From Marsupella aquatica (taxonomy: Eukaryota; Plantae; Marchantiophyta), in contig OZ316895.1 of assembly GCA_973895155.1 (NCBI GenBank), positions 928,435 to 992,434 of the forward strand: 64,000 nt of DNA, read 5' to 3'. Made by a program: the position numbers and the translations under genes. Under the pieces are notes generated by a model that ran no database searches, was not told the origin of the DNA, and saw only the letters and a list, made by a program, of their open reading frames with translations. Every line of letters begins with the position of its first letter. Positions within the stretch are counted from its first letter, which is position 1. This document shows, piece after piece, positions 1 to 64,000 of the stretch.

Positions 1-3000
1 ACAAATATTGCTCCAAGTTTGAAGTACTCGAGTGATATCTGAGATTGTAACTTCTCGAAACGTTGCATCCTGCTTCCTTCTTGGGCAGGGAGGGGGAAAG
101 GGGAGAGGGCATGCAAACACAAGGGCCGCATAACTGGCCATTGAAAAGAGGGTTTCCAACCTTCCAATGGTTTCCAGAGTTTCTTGTTTCAGTGTTGGAT
201 TGTCTATAACGGAGGGCCCAAGGAGCTGTCTATTGTCTGGGGAGGGGACTATGTAGCTATAGGGGACGCATGGTACATCTGTACATGGCTATACCTTACT
301 ACATCTAAGGAGCTTATAGTGGGGAATACTACTGTAGCATTGGCTGGAATTACTGTGGGTAACGGTGAGTGTGCTAAAATGACCCAAATTTGCCCAAAGA
401 AGCATGATTTTGTGGTACTTCACTTGAGTACAGATTGATAGTAGTTCACTTGAGTAAAGATTGATAGATATTGGGTTTAACTATTGTGGTTGACTCTTGT
501 GGTTGACTCTTATCTTTATGTGGTGTTTCACATATTTCTCCTTACTTTTTTAATTATTTCAAGTGACCCAAATGTTTTTCCCTATGGGCCCACTATTGTG
601 AATTATGAAGCAAGAAATAGGAAGGAGGCTTTAGCGTTCCGACTCGACGACGCTGAATTGTTCCTCACCCGCATTTGGAACTCCCAATCTACAGTCGTCT
701 CCTACGTTTAGGGAGCTCTTGTCACGAAACCAAAGTAGTTGTCACGTCCTGATAGCGGTAGTCATATCAGTTATCTAGAATTTTAGTTGTGCAAAGTATT
801 CATGCACGCACCGGAATTTTGCATTCATGCACACTCCGGAATGGACCAAACAAGTCAAAACTGTGACTATATTATTTTGACTCCTCCTTTACCGAGTGAT
901 TGATTGGACGAGAGTGGTGACGTAGTGGAGCTAGACCAATGCCATGAGGTGCTCGACTACACGTGAGTCTGATATTTATCCTGAGAATATACAGATATCC
1001 TTGGGGCCAGTATGTCATACTAATCAATGCAAATCACTTTTTCCTGATTCCTCGAATGATGAGTTACTGTGGAACAGTTCCAATAGAGTAGGAGAATTGC
1101 AGAGCCTGGGCTCCACCTGGTCTGGTCCACAGTGGTCCTCGATCGATGCTCCCCTTTCTCTGATTGCAGAACGCAAAAAACAACTTCAGCACTGAAGTCT
1201 AGGGACCTCTGCGAGCGTTAGTGATGGGATGACATCATAACGCCTCTTTTTACTCTCTCTCTCTCTCATTCCCAAAGTGCAGATCTCTCTCTAGAAGTGC
1301 ATGTAGACTTGTAGAGCCTCGGCTGGGCTCCACCGCCTCTAATCTTGATCAGCTCACATCTCTCTCTAGAATTGTAGTCTGGGCTCCACCCCTTCTATTT
1401 CTCGGAAGGATTGATCTCTCTAGACTCGCAGAGCCTTTGCTCCACCTCCCTACATAGCTACAGGCTACATCTGCCAGCGCCGGGCGCATCTCCTTTACCT
1501 TGTGTAGACAGCATCAGGTTCATCTTGACTACGCGGTTGCCCATACTTGTCATCTTAAGCAGGATAGTTGGCCGGATGCTGTCAATGACCACTTCGTAAA
1601 CTGCAATCCGGCTTCCCCGGCTGTCTGTTGAAAAGCCATCAAAACAGTGGCTTGCGGGCTGGGGGGTACTTATGTTTTGATAGGTTTTCATAATCATGAT
1701 TCTTTTATATTTCGATTGAAACTCTACTAAGCTTAGGAAACAAGGAGCAACCAATAACCCTGGTCAATCACCCTGGTTGCTCTGGGTTTCATTTGGGGTT
1801 TGGTTTCACTCTATTCAAATTAGAAGAAAAAGGAGCCACTCTTGTAGACTGAGTGACTTGCATGCCTAAAAAACAGAGCAACCAGTTACAATTCAGCTGC
1901 CTTTTTGGAAGCATTTTGGCTTCCACGAATGGAGTTGATACCTAAAGCGGTGTCTACCTGTCTGACGAGTTAGCAAGTGCAGTAGGCCAAAAAAGTAGTC
2001 TGTAGCTAGACCATAGTAGGCGCCGTCAATTGTAGTCATCATGCAGCCACAAGTTGTATATAAGGCTGGCCATTGGCTCGGAGTTTGTGGCATCGGATAG
2101 ATAGGCAGCCTTCGATAACAGATAATTATCTCCTTTCCTTTTCAATTAGTTAGTGGAGCCCTTGGCTAATAAAATCAGGGGGAAGAGTCAATGTGAGCCA
2201 TCTCTATTTCTTATCTCCGGAAATCTCGTCCGTCCATCATAATGGCCAATCTATGGCTCAAAAGAAAGATCTCAAATAGATCTATGGATGGGTTCTGTCC
2301 ATTTTGCAAATGGGTTAGTATTTTTCAAATGAAAAATTAAACAAATCCAAGCTTTCCTAGCCGTCAATTTTGTTGATTTTACGATCTTTGCCGTCCATTT
2401 TGAAATGCCTCTAGAAATTTTATTCATCCATGTTAGAAGGAGATCTAGGGTGCAAAAGAAAGATCTCAATGAGATCTACGACTGGGTATTTTTTGTTTTG
2501 AGAATGAGTAAATAGTTTTGAGTATAAAATTCGATGAACTTTCAAGATTCCAGCCATTCTTCCTCCCCGATCCTGGGTTTCTATGTGCTCTTCCCAACAT
2601 TAATGGCCATACAATACGAGAGGTCTTTACATACCGGGAGTTGCGGTTTAACAAGGAAGTTATCAAGCTAGTTATTAGTCATTATTTATTATATGAAAAA
2701 TATTTTTTATAAATCTTTGAATTTAAGTTTTAAAATTGGAAATGTAACTAAAATGGTTACATAGTGACAGTTTTAACAGTCTTGCTCTTTGCATTTCCAA
2801 TGTTTTTACTTTTCTTTTTATGGCACGGCGTCCCAAAATTTACACCCAAATTGACACAAACACGAATGAAAACTATAAGTTTGATTCACAAAACTGATGA
2901 GTCTTGTTTGTTGCAGTTGTTATTGATGTGGCACGCTGTGGTGCCAGGAATTTTGGAAGGGACCTCTAGTGAGGTCCTCAAATATATGATCGATTTTAAT

Positions 3001-3559
3001 TATTGTGGATGTTGTGCAGTTTTGAGGGGTTTCTGTACGCCTTTACACGACTGCTGACGTCTAGGGCCCACTTGTGTCATTTTAGTGGTCGTGGTTACTC
3101 CAGTTGTAGACAAGAACAGTGAGTTTTGAAATGGTTTTGAAATAGTAGTTTCAAGCCTCAGTTAATTCTTGAAACTACGATAGGTTGATTACAGGTTCCT
3201 TGAATGTAAACAGAGATCAATGTGAATGACAAAACTAGAATGTCAAAAGAAGAAGATGGGACCCCCAAAATTGATTATCATACTGTTCCTTGAATGAAAA
3301 TAGAGCTGTGGTGGAAAAAAACCTTGAACAAAAAAGAATTCCAATTATTTTTTGTTCATCTTTGCCCCCCTTCGCATTTTTTTGTCTAATCCCCCTTTTC
3401 AATTCTGCCCTCAGTTAGAGTCAAGGGCTAGAGGCTTCACTTTAGCGAGTAGGCCCACGGATGCACCCACAACCCACCAACCCACAAAGAGTGCAAAGAA
3501 GCACAACAGACTTGCCATCTCGGCCTAGGAAAATTCTGTAGTTTCTGTTTTGTAGTTTT

Positions 3560-3667
3560 GGTTGGTTTGTTTGTTTTCCTTTTAAGGGAAAACCCCACAG
3601 AAAGGGAAGAGTCAGCCTATAACAGTTGAACCCACGATCTATAAGTCTCTACTCAAGTGAGCTACCA
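3560..3667 (-). mobile_element. Degenerate tRNA-derived SINE-like element
   Basis: Minus strand reads TGGTAGCTCACTTGAGTAGAG (A-box-like), then GGGTTCAACT (B-box-like), then an A-rich tail (AAAAGGAAAACAAACAAACC). No full cloverleaf. Confidence 0.4.
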
Positions 3668-3899
3668 CAAAGTAGTTTTGGTTTGTTTTGAGCACATGGT
3701 GCAGAAAAAATGCCAAAACAAAATACAATGGACTAATAACAAACCAGGCAAAGAGCAAACAAACATCAAACTCAAAAGAAGGGCAAAATGCAAACTCCCA
3801 AACCTAGAAATTTGAAAAGAGATATAAATATCCACTTTGATAGTGTGATGAGCTGATGGTCCACATCGAATGTCATAGACTGGGTTTTTAAGTGAGACA

Positions 3900-4300
3900 T
3901 GGATGCTCTCTAAGGGGCCATCACTAGACATCTATGTTCTATTTTTTGAACTAGAGAACAACAATTCAATCAGCACATTGATTCAAGTAGTATGCACATC
4001 CGCTGCCACCAAAACATCACAAATCGGTCACAAACTTTCCAAACGACAGCTGCTCACAATTCCAGCTCTGATATAATTTGTTGGGGATCTAACAGGACAA
4101 CATGAAAGCAAAGGAACCAGCATATAATGAATCAACACTCACAAAGAGAGTATGCAGTTCATCCTGTTTGGGCTATCAATGTCCATGGCTGTGAGAGAAT
4201 AATCAATATGAACATAATAATACACTCACCATAGCTGGGATTTGGGTTACATGTCAATTTAAGTTTCCCTGCATTTGTTTGTCTCCAAAAAATATTTCTG
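3900..4300 (-). mobile_element. Ty1/Copia remnant (LTR end, degenerate PBS, gag N-terminus)
   Basis: Minus strand ...CCCCAACA (LTR-like end near 4079) is followed by TTATATCAGAGC, a degenerate form of the tRNA-iMet PBS TGGTATCAGAGC, then a WQRMCILLE gag-like peptide. Boundaries approximate. Confidence 0.4.
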
Positions 4301-5284
4301 GCATTGCTTCAAATTAAGTACAATGTAAATTTACATTTCCCTTAAAGGGGCACAAACATAACACACCAGTAAGGCATTTTTCTGCAAAAGGGATTTGAAA
4401 CCCTCCTTAGAATAATTATTTCAATACATAAATGTCTTATAATAAACCAACACTAAGAATCTAATTTATGCTAAAATAAAACAGAGAAAAAGTAACTATG
4501 GTTTGCAGTGTAGAAATCATGTGACAATTTTTTTCATTGAGAATTCTTATGATCGTCTACGGATATGTTTCGCTAGCTACAGCAGTTACCAATATTGGAG
4601 CATAAGCATAATATTATACTTATCAGATACTTTCATGCTCCACGCTTTTTGCAAAAAGCGTCCTTGGTCTATTGTGCCTAGCCTATAATACATTTGATCA
4701 TGTGACTTTACCTGTTAAAACCCAGTCTGATACTTTCATGAACATACCTCACAATTCATAGTGCAGGGAACAACCAGTCAATGACTGTCCTGATTGGGCG
4801 TCCAATTGCAGTGGCCACCTGCTACCTAAAATCCAATCGATGACCCATGCTGGTAAAGTCAAAATAAGCCTCTCCTATTGGTGGTGATCTTATAAGACGG
4901 TGATCTTATTCAGTTCTGCTTTTGCTCAAATTGTTCTCACTCGGTCCTCATAATATGCTTGGACTTCTCGTCTTATCTATTGGTTTTATTAATTGCAATA
5001 ATCCTGATTCGCTGTTGTGGTTTAATAAGAAGTCGGACATTTTACAGGCGGACGCACAAGATTGGTCCCCATATATAGCAGTACCGTGCAACAAGATTTG
5101 ACAATACCTCCAACCTGGCAAACTACTTAGAAGGGAAGAAAATGTAGGTGTGTATATCACCAAAGTTTCAACAGGTGAACAGCTTGAGGCAATCAAGCAT
5201 TGACCAGTTTTTTGCTGCCAACTGTGGACTTGACGGGTGGACAACGACTGGGGAGGATTTGGGACGACAAATGACATATGTCGT

Positions 5285-5890
5285 CCCGGTCGATCCCGGT
5301 CGAACCCAGCCCGGTGACAGTGTCGGGCCGGGAGAAAGTAGAGCCGGGCCGGGATCAGGTTTGGAATGTTGGTCGGGTCGGGTCGGGCCGGAAGATCGGC
5401 TGGGGGGGTGGGATGGGATGGGATGGGTTGGGCCGGCCGGGAGTCGGTTAGGGAGAGCCGGGCCGGGAAATGCAGGCCGGGCCAGGAAGAGATGTACGGC
5501 CGGGAAGGACAGAGCTGGGCCGGGAGGGGAGGCTGGGAAGAGAGGGAGGGCCTGGAAGGGGAGAGAGTGCCGGGAAGGGGAGGTAGGGAGGGCCGGGAAG
5601 GGAGGGAGGGCTGGGAGGTTGAGCCGGGCCAGGAGTGCGAGCCAGGCCAGGAAGGGAGGGAGGGACGGGAGGTCGGGCTGGGCCGGGAGGTCAAGCCAGG
5701 CCGGGAAGGAGCGGTCGGGCCGGGAGCTGGTGTGGGGGCCGGCTCACTTACCCAGGGGAGTCCGGGACTTGGCCGGGAGATTTTGGGACCGGGCCGGGAG
5801 GGTCGGGACATTGTGGGACTTGGCTGGGAGGGGTCGGGAGAATTTGAGACCAGGCCGGGTATGGGCCGGGAAGTTTTTGTCCCGGCCGGG
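5285..5890. repeat. G-rich degenerate minisatellite built on GGCCGGGA/GGGAGGG motifs
   Basis: Many GGCCGGGA-type cores with strong G skew on the plus strand. Explains the overlapping stop-free ORFs 4948..5922, 5148..6095 and 5366..5917. Confidence 0.85.
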
Positions 5891-8744
5891 GAATATACAG
5901 GATTATTGGACAAATAGGCCATTTTTGGGCGGACAAGTTGTCATTTGTCGTGTCGGACAAGGATTCTGCAATTCCCCAGTCCAATGCCAAACCCCAAGGT
6001 TTAGTGCATGGAGTGACTGGAGCTGTACCTATTTTTGTCTAAGTGCTTCAATTGCACGAGTTCAGGCAAGTTGCAATAACAGAGTTTGGGGTTAAGGCAG
6101 GGCCGGTTAGAGCCGCACATGCTTTTGGGAGTTCTTATGCTTTTCCCTTTCAATTTGCTGTCGTGCCAGCTCTATCTTTTTCACTTTTTAGAAGTCATTG
6201 ATGGGGAAGGAAAATGGCAGAGACGGTTCCCTTGCAATGGCAGATGCGGCAAGCAAGAATAAGGAGCCAAAGCTATTAAAGCACAACTCAATATGATCTC
6301 ATGCTCAGGATTTGCTCATTTATCTGGGGCTACAGGCCATTCAAAGGGGTCCAGGCTGTGATGATTTAAGATGGTAAAGTTAGGCACTGCAATATGTGAT
6401 TCTCAAACAAAGATCTGAGTTGCTTGGGGGCATTCTTCCATAGGATATCAATTCCCTGATCAATTCTAAAACTTCACGTTATCACAATTACTTATTATTC
6501 CATCTTGACAAGACATTGCATTTGCAAGAATTGCCCTAGTAGGCACTCAGAGCAAGTTTACATAATCCATTGGACTTGCTGTCTGCTACTTTGTGCACTG
6601 GGAAGCTAATGTCAGAGGAATTGTTCCATCTAGATTTAAAGAGGAACCTCAGTTGTCATTGGAAATGTGGCATGGGAAGAATGACCACAAAGACTACAAT
6701 GGCAAGTGGATCCTCATTGACAAGGTTTGGTTTTCAATTATTTTCCAAGTAGGGGCCCAAGTAGGGCACATCACAGTTTCCGTCCAAGAGGAACTGAGTT
6801 TTGTATCAAACATTGCATCTTTTTAATTGGAATGCAAGGTTTGTAGTGACAAACTGCCTGAAATTAGTTTCTTTCATTCAATTTGTGAATCTGTGGACTG
6901 GACTAGTGAGTTTTGCTACATTTTGGCATGCTTGTCTACATTTCTGTGCAAAGAACCCCTGCTGCCATATAGGATCTGTCACATGTCAGTTAGATGCACT
7001 CATTGAATGTCCACTCCAATCCAAATTGGCTTCTATATTGGATTAGTGCACTATTTCTGAAAGCATGCACTTACCCAGAAGTGCATAACCAAACTAATCT
7101 GCACTTATTACATAGTGCATTCTGTGTGTAAGTGCTGGTTGTTGTTGTCTTAGTTCCCGGGAGCCAACACTTATACACATACAATTCACTCTAGTTCATT
7201 TCTGGCTTCACCTGAACAACACCGAGAACAACATGTTGACAAAGAATCTATATAAGTAAAGCTCAGGTTTCAAACAAGCTTGTCAGCTGGTTTAGAAATT
7301 GGTTGTTAGGTGATTGGAAGTCAGCATCAAAGTCAATGAATGAGATCTCAAATCCAACAAATGTTGATTTGCATAGCTTCTACTGGATGCATACATTTTT
7401 TGACAGTGCCTTTTTTTCTAGAAGAAAGTCTTTGTCATTCGTGAAGAGCAGTAATCCAGTTTTTAAGAGGCACATATGAAGAGTGAAGCAAGAGTGCATA
7501 ATATCAGGGACTTTGGAGGGCAAAAGCAAATAGACATTTAGAGGGACTATTTCTACAGTGTCCCTGTCCAATCTTTATTCGGAAACAACAAGCAACTACA
7601 TAGCATTCACACGTAGCATTTATAGAGATCTTCAGGACAAACACAATTTGATTTTTCCCAGCATGTTTGGGAATGTTGAGGGCTAAATATTTGAGGACCA
7701 TCACGTGCAAGACGGCCCTTAGGCAATGGATGTGTTTAAAATGAGGAAGGGTGAAGGGTGGGGAGAGGATGTTAGTAGGGTGCAGGCTTTCCCGTCAGTT
7801 TTTTACGGGAATCATTGGGGTCTGTCATCTTTTTTCCAAAGCAACTTTCCAAGGCAGCTATTGGAAGCAACTACAAATACCAAATTTTGACCTTGCACAC
7901 CCAATGAGAGACTTATTGGCTCCCATAGTTTTTCCAGCCCCAACTGTGTATGCAGCAAAGATTTTCTCCTCTGAGTCACCCTTCCTGATTGATCCTTCCA
8001 AACAACTTTTAATTGCATTGCCACTAAAGATGTTGGTAATACAATACTGCCACAGTTTTTCCAGAACTTATAATATCTCCACAGTTTTGGCACAAGGTTA
8101 CTTGGGTTAAGTAAGGTTCAATGTGTCACGCCCTGATTAGGTGTATTCTCGGTCTAGGTTGTTGTGGGTTTCAATTTTCAGTTGCCCAGTCTAACAGGGT
8201 ATGCAGCGGAAGGGCCACTCAGATTAGGATTTCATGTTGGGGACTGAATTTGAACTGGTAACATGAGCCACGGGAGATCAGAGAATCAATTCTAATGGAA
8301 GAAATGTCAATTGCAGTCCACATTGAGCATTAAAGTATTACACATGAGCACAATACATGTCTAAATAGCTTAGAAGGTGAACATGGTCATTCACAAACAC
8401 CCATGAATTTAACATCTGAACAATCCAGAAGCACTTCACGTGTGTCTTCTTAGCCTGTTTGTCTCAAGGTGTGTTAGTGCATTTCGGCAATAAAACAATC
8501 CTACAAGCATGAGCAAGGCTCAGTTACATTGTCTTTGTCACTGACTTGCTTGATGGCATACTTCATTTTGTGAATGAAAATTTCTGTTGTTGCACTGCTT
8601 AGGCAAAAATTGTAAGTAGTGGGTAATTCCAAAAGTATGAAGAAACTGAAATTTTTTAAATTTTCTATGGTGTTTAAACTATAATTATTGCTAACATAGC
8701 GGAGATAGCATTCTGTCTACAAGTTATGGGTTCCCAATTCTAAG

Positions 8745-8865
8745 TTACGAGTAAACTCCTATTTATGAGTTTATGAGTTTACTAGTTACTAGTTAATAGT
8801 ATCCTGGTTTATGAGTTTACGAGTTAACGACTGTTATGAGTTTACTAGTTAAGGCTTTATGAGTT
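8745..8865. repeat. Short degenerate tandem repeat (TTATGAGTTTACTAG / TTACGAG)
   Basis: Repeated TTATGAGTTT, ACTAGTT and TTACGAG units visible directly. Confidence 0.6.
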
Positions 8866-9068
8866 GTGCCTTGCAAGTTGGCGACCGGTGATCGCGACGT
8901 CTCACGGCTACCTTCAACGGGACTTAGCAACGGGATGGCGAGCGCGTATTGAAGTAAAGGCAAGCTAGGTAGACCTTGGGCGCTCACTCCTGACTAAATC
9001 CCTACCTCCTCTATTGATTCTCTCGGCCTCCCCATTTCTTTGCCCTACTACAAGAAACAATTTGAGCT

Positions 9069-9574
9069 ATGGCTGGCCTGGGAGCTGATGAGCAGTACCG
9101 AGTTGACGCATTGGCAATTCCTAAGAGCGTAGTCGCTCGAATTCCACAAGCGCCCGATAGTTATGCGAATTTACAGACTTCATTACAGCAGCTAAGTCTG
9201 GGGCATCTACTTGTCGTTCCTTGGGACGTAGAACTCGACTCATACTTGCAGGATTTTGTGAAGGGGTCGCTGCTTGCTCCTGAATTTTGACAGACCATTC
9301 GAGCTCGGCCAAGTCTATGGACTGTGGAGCAAATTGCTCATGCCTTCCGCTGCCCTTCAGAAGGAGAAGGATTGTATTCAAAGAAGAAAGATTTGTCTAC
9401 TCCCTACTTCTCTGGGATTCGCAAACTCACAAACGGCTAGAATCTAACACAGTGTACTTATCCAGATTTGAGAGTGCTTCTGGAATTTCTAGTGCCAATT
9501 TTACACCCGAAAAAGCCAACCATTTGCCCAGTGACTTTGGTGAACACAATTGTAGTTGCACACAGTGGAGCCAT
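9069..9574 (+). pseudogene. Retrotransposon-associated accessory ORF, decayed and truncated by the next insertion
   Basis: The frame of ORF 9069..9290 continues through two in-frame stops: QTIRARPSLWTVEQIAHAF...TNG*NLTQCTYPDLRVLLEFLVPILHPKKPT...GAI. It ends at TGTGACGCC (9575). Confidence 0.55.
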
Positions 9575-10305
9575 TGTGACGCCGCCGGTACGGCGAGTAA
9601 TGAGCAATTCGGTCTAAACCGTGCCTAGCACGCGCGTTAGGGGTATCTTAGGCCGCTATGATTAGCATAACGACAGTATTTAGGTAGCCATTATGAGTAG
9701 GAAATCATTAGTCAATAAGGGGAATTCATGTTCGGGCTGGCGGCGCGTCGCCATTCGCACGCCCGGGTTACGAGCGTGGAGGGGCCCCTCCCTCGGGTCC
9801 GTATAACGAACTTCGGGAGGCGTCCACTGACACGCGGTGACTCAGACCGGCGGAGTGGCCAGTACACTACAAGCGTGAACGGTTCAGCCTATAGGCAGTG
9901 AGGAGATGTCGGGGGATCGGCAAGCCCTCAAGGTATAAAAAGGGAGCCGACCCTTTGGAGTGCACCAGTCCATCAGTCCACGCGCCAGCTTCGACCCCAG
10001 CTCTCTCGTTCGCTCTAAGTCGCCACTACTATCTCCTCTGAATGTCGCACACGATCCTCTCCAGCTCGGCCATTTGATTCTGGACGCAATTCCTATCTAC
10101 CGGAAGGCACTTGGCCGACTCATTGAAACACGCCAACCCGCGCCGATACGAAATCGAACGTTAGTACGAGAGAGCCATCCGCCTAGCAGGACGACACCAC
10201 TACATCCTTAACTTTGACTACCCGTCTCAGAGCGAGCTTTACCGACCGGCAGACGTATCTGGGTACTTCTTCAACGGAGACAAATATATCGGTTTCTGGG
10301 AAGCA

Positions 10306-12072
10306 TTGCTTCGGCTGCCGGACGAGGTCTTCAATATCCCGGGTACGATCGACTTGCAACGACATCACTTCGACCACATCCCTGCTCAGGTTTGGGCTAT
10401 CATCAACAGCGAGTCCAGCACTACCCGTTCGACAAGGTCGTCCGCACTTGCTTCGGAGAACTTCTACCAGCACCTGCAGAGCTTCATGGGAACTAGACCC
10501 GCAACCACCGGCGCCAGCCCAGTGGACCCCATACCCGTACCCGTACCAACGCAGACTCAGGCTCAGGCTCAGCTTCAGGCTCAGCTTCAGTCTCAGCCTT
10601 AGCCTAGCCAACCCCCACCACCGATCGCCCCGCCAGCAGTACAAGTACGCTCCGTCATCAACGCGGTGGAAAACGGGTTCGTGATGAGGACCTGCCTCAT
10701 CCCCGAGATAGCTGAGCGACTGGAGTTCCAAAGGTACGCCCTCCACATGATGGAACCCCGGGGGGAGATCTCCGCCGCCCAGGTTATCCAGGTCGAGAAC
10801 TATCGACCTAGGAGGTGGGCGTCGTACTTCGCTAAGAAATTCCATGAAGAGATGGAGCGGCAAAGGAAGACGCTGTACATTGGCGGGAAGGCGTATTTCG
10901 CTAGCCACATCGAGATCATTCTTGAGTGGTACGCTCGGTTTGATCGACGAACCCTTCCCCGTGTCAACATTACAAAGCTGGTCCCAGCTAGGTGGGTTTT
11001 CCCGGCCTTGGAGAGACGGCCCCAACCCGAGGCCTGAAGTCCAGCGGACACGCCAGCTTCACCCACCCCACCTCCACAAGTAGCTGTAGTCGTAACCGAG
11101 GAGGTACCGGATGGGTCGGTTATCGCAACCGTTGATGCGATATAACAGGCCGGGCTAAGTACAAAAGTCGGTACGGTGGAGGCCTTACCCAAGCCCGGGT
11201 CTCCCAAAGACCCACCAGTGGCTATTCCGGAGAACCGGACATTGCTGCAGGAGGACACTCCAGCCCCTTCCAACATTACGTCCCCAGGGCTGGATGTCAC
11301 TGCCCCGGCCCCCGCGCGTGTTGACGTCTGCCCGTGCCCAACTCCGGACAGGCACAACCTGGACCACCCGGAACTCTTCGTACCGGGTACATTTCTGAAC
11401 GGGCTTCTGGGAGATTTCTCTCATCAAATTGCCCGGGATACCGGGGAGTTCATAGCCCGGAAGGTAGCCTGTTTCTTCAATCAGGAGTTAGTTGCTGCAG
11501 TAAAGGCAGGTCGGGCCCAGTCAGAGGCCCTTCAGAGGATAGAGCGGTACCGGGTGGAGTCCATATACTTAAAGAAAGAAGTTGCGGCTCAAGAGGCTGA
11601 GCTTCTGCAACTACGACCCAAAGTTGCAGCCGCCGATGATTTGTTAGCAAAGGCGCACGCCCTTACCGCCCTAGCCGAGCAGGCCAAAGCTGGGAACGAG
11701 GCCGAGATTGCACGACTCTGGAACCAGATTGACAGTTTGAAGAATCAAACTGTCATCTAGCAGAAGGACCTGGAGGAGGCCGAAGAACGGGCCCAGCGGG
11801 ACACTGCGGAGATAGCCACGCTATAGGCCGAAATGGCACGGCTCCAAACCGAAGCCGAGAAGCAGGACCAGCTGGCGGGCAAGCTGACAAGCGATGCCCA
11901 GCAGCTGGAGGAGGCATGCCAGGAGGCCGCGGAGGAGACAGACGCGGCAAAGCGAGAGAGCGAATCTTTGCTAGACCAGGTCCAGCTCCTCAAGGCAGAA
12001 AACGATAGACTTTGTAAGCAGCGGGATGGCTGCTCCCACTCGGGCGGCTCTGGCAAGCGTACTAGGCATTAG
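10306..12072 (+). pseudogene. Accessory ORF upstream of gag (Pro/Gln-rich region, conserved core, C-terminal coiled coil), broken by stops
   Basis: ORFs 10306..10602, 10666..11037, 11176..11760 and 11833..12072 share one reading frame separated by stop codons. The C-terminal part is E/A/Q/K-rich and heptad-like. Confidence 0.6.
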
Positions 12073-12982
12073 CGGCGGAGTAGGAATAGAATAGGGTTAG
12101 GAGTAGCTAGGTCAGGCTATTGGGACAGGCACCTGCCTTAGTTACAGCAGTACTGCCATGCTGTCCAGCCTGCGTAGATTAGGATCTTCTAATAAGACAC
12201 AGCCGTTTTTCGGCCTGACAGTCAGATTAGTTAGGACCTAAGTCAGCAAATCTTCGGGCGGGAGGACACTCCGTTCCCCGGCCCTTAGTATTTAGTGCAC
12301 CCCTCGGTAGAGGTAGGGGGGTTTTTAGTCTCAGAGTTGGACATCCATGATATGTGCGGGGAGTCCCGACCTCTGGGAGTGAAAGAGTACCAAGGGGAGG
12401 GGGTAGGACTAAGCTCGCCGGGCGAGTGCGGAGCCGGGCTCCATTGTAGTATACTCTCTCGGCCTTGAACCTGTTCATTCCGGAGCTATCGGGTCAACCA
12501 AGTGTATGCACATGTCCCCTATGTAGTAAAATCCTTTCCCATTATTTCCTTCGTGTAAATCGAGATTGTATGCTTGTGCGCGTGTATGTGTGTGTGAATC
12601 TCGTGTATAGGTGACAACGCCGGGCCGAACGCACTACCCGAGTCGTGCACGGGGTGCAGCTTGTGGGGATGTGGTTGCGAGCACGGGTTGAGGACCTGTA
12701 TCATAGAATCCGGAACGAAGGCGGACAACACGAAGGCTTAGAAGTCCTTAAGCCGGGGTCGATCCTGTTATCGACTAAGGTACGTTTCGGTGGCGGAACA
12801 CAAACCATACCTAGGAGATGCCCGTATCTAAGAGTAGGCGCACTTAGCGCTAGTTTACGTGAATTAGGTGCATTACGCGCTTCCCTCCCTACCCGAACCC
12901 TCATATTTAGGAAGGAGGTGCCCGTTTAAAGCTGAAGCCCGAGTTTAGGCCAAGGCTGATGACGTGACATAGCCTTTGTTTT

Positions 12983-13000
12983 TGGCGCTAGATGGAGGGG
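12983..13000 (+). promoter_or_regulatory. Primer-binding site complementary to the tRNA-Asn 3' end
   Basis: TGGCGCTAGATGGAGGGG is one mismatch from TGGCGCTAGAAGGAGGGG, the complement of the plant cytosolic tRNA-Asn(GTT) 3' end as I recall it. It lies 13 nt after GACGTGACA and upstream of gag. Confidence 0.7.
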
Positions 13001-13210
13001 GCACTCTACATATCGTAGAGGGGAGACATGTGCGTATTCGCCTGGGCAGAATACACCAGGCCCTAGTACTAACCATCGCATTTACACGAGTAAATGCCCG
13101 TCACTCGTTCTCAAGCAGCTTACTTGAGGAGATTGACCAGCGAACGAGAAGGTGCAACCACAACAAGCTCCGATTCTTCGGGCTCGGAGGACTCGCAATC
13201 TCCCCGATGA

Positions 13211-15526
13211 ATGAACATACCACCGGGACCTTCGGGGTCCGGTTCGACCGGTCCTACTGCGGTTCCTGTGCCACCACCGCCACCACCTATGGCAGCCGCC
13301 CCACCGATGGCCCGCGCTGCCCAAGCTCCTCCACAAATATCGCAACGATCGTGGTTTCATTATCGACCTTTCAAACGGCGTCATGGGGATGATCCGGATG
13401 AATGGTTGGATGAGTTTGAAGCCACTGCTAAGGCTAACGGGGAAGACGCCATTAAGTTAACCGTCCTCCCCAGAGTGATGCGGGGAGAAGCTCGTCCATG
13501 GTATAACTCGCTGCCACCCGGGACTACATGGGCACAATTCCAAGCTGCGTTGTTGCAAGAATTTCGTGCTATTGGATCCGAGTAGCGCTCTCTATTAAAG
13601 ATCGGCTAGCTTCGCATGGGAAAAAAGGAGTCCCTACGAAAGTTCATTCAGAAGTTTCAGAAACTTGCTGCCAAAATACGGCCCAGGCCTGGTGACGCAC
13701 TCCAGCTTACATGGTTCCTCCATGGTTTGCCCACGAATATGCAATTCTGGGTGCGCCAGAATAATCCAATTTCAATGCAAGCAGCCATAGCGTGCGCCAA
13801 AACCTACCGGGAGGACACCTATAACTCCCGGCGAAGCCAGCGGGCACGCCGCAAGAAGGGCAAGTACGAGACCTTCAGTGACAGTGACTCCGAATCAGAC
13901 GATGAGAAGAAGAAGAAACGCAAGAAGAAGAAGAAACATCGTTTGACCTCGTCCAGTTCGGAGACTGAATCCAGTTCGGATTCAACTTCGAACAACGGGT
14001 CCTCCACCTCCAGCTCATCAGGAAGTGATTCGGAGAGTGAGAGCCGGAGCAAGAAGAAGAAAAGGCGGGTTAAGAAGGAGGGGGAAATCAAATCTCGTAC
14101 TCGCAGAGCAATACCCAATCCAAAGGCTGCTGAAGCAGATAAGCTTAACAAAATCACGGATTGCCTCAAAGCACTATCAGTACATCTCGCGGAAAAGCCG
14201 GTGGAGAAGAAGAAACCATCTGGCCTCATTCACAATTGGGTGTACCTCACAGGAACCACTTTCAGGACTCAAAAACATGTTTTTTTAGTGAAAAATGACT
14301 TTTGTAACATGGAAAAAGCTTCATCATGATTTTATCTCAAGACATTTAAGTCTAATTTTTTCACAAGACTATTTTACATGGTGTAACCTACCTCATCATG
14401 TAGATAAATCAAGTTTTTAACTTTTTTAAGGGATCCTATTATTGATGGCCCTAAATAAGCCAAGATTACTGATTATTTTTGTCTTGTACATAAAGGTTTA
14501 GTGTGTGTCAATATTTGAGTTTTAAAATATAAGATTATTCTATTAGTATGCATGCCTTGGTAAAATTTCATTGTCTAAAATGCAAGTTTTAGAGTCCTTT
14601 CGAGTCCTGAAATGATGTGACTCGTTGCGTGACAAGTCCTTTTATCGATCTTTGAAGGACATATAAGGAAAGCTTCAAAGTCTCAAATGCTAGATAGTTT
14701 AATTAATGTTACCAACCTATAGGATGTTTATTAAGTATAGTACATCAAATTTTGCATATCATCTCATTACACCTTACAAATGATGTCCTAAAGCATAATA
14801 AACTATGGTCACTTCTGAGTGTGACGTTTCTTTTGGGTCCTCCAATTGTGAATGAGGCCATCTGAGATTCGAGCCTATGCGTGGTGTTCAAAGTGCTTCC
14901 AATCCGGGCATGTCGTGCAAGAATGCCCAAGATGGAAGAACCAAGTTCACCAGGTGGACTTAGATGATGTCGACAACCCGGGACCTGAAGCGGAGTCCAC
15001 GGAGTATTTCTTTGAAGACCCTCCTGATTCGGTGTATCAGATTTCAACGGTGGGTCCGCGTAACTTAGCAGGTAGAACTGCATACCCCTACCCAGACAAT
15101 GGCCGAGGCTTCCAAGTTATCAGTAACCCTAGCATTCCTCCTAAACCAGGGATTTGGCGATCCCCGGTTTGTTATAGCTGTGAGAAGCCAGGCCATTTTG
15201 CGAGGGAATGCACAGAACCAAGACGCCAGGGGGATGGCCGTGGCACGCCACTTTGTCAAGTATGCAAAACGGAAGCTCATTCCACGGCCAACTGTCCATT
15301 GGTGATGGCCGCTCGAACAAATGCAGCAAGACCAGCCCAGGGCGGACCGGCCACGAGTGATGCGGTCGTCCAAATGATTGCAGTGGAATGGCAAGATGAC
15401 AACACCGAGTGGGTGAATCTGGTGGACGTGGCGGAACACCCTAATCCATCTGACGAGGCTGAGTGCTATCGTGTGTCAACAAGAGCCGAACGGAAGGAAG
15501 AGAAGCAGGAGGAGAAACGCAAGTAA
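13211..15526 (+). pseudogene. gag: Gypsy gag (capsid-like domain, Ser/Lys-rich linker, three CCHC zinc knuckles), interrupted by stops and a MITE
   Basis: PDEWLDEF...GEARPWY...TWAQFQAALLQEF; knuckles CSKCFQSGHVVQEC, CYSCEKPGHFAREC and CQVCKTEAHSTANC. Removing 14222-14859 plus one ATCT restores KKKPSEIRAYAWCSKC in frame. Confidence 0.85.
14222..14859. mobile_element. Non-autonomous TIR DNA transposon (MITE) with 18-bp TIRs and 4-bp TSD; possibly Sola-like
   Basis: GGCCTCATTCACAATTGG (14222-14239) and CCAATTGTGAATGAGGCC (14842-14859). ATCT on both flanks. AT-rich interior. The empty site restores the gag frame. Confidence 0.85.
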
Positions 15527-17400
15527 AAGTAAGAGCTTCGGGCCAGCGATAGATATACCCCCGGAGAAGGACGATGACTACCGACGGGACGACCCGAAGC
15601 TATTTTTCCCCCGCATCAAAGAATTGGTAAAGAAACAGCTGGAGGCCTACGAAGCTCGGGAATACCAGAAGGCAATCGATAAGGACATCAAAGCAGCCAA
15701 GACAGCCCGGCGACAGGAGCAAGAAAAGCAAGATAAGCAAGAGGAAGCCAAGCAGCAGCCGAAGGAAGAAAAGAAGGAGGACTATGATATTAAGGAGGAC
15801 GTGAAGAGTTGCCCGGTTACAGCAACGGTAGGACAACTGCTGCAAAACAATCCACAGTACAAACGGCAACTGAGGGAGTTGCTTACGGGTCGACGATGGA
15901 GAAGACTACCCCGAGTTGGGACCGCGGATTGCAACATGATATGCGAGGACCTGGGAGCGTCGGACATCTCGATTGAAATTAATAATTGTACCATCAGGAT
16001 GGTTCTCGTAGACGGAGGAGCGGGAGTCAACATCATGACGGAAGAAACGTCAGTCAAGTTAGGATACCTCACGTATCAACCCACAGCCCGAGCTATCAGA
16101 TTAGCAAACGGGGCAAGGGTACTTCCATTGGGCACGCTTACACGGGTACTCACTCTGGTAGGAGGGGTGGAGTTCTATCTCAACTTCCTAGTCATGAGGC
16201 CGGTTCGGCCCTCCTCTTATCCGGTCCTCCTAGGCAGGCCGTGGCTGTACGGTGGCCGTGTGGTCACGGATTGGGGAAAGAAGGAGCTACGGTTCGGGAC
16301 ACCCACAGTACGGGTATCATGGGCAATGGACGATTATCAGGGCGAAACCCCACAGGGACCCGAGGAATATGATTCGGAGACCTCGGAGGACGAGGAACTC
16401 AACATGATTGAACTCATATCGTCCCTGTCCAAGGAAGATGTCTTCGGAATTGAGGCAACCCGCGAAACACATCTCCTGAATTACCCGAAGGCTGCTATTG
16501 AGCCCACCCCAAGCACCTCTACTGCCCGGGATGAGGAAACGCAAAAACAACTCATCGATACGGAGGACCCGGCTCCAGCTAAGCAGGGAGCCGATGTTGC
16601 TTCTACCAGTGCAGAGCCTCATGACCACGAACCAGCCAAACAACTGGTCGGGGCTGAAACCCCGAGACCAAGACATAAGAAACGAGTCTCCTGGGATCCG
16701 TCCATCCCGCAGTTGGAGGAAGTCACTCCAATCCCGAGACCAATCCCGGTTCCACTCATGTATGGAGGATTTCGGTTAGCTGAACTTGATGCGAGCCTGG
16801 ACCCGAGCTTGCGGAACCAGGTTGAAGTCATCAGGAAGGAGCACTACCGGAAGTACACCATTGGGATGGATAAATCGTTTAACCTGGGCCACGCTCTGAC
16901 AGGGAGGCGGAAAAATCTATCCAAGCTCTGCTCAAGGAATATGAAGATGTGTTTGCATGGAGCCATCACGATTTAACAGGAGTCTTCCCCGAGTTAGGAG
17001 AACACACGATTGATTTGAATCTGGGGGCCCATGCAGTACGGCAGCGACAACGTCGCATGAACCCAAGGTACTCCATCTTAGTGAAGGAGGAAATTGATCG
17101 TCTCCTCGCCGCAGATATCATCTACCCGGTAATGGCCAGCGACTGGGTCTCTCCCATCGTCATTGTACCGAAAAAGGGAGGAACGGACGGAAAACCTAAG
17201 ATCCGGATTTGTTAGGACTATCGTAAGCTGAACGACGCGACCCGAAAAGACCATTACCTGTTACCCTTCACGGATATGGTTCTAGATATGGTAGCCTGAA
17301 ATGAAATTTATACATTCCTTGACGGGTATTCGGGTTATAACCAAATCTGGATTCGCCTCTCGGATCAGCTCAAAACAACGTTCACTACGGAATGGGGGAC
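15471..17400 (+). pseudogene. pol: Gypsy pol: aspartic protease and N-terminal half of reverse transcriptase
   Basis: MVLVDGGAGVNIM...LLGRPWL; after a frameshift, FAWSHHDLTGV...WVSPIVIVPKK...KIRIC*DYRKLN...FLDGYSGYNQI. Confidence 0.85.
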
Positions 17401-18204
17401 TGATCACTGAGATGAGATTGCCAAAAGGGAATGTGAAGCTCCATTGCGATAGTCAAAGTGCACTCCACCTTGTTGTGAACCAGGTGATGAACAGTAGAGT
17501 GAAGCACATTGACGTCAGGTACCATTTTATCAGGTAGATTATGTCTGATAATATGTTTGAGCTAGTCAAGATTGACGGTAAACTGAACCCCGTTGACGCT
17601 TTTACCAAAGTGATTCCTTTGGAGACACCGTGATGTGTTGCAGGTTTTGCAATTGCCTCACAAGTAGGGTTACTTAACATTTGTGTAAATACTGAGATTT
17701 ACTCTTGCTCATTCCTTGTATAGGCTACGGCTTAGTTTTTGGTCTACTCTAGTATAAAGAGGGAAAAACCAGTTTGGTTTTTTTCTAGAACTTCCTGTTG
17801 AGCAATCATATTATTAGCAGTCTTTACCCTCCCCTAGACCAGAGTCAAGGGGGAGATTGTTAGGATTTACTCTTAGGTCTAGAGTTACGACTGTACCGTA
17901 GTTAAGGCTAGTTACCTTAGTCGCAGACTTGGTTAGGTTAGTCATGTTGTGCACACTCTATACCCAAGCAATGTTTTCTTGGAGAGTGGGAACTCAGACT
18001 CATTGTTACGGACTAGTTGAGAGATAGGGAGAGCTTGCGCTGTGGATGTTTGGTATGGTCAGTCGGCCTAGAGTGTAGTAAAGCTCTTTTGTGTTCCTGT
18101 GGACGTAGCCTCATGTGGAGGTGAACCATGTATCTCTCTGTTTTGACTCTTGTGCATTGGATGATTCATGGGCTTGTCGTTGTGATTGCCATCTATGCTC
18201 AACA
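17401..18204 (+). mobile_element. Ty1/Copia 3' fragment: RNase H end, PPT and 3' LTR
   Basis: LHCDSQSALHLVVNQVMNSRVKHIDVRYHFIR is a Copia RNase H motif. PPT AAGGGGGAGAT precedes TGTTAGG at 17858. Candidate LTR end ...CTCAACA at 18204. Confidence 0.8.
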
Positions 18205-18899
18205 CTGCTAAGGTTGGGTCATCGATGCTTCTATTGATACACATCAATGCCTATATGTAAATGGGACATTCTTGTGGCATGATTGGAAAATCTTACTTGT
18301 AAATGATGTTGGTAACAAAAGGAACAAAAGTCTTGCCGGTAAGGTGATAACAAAGGGCAATCCTCCAGGTCCTTCCCTGGCCCTTTTGCTTGCCCAGGAA
18401 CTTCTTTGGTGACCTGGCAACTTACTGTATTTTGCGAAGGTCTTCCAGGTTTGTGTTGACAGCTTTGAGCTCCAATGGCCGTCTCAATAATGTCAACCAG
18501 ACTCACGATCGAAAAGCAAAGACAAATCACTGCCTCAATGTGCTACAAGCAGCTACACCACATTTCCAGGCATAAAATCCTGTTTTGGCAAGGTTGGAAG
18601 CGAGTCCTTAGTCAATGCTCATTACAGTGAGAAGAGCTGCTTTGAGAACTTTAGGTTAGGGTGAGTAGAGCACTTCCAAGGACTGGATGGTGCGTGCCAA
18701 GGGACTTGTGTCATAAGGACAGAGCCTGACTCATTGTTAACCATTGCCTTCCATACTGTTTGTATGTCAAAATTGTGGTAGTATTACTAATATAAAGCAA
18801 ACCGTGGCAGTTTTCTAATATCAAACATCTTTAATGGCAATGTAGTTCAAATTCTGCTAGAATCAGAATCAAAATCAAAATCTGGGGGCTTCTTACTCT

Positions 18900-19790
18900 A
18901 TAGCCGAGTATGCCATTTACGATGCTGGCTACTCCGGGGGCTTGCGTTCTCCTGCTGAGTATGCCTGCTCGGCCGTCACCGCGGTTTCAGCTTTGTCCTT
19001 CTTGCTCATCTCACACAACGGAAGTTTGCTGGGATGGCACTCGTCTGAAGTATGAAATGATTTGGGGGTGGTTATGCGGTCTTGCCAACGATGGAGTACG
19101 TGATGTGGTGCACACATTCTTTTTGGAATCCATTTTGGATGGTTTCATGCTGGGGATTTCTGAGATGCCTCCGCTATGGGGACCTAGGGATGTACTCGTC
19201 TCACATCCTTCTTCTATTTTTGCCGCTGGACCCCCATAATTGCGGCTCCAATATTCTGCCGATATCTGATATTGCCAGGAGTTGCTCTATGTTAAGGATG
19301 GAGGAGGGCGGAATTGGTGCGTGGATGAGATGGCCTGGTGCGATGCCGTGGACACGGTGCGGAGGGATATTGTGGTGTCTATTCTGGTGACATGTGGGGA
19401 TGGTGACTCTGGTGGCCAGTGGGGAGTGGTTTTTGGTTTTGTTCCAGATTGACCCTGGGTGCATTTTGGGTGGCTTTGCGGACATGGGGGCCCGGTTTTG
19501 CATGTGCTATTCTGGCTTTCCGATGCTTGTTTTTTGCTCTGGATATCCTCCTTCCCTTTCTCTTCTGCCTTCTTCTCTCCAGGCAGACGTGATGGTGTTG
19601 CTCGTTCTTTTTTCTCTCTGGGTGTGCTCCATCTATCAGACCCCTTAATTGCTTTTTCCCTTCTTTCTCCTGCCTCTTCTCCTGGCGGTGGTTGTACTCT
19701 TGGTTTCCTCGAATAAACTTTCTCTGCCGGTGCCCCTTTCCACCAGAATAAAATAGAATAAAATTCAAAATTCAAAATGCAAGGTAGTGT
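18900..19790 (+). mobile_element. Possible decayed LINE 3' fragment
   Basis: Trp/Cys-rich fragments (RSCQRW...DVVHTFF) resemble a LINE zf-RVT region. AATAAA signals and an A-rich end at 19710-19790. Confidence 0.3.
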
Positions 19791-22700
19791 GCTCCAAATC
19801 AATCACACTGGATCCCTATGAAACTGCAACAAGCTGTTGACAGCGCGGGAACCAGCAATCCCTCTCCTCCCCCCTCCTCCCCTGCAGCCCTCAATATTAT
19901 TCAAACAGATTACAGTCCTTGATGTCTTCCGTAGCCTGATCCTTGCCTTGGAAAAGACATGAAAGATTCCATTATTTGCCAAAAAGAGACCCCATGTTTC
20001 CCTTGGCACAATGACAAGAGAGCCTGGGCCCTACTCCCCGTCCTTTCCCAAACCCTCCCCCTCCCCCATTTCACCCTCAGTCTGCCTAAGCCCCAGTCAC
20101 CCCGGGCTGATGTAGGGTTTGGAGTCCCACCAAGTGATTTTGAGCTTTTGGGTCTGACTGGGTCCAATCTTTTCAGCCAGGTCTCACCACCCAAATTCTT
20201 CAAGGGTGGGCTAAAGGACTTTTTGGCAGCACCTGCCTGCCAGTGTATTCTTGCTTGACTCTCTTATTCTATAGTGAGTGGAAATGGGCCACATTCGTGC
20301 AAACTCTTTGGAAACCATGGGAACTACTTTTTGTTTTGGGGGTTTGGGGGGAGGGGGTTGGGAATGGGGGGGAGGAACTACATCAGACTATCTTTTGCTT
20401 TTTTGAAAAGCATAACTTTCTAACAGGTAGAGCTACGTCAGACTCTGTTTGAACTGCTTTCTGATGCCCCATCCATGTTCCTTTCATTGTGAAATAATAA
20501 TAATAAGAAGAAGAATAAAATCCATGTTGGAACTCTAGCTAATCGAAACCTGTCACTATCCAAAATGCCAAAGGAAATGCATAAAAGGCGACAACCGCCA
20601 TTCACAAGCTAATGGCCACGCTCACCCCATGCCAACAGTGCACTCCCCCGCACATGCTAGCTCGTATAAAAAATATTGGATGGTTTTTGCAACCATGCAT
20701 TCCAGGGCCCAAGGAAAAATACACATTTTAAATTTTAAACAGGGGCTATCCTGGATGGTTGCTTTATTTAAACAGTCCTCGAACCATGATTGCGGTAAGC
20801 AAATATTCTAAAGAATTCCTAAAGTCTACCTTCGAAAGGTGTTTCAAAATGATTACCGTCCTAAATAGAGGAAGACTCCAAAGAGGATCGTTCATTGAGG
20901 GGTGGATCCTCTTTGAATTCCTAGGCTTTTTTTAATAAACCATGATTGGCTAAGTCACATGTTTACGTCAAAATCCCACGTAGCGCCAAGGGTTTGTCAA
21001 TGTCTTACAAATTCGTTGTCATCGACCCCATCAACATCTTTCACATATCATTTAAAATGTATCTAAAATCATGAGGGGGTGTTAATTAAACCCATTTTTC
21101 GACCCACCAGGATATCAATTATGCTAAGTATGGTCAAGATATTCTAAAAGGTCAAGGATGGTATCCAAACTAATGATAAGTAGGGCCCAACAATGATAAG
21201 AAGAAACAGGGAGGGGGGAATGAAGACATCCTAGTGGAGCTTAGAGGAACGTGATAGATATTTGTTAGGATCGCCTGAGATATAATTATCAAAAAAGATG
21301 TACTAAGATCAAGCTGAGATGAGAAACTTGGCTTCTGAAATATCCTCCATATTTCTTAACATGTAATGAGGTTGATACAACCGACCTCAATCCTGTATTG
21401 GCCGTATTGTATGCGATAGGACATATGCTTCTTTACCTTTTAAGTTTTCATTTCCCTGTAGAATCGTTTTTGTTGTCTTCCTCTTGTATTGCCTTTTTTG
21501 GGGTAAAAGGAATAACAAAGTTTAATTGACTGTGCATTTATTATTTTGGGTTGTTGTGTCATTACCTAAATCCGTGTAATCAAACAATGCAGAAGTCAAT
21601 GAGGAAGTAGGGTATGGAATGCACAAATGGGTAATGGAGAATCAAGGAGAGAGTCCGGCAAGAGTTAACATGAGAGCAGGGTGGGCAAGTGTGCAGGGCA
21701 GCAGAAAAATCAATCAAGCCCCCTCATGACTTCAGAAATCTATGGACAGCGCAAAATGAGAGGCCTGGGCCCAAAACTCAACCAAATTCACTCACACTAT
21801 TCCTCACAGAAATTGGACTACCTTTTTTCTTACCACTCCTTAATTCCCTTCCCTTCCCTTCCCTCCCCTTCCCCATTTTTCTTTGTTTTCCTTCCTCTGT
21901 ACTTTTGCATTTCCTACTCCTTGCTTTTCCCATTCTCCCTCCACTCTCCACCACCAACGGGAGTCAGAGAGGGCCTGTTAGGGTTGGGCTCAGGGAGTTG
22001 GGAAGGCAGGGTGGGCAGAAGGAGAACAGAAAACAGCCAAAAGTGCATAGGGGGCCTGATGGTCATGGAGTCAGTCATAGGTGGAGGGAGGTGTGGGCAG
22101 TTGGGGATCGTTGGTCAAGGGGGAGGTGAGAGGGACAAGGAAGGAGGGAGAGAGAAAGTTGAAAAATAATTAGTAATTGAGAGGTGGATCCAATCTTGAT
22201 GACAAGGTGGTGAGATTTCAAGGGGAGTCAACATTAAACAACCACCCTCCACCCCCAGACATGCACACAAGAAACCCAAAAATACACGTCTCAAATTGCA
22301 ATCCTAATTTACTAAAACCGTTCCCCCAAAGCATAAAGACCTACCACACAACTATGACCAAAACCAAAACATTACAACCGACCCCCAAAAGAACCCCCAA
22401 AACACTGCCCTCCCCCCCAAAAGGTATTTAGATAATGAACAAAGGTAAGGCAATTCTATAACATTTCTTTCCTTCTCTCTCCCTCACATGGCCATACGGG
22501 CTAGTTGTGGGCACAGGAAATAAGGTTTGCCATGGATAGTACTCGTACATCTTGTCTAGCTCCTCTCCATCACGGCCATACCCAATACTATGTGGGCACA
22601 GGGGGTAAATTATACAATGTGTACAACTCGTACAACTATATGATACTATATAGTGTGTAAGGTGTACCTTATACAGTTAGCACTTTATGTAAGTGGTTCA

Positions 22701-23959
22701 CTGTATGGACATTTCATGGATTTATTTACTGCACTCCCTTGTACGGACATTTCATGGATTTATTCTTACCTTTATGATAAATTTTAACTAGAGTTGGATC
22801 TAGTTTCCACGAGTGAAGATTCTAGTCAATTTTTCAAACTGCTATATGGTGAATGCACATTTCAGATTTTATCTTATTCATATTTTTGTGTAATGTATTT
22901 TCATTTCAATCTACCTTATCTAGGGGGCAGCCTTTGTATTCTATACATTTTAAATTAATTTTTAAACCCCTTTAGTTTTAGGTATTCTAGAGTGTTTTGA
23001 ACTTATTTTGGTAGCCCCCTTTCACAGTATGTGTTTTCTTAGAGATGAAACCAAAGGCTCCACCACCACGAGTGAGAGAAATGATACTGAAGAACATGAA
23101 TGCATAACCTCTTAAGTTCTCCTCATGTTTTTCTTTCCTAGGTTTATGGTTTGAAAGGAGTGTCATTCATAAGGCACCCTCAGTTAAGTGCACACATGGT
23201 AACATAGTTTGACTGTACCTTTTCTTGGTCAGTGTGCTTTTCTTGGCAGACACTTTACTTATATAATAACACTTCTATGTTCTTATATCTTATTTACTTT
23301 CAGATCACTACAAGACAAAAAAATAAAGCATGTTCCATGCTATATCAATAACTGCATGGTTTATCTATATCAAATGACAATCATACATATCTTTTATCAT
23401 GTCTTTTATTTATATTTAAAAAATGAACTTTATGATACCATAGCATATGTGCATAAAAAGAAGAATATGTATATAAAAGAGTATGATATGTTATGTGTAA
23501 TTATTAAAATAATGATATGCATGACAGTTTTTTTACTGTTTTATTAATCTTCCAAAAAATATAAATACAAAAATATTTTGGTGACATTTATATATTGTAT
23601 TCCTCACTATTCATGTTCAAAGAACTAGTAGTTAGGGCTATTCTGATTATAAAAGCACAAACAAAGTTTACTCTTAAGGGCCTGGGGTCTAGAGTGAAGC
23701 TTCTAGACCATAACCCTTACTAGAGACAAAAGTGATTAACTGTCAACAAAAAGAAACTTTAAATAGAGATGGACAAAAATGATATTGATTCCAAATAAAG
23801 AAATTTGAAATGAGAGTGTAAAAAAACAAGGATGGGGAAAATGAACTTAAATAGCATAGAAATTTTATTATGCAAGATTATTTTTCTTCATATTTATTTA
23901 CCTTCATGGAACGACTAATCTGGCTAGTTACTTATAAAGTGCCAACTAGAAGCTAAATT

Positions 23960-24317
23960 GAGTTGAGGCCTAGGCTTCTAGAGTGAAGCCCATAACTCTA
24001 TGGCCCACCATGTCGATGTGAAAACTTATGGCTATGATGTATGTCAAATAATAATCAAACATACTTTTTGTTATGACTTCTATTTACATTAAAAAATGGG
24101 CTCTATGGCCCCACCATAACATATGTGCATAGAAAGAGGGATGGGCATAGAAAGGAGGATGATATGCTATGCATGATTATAAAGATGATGACATGCATAA
24201 TGGTTTTTTTATAATTTCATTAACACTTCAAAGAATGTGAATGGGGAATATACTTTGTTGACACTTTTATTGTCATCTCCCCCTCTTCACTTTCAAAGAA
24301 AGGGTAGTAGGGGCTAG
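23960..24317 (+). mobile_element. Dispersed repeat, possible non-autonomous Helitron (homologous to 61421-61795)
   Basis: Shares CTAGAGTGAAGCC...AACTCTATGGCC...TATGGCCCCACC...TTCAAAGAA.GGGTAGT.GGGGCTAG|T with 61421-61795. Ends in CTAG before T. Confidence 0.45.
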
Positions 24318-24729
24318 TACACATAAAAAGGCAGCCTAGTGTGTAATGTGGGACACAAACTTGAATGTGTCATAAATTACATTGACAGTTATTCATTTTG
24401 CATATCTGGCTGATGTTTTATGATGTGCAACTATGGCAACCCCTTTTTCTTACACCTTTACTTGAGCTCACAGGTGAATCTCAGATCCAGAAAATTGACT
24501 GAATCAATCGAATTGACAACTTCAATCAAATTGGCATCGAAAGTACTTTGTAAGAGTGCAAAAGGCTTATTATAGTTGTTAGGTGTCTTTGTATCTTACT
24601 TTCTGAATATTTCTGGGGAGTGCATCTCCAATTATTACTGGGTTTGGTTGCGCTGATTGATAACACTAGTGCAAACAGATATTTCGTCTTGAACGGAAAT
24701 GGGGGAAGAACACTTAGTAATCTCTCCCC

Positions 24730-25016
24730 ACCCCAATAGTGACACTTTCTTTGTAGGGAACCCATTTCAGGGTGAGCCCCGATGGCTCCAATAGGGACCC
24801 GCACCAGGAGGGACAAAGTATTAAAGCAGGGCCATGAACTGGACAACCAGTGGCATAGTAGATAATCAGAACTCCCATGCACTACCCACAAAACCCATCC
24901 CACCCACACACATATACCCTCCACACCCCTGCGTGTGGAGGGGATTAGGGTTTAGGGGATTGAACTTGGGACCTTTCAGTTCCAGGCTCATCCCCTAGCC
25001 AACTAACCTAGGCCAG
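24730..25016 (-). mobile_element. tRNA-derived SINE-like element
   Basis: Minus strand: A-box-like TAGGTTAGTTGG (25010-24999) and B-box GTTCAATCC (24965-24957) at tRNA-like spacing, followed by a non-tRNA body. The 3' end is approximate. Confidence 0.55.
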
Positions 25017-25726
25017 TTGGTTGAAAGAGACAGTTAGGTGAGGGTGTAAGGTTATATAAACTAAACTGGCCCTAATGCAGCACATTGACTGGGTAACTTT
25101 GTCGTTGATGGGGTTCCCCAGATTGAGATTGGGACGTCCTTCCCAATAAAGTTTGCCTAAAAGACTATTAATTAACTTGTTTTGCTGTCCAATGAAAAAT
25201 TTAGCCTTCCAAAAAGAGTTGGCTGGAGAAACAAGTGGGCCACTTCAGGAAATGGGGAGGAAATTAACTCGGGAATTAAATTCTAGGCATGACAACCTGA
25301 AGACTTTCCATGAGGCTAAATGCCCCCCAAAACTCATTTTTGACTACTGTCTCCCCCCCCCCCCCCTGCCACAACGCCCAGGCACTATATTCTACTTTTG
25401 GGGGAAGCCAAAGTACGCAAAATACTGGAGAAAGTAAACAGAATTCTTTTTTGGTTTGGACACATGAAAATGGCTACCTGCAAAAGTCTGGGAGTAAGCT
25501 TAAATAACTTTTTGCTATCAACGATAGCCAACCAAGTTACTACTACAATAAGCAACCGTTCAGTAACCAAATCCGTTGGACCAGCTCCAAAGTATCCTCG
25601 GATACTCGTGTGTGTAGCTTCTTAATTGGATATGCCAAAATGGACCTGCTCAAACTATACAGTCACGACTAGTAAAGTATTAATTCTTAGCCATTATTCT
25701 TAGGAATATTTGTTCTAACAAAATAC

Positions 25727-25945
25727 TTGTATCCCCTCCGAAGTTCTCGTTATTGGTTTGGGGGATTTGTGGTTTACACGGCAGAAAGAGCATCATTCTC
25801 TGCCCCTGAGGAAAATTTGTTGTATGAACAAGAACATGTATCCCCTCCGAAGTTTTCGTTGTTGGTTTGGGAGTTTGTGTTTTACAAGGCAAAAAGATTA
25901 TCATTCTCTCCCTCTCCGACGTTTTCGTTCTTGGTTGGGGGATTT
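25727..25945. repeat. Tandem repeat, about 110-bp unit, roughly two and a half copies
   Basis: TGTATCCCCTCCGAAGTT.TCGTT.TTGGTTTGGG...TCATTCTCT recurs near 25728 and 25837, with a partial copy near 25910. Confidence 0.8.
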
Positions 25946-28900
25946 TCATGCCAAAAAAAAACACAATGGGTTCAATAGTTTTGTAGGAGATGCCTGTCCA
26001 GCTGGATGTTATTCATCTTAAAAAGCTCGTTGAGTGCTAATAAAAACACATGTCACATGTCTGGATCCAAAAAGGTGGAGGGGAATCGACTTTTTGCTAG
26101 TCATTCAACTCAGTGGCAGACACATGGATTTCACAATATCCAAAATGAAAAGACAATGAGTCCTAGATTTGCGCTGTTGTTGATAGAGATGCCTGGCCGG
26201 ATTGATTGGGAGTGACAAACCCTGCCTCGGGAGAGGTACTTTGTACGTGTTATCCAGACCACCACAAAATAAGGGCCAACAGTGGACGACGGTTTCCCCT
26301 TTTCATACAATTTATAAAGGACTAACTATGGCCCCCTACCAGCTGTGGCAGCTACGGCCCTCGTTGGGCCCATCTTTGATGATGATGGTGCTAGGGACAA
26401 ATTTTCTCCTAACAAATAGCCAGTTTTTATGATTAAAAACGTAACCCAATCTCAATGTTAATTAAACCACCCGTCCCATATAAATTCCCCTCTTCTGGGC
26501 CCAGCCAGTAGATCACCTTAAAAGGTGAGCACCTCACCCCAATACTGGTCTTGAAAGGTGAACCTCACCCCAACCCATCCTTCCATTCATAGTGGCAAAT
26601 GAGAGGTATACCCATAATTCTTATATGTGCAGCTATGGTTTAAGGTATTTTAAATGTATAAGCAGTGGAAAGTGTTGCCCGCTGCCCAGGCTTAATAGAA
26701 CTGGGCATCACAGTCATGACCCAGGATGAGTTGTAACCCCATGCAAATTGCGGACTGGGTAGTGACCGAACTGAGAACCGGCTGGGTCATGAACCATGTA
26801 ATTATCCATGGTGATGGTGGTGATTGGAGTGGAAACTGGACTATATACAACGCGGGTCGATGGTTGGCAGTGATGACATGGGGTTCGCTGGCAGTGCGTA
26901 TGAGTAGACTGCACTAACCTCTTTTTGCACTTACAAAGTGTTAATGGGCATCTGGTTTACACGCAGAAATGCTCTTTGACATACATCTGGGGAGGGCACC
27001 TGCAGGCAGCCATGGGAAGGAGGGGCAAGGAGCCCTTCAGGCTCAATAATGAGCCTCAAGATCATTGTCTTTGAGAATGCCTCAAGATCATTGTCTTATA
27101 TAATAGCTTATATGGAGGTCGACTCCAAGTCCCATCCAAGTCCCACCTGTTCCCCCTAGGCCTCCGTAGAGTAGATATGTTTTGCAAAGTAGCAATGTTG
27201 TACTGAGGAGATAGCATGGTGATGGGTTTGCCATGCAAGCCTGCCTTCAGGATTCTCTGGAAGGTGCTTCGTGGGTTTCTTTACATTGCCCAAAGCTATG
27301 GAGTCTGCTACTCACCCTCCTCCATTGTTGAGTTTCTTATTGCACTACCCACCTGGCTTTGCTATTCTGGCACCAGATTGTGCGGAAGGTGATTTTTGAG
27401 GGCTACTCAATTTTTCACAGTAAAGCTAATTGGTATAAAACACATCATTAATGAAAATGGGAGGGTTTTTGCCTGCTCAAATATTTTAGGCCAGTGCATG
27501 GGTTGAGTCTTGGGGCAGTGTTTCCTTCCACACTTTTTACACATGGAATTAAGAATAGAAAGCCTCAAATAAGACTGGAAGTAAAGTCTGGAGGGAACTG
27601 GCAGGCTGGTTGTGAATTCAGGTACAGAATGTCTAAAAGGACTTGGGTAGCACCTTTATAATTTGACTAAAATGTGACCTGTAACCATCTCCTGACCATT
27701 TGTTGTCAATTTTGGTTAATTTACTTGGTGGTAAATAGCCGGTCATGCCCAGATTACTCAGGTTGTCCTTCACCAAAGCAAAATGTCCGCTGACAGTTGA
27801 TATTCCGCCCTTTTTGTGCTCATCTCAAATGGAGCAAATTGATCTCAAATAGTTCTTAGCCAGATAATAGACAGGACATGAGAGAGCATGTTGGAAAATT
27901 TTGAGATGAAACAGAGATCCAAAAGCTGTCCAGATACATGCTTAAGTTTGTTTAAAAAACCAACAGAACCATGGTAGTCAAGGTGCCTGGAAAACATTAC
28001 TCGGAATTCCTTCATAAAAATGAAATGTCCTTCCAAAAGCAGTCTGTCATATTTTTCTGGTGTATTTTTATAATGAGCTTATGCAGTCCTTGGGGGTGGG
28101 TCAAGGACTACATGTTGGTCCATCTGGTTACCACTTTTAATAAGATAAAATACACAATAAAACTGGCTAGGAACTTCGGAAAGCAAATCCAGAATTTCAT
28201 TCAGGATACTTCAATGGTTCATAGTGAGGCTCTTTTGTCGTGTTGAGCCAACAGTGAAACTCTCAGTATGTAAGCTGCACGAGAATTTATGGCTTGCGAG
28301 AAAGAGGAGGGTTAACAACTCATACTAGTCCAGGCTCATAACGCAAGATATTTTGTGGGATCCAAGTCAACTTTCTACTCGAAGGAGGTCAAGGCCACTG
28401 AAATCTTACCCTTGAACTGTTTGCCTCAACAAACATGTTCGTTGTGAAAGAACAGGATTCAAGCCACGACGTAATCTATAGTGTATTCGTAGATTGGTGC
28501 CACCAGTGGAATCCAGATTTGCATAATTGCATGTGCATGGTGTATACAGGTGTTGTCCAGTATTAGTTTTTTTGGGCTCCTGACACCAACAAACTTTTTT
28601 AAGTGGGGGTTTTTAATTGGAAATCGGTAGCCTTTATTATTTGACAAAGAAGTGAAGCACAAGAGCAGGTGAGGGAGGATTGTCAGCAGGGAAGTTGTTC
28701 CAGGCGAGAATTTTCACCAAAATCTTACTTCCTCGAGGTACTGACGAAAGATGCAAAGAATTTAGGGGGATTACCTCTCAGCACGTCGACCTCTGGTCCC
28801 CTGGTTTGGTGCCTTTTTGGGCCCTCCTTTCTGTATGTGGTTATTTGAATGTAATCATTCTTTAGGGGCAAAAAAAGAATTTAGGGGAACTGATAAAGGA

Positions 28901-29649
28901 AATTGGCCAAAATCTGTCTTTACCTGCAGTTTGCTTTGTCAGATTGTAACATCTGACTCCCTCACAAGATACAGAAAAGGAACCACTGCCAGTGGTCACG
29001 CCCCAGCTCCTGTCTCAAACAGAGTTTCTAATTATGACCCGTAGATATCACGAGATTTTACGGGCATCTTCAATCGCTTTTCAAACTATCAGAAATGCAT
29101 GATATTACGTGGAATCTACTGGAGATGAACACCTCAGGTTCTTGCCTCATAAGTTTGCGCCCCTTCTGATTGTGGATATTGAGGTAGAATGCAAAGAGAT
29201 TGAATGGTGCAATGATTGAAAACTGGTGGTTGAGGCTCATCATTCTTCGCTTAAAGCCTGACTTGTTTGCACTGCGGGTTCCAACTGGACGAGTAAAGTT
29301 AGGGGGTATGGTGTGGTACCCTTTTTTGTTTGTGTTTTGGGTTTGTACCTTGGTTCTAAGCTGCACGCTGAGTAAAACGACTGCTGGAGAGGGTTTAAAA
29401 CCCATCGAGAATGAACAGTTATTGGCACTGGATCAAAGTTTATCACGGGCTATTCAAATGTTCAATACTACAGGAGTAGATTTAATGTGGCAGATCGATA
29501 GCCCCTGCCAGTCTGTCTGCTGTTCTCTGTCTCTTCTCCGTTCTGAACATTGCCCGGGCTGACTTCTGATCAGACTTTACATACCTCGAAAGGCCCGCCA
29601 AGGGGACGAATGCCATGAAATTGTAGACAAAACTCACTGAGACACAAGT

Positions 29650-31100
29650 AGATCACTACTCAATCTTGAGTTTTAAACGTCTTCCCTGTAAGACAGATTT
29701 TGTTTGTAAAAGATTTGTAATTCAATTCAACTTTTGCAGGCAGCGGACAACATAAATTGAATTTCTGGGAACAGTCTAGTAATTGCCGGGTGACCTCCCA
29801 AGGTCACTAACGGTACCAAGGCAGCAAAGACAGCCAAGAACTGGGCTGCATGTGTAACAAATTTCTTAGAGTGGCCAAATTCTCCAGGATGTTTGGGGAG
29901 AATCGGGCACCCCAAATCGCAACTTACTTCGCAGTATCTTGACTACCGGTTGAAGGTCTTTCTTGGGAAAGTCTCTTGATCGACTAGGGAAAAATTTGGA
30001 ATCATGCGGACACATCTCCTGACATGGAGAGTAAGTTTGTGGCCACGAATTCGGTAATGAACAGGACGCTCCAATCTCGACTTTCAGACACTGGTTACCA
30101 ATTGAAGAACAACTGTATTCAGTGCTGAGGGGAAATTTGCACCAAACTGCGTCTCATCTGGGAGTTGAGTACGGTAGGGGTTTTGAAGGCAAATAAACTT
30201 GCACCACACGGACAAATATAGCGCAGAGTAGAGGCAAGTCATTGGCCACAACTTTCCCTGAGCTGCATGCATAGTTGATAGGATCCTCAAATCACAAGTT
30301 CAGTCCCTGATTACCTGTCGCAGATCATTCTTGGACAACTTGTTGAAAAGGCGGGTACGGGGAAATCTTCCAGAGCTACAGCTATTACTGAGACTAAAGG
30401 TTTCGGATCTCACATTGTTCTACATGTTCCTACTTTTCTTTTTGGCTTTACCCCGATAGGAAAGCAAAGACAATCAAGTACAGGTTGCAAATCTTCTTCT
30501 CAATGGCGAATTGTGGCCAGTATGAGCATGTGAGCAGGGGTGACGTAGCATCCGTTCTTGGGACGCGAGAATTTGACATTCAGCACTCAGCAACCCGATG
30601 AGAGTTCTAGATGCGGTGGTGGTTCCACCCTCTGGGTATCAGGAGGCCAGAATGCGGAACGACCCCTTAGCCCAAGCGTGCCCAACGAGAAAGCACTCCC
30701 GTTTGATATGGCATCTAGAGGAAATAATTATTAGGGTCCAGACTTCAGACGGATCATGGCTAGACAACCACAGTCCACAGAGTACTACGTACTGGGGCCC
30801 GGGCAATCTTTGAAAACAAGAACTTCAATTACTTCCATTACCAGCCGCGTTACAGAACTGGGAACTTGGGAAGTCTTCGGTCCACCCCGCACGAGCTTCG
30901 AGATTTATGCAGATCCGCTCGGCCAGTCGCCCAGTCGGCTCGTTACTGCTCCTGGACCTGGGAACCTGCGTCAAGTACTCAAGTTGGTGGGCCAACCCCA
31001 AACTGCCATTGCAAACGACTAAAAAAAGGTCCACTGGGTGACTGGGTGTCTGGGTGTCTGGGTTGGAGTAAGCTTTCGTGAAACAGTCCCAACCTGGCAT
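29650..31100 (-). mobile_element. Possible decayed LINE ORF2 3' region
   Basis: Trp-rich, stop-riddled minus-strand peptide fragments of LINE-like character. No intact motif recognised. Confidence 0.25.
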
Positions 31101-31979
31101 GTAGCGTAGACTACTATTTTGGATCCAGCGTCAAAACAGCCATTACAGGTACGCCTTTCATCTATGTTTGGGTTCATTATTGATTAGGGCCTCTCAACTC
31201 TCAAAGCACTGTCTTAACGAGTATGAGTTGGCCATAAGGAGAGTGTGTTATGGGAACGACCATAAAAGTTAAACGATGCCTAACTTGGCTTCCATAAAAA
31301 AATGTTGCGGTCCACCCAAACCTGAAACTTCATTTTTGAGACTTTGAATTTGCGTCATCATAGAGTTATCACAAGATTGCGTTATCCAGGGACTGAAATG
31401 ACATGCCAGTCAATTTGTATTATTAGAAAGCTATTCATTTGTGACCGCTTGTTGAGGTAACAGGTTTGGGCTTGTTCGACAGGGGCGGGCCAAAAACACT
31501 TACTCTGAGCAGGAGTATTCATAACTCATTCCTTAGCACAAGTCAATGCATATCCTCCCTGCACCCAATGGCCCGTAAAGTCTGGTCATAAGGTGTTTTA
31601 TGGACACAACTGGTGTCCCATAACTTTTCCTTACGACCCTGCCTTGAGACGCCCTATTAAAAGCACAAGCCGAGTGCCAATTCTTTGAACCTAGAGAAGG
31701 TCAATGTGAGCACATTCAAGCCCTTTGCCAATTTGACTCCTACCCCAACTTTGGTTACACCCCAGTTAGGGTTCACAGGTTTCAGTCTGGACCCCAGGCC
31801 CTGAAGAGTAGCTTTAATTAAATTCAGGGGACATAGATTCATAGGCAAACTGAAGACTCAACATAGAATTCATGAGTGGAAGTGCAGCTTGGCTTGAATT
31901 GCAGTTTGTCTCCAAAGCTCACCACAAACAATTTGTATGGAAAACTACCCTTTCAGTAGCCACCTAGTTAGTGTATGGG

Positions 31980-32515
31980 TGTCGTGACATATAGTATCGT
32001 AGCCATAGTGTATCGAAAACATACAAGTCACCGGCAAGGCATTTGTTCAAGCTGCTAGCAACCAACATGCATAGAAAAAGTCCAATCACATTCACAAGTG
32101 CCAAGAAAAAGCAAATGAAGTGGTATGTACGTAGTGGAGGTGTAAACCTCTGTATAATAAAAGGCGTAAGAGAAACAATTGTACTGAAATCGAATCGAAA
32201 ACCGGCAGGATGCCAAGATCGGTCGGGAGCATCTAACGAATCACTGTGTGAATCCCGTGTACGGAACCGACGAGCATTGTCTGAGCTCTATCAACAGCGA
32301 TTCAAGAAAAACTGAAAAACCCACAAACAAAGACATGCCCTAAGTAAACAAAGTCCTGGCGTCACACTAACAAGCGCGTTTGCTTCAAGAACGCCTAGCA
32401 TTTGCTATAAGAACATGTCGCTAACTCAAGTATTACACTAGCCCTAACTACATACCTAGCGGACATGTGAGGGACATGCCGATGTGCATAAGAGGCACTG
32501 TCCCTCGGCATGACA
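31980..32515 (-). repeat. Terminal repeat unit A+B (536 bp) at the element's 3' end
   Basis: TGTCGTGACA...GGCATGACA. A = 31980-32155 and B = 32156-32515. Homologous over its full length to the solo unit 63049-63583. Confidence 0.92.
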
Positions 32516-32517
32516 GT

Positions 32518-32694
32518 TGTCGTGACATATAGTATCGTAGCCATAGTGTATCAAAAACATACAAGTCACCGGCAAGGCATTTGTTCAAGCTGCTAGCAAC
32601 CAACATGCATTAGAAAAAGTCCAATCACATTCACAAGTGCCAAGAAAAAGCAAATGAAGTGGTATGTAAGTAGTGGAGGTGTAAACCTCTGTAT
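32518..32694 (-). repeat. Second copy of repeat A, separated from B by a 2-nt spacer
   Basis: About 3 differences from 31980-32155. The junction reads ...GGCATGACA-GT-TGTCGTGACA... on the plus strand. Confidence 0.92.
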
Positions 32695-32701
32695 CCCCCC
32701 C
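32695..32701 (-). promoter_or_regulatory. Polypurine tract (G7 on the sense strand)
   Basis: CCCCCCC on the plus strand abuts repeat A exactly, about 30 nt past the integrase-PHD stop codon. Confidence 0.65.
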
Positions 32702-32733
32702 AGACCACAGCCAAAAGGAGGGCTGAAGAAAAT

Positions 32734-34063
32734 TCAGGTAGCACATGGAGCACAGGAAGGGTGAAACCATAACCCTTGTGCCACCTGGGTAAGTTCAGGC
32801 CGAAGGCAGAAAAGATGGTACCCTCCATTGCAATTGTCACACAGCAGCATCTGGTCAGCATCATCAATTCGCAAACACACTTTGCAAGGGTAGTCCACAG
32901 GTGGAATCCAAGTAGAAGTCACAATGGTGGGATCCAGGTTAGGCAGATGACAAGGGGCGCAATTCTTGGCATTGTCAGCAATTGTGCGCCCATCTGCCCC
33001 TTGTAACTCTAGCACTCCAGACGGCCGAATAACTTTAACCCTGAGAATAGTATGACTGGTAGAGGTGTCCAGGGTGTCGTTAGCTTGCCGCTGCAAGTAC
33101 ACAAAATCTCCCACTTCAAACTTCCTGACCTTGGGCTGAAAAGTGCCCCCTCGTGTGTGTGCATAACGCAGTGTGTCTCTGTGCTGTGCGATGGCCAAAT
33201 TCTCCATGGCCATGGGCATAACCCTCCTGAATAGGGCAGCCCTCTCAGAGATCACATCAGACCAAGTTACAGCTGAATCCAAGTCTACCACCTGAAGCAT
33301 GTGAGCAGCAATAGCAGAAGGTGGAACTGGGTGACGACCAAACAACAAGAAGTAGGGAGAAAAGTTAGACAGTGATGCATGTCTGGACATCCTATACCCC
33401 ATGGCAATGTAGGGTAAGGCCAGGTCCCAATCCTCCTTGTTTTTGGTGAGGCAAATCTTCCGGAGACCCTTCTTGCATGTCTGAACCATGCGCTCTGCCA
33501 AGCCATCTGCCTGTGGGTGATCTCATGATGTCCGGCGATGATCAATGAGAGCCTGATCAAGCAGCTCCTGGAACTCTCCTCTAAACTCTGAGCCCTGGTC
33601 AGCGAGACATTCTGCACAAGCTCCAAAGCGGCTGAGAACTTATTGCAGGAATGCCTGGCTGGTGCTACGGGAGGTCTTATCCGACAATGCCACAAGTTCT
33701 ATCCACTTGGAGAAATGCTCTATCATGATCATGATGTAGAGATTACCCCGAGACGTGAGGGGTAATTCTCCAGCCAAATCACATGACCAGCGATAAAACA
33801 TGCCCTAAATAGGGAGTGGATGAAGTGGGTTGCCGAGATGTGAAAGAAGTCCTCACCCTATCACACTGGGCAATAACATCTCGAACCTGGCCATGCATGC
33901 CTCTCCAATGATAATGAGGGACCAAAAGGCTGTAAGTCCTCTTAATGCCAAAATGACCAAGCTCAGAATGTACCTTACGGATAAGGCCAACCCTCTCATG
34001 AATGGGTGGAACCACCACTTCCCTGTCTGGCAAGCAACGCACAAGATGATTTCCTTTCCACAA
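32734..34063 (-). pseudogene. DDE integrase with C-terminal PHD finger (frameshifted)
   Basis: Zn-binding HSELGHFG...C; core DLAGELP, DQGSEF and AERMVQTCK; SPYFLLFGR; then CKVC...MLLCDNCNGGYHLFCL...WFHPSC (C4HC3 PHD, seventh ligand altered to H). Confidence 0.88.
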
Positions 34064-34096
34064 GTAACGCTTGGACCTTTGCTGAATTCGGTCTCT

Positions 34097-34912
34097 CTAC
34101 ATGTATGGGGTACCCCCATGCTGCAAAAATCTCAGAGTGTCGTTGTCCTCCCATATGTCCACCACAGGTTGGTCAACAACATAGCATGGCAGCAAAGCAA
34201 GATAGGTAGATGCATGAAATGTAGGCAGGATGGAAACCTGGTCAAAATCTTGTCGTGCATCTGAGGAATCATCAAAGGCAATCAAAGGGCTGCGGGACAT
34301 AGTGTCAGCATTTTGATGTGTCACACCAGGCCTATGAATTACCTCAAAATCATACTCCTGGAGTATGAGTGCCCAACGAGCAAGCTTGCCAGTAAGCTTG
34401 TCGTTGGTCATCAACCACTTCAAGGGTTGGTGGTCGGTGTAGAGAACAAACCTGGTCCCATAGAGGTAGGGCCTATAATGTATGACAGCCCACACAACAG
34501 CAAGGCATTCACCCTCATAAGAAGAATAATGACTCTCTGCCTGATTGTTGCTCCTGGATGCATAGGCAATGACGTACTCTTTACCTTCCTCATCATGCTG
34601 GCCCAGAATGGCACCAATCCCAAGGGCACTCCAATCTGTGTGTAGCACAAAGACCTTGCTGAAATCAGGTCTTCTTAGCACCGGGTATTCTGAGAGCTTC
34701 TCCTTCAAAGTGGCAAATGCTGCCTCAGCATCTGTACTCCATGTCCAAGTCACATTCTTTTTCAACAAAGCATACAATGGGTGTGCAATGGTGCTGAAAT
34801 CTTTGATGTAGATCCGGTAGTAATTGCACAACCCAATAAAACTCCTCAAAGTGTGAACATCGGTAGGAGTGGGCATTTCCAAGATGGATACCACCTTGGC
34901 CCAGTGAGCCAT
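34097..34912 (-). pseudogene. Ty3-type RT connection and RNase H
   Basis: LRSFIGLCNYYR, LHTDWSALGIGAIL, YSSYEGECLAV, YTDHQPL, NADTMSR. In frame with RT across a single stop at 34988-34990. Confidence 0.92.
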
Positions 34913-34987
34913 GGTTCCATTTGGAAGAATGCGGTGCCCAAGGTATACTACTGATCTGATAGCAAATTCACACTTCTTGGGGTGTAT

Positions 34988-35700
34988 CTATAGGTTCACC
35001 TTCTTAAGCCTCATGAATAGCTCCTCGAGGTCAAGTAGATGCTGGTCAAATCCTTTGCTGTGGACCAACACATCATCAATGTAGCATTTGAGAAACTCAG
35101 CACCTTGAAGAACCTGGTCCATGACTCTTTGAAAGAATATGGGCACATTCTTCAAGCCAAATGGCATCACCAACCACTCCCATAGTTGGTTACTACCATG
35201 GAAAGTTGTTTTCTTGCGGTCCTTTGCAAGCAGCAAAATCTGGTTAAAGCCTTGCCTTAGATCCACAAGAGTAAAGATGTCTGAGTCTCCAATGCTGTCA
35301 AATAGCTCCTCTGGCCGTGGCATGGGGTACCTGTCTTGGGGTGTGACCAGGTTCAGTGGCCTGTAGTCCCCACACATGCGCTTCTCTGTCCACAATCCAT
35401 TGGAATCCTTCTTTGCTGGCATCACTGTAGCTGCTGCAAAATCTGATGTAAATGGCTGAATAAGACCAGCTTCATATAACTCTTGGCACCTCTCATCCAC
35501 CAGCTGCCACTCATGCTTACTCAAACGATGTCTCCGCCTAGGTGTTTCATCAGCCAACTCAATGGAGAACTGCATGGTCTTGCACTTACCCAAGTCCTTC
35601 ATAGAGAAAGCAAACACGTTCTCATGCTTGAGGAGCAAATTCAGCAGCTGGTCCTTCTGTCTTTTACTCAGGTGGTTGCCCATGATGAATGTGTAGTTGG
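34988..35700 (-). pseudogene. Ty3-type reverse transcriptase
   Basis: RMCGDYRPLN, DRYPMP, DLRQGFNQI, KTTF, VMPFGLKN and YIDDVLV in ORF 34988..36475. Confidence 0.95.
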
Positions 35701-36049
35701 CAACACTAGGAATAGGACCTGATGTACTCGTGCTTGAAGAGCCAGAAGTGCTAGCCTCTCCACTGTCCAAGCTGCTAGCATGCTGCTGATAAGGTGATGA
35801 GGCCTCTCCAAGGCCTGTTGTATCTGTTGCTCTGGTCTGATCCACACCATGAAACTCAGAAATAATATCAGCCACGTTACAAGGGACCTCCTCCCCCCCA
35901 ACACTTGGACTGAAGCGGTGAGTGTTGAATAGAGGTAAGTGCACTTGGTCTGGGTGCCATGTAGCAGCACCATGGAGTGGTAGGGCTGGAACTCCTGATG
36001 CTGGATGAATGTACATCTGAAAAAGGATGCAAGTGACCAGAAGCCAAGT

Positions 36050-36965
36050 GAGAGCATTAAGATCCATTACCCTACCAAGTAAAGCATTCCTGGCCAGCTT
36101 GGTGATTTTGGTGTGGCATCTAGTACCGGGTTGGAAGCCCATAGCCCGTTCTCTCTCCTCAGGACTAGGTTCATCCCATGTACCGGTAGAATGTCGGTAA
36201 ACCAAGCCAGGACCATCACCCTGAAAAGCATGTGCACCTGGAAAGGACACAAATGTAGGCCAAGCAGCACGGGGCTGTCCAATGGTATTGGCTGGATACC
36301 AAGGTGCTGGCTCTTGCTGTGTAACTGGTTGGCAAGAACTGTCAGGATCCAAAATCTGGTCCACTGTGAGGTTAGTGTCCCTGGATGTGTGGTGAAGAGC
36401 TAACTCCAACAAGAAAGGTTGTGCAAGGTTAGTCCAAAAGTTACGAAGACGATGTGCATAAGAACCACAGTGCACTGCATCAATGAGAAGGGTGGTCCCA
36501 AGTAATGCTGGACCACACTGAAATCCTCTTTGACCTGTGGACGCTGGTCAAACTGAGATGGAATATTCTCAATGATATAGCCAACAGCAGGATAAAGGGA
36601 TTGAGCCCAGGTGAGAATCTGAACCAATGCTGTGAAAAGGCCAGAACGAGAATCATGCAGTCCAGCAGCTGAAAACCCTTGGCATTCCCAACCAGCTATG
36701 ATCAAATCAAGGGAGCCAAGAAGGTTTAAGTGTCGGTGCTGGACAAGCTGGATATCTGGAGGGAAGAAAGAAAATGCAGACTTCCATGCACTGTGTGGAA
36801 ACTATTGGGGAAATCGCTCTGAAAATTCCAGCAGACGGGATTCAGCCATTTGCCTTGCACCTGGATCAATGTCCACGTAGATGTACTGCTTCACCACCAT
36901 GCCAGACTGTAGGAGAGCTTCCAAGCCTGTAGAAATGCCACCAAAAAGCTCAAGCAATGTAAGGC
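36050..36965 (-). pseudogene. C5 cytosine DNA methyltransferase domain, DNMT3-like, embedded in pol
   Basis: Motifs in canonical order: I LLELFGGISTG, II YVDID, IV DLIIAGWECQGFS (catalytic Cys kept), VI YIIENI, VIII AHRLRNFWTN, IX ERERAMGF, X RNALLGRVM. One in-frame stop (36802) and one frameshift (near 36490). Confidence 0.85.
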
Positions 36966-37299
36966 CATCCGGAGGAGGAGTCCATGTAACTGGTGCGCTC
37001 AAGATTGGGGCTATTGGTTGTCCATTGTGCTGCCCAAGGTCCTCAAATTTGTGCAATGTAGCCACCAAAGGTCCATGGGCTGCTTGGAGCCGTTGTACCA
37101 CCTCTGGTTGATGATCCACATTGATGGGAAGTGCTGCTATACGTGCAACAACATGTGCAGCAGCCACCTCATCATCATCCTCCTCAATCCAATCCTGCAA
37201 TGGGTGGTTGACATAGGTAGCTGTGTGCACTGCTTTCAAAACACAGTGGTGAGCCATAGGTGTATGAGCACCATGCAAATCAAGTGGAATGTAGCCCAA

Positions 37300-37779
37300 G
37301 TGTGAGCCATCCGTATGCCAATCAACTCTGTAGTATGCATGCTCATGCCAGTTGTCAATGGTAAAACCTGGTGGGAACAAAGCCTCCTGGCCAATGAGCA
37401 CATCATACGTAGTGGCATTGGTAACCAAACATCTGACTGGGAAATGCAGTTCCTGATCTGTACCTCCATTAAAAGTGAGAGTGAGTAAAGTAGAACTCTC
37501 ACCCAGCACATCCTCCACAGTGCCACTAGTAGTCCAAATGTGCCACTTGGATTGCTGTAAATGATTAGTCAGCAGTCCCATCTTCTTGGCAAACTGAATG
37601 CCCAATATCATTGGTTGAGCACCTGTGTCTAGCATGACCACCTGAGGAGTGTGACCGTCCAACTTGACCGCTGAATTCATGTTGGCAACAATGGCAATGG
37701 TGGTGGAAACTGAAGTCCTATCGCTAGGCACCACTTTTGGCAAATGATGAGGTACTTTGTGAAGGGAGTTAGTGTCCAC
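37300..37779 (-). pseudogene. Retroviral-type aspartic protease
   Basis: VMLDTGAQPMILG...YDVLIGQEAL in ORF 36802..37779, in frame with DNMT motif I. Confidence 0.85.
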
Positions 37780-37813
37780 GGTGTCCGGGTGACCATGTAA
37801 TCTTGTAAGAGCA

Positions 37814-38998
37814 TGTTGGCTCTTACAAAGTTAACTTTGCATGCCCATAAGTTCTACACTAAAACTAAAATGATAATTCTAGTAACAAGGGTAGTGGGTA
37901 TTAAGAAAGGTTCAGGTGAAACTAAAATACTGTTAAACCCTACTTCACCATACTTGCGGACCAACACATCACGGAAATTAGTTTTCTTACGACATATGAT
38001 CCTAATATCTCCAAGAGAAAATGAAACAGGAATATCATCTGGACTCCTATTCAAGTCCATGACTTCAATAAAAGATAAAGATAATGCATTCCCACTCATC
38101 ACGGTACGACACTACTGGGTATATTATCGGCTCGTTAGAAACCATAACAGCAGTTGCAAACTGAGCTCCAAAATGATAGGTTAAATGTTGTCTCATAGAT
38201 GGTTTGTCTAAAAGATGGACTCTAATCAAAAATGGATTACGAAGGGGAAGATCAGGGATAATTCTCTCTCTTGGATTCATGATGTCTCTCCTATTCCTTT
38301 GCTATCCGGGCCAAAGGACGCCCCACCCCTAAATTCCCAAAGAAACCTTATTTCCTAAGGTCCCATCTATAAGTCTACCACTCATTCCTTTGCTATCCGG
38401 GCCAAAAGACGCCCCACTACTATGTTTAAGGCACAAAGAGCTTCACAACCTTGAATGATAAACACTGCGGAATGAGGGGAGAGTGCCCCTCACCACTTTA
38501 TTTATAGTGCACACCAAGAGGGCATGGATCAAGCCCAAGCACTTGGATAAAGACCAAGTGTCAAACATCTAATACCTAAGAGTGTGCTAGTACTGTTCAT
38601 AGTTGGTGAAACTACTTTTAGTAGGGGGAACTACCATGCATTGGTGGAACTACTGTGCGTTGGTGGACCTACTGTGCGTTGGTGGAACTATTGTGTGTTG
38701 GTGGACCTACTGTGCGTTGGTGGTCCTACTATGCGTTGGTGGACCTATTATGCGTTAGTGGACCTACTGTGCATTGGTAGAACTATTGTGCGTTGGTAGA
38801 ACTACTCATATACATTGGTAGAACTACTCATATGCATTGGTGGAACTATTGTAGTCCGTTAATATTGCTAAAGAAGTTAATAAAGTCTAAATTTAATAAT
38901 CTAACTACTAAACTACTTATATAATCTATAACATATTAAAACATCCAATTTTTTTATAACTTAAGAGAAAATCATGACAACGGACTTTCTATTCAACA
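37814..38998 (-). mobile_element. Nested solo-LTR-like insertion (about 1.2 kb) from an unrelated family
   Basis: TGTTG...CAACA termini. AT-rich and interrupts the gag-protease linker. CTATAAATAA on the minus strand near 38500. Internal tandem array. No clean 5-bp TSD. Confidence 0.6.
38620..38855. repeat. 19-bp minisatellite, about 11 copies (GGTGGA[A/C]CTACTGTGCGTT)
   Basis: Head-to-tail units with no spacers. Confidence 0.9.
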
Positions 38999-39550
38999 AC
39001 ATAGTTAGGAAAGATGGGGCAGCATGACCAAATCAAGTGTAGCTCTGGTCACATAATCTGCAGCAATACTGTCATCTCTACCACTGGAAATTGGTACTGG
39101 GATAGCCAAACCAGTGGAAATATGTAATGGAGAAGAAGAAGGTCCATTATGTACATGAGATTGGACCTCCAAAACCGGTGTCACAGGGGATGATAAAGAA
39201 TGCAGTGAGCCCTCTAGCGCTCTGATGACAGCTCTAGCATCCAGTTGTAAATCATGGCAACTGAAAAGTGGAGTTGTAAGAATCCTTTGTGCCATACCGG
39301 AGGTGAAATGCTCAAGGAGCTCAGGAGAAACAATTCCCTGTGAAATGTCAGCAGCACCTGGTGGTGGAATGGATGTAGCTGCAGCTTCCTCCCCCCTCGC
39401 CAACAAGGTGCGCTCTTCAGCAAGTGTGAGTGGCTGAAAAGATTGGGGCAAGACAGCCCGAGCCCCCCTGGCTCTAGTCATAGGACCGGCAGCAAGACCA
39501 TCAGCCTGTACAATGCGGCGTGTGGGAGCAGTACGGGAGGCTACACTAGC

Positions 39551-41071
39551 CTATTGGTAAGCAAAATAGGAAGGGCAGAATGAATCTGAAAATTCTGCTG
39601 TAAGGCCAGGCTGTGTAGCAGAGGACAGCACACACTCACCCATATGAGCATCAAATGGCAAGCCATAGAAAGAGCGGGGTAGAGATGCTGAACTGTCAGT
39701 GGTGTCTGGGCCCGAGATGGGTTGCACGTGACCAGCCGGTTGAGAAGGACCAACAGAGGCAAGTGACTTGCCTTTGATGTTGGCAAGTTGGGCACGTAGG
39801 GACTCAACCTCATGAGTCAGAGACTGGATTTGAGTTGCCTGTGCATTGTGAGCTTCCTTCTGAGCTGGTTGCTTCTGTTGCTGCTTGGGCAATTTGTTGG
39901 CACTGGGTGCTTTGCCACTGGAAGGAGGAGCAACTGATGCAGTAGGAGCCCTCCTAGCTGGTGGGGGAGTGGAAACAGGAGCAGGATGAGTGGCCTGTTG
40001 TCGTAGCTGCTTCCTCTTTGGGAATTTGGCAAAACAAACTGCCTCCAAGTGGCCCACTTTCCCGCAAAAATCACAAGACAAGTCCTCAGCAACAATATCA
40101 CATTCATTAGCCTTGTGATTTGGGTTACCACAGTAGTTGCAAGATGGCAGCATGAAAGCAGCATGGGCTGGCTTGGTCTTGGAACCATACTGTGGCACAC
40201 GGGAAGGGGTGGCCAGTGTAGGGGCAGCAGCCTGGTACCTGGATCGCGGTGGACGCGCAATACTGGCCTCATAATGTGCATGGGCCAACTCAAGTTTCTC
40301 AGCAGTGTCATAGACATTGAGCAGGGTGTAGCTGTCTCCAAACTTTGAGAATACTTGCTGCAACACTTGCGAATGGAGAGCTGGTGTGCCCTCCAATGCA
40401 CGAAGATAGCGATGAGCAGCTTCCAGGTCAGTGATGCTCTGGGTGTCCTCCTTCAGCTTGAGAAGCTGGCGATACATCATCTTCAAGGTTTCATCGCGCT
40501 GCCTCACAAAGGTGGTCAACTGCATGATTTTGTCAGCACTCTTGATTGGGAATTCCAATTCAAGAACCTGGAAAAACTCAGCCACTGGATCAGCAAAGGC
40601 AGGAGAATCAATGGTGGGAGAAATGCCTGATGTAGCCTGTGCCAAGACAGTGGGAGTAATTGGCGTAGTGGTAGGAACTGGAGTAGGAGGGGAAGTGGCA
40701 GGAGCAGTAGCATGGGCTGCAATGGCATTCTGTAAGGCCAATTGTGAGGCTGCCGCAATTGCACTGGCATAGGTAGGGTTAGGCAACTGTGTGACAACAA
40801 GCAGCCGTTGAGAATGTTGCTCATACACATCCAAAGCCTCATGGTGCACATACCTAGCTAGCTGCTTAAATGCAAAAGCATTTGTGAAATTGCTATCGTA
40901 CTTCAACTCCAATTCATAAACGATAGTGTAGAAAGTGGATTTGAACTCACGCAAAGAAAGAGTGCCTGGACGCCCGCTGAAGCGCTCAATGTGGCCAGAT
41001 GAGTGGCTGACATCCATGCTGTATGTTGGTGAAGCTGGAACAACCACTGATGCAAAAGGAGTAAAGGGCAA
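39551..41071 (-). CDS. gag: Gag-like protein with two CCHC zinc knuckles
   Basis: 506-aa ORF: ERFSGRPG...REFK; knuckles CNYCGNPNHKANEC and CDFCGKVGHLEAVC; lies upstream of the protease. Confidence 0.8.
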   Translation of the reverse strand: MPFTPFASVVVPASPTYSMDVSHSSGHIERFSGRPGTLSLREFKSTFYTIVYELELKYDSNFTNAFAFKQLARYVHHEALDVYEQHSQRLLVVTQLPNPTYASAIAAASQLALQNAIAAHATAPATSPPTPVPTTTPITPTVLAQATSGISPTIDSPAFADPVAEFFQVLELEFPIKSADKIMQLTTFVRQRDETLKMMYRQLLKLKEDTQSITDLEAAHRYLRALEGTPALHSQVLQQVFSKFGDSYTLLNVYDTAEKLELAHAHYEASIARPPRSRYQAAAPTLATPSRVPQYGSKTKPAHAAFMLPSCNYCGNPNHKANECDIVAEDLSCDFCGKVGHLEAVCFAKFPKRKQLRQQATHPAPVSTPPPARRAPTASVAPPSSGKAPSANKLPKQQQKQPAQKEAHNAQATQIQSLTHEVESLRAQLANIKGKSLASVGPSQPAGHVQPISGPDTTDSSASLPRSFYGLPFDAHMGECVLSSATQPGLTAEFSDSFCPSYFAYQ

Positions 41072-41784
41072 AGAAGCAATAGCAGGCTTTGGGGTAGTGG
41101 TGAAGCGACCGCCAAATGTAGCAGAAGGGTTGCGTGGTGTGGGTGCTGTTGTTGTCTGTTGATGCCGTCAAAATTGCTGAGACTCCAATGAAATTGGCAC
41201 CAATGGTCGTGGATCACTCCGTAAGTGGTACTTGGGTGTCGGTGGCGATGAGCTGCTATGACTTGGCTCCTTTGCTAACATGTTGCATGCTCACTCGGGG
41301 TGCCAATGGGAAAGAAACTGAGAAGAAAAAGGTGTGGCAACCCCAAGGCTATGAAATGTAACCCACAAAGGAAACAACACTGCAAGGCAAAAATGTGTAG
41401 ACCGGCCCTGCCGAAAATATACTCACAAGAAAATGAATGGAAAGAAAACAAGAGGAAACGGCCAAAAGGGGCCTCCGTTATGTGTGTAGACAGGGGTCTG
41501 TGTATACACATAAAGGGCACCGGTCGGTGCCCAATGTGGATACATTGTCGGGCTCCCTGGAAGAAAAAGAGGCCAGAAAGAAGCAGGTGTACGCACACTC
41601 GGGAGGCACGGTACCCTATGCTGCAGGGCGAGGCGAGGTGAGGCTGAGGCGAGGTGACAACTTAATGGCTCGGGCCCTGCATAGGGCTTCGTGCCCCACT
41701 ATGAGCTCCCCCTATCCCCCTTTTGGGCCTTGTGCCCTGGCAGTGAGTGACTCCCGAGAGAGGAGTCGAGAGTACTCCCCCCCG

Positions 41785-44700
41785 TTAAGGGTCGTGGGGT
41801 TATTTTAATGCCTCTCGGCTTACCAGAGCTTGCCACGTAGGCAGCTTTATATTTCATTATTTATGGTCGTATTTGGGGTGTATTTATACACTCGAAGTTT
41901 ATGAATACAGCTGGCAGATTTTTCAGACATGCAAATAATTCAATAGGGAGAAATCCCACAGCGGGGAATAAAACTTTATTCATATGTAAATCAAGATTTA
42001 CAGTGACTCGACAGAGTCTAACAAATGAATGCCCAGAAGGCAGTTCTTGACAACAATTAATTGTCTAAAGAATGTCCATCTATAGGTCTATTGTAATATC
42101 TGTCTAATCTGTATATGGAAGTGTTGTCTGTAAACTATCTACAATCTATCAGTGCTAACTCTAACGATAATGCCTCACAGGCTAATATGTGCCTAGGTTA
42201 CTGTCAATAATGCCTCATATGTTTAATGACAGTCCAGAGGATGGTCCTCCTCCATCTCCACCTCCCGGGGGTCCCCCTCCATGAGGACCAAAGTTGAGGC
42301 TGAAACTGCAGCCATTCATGGTGCAATTTGTTAATGCCTTAATATTTTCAAAAACAGTGTTGATTACTGGATTAATCATGACCGGCAAGCGGGCAATGCC
42401 CTTAAATCTTGGTCCGAACAACTTAAAGCATCCCAATCCATGGACTCAAAGAAAATATCCAAGTCAGTATCTGTCTCCTCTTCAACAAAATGCGTTGAAA
42501 CGTCAGTGTCCAGTGTACTCAGGCCCTGTTCAGTAGCAGGTGCCACAAGCTCAACACTCATAGTTGGTGTGACAACTTCTTCACTAACCAACACCTCCAT
42601 AACCGGCTCGGCTACTGGTTGAAGGAGAGTCGGCTCCATTTCTATCACAGAAGGCAAGCTGGACTCTGTAGAATCAGCACCTGCACTCACCAAGAAATCA
42701 CCAAGAAAAGAATGAGTTATATTCAATAATAACATAATCAATAAAAAGTATGCATGAACAAGTCAGCTTGCTCTATTACCTTTGGAAGGGAGCAACTTTG
42801 TTCCGTCCTTCAGTTTCTTAGACAGTGGCTCGTCCACTACAGAAACAGCAGGCCCAGTCACATATTCGCTCTTCTCGCCATCAATAAGCGCCCTCTTGCC
42901 TTTTGTTGTCTCCAAAGTCACTGTCTCAGGGTAAGCAGTCCCATCCGAGGCACATCTAAGTGCCGCTCGCACCTTAGCCTCTGTGCTGCGGTTGTACCTC
43001 TCATATGCACCCTCGCTTTTGTGGCCTGAGATCTTCATCCCAACCTTTGGTGGAACACCCTCAGCTCCCATCCGAGAGATACAGGTGGTGCGTCCAGTTT
43101 TATTGGAGACACCATCAGTACCAAGGCCAGCCTCCTGATGCAACACTTTCAGACAAGAGCCGAGTGTCTTCTCACCAAGCCTCGACGTTGAGTACCATGC
43201 ATGCGTCCGCAGGTGGTCAATGCATTGATAGAAAAGAAATGTTGCACTTACAGGCAGATGATGGATTAACATCCAAAATGTATTGACCACATCAAGGTCA
43301 TAGTTAATCACAGCAGGTCTGAAATGCTCCTCCTGATATCGATCCATACTCACTCTATAGTTCTTGCTAAGGGGCTCATCGTATTTCACAAAATCACCAT
43401 GGACATCAATTGCAAAAATAAAGTCAGCCTTCATAAGATTATACAACTCCTTACCGCCACAAATACAAAACCGATTCAGTAAAAAGAAAACTGCCCTCCT
43501 CTGCAGGCCTCGCGAGTGTGAGACAGAGGTACTCGAATGAGCCAATATGGTGGCCTCATCTGCAAAAGTAATGACAGAGGCTTTCTTCCTTGGCACATTA
43601 GCGCCTGACTTCTTTGAGCGCTCCATTGCCAACACACAGGCCACAGCCACTGGCTTGAACAGAGGTGAAGATCGCATGTCAAACACTCGCTCAGATTCCT
43701 TACCTGTCTCAACCACACGCTTCTCTTGTTTCTTCCGCAAAATACAGTGAAACGCACGATAAAGACCCATCAAGGTCTGTGAGGGATAGAGCTTACCGTC
43801 CTTCTTGCAAACCTGTTCAAAGAACTTTGTCAATAGCATCACACAGTCTCGGCCAGGCATTTCCTCTAACGGAAGTGTGGTGTTCCACCCTTTAAACTCA
43901 TGGAACTTATTGAGCCGATTTGCAGCCCATCGATCAACTGCAGCGCTCGGATTACTACCACCCTCGGAAAGGTTGCGCTGAAACTCTGCATCTTCAGGTA
44001 AGAACTCACAGGAAGTTCCATTTGGGAGATTCACTGTAAGCTGTTGCGAGATCAAATACTCAAGTGCAATAGCATCCGGGTCCCCATTCAGGTTATGAAT
44101 GTCTGATTCTGAAACAAAGCAACAATAGGCACCAGATGAAGTTTCGCCTACAAGATCACAAATCGTTCCACCAGCGATTGCACCTTCGGATGCCATTGCT
44201 GACATTCCAAGGCTGAATGATGGCCCTTGATCCTTGTCCAAGTCTGGTACGTAAGAAAATCATTCAGTTAGCTTAAACGGAGCCTCGATCGGCTGTACAA
44301 CTACAATGGCAGAAGATGAGGTTTTGGAGACAAATGGTGAGGAAGAAGCGGCCCAACCTTCATCGTCATCGCGAGCGCAAACAACAATGAATACATTCAA
44401 GAAAACGGTCAACTGAACCTGGGGATAGTTTTGGAGGCATTATGATGAGCCTTCGATCGCAACGTCAATATACAACACACTGCAGAAAGCTAAGAAGTAT
44501 GTTAGTACTTCTGCATGATCAGGCCAACCTTCTACATGATCAGGCATTCATCTGAGCCTTCGATAATGGCTTCGATGAGCATTCTACAGATATCTGAGCG
44601 GGAGACGTTCAGAAAAATGATTAGTCTTACATAGATCCTTTCCTTCACTTTCAACCACTGCAAGTGATCGTCGCTATGCAAACCAAAATTACCTCAAGTT

Positions 44701-45714
44701 ATGATGAAATCTCGGGAAGAAGGCACGAAGGAGAATTCTGAACATGAGAGACCAAAAACCAACAACCAAATCAGTCCTTAAGCTGAACCGTAATGTAGTG
44801 AATCGAGAGCAAAGCATAAGCATGGGCTTCACATATCTACATGGAGAAAGCATTCGGCTGATTCTGCATAAAGCGGCATTGAAGGAATGAACAATAGCAT
44901 TCAGAATGAAAAGACATTCAAATCAAGCGGCATACATCCAATAAAGCACTCAATACGAATAGAGTAGTTGACAGGAAAAACCAGAGAAGCTGAGATCGTG
45001 CTCCCAGTGAAAAGTAGAGACCAATTGGTCCACTCGCAAGCTCAAAAACTCCAAACGACGGCCCACACCGAGTCGCTCGCAGATGACAAAGCGCACAACC
45101 CGTCCCACACACAATCGCCCGCAGATTCACCAGCGCACACCCGACGCTGCAGAGACAAACTTGCAGCCTAACGACAAAAAGTGAGACAAGGAATTCCTCT
45201 TGCAGATTAAGTAAAGCCCGCCCCAGAATCCACCGACTGGTCCACAAAAATCTCAGCCGTCCATTCTGGGTTGACCGTTGGATGTCGATCTACAAACGCC
45301 CTAAACCCTAACACGTTACGCCGTTGGATGTCATCTTAAACCGTTTAGTTTTGAATAGAGGGCCAAGATTGGCCGCGGGTTGACGAGCCCTGAATGGAGG
45401 GTGAAGATTGGCCGTGGAAAGAGAAACCCTCTATGGAGGGCCAAGATTTCTCGAGACTGGCATTTCAGAATGGAGGGCCTGGATTTTCTTGGAGGAGCGT
45501 GATCCTGCATGGAGGGCCCAGATTTACCGCGGGAAGAACACTGGCAGCCGCGGAGTATTGTAACCTGCAGGTACATTCTTAAATCAATTTGGGCCCTTCA
45601 ATTTTGACGGAGGGTCGAGATGGCATGCAGAGATGGGAGCCATGACTGACACAGCGGCTGGAGGATGCGCGCGTTTTAATCTGGGCCGTTGGTAATTCTT
45701 TGTACGACCCTTAA
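41785..45714 (-). mobile_element. Crypton-like tyrosine-recombinase DNA transposon nested in the retroelement 5' region
   Basis: Bounded by TTAA-GGGTCGT (41785-41795) and ACGACCC-TTAA (45704-45714). Encodes a DUF3504-type recombinase. The reconstructed empty site resembles the neighbouring repeat unit at 45908-45955. Confidence 0.7.
42763..44241 (-). CDS. Tyrosine recombinase of the Crypton/DUF3504 (ZMYM/QRICH1/KCTD1-related) type, main exon; probably inactivated
   Basis: FFEQVCKKDGKLYPSQTL N-terminal signature; ICGGKE (RGGxE with Arg to Cys, TGT from CGT); SKN; NKTGR (HxxR position); MKISGHKS...YERY. Candidate splice sites near 44244 (acceptor), 42778 (donor) and 42681 (acceptor). Confidence 0.82.
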   Translation of the reverse strand: MDKDQGPSFSLGMSAMASEGAIAGGTICDLVGETSSGAYCCFVSESDIHNLNGDPDAIALEYLISQQLTVNLPNGTSCEFLPEDAEFQRNLSEGGSNPSAAVDRWAANRLNKFHEFKGWNTTLPLEEMPGRDCVMLLTKFFEQVCKKDGKLYPSQTLMGLYRAFHCILRKKQEKRVVETGKESERVFDMRSSPLFKPVAVACVLAMERSKKSGANVPRKKASVITFADEATILAHSSTSVSHSRGLQRRAVFFLLNRFCICGGKELYNLMKADFIFAIDVHGDFVKYDEPLSKNYRVSMDRYQEEHFRPAVINYDLDVVNTFWMLIHHLPVSATFLFYQCIDHLRTHAWYSTSRLGEKTLGSCLKVLHQEAGLGTDGVSNKTGRTTCISRMGAEGVPPKVGMKISGHKSEGAYERYNRSTEAKVRAALRCASDGTAYPETVTLETTKGKRALIDGEKSEYVTGPAVSVVDEPLSKKLKDGTKLLPSKGNRAS

Positions 45715-45720
45715 CGCATA

Positions 45721-45839
45721 TTTAGGGTCCCTTCGTGCCCCTTAATGGGGTATGGGGTCTCCCGTACACCTCCCCACTCCCGCGGGTCGGCATACGGTCG
45801 ACCCCAATACCCCATTAAGGGGCACTGAGGGACCATAAA
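45721..45839. other. Imperfect inverted repeat (arms about 35-40 bp, loop about 40 nt)
   Basis: GGTCCCTTCGTGCCCCTTAATGGGGTATGGGGTC pairs with GACCCCAATACCCCATTAAGGGGCACTGAGGGACC. Confidence 0.85.
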
Positions 45840-46608
45840 CATATACTTTAAAGCTGAATTAAGGGCTTCGTGCCCTGCAGGAGGACTCCTGAGAGAGGGA
45901 GTCGAATGTACTCCCCCCCTTGAATGCTTCAGAGTTGCTTAGGGCCTCGTGCCCTGCTTTCGCTTCAACTCCCCCTCCTCCTTTATTCTCCATAGGGCCT
46001 CGTGCCCTCGGTTCTCGCTCCTTCTTCCCTGTTTTAATTGTAATGGCAGGAAGCTGGCAAGTGCATCGGAAAATGAGATGAAACGAAAATGGAGGGAAGG
46101 GGAGAAGTGCCGAGGGGAGGCGCATGGCCAAGAACGTAAGGATGTAATAGGGGCTCGGTCCTATGCAGTCGTGAGGTAGTCGCAAGGTGGCTGAGGCAAA
46201 CTCGCCGGCAGCCGTGGCCGGGAATGCGACCATAAAAACTAACAAAAAAGGCCCCCCCCAAAGTGTCATAAAAACGCGAGCGAGGGCGCAACGGCCTGTG
46301 CAGTCTGTGAAGCGTCGGGGGTCGTGCAGCAGCAGTCGGCAGCACGTCACGGCCGGAAAGTACAAAAAACTGGCCAAAAAAGTCGTGACAGTCGGCAGCA
46401 ATCGTAGCAGCAGCAATTGTGGAAGCAGATCGAGTTGCGGCCGGCAAGAAAAATCCGGGCCCCTTGTTATGTGTATACACTTAACACCACAATAAACCCA
46501 TAACTTTTAACTCGTCACTCCGATGTCCGTCAAAGAAATTGCAATGGCTTCACCAAAAATTGTCAAAATTGTCACGAGCAATCTTCTTCCCGTCACCGCT
46601 AACTCGAG

Positions 46609-46622
46609 AGTTCTTCTTGAAT
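46609..46622 (-). promoter_or_regulatory. Candidate self-priming primer-binding site
   Basis: AGTTCTTCTTGAAT (46609-46622) is the exact reverse complement of ATTCAAGAAGAACT (46764-46777) inside repeat B. No TGG tRNA-type PBS follows B. Confidence 0.65.
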
Positions 46623-46979
46623 AAAAGGCGTAAGAGAAACAATTGTACTGAAATCGAATCAAAAACCGGCAGGATGCCAAGATCGGCCGGGAGCATCTAA
46701 CGAATCACTGTGTGAATCCCGTGTAGGGAACCGACGAGCACTGTCTGAGCTCTGTCAACAGTGATTCAAGAAGAACTGAAAAACCCACAAACAAAGACAT
46801 GCCCTAAGTAAACAAAGTCTTGGCGTCACACTAACAAGCACGTTTGCTTCAAGAACGCCTGGCATTTGCTATAAGAACATGTCGCTAACTCAAGTATTAC
46901 ACTAGCCCTAACTACATACCTAGCGAACATGCGAGGGACATGCCGATGTGCATAAGAGGCACTGTCCCTCGGCATGACA
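46620..46979 (-). repeat. Repeat B (360 bp) forming the element's 5' terminus
   Basis: About 12 substitutions versus 32156-32515 by eye, 11 of them transitions. Ends GGCATGACA followed by TGGG. Confidence 0.92.
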
Positions 46980-47079
46980 TGGGCTTGCACTTCAAATAAG
47001 AGTGGCATTGTAAATTATTGTGACATACCATTGTTTTACTGCCAGCCCAGGGGCCCTATAAGGAACTAGGGGCACAAAT

Positions 47080-47420
47080 GGGTATGGCATGCGTGACAGT
47101 AAACAGGAAACAGGTTTACTAGTACCAGTAAAAAAAATTCCTGTTACCAGCAAAAATTTACTGTTACCAGGAAAAATAACAATGTCAAAATATTTTCTAA
47201 AACGTCAAATTTTCCAAAAAAAATTAAATTATAACATTTTTGGCTAGCTTTGGGCGCTAGCATTACCAGCACCGGGCGCTAGCAAAAAAAAAAAATTTCT
47301 AAAAAAAAAAAATTTCAAAAAAAAATTCAAAAAAATTTCCAAAAACATTACCACTCATTTCTTGTTATCAGTTTTTGTTTCCTGTTACTGTTTGCTGTTT
47401 CCTATCGTTTGTAAATACCC
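47080..47420. mobile_element. Mutator-like MITE
   Basis: GGGTAT...ATACCC termini; subterminal AACAGGAAAC / GTTTCCTGTT inverted motifs; 9-bp TSD GGCACAAAT / CGCACAAAT (one mismatch). Confidence 0.65.
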
Positions 47421-47429
47421 CGCACAAAT

Positions 47430-48830
47430 CACCCTTGCATTTAGAAATCTCATCACCAAAAAAGGGTGGTCTTGTAATGCATTTAATAGTGTGAGGTCCT
47501 TCCAAAATACCACCTCAAGAGGTGGTTGAAACTCTGGCCAACTTGTCCACATAGGCATTTTGGGGGACCCACTCCAGTCCACCTAGGATTGGGAGGAGTC
47601 CATATACCATTGGGAGATTTCTTGTACAAGTGACCTCTCAATCTCATGTGAATCCAAAGTTGACCGGTAGCTCCAATGTGAATGGTTGTGATGAATTATA
47701 AAAGCAAAATCTTGGAAGTTGTGGTTCAAATTTTTTCCTCTGGTTGTATTTTACAAGAAGTGGGAGCACTTATGACTTTTTCCAATTTGAAAGATAATGG
47801 ATAGTCTTGTTCCAAACACCCTCCAAAGATCTTTCTAAATGAAATCAATAAATACAAATCACTTGAATGAAAAGAGCCAATGTTTGAAAATATTGGGACC
47901 AGCTCCAGTCTTCAAGACACAATAAGCACTCCCCACTAGCAATCACTTGGACCCACTCTTTGCCAATTAGGATGATAGACACCACATCTGGATGGCCCCT
48001 TGTTCCATCGACTGCAGACAGAATAAGCATTAACATCAACATTTACTTGGGCCCACTGCTTTCCATGTATAGTAGATAGACACTATACTTGATTGCAACG
48101 CTTTCCACTCATGATATAATCCAAATCTAATCTAGAGGAAATGAAAATAAGATTATGGACCCCAACTTCTTGTAAAGCCAGTAAGCCACCCTTAACTTGG
48201 TATTCACCAAACGACACAGAACAGAACAGGCGGCACTATTTGGAGACAGTCTCTGGACGTCTAAGGTTGGCTGGTATAGGCCTCAGCTTTATGGACCTTC
48301 CTAGGCTGATTTACTGATGAGCTACTGTAGGCTCTCAGAGCGTTCGTGTACAGCGAAAGTACTGGCCAAGGAGAATGATTGCAATGGATAATACCGGGGC
48401 ATCGTCGTTTGGTCCGCTGGTCGGCTTTCAATGTGCCAAGGTGGTGTAGCAATCTATATTGACTGTCTTTGATCTTTTTCATAATGGCAAAGATGGCTTT
48501 TCTTATTTTAAAACTTTCGTTAACTTTATAATACAACTGTTCAGCAAGAAGTAAAGACACCCAGAGTTGCAATTTCCTATTGTCCAAGCATCACGACCAA
48601 CAAAACCTCAAACCAGCAATTTCGTATATGTTTAGGATTCAACACTCCCATTGAATTGGGAAATGCTGCAACTAGACTCTGGGAGTGTTGGATTGATGAC
48701 GGTGGAGAGAAACCCAAGGGCCTACAATTTTGCAATTCGTGGTGAGCAAAGAACCCATCCGTGCTTCGCGGCACTGCTTTATGGTACAATATCCAGTTGA
48801 GCGGCATAAACTCTAGGGCGGGGTCCTCCG
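47430..48830 (-). mobile_element. Decayed LINE-like ORF2 fragments
   Basis: Trp-rich minus-strand fragments (EDWSWSQYF; PLNWILYHKAVP) with many stops. Confidence 0.3.
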
Positions 48831-51800
48831 CTGGTAAAAGAAATATATAAAAACTCTAAAAGTTCTCTTGATTTTTGGTCGTCCTCTGCCAAGATTGCAT
48901 GGCAAACATTTTAATATAAGTCCACCCTCTCTAATTCCAAGGACTGGTGCCGCTGACAGCAAGGGGCACATTCTGTCCCATGCTCATTAGAAATGCCCCC
49001 TATTGTGCGGCATCGAGAAGAGACCGTTCAATAGTGTCACTTGGCTAAAAACTCAGGGGCAACCCAAAATTTGCGTTTGTGACAATTAATAGTTATTGAC
49101 ACTAATTATTTAGTAACACGAAATACTTTAAAGGTGCTCACCATTAGTTTTGATCACAAGTGGCACTTCGACTTGCACTCTCCCTCCCCCAACGTAAAGT
49201 GACTACAGCATGAAATGCTTCCGCTCGAAGAAAACTGAGAAGTTGTGAAAACATGCAAAATTATTAGGATCCTTTGAACGTAGCCCGAACAAGTCTTTTC
49301 GCACTCGAGAATCATATCAAACAACAATGCTTGCCCCTCTTCCAACAACAAAAAATAAAAGTTACAACGCAAGACGACGTCAATTCCGAGTGAAAGCGTG
49401 AAGACATCTGACCATTATTTTACGTCCCAGGAGGTGTCGGGAAGTGTGATCCTGACACCACCAGGATAAGATTCAAATCCCAAATGGCCAAATGGGCCTT
49501 ATGAGGTTGTTGATGCAAAGTCAATTCTACAAAAGAAAAGGCCGCTTTGCATGTCATCTGAATCATCCTCCTTTAAAGCTGCATGCTGCTGAACTACCTT
49601 GCCAAAAGCTTAGAGTAGGTCCAGTTGGCGCTGAATCAAATTTTGTGGCGTTTCAATCCAGAGATGGCCAGAAAAGCATCCCTGCTGTTAGAATCCGGGC
49701 AGCATATTTTGTGGCTTAGTTTGCCATAGGTACTGTGGAATCATATCTTGGCTTCAAGATACCCCAATGCATATGTTTTTCAGTGAGGAATTTGGTCCTT
49801 CGTGATTCAATTGGTGTTAGCAAAGTGGCGTGAATTTCAGCTAAGTTGTAAAGAATTTGACGAGCTTGCTCAAAAGCTGTTTCCCCTTGAAAAAACAATT
49901 ATAGAGGATTTGAAGGTATCTTCGGGTTCTCGGGTCCTTTTTCAGGTTGCATGGGTTTCTCGGCATTTCCACGGCCTTGCATTACCGCATTCTGCCTCCA
50001 GTCAGCATAATTATGTCTTGGCGTGGTTGGCTCGTTGGTGGGTCTTTTCTGGACCTGGCTGGTGCTGTGATTACTTCTTATTGGACAATGAAGGCTGCAT
50101 TCAAAACCGAAAGATAAAGTCCCTTGGGCGGGTTTCCTTTTTCTTTCACAAAAGAAAATCCAAAAAAGAAAATATGGGCAGCAGTGCCAATTGCATGAAT
50201 GGAAAAGACGTATTTGCGCAAAATGGTTTCTAACTTTCCAAGCTTCATGATTCATAAAGAGAAAAAATGTATATAGAACTGTACTGCATATAAAAGAGTG
50301 ATAAAAATAAACGAAAGAAGGGGGGGCGTACTGACAGGAAGGAGAGATCATTATAATTGTAATCTAACAGGTAAGGTGGTACATATTACCATCACTGCTG
50401 ACATAAATCTGAATGTAGTAAAATTCCCTCCGCGACTCCAAGTGGTCATGTTAATTGCCCAGCAACAGTGGTAGAAGGGCTCAACATGGCTGGGAAGGTC
50501 GAGGGTTCAATGCTGAGCGAGATTCTAACTTCAAATGGTTCCTTATGGAACTGGGACTTTATAACGTTGGGTTCTCTTGCACTTGGAACCTGGACGACAC
50601 CTGACAATGGATTCCTACAAAATAATCAGAAAGTTTGGAGGGGTTCTATGCATACTCAAAAAGTGAGGGAAAGAAATTTAATACATTCTGCTAAAACAAA
50701 TTAAAACGTAAATAAGTACTCTGAAAAGTAGCACTCCTGAGCAGGTCAGGTGGATTGGCCATTATTACAGCCTAAGAAAGGACTGAATGATCAACTTGCT
50801 TACCACCTGTTCTAGCTGCTCACACTTGTTGCATTGAGTTCATTTTTGTTTGGGCCTGATTTTTTTTATGCCTTCTCCTTGAGTAACAGTTTTAAATGCT
50901 CTCGCTTGGGCCCAGTTTCATTGTGCTCTCTATGGACTGAGGGAAGTCTAGCGCGTGAAGGGTCTTCTCTTTTACGGCCCTTAGCATTCATGCATAGTAA
51001 AAAAAAGTAGGTTGTTTTTCTCCACAGAATCTGCTACACTGCTGCGTGTGAAGGGACACAGCCTTTGCTTGTTCATGGTTGTTGTTTCCACATTCAGATT
51101 TCACAAGCAATATTTCACAGACTGCCCAGTTGAATGAAATGTGTTAATTGCTCTCTTTTTTTCATGCAAAATTCAAAGGTTGGGCCGAAAAGTTTCCCAC
51201 TCCTTCCCTTGGATCTCCTGAAATGTTGTGGTCGAGCCTTCCTAAGGGGGGCAGGGACGGGGGTTGAGGCATGAAAGTCTGATCTGCTCATGCTTTGTCA
51301 TTATTTAACTTAAGGACAGGGTTTTTAGGTACCACACACATGCAAGACACACATTAAGCTTTCAGTCAGCTTACTAGCTTGATTTTGTACTTGTTATGTT
51401 CAGCTGGGCCTTGTTGAATAATAGGCTGTTGCACAGTCGTGAATAACAAACAACTGTGTCTAAATAATTTTTAAGTACCCTTGTCAACAAGCGAGCGAGC
51501 AAATTGAATAACCCCACTAATACTGATCTCCCTGTTTGGATCAATTTTGAGATCATAAATTTACAGTATACTTTAGTAAGTTTTGGGACAACGTCAAGTT
51601 CCCTGTCAGTAATCACACTCAAAATATGATAATATATGGTGTATCTCATTCATTTAAAAAAAACAACAAAATTTATCATCATATGGATAAATGTCATACA
51701 CCATAAATATCATATTCGACATGACCCGTCAAACAATGGTGAAACATTAATTTGATTGTGTGCGAGGAATTGCATTGAGATCGAGGCGACAGGAGATGAT

Positions 51801-54435
51801 CACTAGGATATAATTATACGCCGTGTTCTCTGAAACTATGTCCCGTGATTCATCCACTAATAAACCACAATAATTGCGACGCTCTTACCCTTCTTTTTGC
51901 TTTACTAGATTCTGTAGTATTCCAAGGACCGACAATATATTGGCGAGCCCAATAAAAGTTTAAGTATGAACGTACTGTAAAACCCCTGCTGGTAATCACA
52001 CATCAAAATGTGGTTGCATTCATTGATTGAAAGAGAAAAACTAGGATTATCACGGTATGCAGGGGTGTCATACATAGTATATGTCATATTTTGATGTGCA
52101 GTTACTGAGACCCCTGTAAAACAGTTACAAGTGCACGCTCCTGGGAAGAAGGGTGCATCATGCACTTATATATGGTATGCATTATGTCACAAGTGTACTA
52201 CTTCAATATCAGTGCCTTGTCACTGTATGAATGTCATTATAAAATGACGTGGTTGAGCAAATATTATTAGTTGATAAATGTTATGTGAAATTTGTTTTTG
52301 AGAAAAAGAGATATTTACACAAAAGAGTTATTGCGTTAGGGTTTCATTCTTTGAAAGGGATAATCTTTATAATTATATTAAAGATAAGTGCACAAGATTA
52401 GACCTTTACACAAAATGTTGTGAAATTTTGTACTATGACCACAGTAAAGATTGGAAGATTTTTTTATCAATGTTTATGGGAAGTCTGTCCATTTCCACTG
52501 GGGTGTTGTTATTGCAGAAATGTTATGATTTTAGTCCCTTGTTGCGCTGTTGTGAGGGAGGACAAAGGTGTAAGCATAAGGAGGCAAGCGGGGTGAGGGT
52601 GGAAATTGCATCACGAGTCACAGAGTCTACTCATGGTTGCATAGTAAGATGAATTGTTCATTGTAAGTGTACAAATTGTAAAGAGTGTTATCTGTGCATT
52701 TTTTTATATTCTGCATCAGTCCACAGCTTTGGACATCCATTGGGGCTTTCACAGCAAATCCCTCAGTCCATCCAGACTTAACATTCTACCAAAACATTCT
52801 GTCGCAGCCAATTTATTAGGGGATATCAACCAGGTCTCATTATTGGACTTCACTTGGATAGGTCAATCAGTGTACCTTGGACTGAATTTTTTGAAAAGGG
52901 ACTGATTAGTTGATAGCGTGAACTTCAGTTTAGTATTGTGATGAGACCAAAAATGGGTCCAAACCTTACTGTTCAGAGTATTGTGCACCATAATGTCAGA
53001 ATCGTATTGTCAAAAACACATTATTAAGTGTATTATGGTCACGTAGCCTTTGATTGGGGGCCTGGCTAAATGAATTGTGTGTGACTGTGCATCAACTTGG
53101 AACAGGCCAACCTTGTGGAAGAAAATGAACATAGAAACAAGAGTGGCAGTCCTTCCTTAATATGGGTAAAAACAACCAGGGGACCAAGCACAAAATTATG
53201 GCATTTGGGCTCACCTGGATAAGCAGAGAGGAGGAAAACAACAATTGCTAAATTCTCCTAGCATCAGTGCAATTCATTCTGTGAAAAATCCTACATGAAC
53301 GGAACAATGTTGCTCATCTATTGCTGAGTGTGGGAGGGAACTGAACTGATTTTAGAAGCATGTGAGGTTGTTGTTGCTTTGTCACACGCAATTCATTGTC
53401 CTTGTTAAGATAGGCCTTTTTAGACATCTAGTAAAAGCCACAGCGTTGTCCATTTTCCAAACCTGGCAGATCCACTCCACCATTTTTAGTACAGAATGTA
53501 AAAAAACTGGATAAGAGTGTCTCTTTTGTCCTGCCACCGCTTTGGGAACAGTGGCTGTTGGAGGTATCTCACTATAGGTTCTATCTATCAGGGTTTTCGC
53601 CAACTTTCAATCTTGTCACTCGTATTTTCATGAATGGGTCAGCCTCTTTTGTCAGAAAAAACCAAAAGAAAAGAAAATTCCCAAATAAGACGAGAAGAGT
53701 TGTGCGCTACTAGGAAAGAACTGGATTTAAACACTTGAAAAACATAGATGGTGAAATTATTGCCATACTCGTTGGGATGTATTTGGACACTTGAGATGGA
53801 AATTCTGCTGCCCTGCCCAGCTATTTTTAGGGGCTAAAGTTTGCCCTCCTCCTGAATCATTTGCCACTTTTTGTATCATTAGACATTTTTTGCACCACAC
53901 CACATTATCCATTACCCACAATTTGAAGGTTCTCCATGAATGCTAGGGAGTGCTAATAATGATCATGGATAAATCCAGCAAAATTGTATATGGAAGATTC
54001 TTAGGGGGGTGCTTTACAAGATGGTAATTGTACCTGGGGCCTGACACAAGCTACCAGTATTAATTCTTGTGTAACTTTTTCTACTAGGTGCTACCATTTT
54101 CATAACCCTGTGCCCAGAAAGTCTTATCCAATAAATTTTTTTTCAGACAGGTATTATGTATGATAATAACTTTGGGCTGGGGTTCTAGTCTGAAACCTGT
54201 TCACACAAACTCACAAAAACTTCTCAACTATTGTAGGTCAACATTTCTTCACTCTGGTCACAGGTAGTAACCCCAACCAAAGGGTCATTATTCTATATGC
54301 AACACTTACTAATTTTATAAGAAGATTCTCTAAGATTACCTTGCCCCGCCCCCCTCGCTCTCTGCCGAGCCCACTGCCGTCTCACCTCACTGCCCCCATT
54401 TCCCTACACAACACTGACTAATTTTATAAGAATAT

Positions 54436-55430
54436 CCCTGATAGAGGTGTCTCACTATAGGTTCCATCTATCAGGGTTAATGCCCTGCCCGTCTCATCTC
54501 ACTATAATATGTTGGAGGTGTCTCACTATAGGTTCCATCTATCAGGGTTAATGCCCTGCCCCCTTCAGCTCAGCCGAGCCCACTGCGGCACTGCCTACTT
54601 GCATAGTGCACATTCCTCGTCTGACATTGCCCATGCCCGCAGCCCCGCACGCCCTGCGTGCCTGCCCAACCGGCCCACTGCCCAACTCCATCACAAAGGG
54701 GTACCGACCGTACGGTGGGATCTTGATCCTGCCCGGCCTGCCGGGCACTGTGGGGCTCGCAGACCCTGTCCACTGACTGCCCGACCCAGCGCGAAATTTA
54801 GCAGCGGGCGGGTTTGTAGTGACTGATGAGACGGGGGTGGCAATCGATCACCTCCTTTTACGGATTTTGTTCCTGCTTTCATCAATTCTCTGTTGCCCTG
54901 GAATTGCTCTCAAAAGCTACATTGGAACGACTTTAGATGAGACGGGGGTGGAACTCGATCACCTCGTTTTACGGATTTTGTTCCTGCTTTCATCGATTCT
55001 CTGTTGCCCTTGAATTGCTCTCAAAAGCTAGAACGAATTGAGATGTAATATTTTTTGTGCACACACGGCGTGCATTTGATTATAAAGTGAAAAATACTAC
55101 CTGTCCATAAGCTTTAGATTTACACTTGCTTTTCTTTTTTCTGGTTAGGTGTTTGTCCCCTTTGTAACTCTTTTTCTCTCTTTTTCTTTCCTTTCATTGA
55201 ATTTTGTTTTTCCCTGATTTATAAATTTTGCTGACAGATTCACATTTTATACATATCCTCATGTTGCATTTGATGATAAAGTGAAAATACTACTTATCCA
55301 TAAGCTTTTTATTTTTCCTGGTTAGGTGTTTATCCCCTTTGGAATTTTTTTTTCTTTCATTGTACTTTGTTTTTCCCTGATTTATAAATTTTGCTGGAAG
55401 ATTCACATTTTATACATATCGTCATGTGTC
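54436..55430. repeat. Cluster of local tandem duplications (about 45, 95-110 and 200 bp units)
   Basis: GGTGTCTCACTATAGGTTCCATCTATCAGGGTTAATGCCCTGCCC twice (partial copy near 53562); GATGAGACGGGGGTGG...CTCAAAAGCTA twice; TGCATTTGAT...CACATTTTATACATATC twice. Confidence 0.8.
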
Positions 55431-56535
55431 CACATTGTCATCTCAAAAGCCAGAATGGACGATACTCGATTATCGATACAATGGGAGAAAATCCATGCGA
55501 AGTGATTGGTCTTTCATGCATCTGTGTCCCCCAGACAAAAATGCCTACCTACTGAACGGGCCAGTACGCGACATGAGATTGTAAAGTGAACAGTCCAGAT
55601 TGTAAAGGTGCATAACTACGCAGCACCAACTAGTTCACCAACCCTTTCTTTAATAAACGATGATTTTACTTAACGAGAGAGCTTGCAACATCCAGGATCT
55701 CTGATACAACTCGGCTACAGATTCACGAGAAGACCGAGAAAACAGTCCACGTCTTAACTTGGAGAGCGAAAAGGCCGTGAAGAGCTCCGAGAACCCTAGG
55801 AAAACATGTGTACTCTAATTGTCAAGCAACAATCCTTCAGCTCGTTTATGGTTCAGGGACTCGTGACAATGACTGCGGCATCAACAAATTCCAAAGCGAA
55901 GGAGACAGGAATCTGAAGGAACGGCCCGGTGCTATCAATGCAATATGTGACCAGACCGGACTCTAGCAACAGTTTCTGCATGAACTACCCACATAATGTA
56001 AACGAAGACACTACGGGAGGCGCGTCCAGATCATCAAAACCGATATGATATCATATGAGAAATCACCGACAACTGTGTACTTGGTTCTTACTCCACCAAC
56101 ATTGAACATCAAAAAGTTATTCTTAGCAGCTATTACGGTCAGAGTCCCTTCCTACTAGCATTTCTAGTAGTCCAATGGATCCTTGAGTGTCGTGAACTTC
56201 CAATTTGATCTCTCTGACTGTCACCCATGTCTTCCAACCGAAACGACCTCTAAAACATTTATCCTTTGCAAAAACGCTGTGCCATAGCTCAACAGCACGA
56301 GAACAAGAACCAGACGATAAGAATTGCAAGTCTACTAATACAGGCAACAGCTACCTTGAGCTTGCAGATAAACAGTTCATGACCTACAGGAGTGTAGATG
56401 ATGATTCCATGTAGACCGACAACTGATCTAAGGCCGTGTAAACTCCAAACTTTATTGAGATTTTGTCCAGCATCACATGCAGTCCAATTATGTTCAAAGT
56501 AATGAGAAAGGAGGGAGGAAAGACCACTACGAGGC

Positions 56536-58044
56536 TCAAAGAAATACAATCAAGCATGCTATATCGTCTTTGCTGTGTCTTTGGAGTGCAGCAGAGACCA
56601 CTCTTTGGGCCACCTCCTGTGCAGTGCCTGGAGTGGACCGAACGAAATCTACTACTTCTTGGCTGCTCATAACATGCCAGACTCCATCACTCGCTATGAC
56701 AAAGAACTCATCATCAACAACCAACTGGTCATCCCAGATGTCCGGCTGTACTGAAAGGTGCTCCTTAAGGTCGTAATCACCAAATGCTCGTGACATTGCT
56801 AATCTATGGTCAACCCTATATATTCCACTTGCAAGAGACCTTGAAACAACACCGCCCTTTGACTCCACCTGAATGAGATCACAAGATGGTCCAGTCCAAT
56901 TTCAAGAGAGGGAATTGTCACTGGGAAATATGTATACAACTCGGAAATCCAAAGACATTCTTAAGAACTTATTTAATAGCTGATTCGTGTCAATATAGCA
57001 TGCATATTGACACGTTGTTATTCAAGCTCATACCAATATTTATTGCCAAGAAAGCATTCGTACCATTTGTCGTTCTTCAGGTTTTTGAGGTTCATGGTCG
57101 ACTGATAAATCAACAGCCTTTCCTCCCCTGGACAAGACAGCCCTCGAGTCACCCACGTTTGCAACTATCAAGTGTTTTCCATTATCCAGTAACAACGCTG
57201 TAGTAGCAGTTGATCCGACGCGTAACTTCATGTCTGTGGTTCCCATACCAATAATTCTGCAATGCGCATCCCATTCGTGATTATCCTCATCTTCGTGATA
57301 GTTCTAACTCAGAGAACGAAATCTATCAGAGAAGACACTGAAAGCAAAAACTTGAGGATTATTGCAGATACATGTGCTGAAATAATTTTCTGTCTGCTAT
57401 CTGGGGTGCTATGTATCATTTTCTGGGTTCCACGCACAATTTAAGCTACTAGTTAAAAATTCTGATATTATTGGATTATAATTATCTGGTTGGTTGTCTG
57501 TGCTTCAATGTTCATTTGCTAGCTCTCACGACTAGGAAGCTATACTGTACTTTCGAGAGTGTCATTTCTGTTAAGCTGGGAAAGGCTCTACGATAATGTT
57601 TCCCAGCCAATGCTGCAATGTCTCTGTAAACTGGAGCAAAAAATTCACACAGTTAGAACTGTATACCGCGAACAATTGACATGTTGAGAAACGACACAAC
57701 AGGATGTAATGTAAGACCGAAGCAGACCTTTTATCAGTTTCATGGTATGCTTCAATAATAGACTTCTTTGGATCCTTCCAAAAATCTTCGTGTGTTGTGA
57801 TGACCTCAAACAGATTGTCTGTTAAGTACACTGCTACATCAGGGCCGGCGTGCCCATCCATTATGGCAAACAAACCTATCTCTTGGTTATCTACTTCCTG
57901 AATGCGGGCCACATGAAAGTCTTCAATAGTAACTTTTCTTCGGCCCTTCACTTTTGCAAACCCATAAGAAACTCGAGCTCTCTTTCCTTCCCTGCCCACA
58001 CGCGGCTCACTGTTTCCTCCTGTCTCCAAAAACTTAATTGGTAC
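56536..58044 (-). CDS. Protein phosphatase 2C (PPM family); exons 58044-57728, 57256-57064 and 56868-56536; upstream exon not resolved
   Basis: GT-AG introns join in frame. Motifs [50 protein letters not shown] and SKDDIACL are all intact. Confidence 0.92.
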
Positions 58045-59769
58045 CTGAGCACAAAAATTGAAGAATAAGCAAGTATGAAACACGCTCAATTCCACATCAC
58101 TTTAACAATGATGGAAACACGAACAAAAATTCCAGTTAGACTTTCCCAATTCCATCATAGATATTTCAATGAACCAGCATGCACAAAGAAAAGAGACATG
58201 GGTTCACAAAGACAGATAATGAACATTCAATTCAACTTTAACTCTTCACGCAATGGGATGTATGTAAGTTTAGGTTACTACAAGCTCCTCTGCAGGACTG
58301 GTCATCAGCTTCGCAACATGTCCAATAACTGATATTCAGTTAAGCGAAGAGCATTCAGTTCCTATACAGCAAAAAATATACAGAATGGTTTCCTGTTCCA
58401 AGGGAATCCAATTGGGTATGGGAGGAGGACAACGCATCCGAAAGATGTGGAGGGAACCATTAGGTTTTCTGCTCACATTCACGGATCATAACTATATGTA
58501 GCACAAGCTGCCTTGAGGCTTCTGACTCAAGTGAACAACAACAGATGGATAGACGGCTATACAACCTTACAGATTGCAAATAAGATCTAGAATCCGCAAG
58601 GCCACTGTGAATACAAGTCTTGCATCCTTATAACTAAAATATATGGCAATTGTTTTATATAGCTCGTGGACTAACAGTGGCAGGTAATGGATATTTCTGT
58701 CTTGCGCAACTTTTGACTAACATTCCAAAACTTTGGAACTGGTGCGAGCACTTTTGTCGCCCCTTGCTGGTTTTCAACATAAAATTACATGTTATCTGCA
58801 CACAAGAGGAAGGAGACAGGCATCGGGCTCCTTCCATCCAGGGAAGGTGTGTCATTGGCTCAGCGAGCAAGTAGGAGATGAGCATCGACCGTGATCCTGC
58901 TCCCATTGAAAAGCATCAAGAGGTAGCTCAACACGAGACCCCAACATGAAAAAAACCACTGCGTCTCTACCTTCATCAGTGCTATTTTCTCCCCCGCTAT
59001 TCCGTCCCTTGTATTGGCTGACTGTGGTAACCACCTTGTGAAATATATTTCTGTCCTCAGCACTAAAGTTACTTTAGTGACGCCTCTTACGAAATCCTCT
59101 GGTCTCCCCGTCGTGTGATACTGAGTCGCTGTTGACTCTCCTGCGTATCAACTTGTTTCTCAGAAAGATTTGTGTCTGACATAGTTGTGGAAGTACTGAC
59201 TGAGGAGTGAGCAGTGGAAAATGAGATTCACCCTTTCACGTCCAGATACTTACCAAAGTATCAGCTATCGCCATTGATTAAGAACGGCAACGGGAGAAAG
59301 GGCACCAAAGACGGCCTGAGGACAGCATCTGCAAGGCAAGGCAATCGACAAATGAGCTTGTAAACCGAGCGCATTCGGTAAGTTCTCTGTTTCAAAAGGA
59401 AAAAAAATATCTCACTCATTCTACATTGATGCAGCAAGTAAACTGCTCTGACTACCTAGATTCATGCCACACGCATTTTACAGGAAGTCTTTCAGCCAAA
59501 GATGTTATTCACTTGACTACTGTAGGCTAGCTTGTACTCCTCACTTTGGTATTAATTTTGCAATTTGTATGATTAATTCACCAATCTCTATATGTTACCA
59601 ATTCTACCTACTGAGGGCTCTAGACATAAAATTTCTCTCTATCGATCTCAGGGAGAAGAGCTGGATGAGGCCGCTCACACAAGGCCAGAATGGGTACCAT
59701 GAGCCAATTCGAACCTAGACCAGGAGAATGAGAGCGATATGACTTAACTACCGGGTAAAACCCTATCAT

Positions 59770-60560
59770 GTCCAAAGTGAAGCACTATATGCGTACTCCA
59801 ATGATCACTCTCATTAAGTGACGGCTGGACCTAGATATGGGCGAGAGGAGGAAAACAGAGTCGACAACTTCCGACGCGAATCTGGGCTGACATAATGCAG
59901 CAACACACAAAACCAATTCAGCATCTCAATCGCTGATGGCACTCTCGGGATAGACCCGACTTGGAAGAGCAGATGGAGTCATCTCTGGTTAATTGGGCTG
60001 GAACGCTCCTCCTGCCCAATTAGAGGTTTGGAAAAAATTCAACGCTGGATTTTCACGAATGCGCAGGCTCTAAAGTGGGTGTCAGCGAAAAACTATGCAC
60101 TGCCTGCGAAAACAAGAGAGAGACCGTGGAACACATATTCCTAAATTGCAAGCGACTTACGAGAAGGTGGCAGCTGCTTCAAATCATCTCGGCTGACACT
60201 TGTACAAAGCCATTGGTCTGCACTTTTACAGGAAGCTAGTCAGAGCAATTCGTTCGCAGAAGAGAGATCCGGGTACCAAATTTCCCCCTGAACTCATTTG
60301 TCTCGGAACGACGAACAAGTCGAAGCCCTCACGAAGACGAAGAGGAACAAAATGGTTAAGACAAACTCTTGCACTCTTGCTGAGTTGTCCACACTCGTGG
60401 TCCAACAAGCTCACCGACAGCCGCACCACTATATACCTTCACGAATGAACAGAAACACTAATCCTTTCAGCTTTACCGTGCTTTGGACTTGAGTCTAATG
60501 GCTTTGTGTCCATCAAAGCTTCCACTTCGCAAAGTCACCCTCCTCTAAATTAAAAACAAA
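59770..60560 (+). mobile_element. LINE 3' fragment (zf-RVT region)
   Basis: RETVEHIFLNCKRLTRRWQLL near 60115-60180, preceded by a Trp-rich segment. A-rich tail near 60547-60560. Confidence 0.6.
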
Positions 60561-61420
60561 CCTTAGGGCAGGGTTCCATGTGGGTAAGGTGAGGAGTGAG
60601 CAGCCACACGGATGCCCCAAGGACTTTGGGCCGCCTGCCACACAGGGGCGGTATTGGGGAGCAGGGGGTGCCTCGGCAGTGGGGCGCGAGGAGGCGCGAG
60701 CCCACGCACTCCTTGTGGGGTGCCCTTGCCCCTCGTGGGATACCATCCTGCCCCGGTCACCTGCCAGTGGGCGGTAACTCCATCCGCAGCCCGACCCGGC
60801 CCAACCGAGTCAACCTGGCTGCGGCGACTGGCCCAACCTGGCTGCTGCTTCCCAATTCGCACTCCCGCTGCCGATGTTTGCCTCCCACTTACGACCGTGC
60901 CTTGCAAAAACAAACGCTCCCAGACACAGCTCCTGCCATAGCTTTGAGGCGGCTTGAAGGTCTGCATTGTTGCTTCCACCATAGGTTGGCTTCTGCTGAT
61001 GTTGCTGCTGGCGCCATAGCTCCCATTGTTGCCAGCACACTTCTACAATCTTTTGTGAATGACCCGGTGAGCTTCACGGCTGGCGTCCAAAGTTGGGTTC
61101 ATTTTGGGGCCCTGGCAAAAAGGCCTTGGGCACCTGGAATTGGGCGAAGGGCGTGGGGAACAAGAGGGCGGGGGGCAGTGCATAGTTGTCACATGCGACT
61201 CTGGCCCAGCCAGCCAACAACCTCCCAAGTCGTTGGATGCGAGGGGCAGGGTGGGTCCGCGCTCCCTCCTCGTACGCACATGGAACCTTACTCTTACTCC
61301 ATCAGAAACTCATTCAGGGACTACCCCACCCTTTCCCTCTCCTGTTTGTTTTTTTGCCTTGAAAAACTCTTTATATTACACACCAGAAATCTTACTATAA
61401 AAGCGCCAAGTGAAGTCTAC

Positions 61421-61795
61421 TCTTGAGGCTAAGTCTAGAGTGAAGCCTCTAGACCGTAACTCTATGGCCATCATGTGCATGGAAGACACTCATGACATGA
61501 CTATGATGTATGTACATGTCAATTTTTTGTGATAATTTTTAAGTATTTACATTCAAAAAATATAGGCACTATGGCCCCACCACAACAGATGTGTATAGAA
61601 GATGGATGTGGATACAAATCCCCCCCCCCCCACAATTTTTTTATCATGTCATTAACCTTCAAAGAATATGAATAGATAATATATTTTGATAATTTTTTTA
61701 TTGTCCTCTTCGCTATTCAATAGAGAATATATTTTGATAATTCTTTTATTGTCCTCTCCACTATTCACGTTCAAAGAACGGGTAGTCGGGGCTAG
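61421..61795 (+). mobile_element. Dispersed repeat, possible non-autonomous Helitron (homologous to 23960-24317)
   Basis: Starts TC, ends GGGGCTAG|T, and is collinear with 23960-24317. Confidence 0.45.
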
Positions 61796-61889
61796 TCAAA
61801 GTTTAATACATTTCTGTATCAATGTGGTGGTAGTGGATATGATGACAAGCAAATGACAGTAGCTCATGGCATTCTCATGTACACACCCA

Positions 61890-62375
61890 AGCTCCAAGTC
61901 TCACTTGAAGTGAAGGGCCTTGAGGTGCACATTAATTAAACAATTGAGCTTTGTCAAAGAACCTTGCCCATGGTTTTCAAAGCTCCAAGTCTCACTTGAA
62001 GTGAAGGGCCTTGAGGTGCACATTAAACAATTGAGCTTTGTCAAAGAACCTTGCCCATGGTTTTCATGGCTTTAAGACATATACTTGATGGACCCCCTAG
62101 TGGAAAACCTGCAGTGAGGCAACATGCCCCAACTTTCCATCTATTACAGTCTGGACCACATCCCAAATTCCATAAGTTGAGTTCTTATGTGGTGCCTTTT
62201 TGTGACATTCACCATTTCAGACTTGCCATGTCAATTGCACAAGGCTTGAACATGCCCCAACTTTTCATCTATTACAGTTTGGACCCCCATCCCAAATTCC
62301 TTAGGTTGACTTCTTGTGTGGTGCCTTGTTGTGTCGTTCACCATTTCAGACTTACCATGTCAGTTGCACAAGGCG
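61890..62375. repeat. Two adjacent tandem duplications (about 90 bp and about 128 bp)
   Basis: AAGCTCCAAGTCTCACTTGAAG...CCATGGTTTTCA twice; AACATGCCCCAACTTT...TTGCACAAGGC twice. Confidence 0.8.
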
Positions 62376-62649
62376 CTAGCATAGTAAAGCTTACCAGGGT
62401 CAATGATGCTCCGTACGTACGCTACCAAGTCTACGACAGGAAGCACTATTTACGATCACGTAATGTCTTCTTGTGAAAACATAATGGATTATCCAATGGA
62501 TTATGTCTACGGTTTGTTTTTGTCTGGTAGGACTAGGCAAGTCACAAGCATTGGGATTGAATGACAAATCCACCAAAATCCACATTGACCCTACTCCAAC
62601 TGCCCACATAGGAGCCTTCCTATTTTCACCTATGGCATTGTTAGAGATT

Positions 62650-63010
62650 TCTCAAGTCCTTGTATGGATTGAAGCAGTCTCCCAGACAATGGAACAAGCG
62701 ATTTGATGATTTCATGTTTGCTCAAGGTTTTACAAGGATGGTGTATGATCCTTGTGTGTATACAAAATCAATCAAGAATGATGTATTTGGTTTCATCATT
62801 CTAGTTATCTATGTGGATGACATGTTGATTGTGACTAAAGATCAATCTGAGGTTGACAATCTCAAGGCAAAATTGAGTGTTGAATTTAGGATGAAAGATC
62901 TTGGTAAGGCCAAGAGGATCTTAGGGATGGAGATTTTTAGGAACTCTGAAACTGGACAATTGTGTTTGAGTCAAGGCCAGTATGCAAGGAAAGTTCTTAC
63001 ACGGTTTCCA
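62650..63010 (+). pseudogene. Ty1/Copia reverse transcriptase fragment
   Basis: LYGLKQSPRQWNKRFD...DPCVY...YVDDML...MKDLG...ILGMEI. Confidence 0.9.
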
Positions 63011-64000
63011 ACGGGTCAGTGTTGATGGGAAATGAAATCCCAAGTCAATGTCATGACATATGGTATCGTAGCCATAGTGTATCGAAAACATACAAGTCAC
63101 CGGCAATGCATATGTGCAAGCTGCTAGCAACCAACATGCATAGAAAAAGTCCAATCACATTCCCAAGTGCCAAGAAAAAGCAACTGAGGTGGTATGTACG
63201 TAGTGGAGGTGTAAACCTCTGTATATAAAAGGCGTAAGAGAAACAATTGTACTGAAATCGAATCAAAACCGGCAGGATGCCAAGATCGGCCGGGAGCATC
63301 TAACAAATCACTGTGTGAATCTCGTGTACGAAACCGACGAGCACTGTCTGAGCTCTGTCAACAGCGATTCAAAAAGAACTGAAAAACCGACAAAGAAAGA
63401 CATGCCCTAAGTAGATCAAGTCAAGGCGTCACACTAACAAGCACGTTTTGCTTCAAGAACGGCCCAGACTTGCTACAAGAACATGACACTAACTCAAGTA
63501 GTACACTAGCCCTAACTACATACCTAGCGGGCATGCGAGGGACATGCCGATGTGCACAAGCGGCACTGTCCCTCGGCATGACATCAAGTTGTTGGACTTG
63601 GATCTGTAAGATTTCAGATGTTTGATGATGCTGTGAGAACGTTGAGGAATGTGAGACATATTCCCAGCATGATGAAAAATCTCATTTCACTTGGAGTTTT
63701 AGAAGCAAATGGCCATCAGTGGAGTTCTGCTAATAGTGTCCTTCAAGTTTCAACTGGTACTAAAGTTGTATTGAAGGGAAAGAGACATAGCAATCTATAC
63801 GTTTTGGAGGGCAGTGTAGTCTATGATGAAGCCAATGTAACCTTATCTCATGAGGAGACGGCCCGGCTGTGGCACTTCCGTTTGGGCCACATGAGTGAAA
63901 AAGGTTTGGTTATTCTTCAGAAGAAAAGATTACTTTCTAATTTGCAATCTTGCAAGTTGAAATTCTGTGAGCATTGTGTGCTTGGGAAGCAGCACAGGAA
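63011..64000 (+). pseudogene. Ty1/Copia pol fragment (protease to pre-integrase region), interrupted by a solo repeat and running off the window
   Basis: GSVLMGNEIPSQ | VVGLGSVRFQMFD...NVRHIPSMMKNLISLG...LWHFRLGHMSEKGL...FCEHCVLGKQHR reads in frame once the insertion and one TCAA are removed. Confidence 0.88.
63049..63583 (-). mobile_element. Solo A+B terminal repeat (535 bp) of the DNMT/PHD Gypsy family
   Basis: TGTCATGACA...GGCATGACA, collinear with 31980-32515. TCAA TSD at 63045-63048 and 63584-63587. Confidence 0.93.

Follow-up and report, generated by a model that had tools for sequence, protein, structure and literature searches.

In the usual view, the ends of the linear cDNA are the integrase substrate, and to our knowledge integration via an internal site is not a normal route for Gypsy-type elements. 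A long-standing question in retrovirology is whether DDE integrases can truly use circular or junction-containing cDNA as their substrate. An in vitro precedent is provided by the DDE integrase of prototype foamy virus: at the two-LTR junction palindrome, which has a 2-nt spacer, it cleaves each strand behind CA and generates overhangs of 2 nt (PMC1180852). A DIRS-like layout has been described for KnitGypsy-Dnmt3 of Klebsormidium nitens (de Mendoza et al. 2018, PMC5890265) in one sentence of the legend to Fig. 4; the passages on this element are silent on a target site duplication (TSD), an attachment (att) site, the mode of priming and the mechanism, and neither the element sequence nor a gene id turned up in a term search across three supplements of the paper. 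According to its description in PMC9940879, Chlamydomonas Gypsy-7a_cRei encodes a PHD finger within Gag-Pol, and the last 8 bp of its right LTR are missing from the left one. For REM1, a passage in PMC2774666 describes only a truncated, reverse-frame integrase remnant.

Here, we analysed a window of 64,000 nt from the liverwort Marsupella aquatica (GCA_973895155.1, OZ316895.1, positions 928,435–992,434, forward strand; positions below count within the window). It contains a decayed copy belonging to a Ty3/Gypsy clade that bears a PHD finger and a methyltransferase.

Sequence Sets

Copy counts are based on read contigs and on relatives. Because the A and B repeat segments of the window gave no blastn match at E 1e-3 against all loci, the repeats of loci L010 and L042 were used as queries. 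The sister-family set comprises the best 80 of 394 confirmed metagenome loci, which are old copies in short-read assemblies; 18 of the 80 were dropped for lack of a usable 3' flank or LTR match, and the 62 kept represent 52 insertions. L024 and L067 were restored for the junction table and the tree only. Eight loci came from the genome collection, six being likely eukaryotic contigs in prokaryote bins and two being weak and unused, and the search of the viral collection returned one weak match. Relatives of the window element occur in liverworts, mosses and algae.

Structure of the Window Element

Read on the sense (minus) strand, the element has the layout TGGG/B(360)-internal-A(177)-AC-B(360)-A(176)/TGGG, with TG...CA outer ends (Table 1). 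Its coordinates, segment lengths, split repeats, ends and TSD are exactly as proposed in an initial annotation. The A copies differ at two of 176 aligned bases and by one indel, while the B copies are identical at 348 of 360 positions; the lower divergence of the A pair is not significant (p 0.16). The whole stretch is spanned by none of the read contigs. The initial annotation gave the spacer as AC. In the family it is GC (41,576 of 44,571 summed depth over 19 contigs in run X1, contig depths not being taken as copy numbers), and AC is likely a private change of the window copy. The B/A junction is one base shorter in read contigs and in a solo B-A of the same window than in the window copy. 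This solo copy, the C5-methyltransferase domain and a tyrosine-recombinase-like open reading frame were missed by the initial annotation.

Table 1. Features of the window element and of the solo copy; positions count within the window.
Feature	Position	Strand	Basis
TSD TGGG, 3' side of element	31976-31979	.	sequence
Outer A, 176 bp, closes element with CACGACA	31980-32155	-	174/176 identical to inner A
B/A junction, meeting of two RT-defined ends	32156/32155	-	sequence
Inner B, 360 bp	32156-32515	-	sequence
Internal att-like palindrome CACGACA-AC-TGTCATG	32509-32524	-	conserved in sister and distant families
Spacer, GT on plus strand	32516-32517		sequence
Inner A, 177 bp, starts directly after PPT	32518-32694	-	sequence
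Polypurine tract (PPT), G7 run, adjoins inner A	32695-32701	-	same place in 52/52 sister-family insertions
Internal region	32695-46619		sequence
Integrase, HHCC remnant and D-D-E core, C-terminal PHD finger; stops and frameshifts	32734-34096	-	domain match
Reverse transcriptase and RNase H, one stop inside	34097-35440	-	RVT_1, RT_RNaseH matches
Broken C5 cytosine methyltransferase-like domain within pol (approximate bounds)	35950-36970	-	PF00145
Aspartyl protease	37377-37668	-	domain match
Gag with zinc knuckle	39551-41167	-	domain match
Probably nested Crypton/DUF3504-type tyrosine-recombinase segment (likely)	41784-45845	-	skipped by other copies
Primer binding site (PBS), complementary to self-primer in B	46609-46622	-	sequence
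Outer B, 360 bp, opens element with TGTCATG; no A on either side	46620-46979	-	sequence
Predicted transcript start and self-primer within B	46764-46777	-	14-nt complementarity
TSD TGGG, 5' side of element	46980-46983	.	sequence
Solo B-A, 93% identical, independent; inside Copia pol frame	63049-63583 (63045-63587 with TSD)	-	own 4-bp TSD TCAA

The coding region has the gag, then PR-RT-RH-IN order, and the best match of the relative P0008 is Ty3 Gag-Pol (E 1e-94). Relatives contain rve and Integrase_H2C2 domains; in the broken integrase of the window the D, D and E residues are still present. In all 105 relatives that were scored, the distance from the second D to the E is 35, and comparison with Ty3 and PFV leaves a gap of one residue. 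At its C-terminus the integrase has the PHD finger only and no chromodomain. The methyltransferase match is just under the cutoff in the window (PF00145, E 1.7e-4), compared to E 1.6e-9 in the relative P0046.

The PBS pairs with a 14-nt stretch inside B, making it a self-priming site by complementarity. Self-primer pairs of differing sequence are present in four families. A tRNA primer was considered and rejected: the PBS lacks TGG and pairs with B, and the window has no tRNA gene. The self-primer motif of the sister family is preceded by a TATA box, 31–32 nt upstream, in 10 of 10 cases; no clear TATA box was found at −31 in the window family. The predicted 5' RNA of the window element contains the primer helix within its minimum free energy fold, which is overall no better than that of shuffled sequences (z −1.1); for L010 the corresponding value is −4.95.

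Recurrence of the Permuted Layout

The permuted layout is a family trait, rather than a one-off. The PPT is followed by A in all 52 independent sister-family insertions and by B in none. About half of the 3' ends read A-NN-B-A (ABA copies) and about half stop at the first A (int-A copies, 24/52). All 11 visible 5' ends begin with B, with no A ahead of it, and in the 10 that were tabulated the primer site following B is uniform. These positions of PPT and primer site support two suggestions of the initial annotation, namely that the LTR copied by reverse transcriptase would be A-NN-B and that the inserted form would be a permutation of the predicted cDNA. Exact 4-bp TSDs flank six of nine full-length copies; two more match at three of the four bases and one, L022, has none. 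The window copy and the solo B-A both have exact 4-bp TSDs.

The att-like site that the initial annotation placed inside the LTR, with its 2-nt spacer, likewise holds across the family: the spacer measures 2 nt in 24 of 27 cases by automated best match, the other three being assigned by position. Many read contigs extend across the A-GC-B junction, and the same junctions occur at many insertions, while four runs mapped to 32430–32760 contain no PPT-to-B joint (one of them, X5, with only 2 contigs). The layout was also found in families whose LTRs cannot be aligned. In four of six distant loci (L082–L085), the core GACA-GC-TGTC lies 56–108 nt past the G-run, for which the chance expectation is about 0.003 per 200 nt, and L083 reads PPT-A-GC-B-A-flank. 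Within the only 420–511 bases downstream of the G-run in L086 and L087 there is no att site. The internal site CACGACA-GC-TGTCATG is conserved, and its core persists even where protein identity has dropped to about 46%.

Variability of the B/A Junction

Assigned by eye, 27 B/A junctions fall into four classes: one full, 10 minus-1, 10 minus-3 and six with larger deletions, up to about 220 nt; large losses are seen in L043, L058 and L011. The junction differs among copies and is not passed down the tree, on which its classes are unclustered (13 changes, versus 13.2 after shuffling) and a control indel clusters (2 versus 8.2), although only 3 of 51 branches of this poorly resolved tree are starred, which weakens the test of non-inheritance. 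Inner and outer A of the same element are 9.1% divergent, compared to about 13% between elements, and show no fixed differences; A-pair divergence tracks B-pair divergence in four full-length copies. The int-A and ABA copies are intermixed on the tree (18 changes, versus 17.1 shuffled), and int-A copies are no older than ABA copies (terminal branches, p 0.44). The GC overhang is kept at 2/24 int-A ends, which is not an enrichment. In L078, the B end is exact and, after a further 2 nt, continues into an internal piece in inverted orientation; this is a single case that may be an assembly chimera.

Proposed Integration Mechanism and Alternatives

We propose that the integrase uses the internal att site and that the ends made by reverse transcriptase are newly joined, in either order, with a probability of about 85%. 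The circle, the cDNA ends and the integrase cleavage are all deduced from genomic copies. Transcription likely starts in the outer B, and the first 11–12 nt of the RNA, complementary to the sequence just past B, would likely prime there. From the positions of primer and PPT, reverse transcription would yield a linear A-GC-B-internal-A-GC-B molecule, the ends of which lack TG and CA. These unprotected ends would likely be joined imprecisely, often via AT microhomology, into a putative two-LTR circle, as the variable junctions suggest. The integrase, likely acting on the left LTR copy, which is double-stranded first, would then cut after CA on both strands; insertion of the resulting processed-like ends with 2-nt GC overhangs and a 4-bp TSD would give the B-internal-A-GC-B-A form that is seen in the genomic copies. 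One-LTR circles, or annealing of A to A, may produce the B-internal-A copies, which lack the 3' B and are likely dead ends.

Circle formation before the opening of the internal palindrome is, in our judgement, an evenly balanced call. The initial annotation had a two-LTR circle opened at a CA-NN-TG site: the internal site and the permuted product are supported, the simple symmetric circle is not. As such a circle has two equivalent att sites, the mirror form B-A-NN-B-internal-A is expected about as often, and it was sought in vain among the 11 visible 5' ends, including those of five full-length int-A copies (0/5, an upper 95% bound of 45% of that class). A bias towards the left LTR would need an extra assumption. 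Nor does the sequence require a circle, because the product would be no different if linear cDNA were cut internally and then repaired. In this possible but less favoured route, the integrase cuts the left-LTR palindrome on linear cDNA and inserts both half-sites, and the host heals the break between the free B end and the A start; end joining would give B-internal-A-GC-B-A, and annealing of the A copies B-internal-A. The 24/52 int-A copies, intermixed with and no older than ABA copies, would thereby be explained, and the large junction losses and L078 would fit, if the latter is not a chimera. However, this route too predicts the mirror form unless the integrase prefers the left site, breaking both DNA strands at each insertion would presumably be costly, and in the nucleus the joining of free cDNA ends is usually rapid.

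Joining might also need no host end joining, if reverse transcriptase jumped from the B end to the A end via 1–3 nt of microhomology and so closed the molecule before the integrase opened the palindrome. The 20 of 27 junctions in two precise classes around the AT overlap would suit such a jump, but the six larger deletions resemble resection, and we regard it as improbable. Still less credible, and largely refuted, is replication as in PAT/Ngaro elements, where full-length RNA serves as the template for the split repeats and a circle is then integrated by a tyrosine recombinase. Their described A1-B1-A2-B2 layout is the same (PMC4157794), and the window copy has a tyrosine-recombinase-like reading frame (42763–44259). 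In this frame the first catalytic Arg is replaced, the segment around it is bypassed by the joint 41783->45846 in three of four read runs, and no such frame occurs in any of the 89 loci, four full-length ABA copies among them; a role of the recombinase in cis for the layout was thus rejected. The conserved DDE residues, PPT and self-primer, and the 4-bp TSDs with TG/CA ends, also speak against this route. Least credible of all is that an ordinary element whose LTR is B-A was rearranged just once or was misassembled: the solo copy does resemble an ordinary TG...CA LTR and the locus is spanned by no long read, but a PPT-B order is missing from all sister insertions and all four runs, many contigs bridge A-GC-B, and the layout recurs where LTRs are unalignable.

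Returning to an internal att site with newly joined ends, we consider it probable that throughout a green-lineage Ty3 clade RT-made ends are uncoupled from integrase ends. The integrase of this clade would be a site-specific endonuclease that recognizes a hard-coded GACA-GC-TGTC palindrome, only in the left LTR copy, end joining would rebuild the second repeat in every productive insertion, and about half of the events would yield dead B-internal-A copies. The choice of the site to be cut might be marked by the methyltransferase that the element itself encodes.

Comparison with Known Systems

Literature searches, with most subscription journals outside their scope, found no paper describing this mechanism, and the available text of a 2026 preprint on methyltransferase-bearing elements does not discuss the layout. 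If true, the mechanism would account for a layout left unexplained in 2018. The genome fossils point to a clade using a junction-type substrate as its normal route, and the 12-bp substrate is directly testable. An integrase opening a short internal site could help to insert circular DNA. Surveys demanding two matching TG...CA LTRs, such as the one behind REXdb (PMC6317226), would be expected to miss this high-copy clade.

By analogy of published descriptions, KnitGypsy-Dnmt3 is the closest precedent of the window element, sharing Gypsy domains, a cytosine methyltransferase in pol (compared at the C5 level) and DIRS-like repeats (PMC5890265). Three K. nitens proteins match the integrase-PHD region at 49–53%. 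The initial annotation had named REM1 instead, an element described as retaining only an integrase remnant. Going by its description, the left-LTR gap of Gypsy-7a_cRei is what one would expect of the window layout with an A of 8 bp, and this lab-active Chlamydomonas element may be a clade member with an 8-bp A segment.

With canonical Ty3/Gypsy elements, including the self-priming Tf1/Sushi/Tcn1 group as described in PMC6317226, the window element shares the PR-RT-RH-IN order, DDE residues, PPT, self-priming site, TG...CA ends and a short TSD; as in Tf1/Tcn1, the primer site is complementary to the predicted 5' end of the transcript. Unlike in these elements, its TG/CA ends are not the RT-defined ends, the inserted repeats are split instead of forming two complete identical LTRs bounded by primer- and PPT-defined ends, and a PHD finger takes the place of the chromodomain of the Tf1/Tcn1 chromoviruses. 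PAT, Ngaro and VIPER have split direct repeats in common with it, but are described as using a tyrosine recombinase (PMC4157794), whereas the window clade has a DDE integrase, TSDs, a PPT and a PBS. In foamy virus, the palindrome arises only when the cDNA ends are joined (PMC1180852); here it is hard-coded in the LTR, and the end-to-end junction is separate and variable.

Layout, priming and coding content

On the sense (minus) strand the window element reads TGGG, B (360 nt), internal region, A (177), AC, B (360), A (176) and TGGG, with TG and CA as outer ends; on re-check, the coordinates and lengths of the initial annotation proved exact. The two A copies agree at 174/176 bases and the two B copies at 348/360. 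A G7 tract lies immediately next to the inner A, and the 14 nucleotides just past the outer B are the reverse complement of 46764-46777 within B, with which they pair in the minimum-energy fold of the predicted RNA. By these sequence features the primer arrangement is of the Tf1 type, self-priming being known from Tf1/Sushi and Tcn1 elements (PMC6317226).

The interior contains gag with a zinc knuckle, protease, a C5 methyltransferase-like domain, RT, RNase H and an integrase with a PHD finger. Stops and frameshifts break the coding region, so this copy is dead. Further features are collected in the table.

Features of the window element and its surroundings
Feature	Position in window	Strand	Remarks
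Gypsy-type gag-protease-RT remnant	13610-17400	+	unrelated to the element
Gag-protease interval, ~1.25 kb	37780-39030		skipped by contigs in 3/4 runs
19-bp tandem array	38585-38812		within the skipped gag-protease interval
Crypton/DUF3504-type recombinase segment, 4062 bp	41784-45845		skipped by contigs in 3/4 runs
13-bp inverted repeats of the segment	near 41781 and 45704
DUF3504/Crypton-type recombinase ORF	42763-44259		first Arg missing
125-bp hairpin of the segment	45718-45842
PP2C phosphatase match	57571-58101	-	weak (E 7e-5); possibly a host exon
Nested Copia pieces	62645-64000		RT segment adjoins protease/GAG-pre-integrase segment; order abnormal
Solo B-A	63049-63583		TG...CA ends, own TCAA duplication

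Recurrence in other copies

The solo B-A copy sits in the protease/GAG-pre-integrase segment of the nested Copia pieces, and the Copia frame that it interrupts resumes on its other side; its B|A junction has one base less than that of the window element. Read contigs over 32430-32760 are short, none spanning the element. In them, many unrelated flanks adjoin B at its start and A at its end, the A-GC-B junction is bridged (GC being the majority spacer) and the A start runs on into the polypurine tract (PPT) or into B.

A sister family was drawn from the best 80 of 394 confirmed metagenome loci, at 67-83% protein identity; its LTRs gave no alignment to those of the window element. The 62 loci with usable flanks represent 52 insertions, whose 3' ends lie at A-B-A (23), at the first A (24), in interrupted versions (2) or in B (3, one of them B fused to the final ~35 nt of A). 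A directly follows the PPT in 52/52; the joint of an ordinary LTR pair, with the PPT leading into B, occurs in none of these insertions and in none of the read contigs. Full-length copies comprise four of the form B-internal-A-NN-B-A and five ending at the first A, with target site duplications that are exact over 4 bp in six, matched at 3/4 bases in two and missing in one. The attachment (att) site CACGACA-NN-TGTCATG is common to this family and the window element. Its spacer is GC, AC or GT in 22/27 sister copies by automated match, AC and GT being the products that cytosine deamination of GC would be expected to give. In 10/10 sister 5' ends a TATA box precedes the self-primer by 31-32 nt, and the primer and its site both differ from those of the window element, at paired positions.

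Three sister loci have individual peculiarities. In L078 (~3985) an exact B end is followed by 2 nt and a 655-bp inverted piece of its own interior in place of A, possibly through aberrant end joining or an assembly chimera. L022 (~1955), full-length and ending at the first A, has no duplication, and GC precedes its B, as if an overhang had been retained. In L050 (2230-2330) the first ~97 bp of the 5' B are partly duplicated in tandem, within an exact duplication.

Among six distant relatives (45-53% identity), four carry GACA-GC-TGTC 56-108 nt beyond a G-run, as the sole exact match in each. L083 has the order PPT-A-GC-B-A-flank, its junction lacking two bases; L082 and L085, with self-primer pairs of their own, read PPT-A-GC-B-primer site-internal and are likely collapsed assemblies. 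The contigs of L082-L087 lie within bacterial and archaeal genome bins; they are likely of algal origin, their presence there probably being contamination. The expectation that the layout recurs is thus borne out by the solo copy, the read contigs and the sister and distant loci.

Inherited and probably rebuilt junctions

Between copies, the PPT|A, A-NN-B and B|primer site junctions are uniform. The B|A junction, classified by eye in 27 cases, is variable: 1 is full, 10 lack one base, 10 lack three (AT overlap) and 6 have larger losses. The integrase tree scatters these classes (13 changes vs 13.2 shuffled) but groups the control, an indel of 4 nt within B (2 vs 8.2); the weak resolution of the tree makes this comparison supportive rather than decisive. 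Between inner and outer A no fixed differences were found; A diverges by 9.1% within one element vs ~13% between elements, and in four full-length copies A pairs and B pairs diverge about equally. The variable, scattered B|A junction and the A copies, which have no fixed differences and resemble each other most within one element, make it likely that every insertion forms the outer A and the B|A junction anew, starting from a cDNA A-GC-B-internal-A-GC-B.

Route of insertion

We give a probability of roughly 0.85 to the core of the reading, an internal palindromic att site combined with newly joined RT ends. In a junction palindrome, foamy-virus integrase cleaves both strands after CA and leaves 2-nt overhangs (PMC1180852); by analogy, internal cleavage by the integrase of this clade appears biochemically plausible. 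For the order of events, we hold at even odds that the RT ends would be joined into a circle before integrase opens the att site. It is less probable that linear cDNA is cut at the internal site and its ends healed afterwards, and improbable that RT jumps from the B end to the A start. A tyrosine recombinase route is very improbable. The recombinase segment is likely a nested insertion; its ORF is present in 0/89 fetched loci, and only six proteins are closely related to it, a liverwort being the named source of one. These relatives carry K at the H position of the H-x-x-R motif, usually occupied by H in such recombinases. Least credible of all is an artefactual layout.

The initial annotation had proposed a two-LTR circle opened at an internal site. 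The internal site and the rejoined ends are supported; a simple symmetric circle is not. The att copies of such a circle are equivalent, so that the mirror form, B-A-NN-B-internal-A, and the observed form would be expected in equal numbers. A precedes B in 0/11 visible 5' ends, and 0/5 full-length copies ending at the first A are mirror forms (upper 95% bound on their share, 45%). Some asymmetry between the att copies is thus needed. Because the left LTR is the copy finished first after plus-strand transfer, integrase may load on it, which would make the choice one-sided. Copies ending at the first A likely arise at insertion, since on the tree they are interspersed among A-B-A copies and are no older; they would come from one-LTR circles or annealing of two A copies.

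Comparison with known elements

The layout is real and clade-wide, and the sequences point to a non-canonical mechanism. The layout itself was already known: Gypsy domains with DIRS-like repeats appear as KnitGypsy-Dnmt3 in the legend to Fig. 4c of De Mendoza et al. 2018 (PMC5890265), the accessible portions of which give no mechanism. The route appears undescribed; we found no account of it in the literature searched, and one may exist in theses, Repbase entries, the REM1 paper, figures or preprint supplements. The PHD-bearing Gypsy-7a, lab-active in Chlamydomonas, has a left LTR without the final 8 bp of the right one (PMC9940879), a possible tie to this clade that we offer as a lead only.

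The integrase-PHD module has 214 relatives, with named matches from a liverwort, a peat moss, Marchantia, Klebsormidium and chlorophytes, and the best match of an intact relative among solved structures is Ty3 Gag-Pol. The spacing from the second D to E is 35 in 105/105 scorable relatives (among proteins P0007-P0126). In this it differs from the integrases of Ty3 and PFV by a one-residue deletion, which could affect substrate or target geometry.

Follow-up and report, generated by a model that had tools for sequence, protein, structure and literature searches.

The charophyte Klebsormidium nitens is known to carry a Gypsy retrotransposon with a Dnmt3-type domain, KnitGypsy-Dnmt3 (de Mendoza 2018, PMC5890265). 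Its repeats follow a DIRS-like arrangement, A-coding-B-A-B, for which the text on this element offers no mechanism, and there the capture is taken to be confined to the K. nitens lineage. The same source describes SymbioDIRS-Dnmt3 of dinoflagellates, which likewise has Dnmt3 in Pol and split direct repeats and whose enzyme was shown to methylate CG in yeast; the original prediction, too, had mentioned retrotransposon-borne methyltransferases in dinoflagellates and charophyte algae. As outlined in a recent preprint, the EpiLTRs of Cymbomonas and Euglena are also LTR elements that combine a cytosine methyltransferase with a chromatin reader, but their DNMT is sister to DNMT4 and is accompanied by DAM and a chromodomain (bioRxiv 10.64898/2026.05.21.726589). 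Single features recur elsewhere. In the descriptions consulted, the Chlamydomonas element Gypsy-7a_cRei has a PHD finger in Gag-Pol (PMC9940879) and Tf1/Tcn1 prime themselves without a tRNA (PMC6317226), yet for none of them is a methyltransferase listed. In a review, Morozov (2019, PMC6338049) states that land plants such as tracheophytes lack transposon-encoded DNA methylases, and rests an argument on this loss.

Here we describe a land-plant member of the kind already known from Klebsormidium. It lies on the minus strand of a window of 64,000 nucleotides, the whole stretch of DNA analysed, from the liverwort Marsupella aquatica (contig OZ316895.1). With KnitGypsy-Dnmt3, as far as that element is described, it shares an unpermuted Dnmt3-type domain inside a Gypsy Pol ORF, A-coding-B-A-B repeats and purifying selection. 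It differs in its present host, a land plant, and in having relatives that reach the chlorophyte Monoraphidium, in which the domain follows RNase H. The features of the element and its surroundings are as follows.

31980..46979, minus: whole retrotransposon, 15 kb, A-coding-B-A-B, TG...CA ends
31,976-31,979 and 46,980-46,983: 4-bp target-site duplication TGGG
46620..46979, minus: repeat A1, 360 bp, 96.7% identical to A2
46764..46777, minus: 14-nt A1 segment complementary to the primer-binding site, putative RNA 5' end and self-primer
46609..46622, minus: putative self-priming primer-binding site, adjoining the end of A1
41784..45845, minus: nested insertion of ~4.06 kb with a DUF3504/Crypton-type tyrosine recombinase ORF (42,763-44,259), foreign to the family
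39005..41017, minus: gag with CCHC knuckle, stop at ~39,551, 55% identity to Calypogeia P0290
37783..38984, strand unassigned: nested insertion of ~1.2 kb with a 19-bp tandem array, parting gag from protease
37378..37668, minus: aspartic protease (PF13975, E 1.4e-5)
36050..36965, minus: DNMT3-type C5-cytosine methyltransferase domain, with a stop at 36,802-36,804, a 12-bp deletion near 36,661 and a frameshift near 36,490
34352..35420, minus: reverse transcriptase (YIDD) and RNase H, stop at ~34,990
32930..34006, minus: integrase with H2C2 finger and D-D-E core, stops, frameshift near 33,825
32752..32886, minus: PHD finger at the end of pol (PF00628, E 8.5e-10)
32695..32701, minus: G run directly preceding B1, putative polypurine tract
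32518..32694, minus: repeat B1, CA at its end
32,516-32,517, minus: 2-nt spacer between B1 and A2 (CA-NN-TG junction)
32156..32515, minus: repeat A2
31980..32155, minus: repeat B2, 98-99% identical to B1
63049..63583, minus: solo A-B unit belonging to this family, flanked by a 4-bp duplication of its own, TCAA

Pfam places protease, DNA_methylase, RVT_1, RNase H, integrase zinc finger and PHD in this order, with a CCHC gag upstream, so that the full domain order reads gag-PR-DNMT-RT-RH-INT-PHD. Neither DAM nor a chromodomain was detected in the Pfam scan of the element. The PR-RT-RH-INT order, the DDE integrase, the TG...CA ends and the 4-bp duplication are those of Ty3/Gypsy elements; however, the ends are A and B rather than two complete identical LTRs, and the element is therefore an atypical member of that group. 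Membership in Troyka, described as animal elements with CG...CG ends and 3-bp duplications (PMC12440569), is ruled out by the TG...CA ends and 4-bp duplications. Gag and protease are uninterrupted in the relatives P0012 and P0290. The 1.2-kb insertion that parts them here, with its array at 38,602-38,806, is probably a separate abundant repeat, since its summed depth is high in runs X1, X2 and X4. The solo A-B unit seems, by eye, to break a Copia RT-like fragment (~62,650-63,048, minus).

A DNMT3-like cytosine methyltransferase, decayed and fused into pol between protease and reverse transcriptase, was the core of the original prediction. Six-frame translation of the minus strand gives the motifs in canonical order.

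~36,945, minus: motif I, ELFGG
between motifs I and IV, minus: motif II, YVDID
Cys codon at 36,682-36,684, minus: motif IV, GWECQ
~36,570, minus: motif VI, ENI
~36,457, minus: motif VIII, AHRLRNFWTN
~36,151, minus: motif IX, ERAMGF
~36,082, minus: motif X, LLGR

Motifs I-VI are read in one frame with the protease (ORF 36,802-37,830) across the single stop, and motifs VIII-X in one frame with the RT (ORF 34,988-36,547) beyond the frameshift. In other words, the predicted in-frame fusion at both ends is seen, interrupted by one stop and one frameshift. The catalytic Cys, the EN pair and the RxR are in place. A match to PF00145, which had been named as a check, was obtained for the N-terminal half with the stop read as X (E 9.9e-5, 22.3 bits, the cut-off being 22), and less damaged relatives match down to E 5e-9. 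The decay was also predicted correctly, and its three lesions are largely missing from sister copies. In four public runs contigs span the whole element including the DNMT; the stop is missing from all listed depth in all four, the frameshift is missing from most listed depth in three, and 12 extra bases at 36,661 are found in contigs or loose ends in three.

As judged by sequence profiles and a predicted fold, the domain is best described as a DNMT3-type cytosine methyltransferase, in agreement with the identity first proposed. In the PDB, a profile of 88 relatives matches DNMT3A at E 3.9e-21, and the 60 matches listed for it include no DRM and no HhaI; with a shallower profile DRM2 and HhaI are weaker than DNMT3. 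For the family profile, Ty3 Gag-Pol ranks first in the PDB. The stop-free domain of the relative L004, which stands in for the broken domain of the window, was folded with the 88-relative alignment (pLDDT 96.5). Foldseek returned DNMT3 in 30 of the 30 matches listed for this model, and VIA-align placed it nearest DNMT3A (Z 29.8, rmsd 2.4 over 269 residues), ahead of a bacterial CpG methylase (Z 25.8) and HhaI (Z 24.9). The catalytic domain of mammalian DNMT3A/B/C is thus the top match in both sequence and fold, with an identical, unpermuted motif order that sets the domain apart from DRM, whereas identity is ~27%, PWWP and ADD are lacking and WEC takes the place of SPC. All 88 aligned relatives retain the Cys, Glu-Asn, His and Trp. 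The reading WECQ with its Cys retained, singled out by the original prediction, is a family trait and not decay: the residue preceding the Cys is Glu in 59 relatives, Pro in 27 and Asp in two.

A family of Gypsy-type retrotransposons with DNMT3 occurs in liverworts and peat mosses. Searching with the C-terminal half gave 47 proteins among 1,603 candidates, including proteins of Sphagnum magellanicum and Calypogeia fissa, a second protein search gave 80 among 7,985, and a search of all representatives gave 371 at E<=1e-30. None of the family protein hits was labelled Klebsormidium. Four relatives, P0061, P0060, P0130 and Calypogeia P0290, have the window's domain order in a single ORF, which in P0061 and P0060 is ~2,355 aa long. 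The methyltransferase domain itself is intact in Calypogeia CAM6101866.1, P0061 and L004. A metagenome scan confirmed 480 of 600 matches, of which the best 80 were kept. These are 77-100% identical to the query P0002, itself closely resembling S. magellanicum proteins, and we infer from this that they are peat-moss DNA. Protease upstream and/or RT/RH downstream of the DNMT was found in 80 of these 80 loci, which were picked by their DNMT and are blind to DNMT-less sisters; the domain is thus present in sister copies rather than being a one-off capture. The longest ORF among the 80 is 847 aa, and none of them is an intact copy.

In the best 150 of the 371 representatives, the DNMT follows RNase H in 86 and lies between protease and RT in 15, and in 49 no neighbouring domain is seen. 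The sole named member of the first arrangement is Monoraphidium neglectum MNEG_11595, and the taxonomic range is accordingly drawn from few labels. In a tree of 114 element-borne DNMT domains, restricted to those with 230 residues or more, the PR-DNMT-RT forms make up a single clade (0.99), barring two distant sequences, and the window element's domain is sister to that of Calypogeia (support 0.97). The RT tree, built without reference lineages, also groups these forms, its deep support being weak. The distant elements P0120 and P0121, with DNMT before RT and 28-30% identity to the query, may stem from a separate capture or from an early branch. As to a viral donor, none was found, since 64 pattern matches in viral contigs yielded no confirmed one and the top phage match had 24% identity. 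The chlorophyte relatives suggest that the capture is much older than the Klebsormidium lineage.

Is the domain a passenger, that is, a host DNMT3 captured once and now decaying? Stops are indeed found in the window copy and in nearly all of the best 80 loci, and their density is highest in the DNMT (1.36 per 100 codons, compared with 0.75-1.23 in RH, RT, gag and PR). However, dN/dS, also named beforehand as a check, shows the domain to be under purifying selection at the level of the sequence. Between the window copy and 63 distinct relatives (the 80 loci collapsed at 98.5% identity), the median is 0.10 for DNMT, comparable to 0.09 for PR and 0.11 for gag, with 0.05 for RT, 0.06 for RH and 0.29 for the linker, all of these ratios being rough because dS is near saturation. 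Among the 63 themselves DNMT (0.36) and RT (0.39) are alike. The domain moreover persists at two places in the polyprotein, in hosts as far apart as Monoraphidium on the one hand and Sphagnum and Calypogeia on the other, and in 371 representatives. The passenger explanation is thus largely refuted, and we give it very little credence. What we favor instead is that the DNMT3-type domain built into the Gag-Pol of these liverwort and peat-moss elements methylates CG on new cDNA in intact copies, the window copy being broken; this is probable, if well short of assured. The Gag-Pol position, the conserved catalytic residues and the selection suggest an active enzyme delivered to cDNA. The enzyme would be made and packaged with RT and integrase, the cDNA would be methylated before or at insertion, and the new copy would come in resembling host DNA or with its chromatin state already set; histones at the target would be read by the PHD finger. 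The same role for methylation of cDNA, also put forward in the original prediction, was inferred by de Mendoza et al. 2018 (PMC5890265), in whose account the related dinoflagellate Dnmt3 is the one active on CG in yeast.

It is also conceivable that the domain is folded and selected but acts without methylating cDNA, either as a base-binding or base-flipping decoy that blocks host DNMT3/MET1, or on RNA, or on host DNA in trans. In the Klebsormidium case the Gypsy-Dnmt3 domain gave no methylation in yeast, a result that its authors call inconclusive in the text (PMC5890265). The canonical Pro before the motif IV Cys gives way to Glu or Asp in 61 of the 88 relatives, and the Glu weighs against the predicted activity. 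In a plant, self-methylation should lead to silencing of a new copy, which weighs against methylation of cDNA too. Against this alternative, the Cys, the EN and the motif VIII residues vary little or not at all in 88 sequences spanning 33-94% identity, as catalysis predicts, PC and EC alternate repeatedly on the DNMT tree, and the element has specifically lost CG. At codon junctions CG stands at 0.16 of expectation (23 vs 139.8), compared with 0.55 in the neighbouring Gypsy element and 0.51 in the nested recombinase (p 2e-6 and 0.002), a contrast based on these two comparator elements, and there is no CHG depletion in the element. The CG loss pre-dates insertion, since the window copy is too young to have accrued it (A repeats 96.7% identical, B repeats 98.9%). 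Nonetheless, it could also result if the host had methylated a long-lived family, and the flanks of 11 peat-moss-like loci are poorer in CG than the element, which runs against our preferred explanation. On balance we regard action without cDNA methylation as unlikely, but still a serious competitor. The neighbouring comparator is an unrelated, decayed Gypsy-type element (~13,600-17,400, plus) with gag, CCHC, protease and the start of RT, and no methyltransferase was found in its scanned ORFs.

The split repeats, which the original prediction leaves unmentioned, raise a separate question, namely how a Gypsy element comes to have ends A and B. Counted by eye with duplicates included, 16 of the best 80 loci have B-A-B at the 3' end, like the window copy, 14 have B alone with more than 2 kb of flank, and B precedes A at none of 29 5' ends. 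Exact 4-bp duplications flank five of seven B-A-B loci and five of six B-only loci, that is, 10 of 13 full-length loci. Adjoining A1 is a 14-nt exact complement of A positions 203-216, whereas the best of 2,000 shuffles reached 12. Peat-moss-like copies have other sequence with equal pairing (15 nt in L004 and L064), a self-complement of at least 12/16 is found in 21 of 23 loci, and the self-priming helix folds in both RNAs. There is no tRNA gene within the 64-kb window. The self-primer of Tf1 is 11 nt long. In all 15 distinct copies the B1-A2 junction reads CA-NN-TG, or differs from it by point changes, and is free of indels, as opposed to indels in eight of 17 A2-B2 junctions (Fisher p 0.003), two of the eight being large deletions and perhaps later damage. 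With regard to a possible remaking of B2 from B1 at each cycle, B1 and B2 of the window copy are 0.989 identical, vs 0.94-0.95 to the solo unit; in seven older loci within-copy B identity is not clearly above that between copies.

Together, the TG...CA ends, 4-bp duplications, self-priming site, purine tract and CA-NN-TG junction suggest a B+A LTR opened internally by integrase. The true LTR would be B+A, bounded by the purine tract and the primer site. The RNA would begin inside A and prime itself, and reverse transcription would produce an ordinary BA-coding-BA cDNA. Integrase, whose processed ends leave a 2-nt overhang, would then cut the CA-NN-TG site inside the 5' LTR, and joining of the two cDNA ends would give A-coding-B-A-B, the A2-B2 join being the scar of the ends. 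It is tempting to speculate that the 5' site is chosen as it may become double-stranded first. For TOC1 a circle model exists. We dropped the idea that A-coding-B forms are products of one-LTR circles: L007 5,196 (A-coding-B-A-B) and L021 536 (A-coding-B) have both flanks in common and represent one insertion site, which implies later B-B recombination or assembly collapse.

The A-coding-B-A-B layout equals that of PAT and Ngaro, and a tyrosine recombinase ORF does lie inside the element's boundaries, between A1 and gag. Hence the split repeats could in principle replicate in the PAT/Ngaro manner, the DDE integrase being incidental. This is the least probable of the explanations considered. 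SymbioDIRS-Dnmt3 is described as using a tyrosine recombinase (PMC5890265), whereas the window element has a protease, a DDE integrase and 4-bp duplications. DIRS, PAT and Ngaro elements have a tyrosine recombinase of their own and no DDE integrase, whereas here the recombinase is nested, in a 4-kb insertion that contigs skip in two of the four runs (joint 41,783-45,846; low depth), and the summed depth is ~100-fold higher over the element than over this insertion, a figure that does not represent copy number. None of the best 80 loci has a tyrosine recombinase match, and the TG...CA ends, the exact duplications and the D-D-E residues likewise speak against replication through a recombinase. 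The recombinase ORF is of the DUF3504/phage-integrase type (atlas score 0.98), its clusters with recorded taxa being mostly animal or fungal, and a hairpin with 40-nt arms (88% complementary) marks the insertion edge at 45,718-45,842. The insertion resembles a Crypton-type DNA transposon.

What this analysis adds is the end anatomy: TG...CA ends with 4-bp duplications, a self-priming site, a purine tract before B and the CA-NN-TG junction. In the literature searched, which did not extend to subscription journals or Repbase, there was no report of a bryophyte member or of integration through an integrase-opened CA-NN-TG site. The preprint on EpiLTRs does mention 'streptophytes (Gypsy-DNMT3)', and its supplement may include bryophytes (bioRxiv 10.64898/2026.05.21.726589). 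Since bryophytes have many copies, the loss of transposon methylases from land plants, if real, came later. If all the parts are combined, the window element is one branch of an ancient green-plant Gypsy clade that spans chlorophytes, mosses and liverworts. In this clade an active DNMT3 would have survived at two places in the polyprotein and would methylate the elements' cDNA at CG, and the DIRS-like repeats would be due to a DDE integrase opening CA-NN-TG inside the 5' LTR of self-primed, end-joined cDNA, without a recombinase; taken as a whole, this remains tentative and somewhat more likely to fail than to hold. The dead window copy is itself ordinary, and the interest lies in the breadth of the family and in its ends. 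Intact single-ORF relatives make the role of a retrotransposon's own methyltransferase testable in green-plant hosts, and the end anatomy yields a definite model, open to test, of how these Gypsy elements come by their DIRS-like repeats, which had lacked an explanation.

The window also contains a host gene, a PP2C gene with introns (~56,540-58,044, minus), which together with the sister relation of the element's DNMT to that of Calypogeia makes a liverwort host likely, if on thin sampling. A search with one of its exons gave three matches among 66 candidates, the best in Calypogeia fissa (81%), followed by Riccia (67%) and a further protein (64%).
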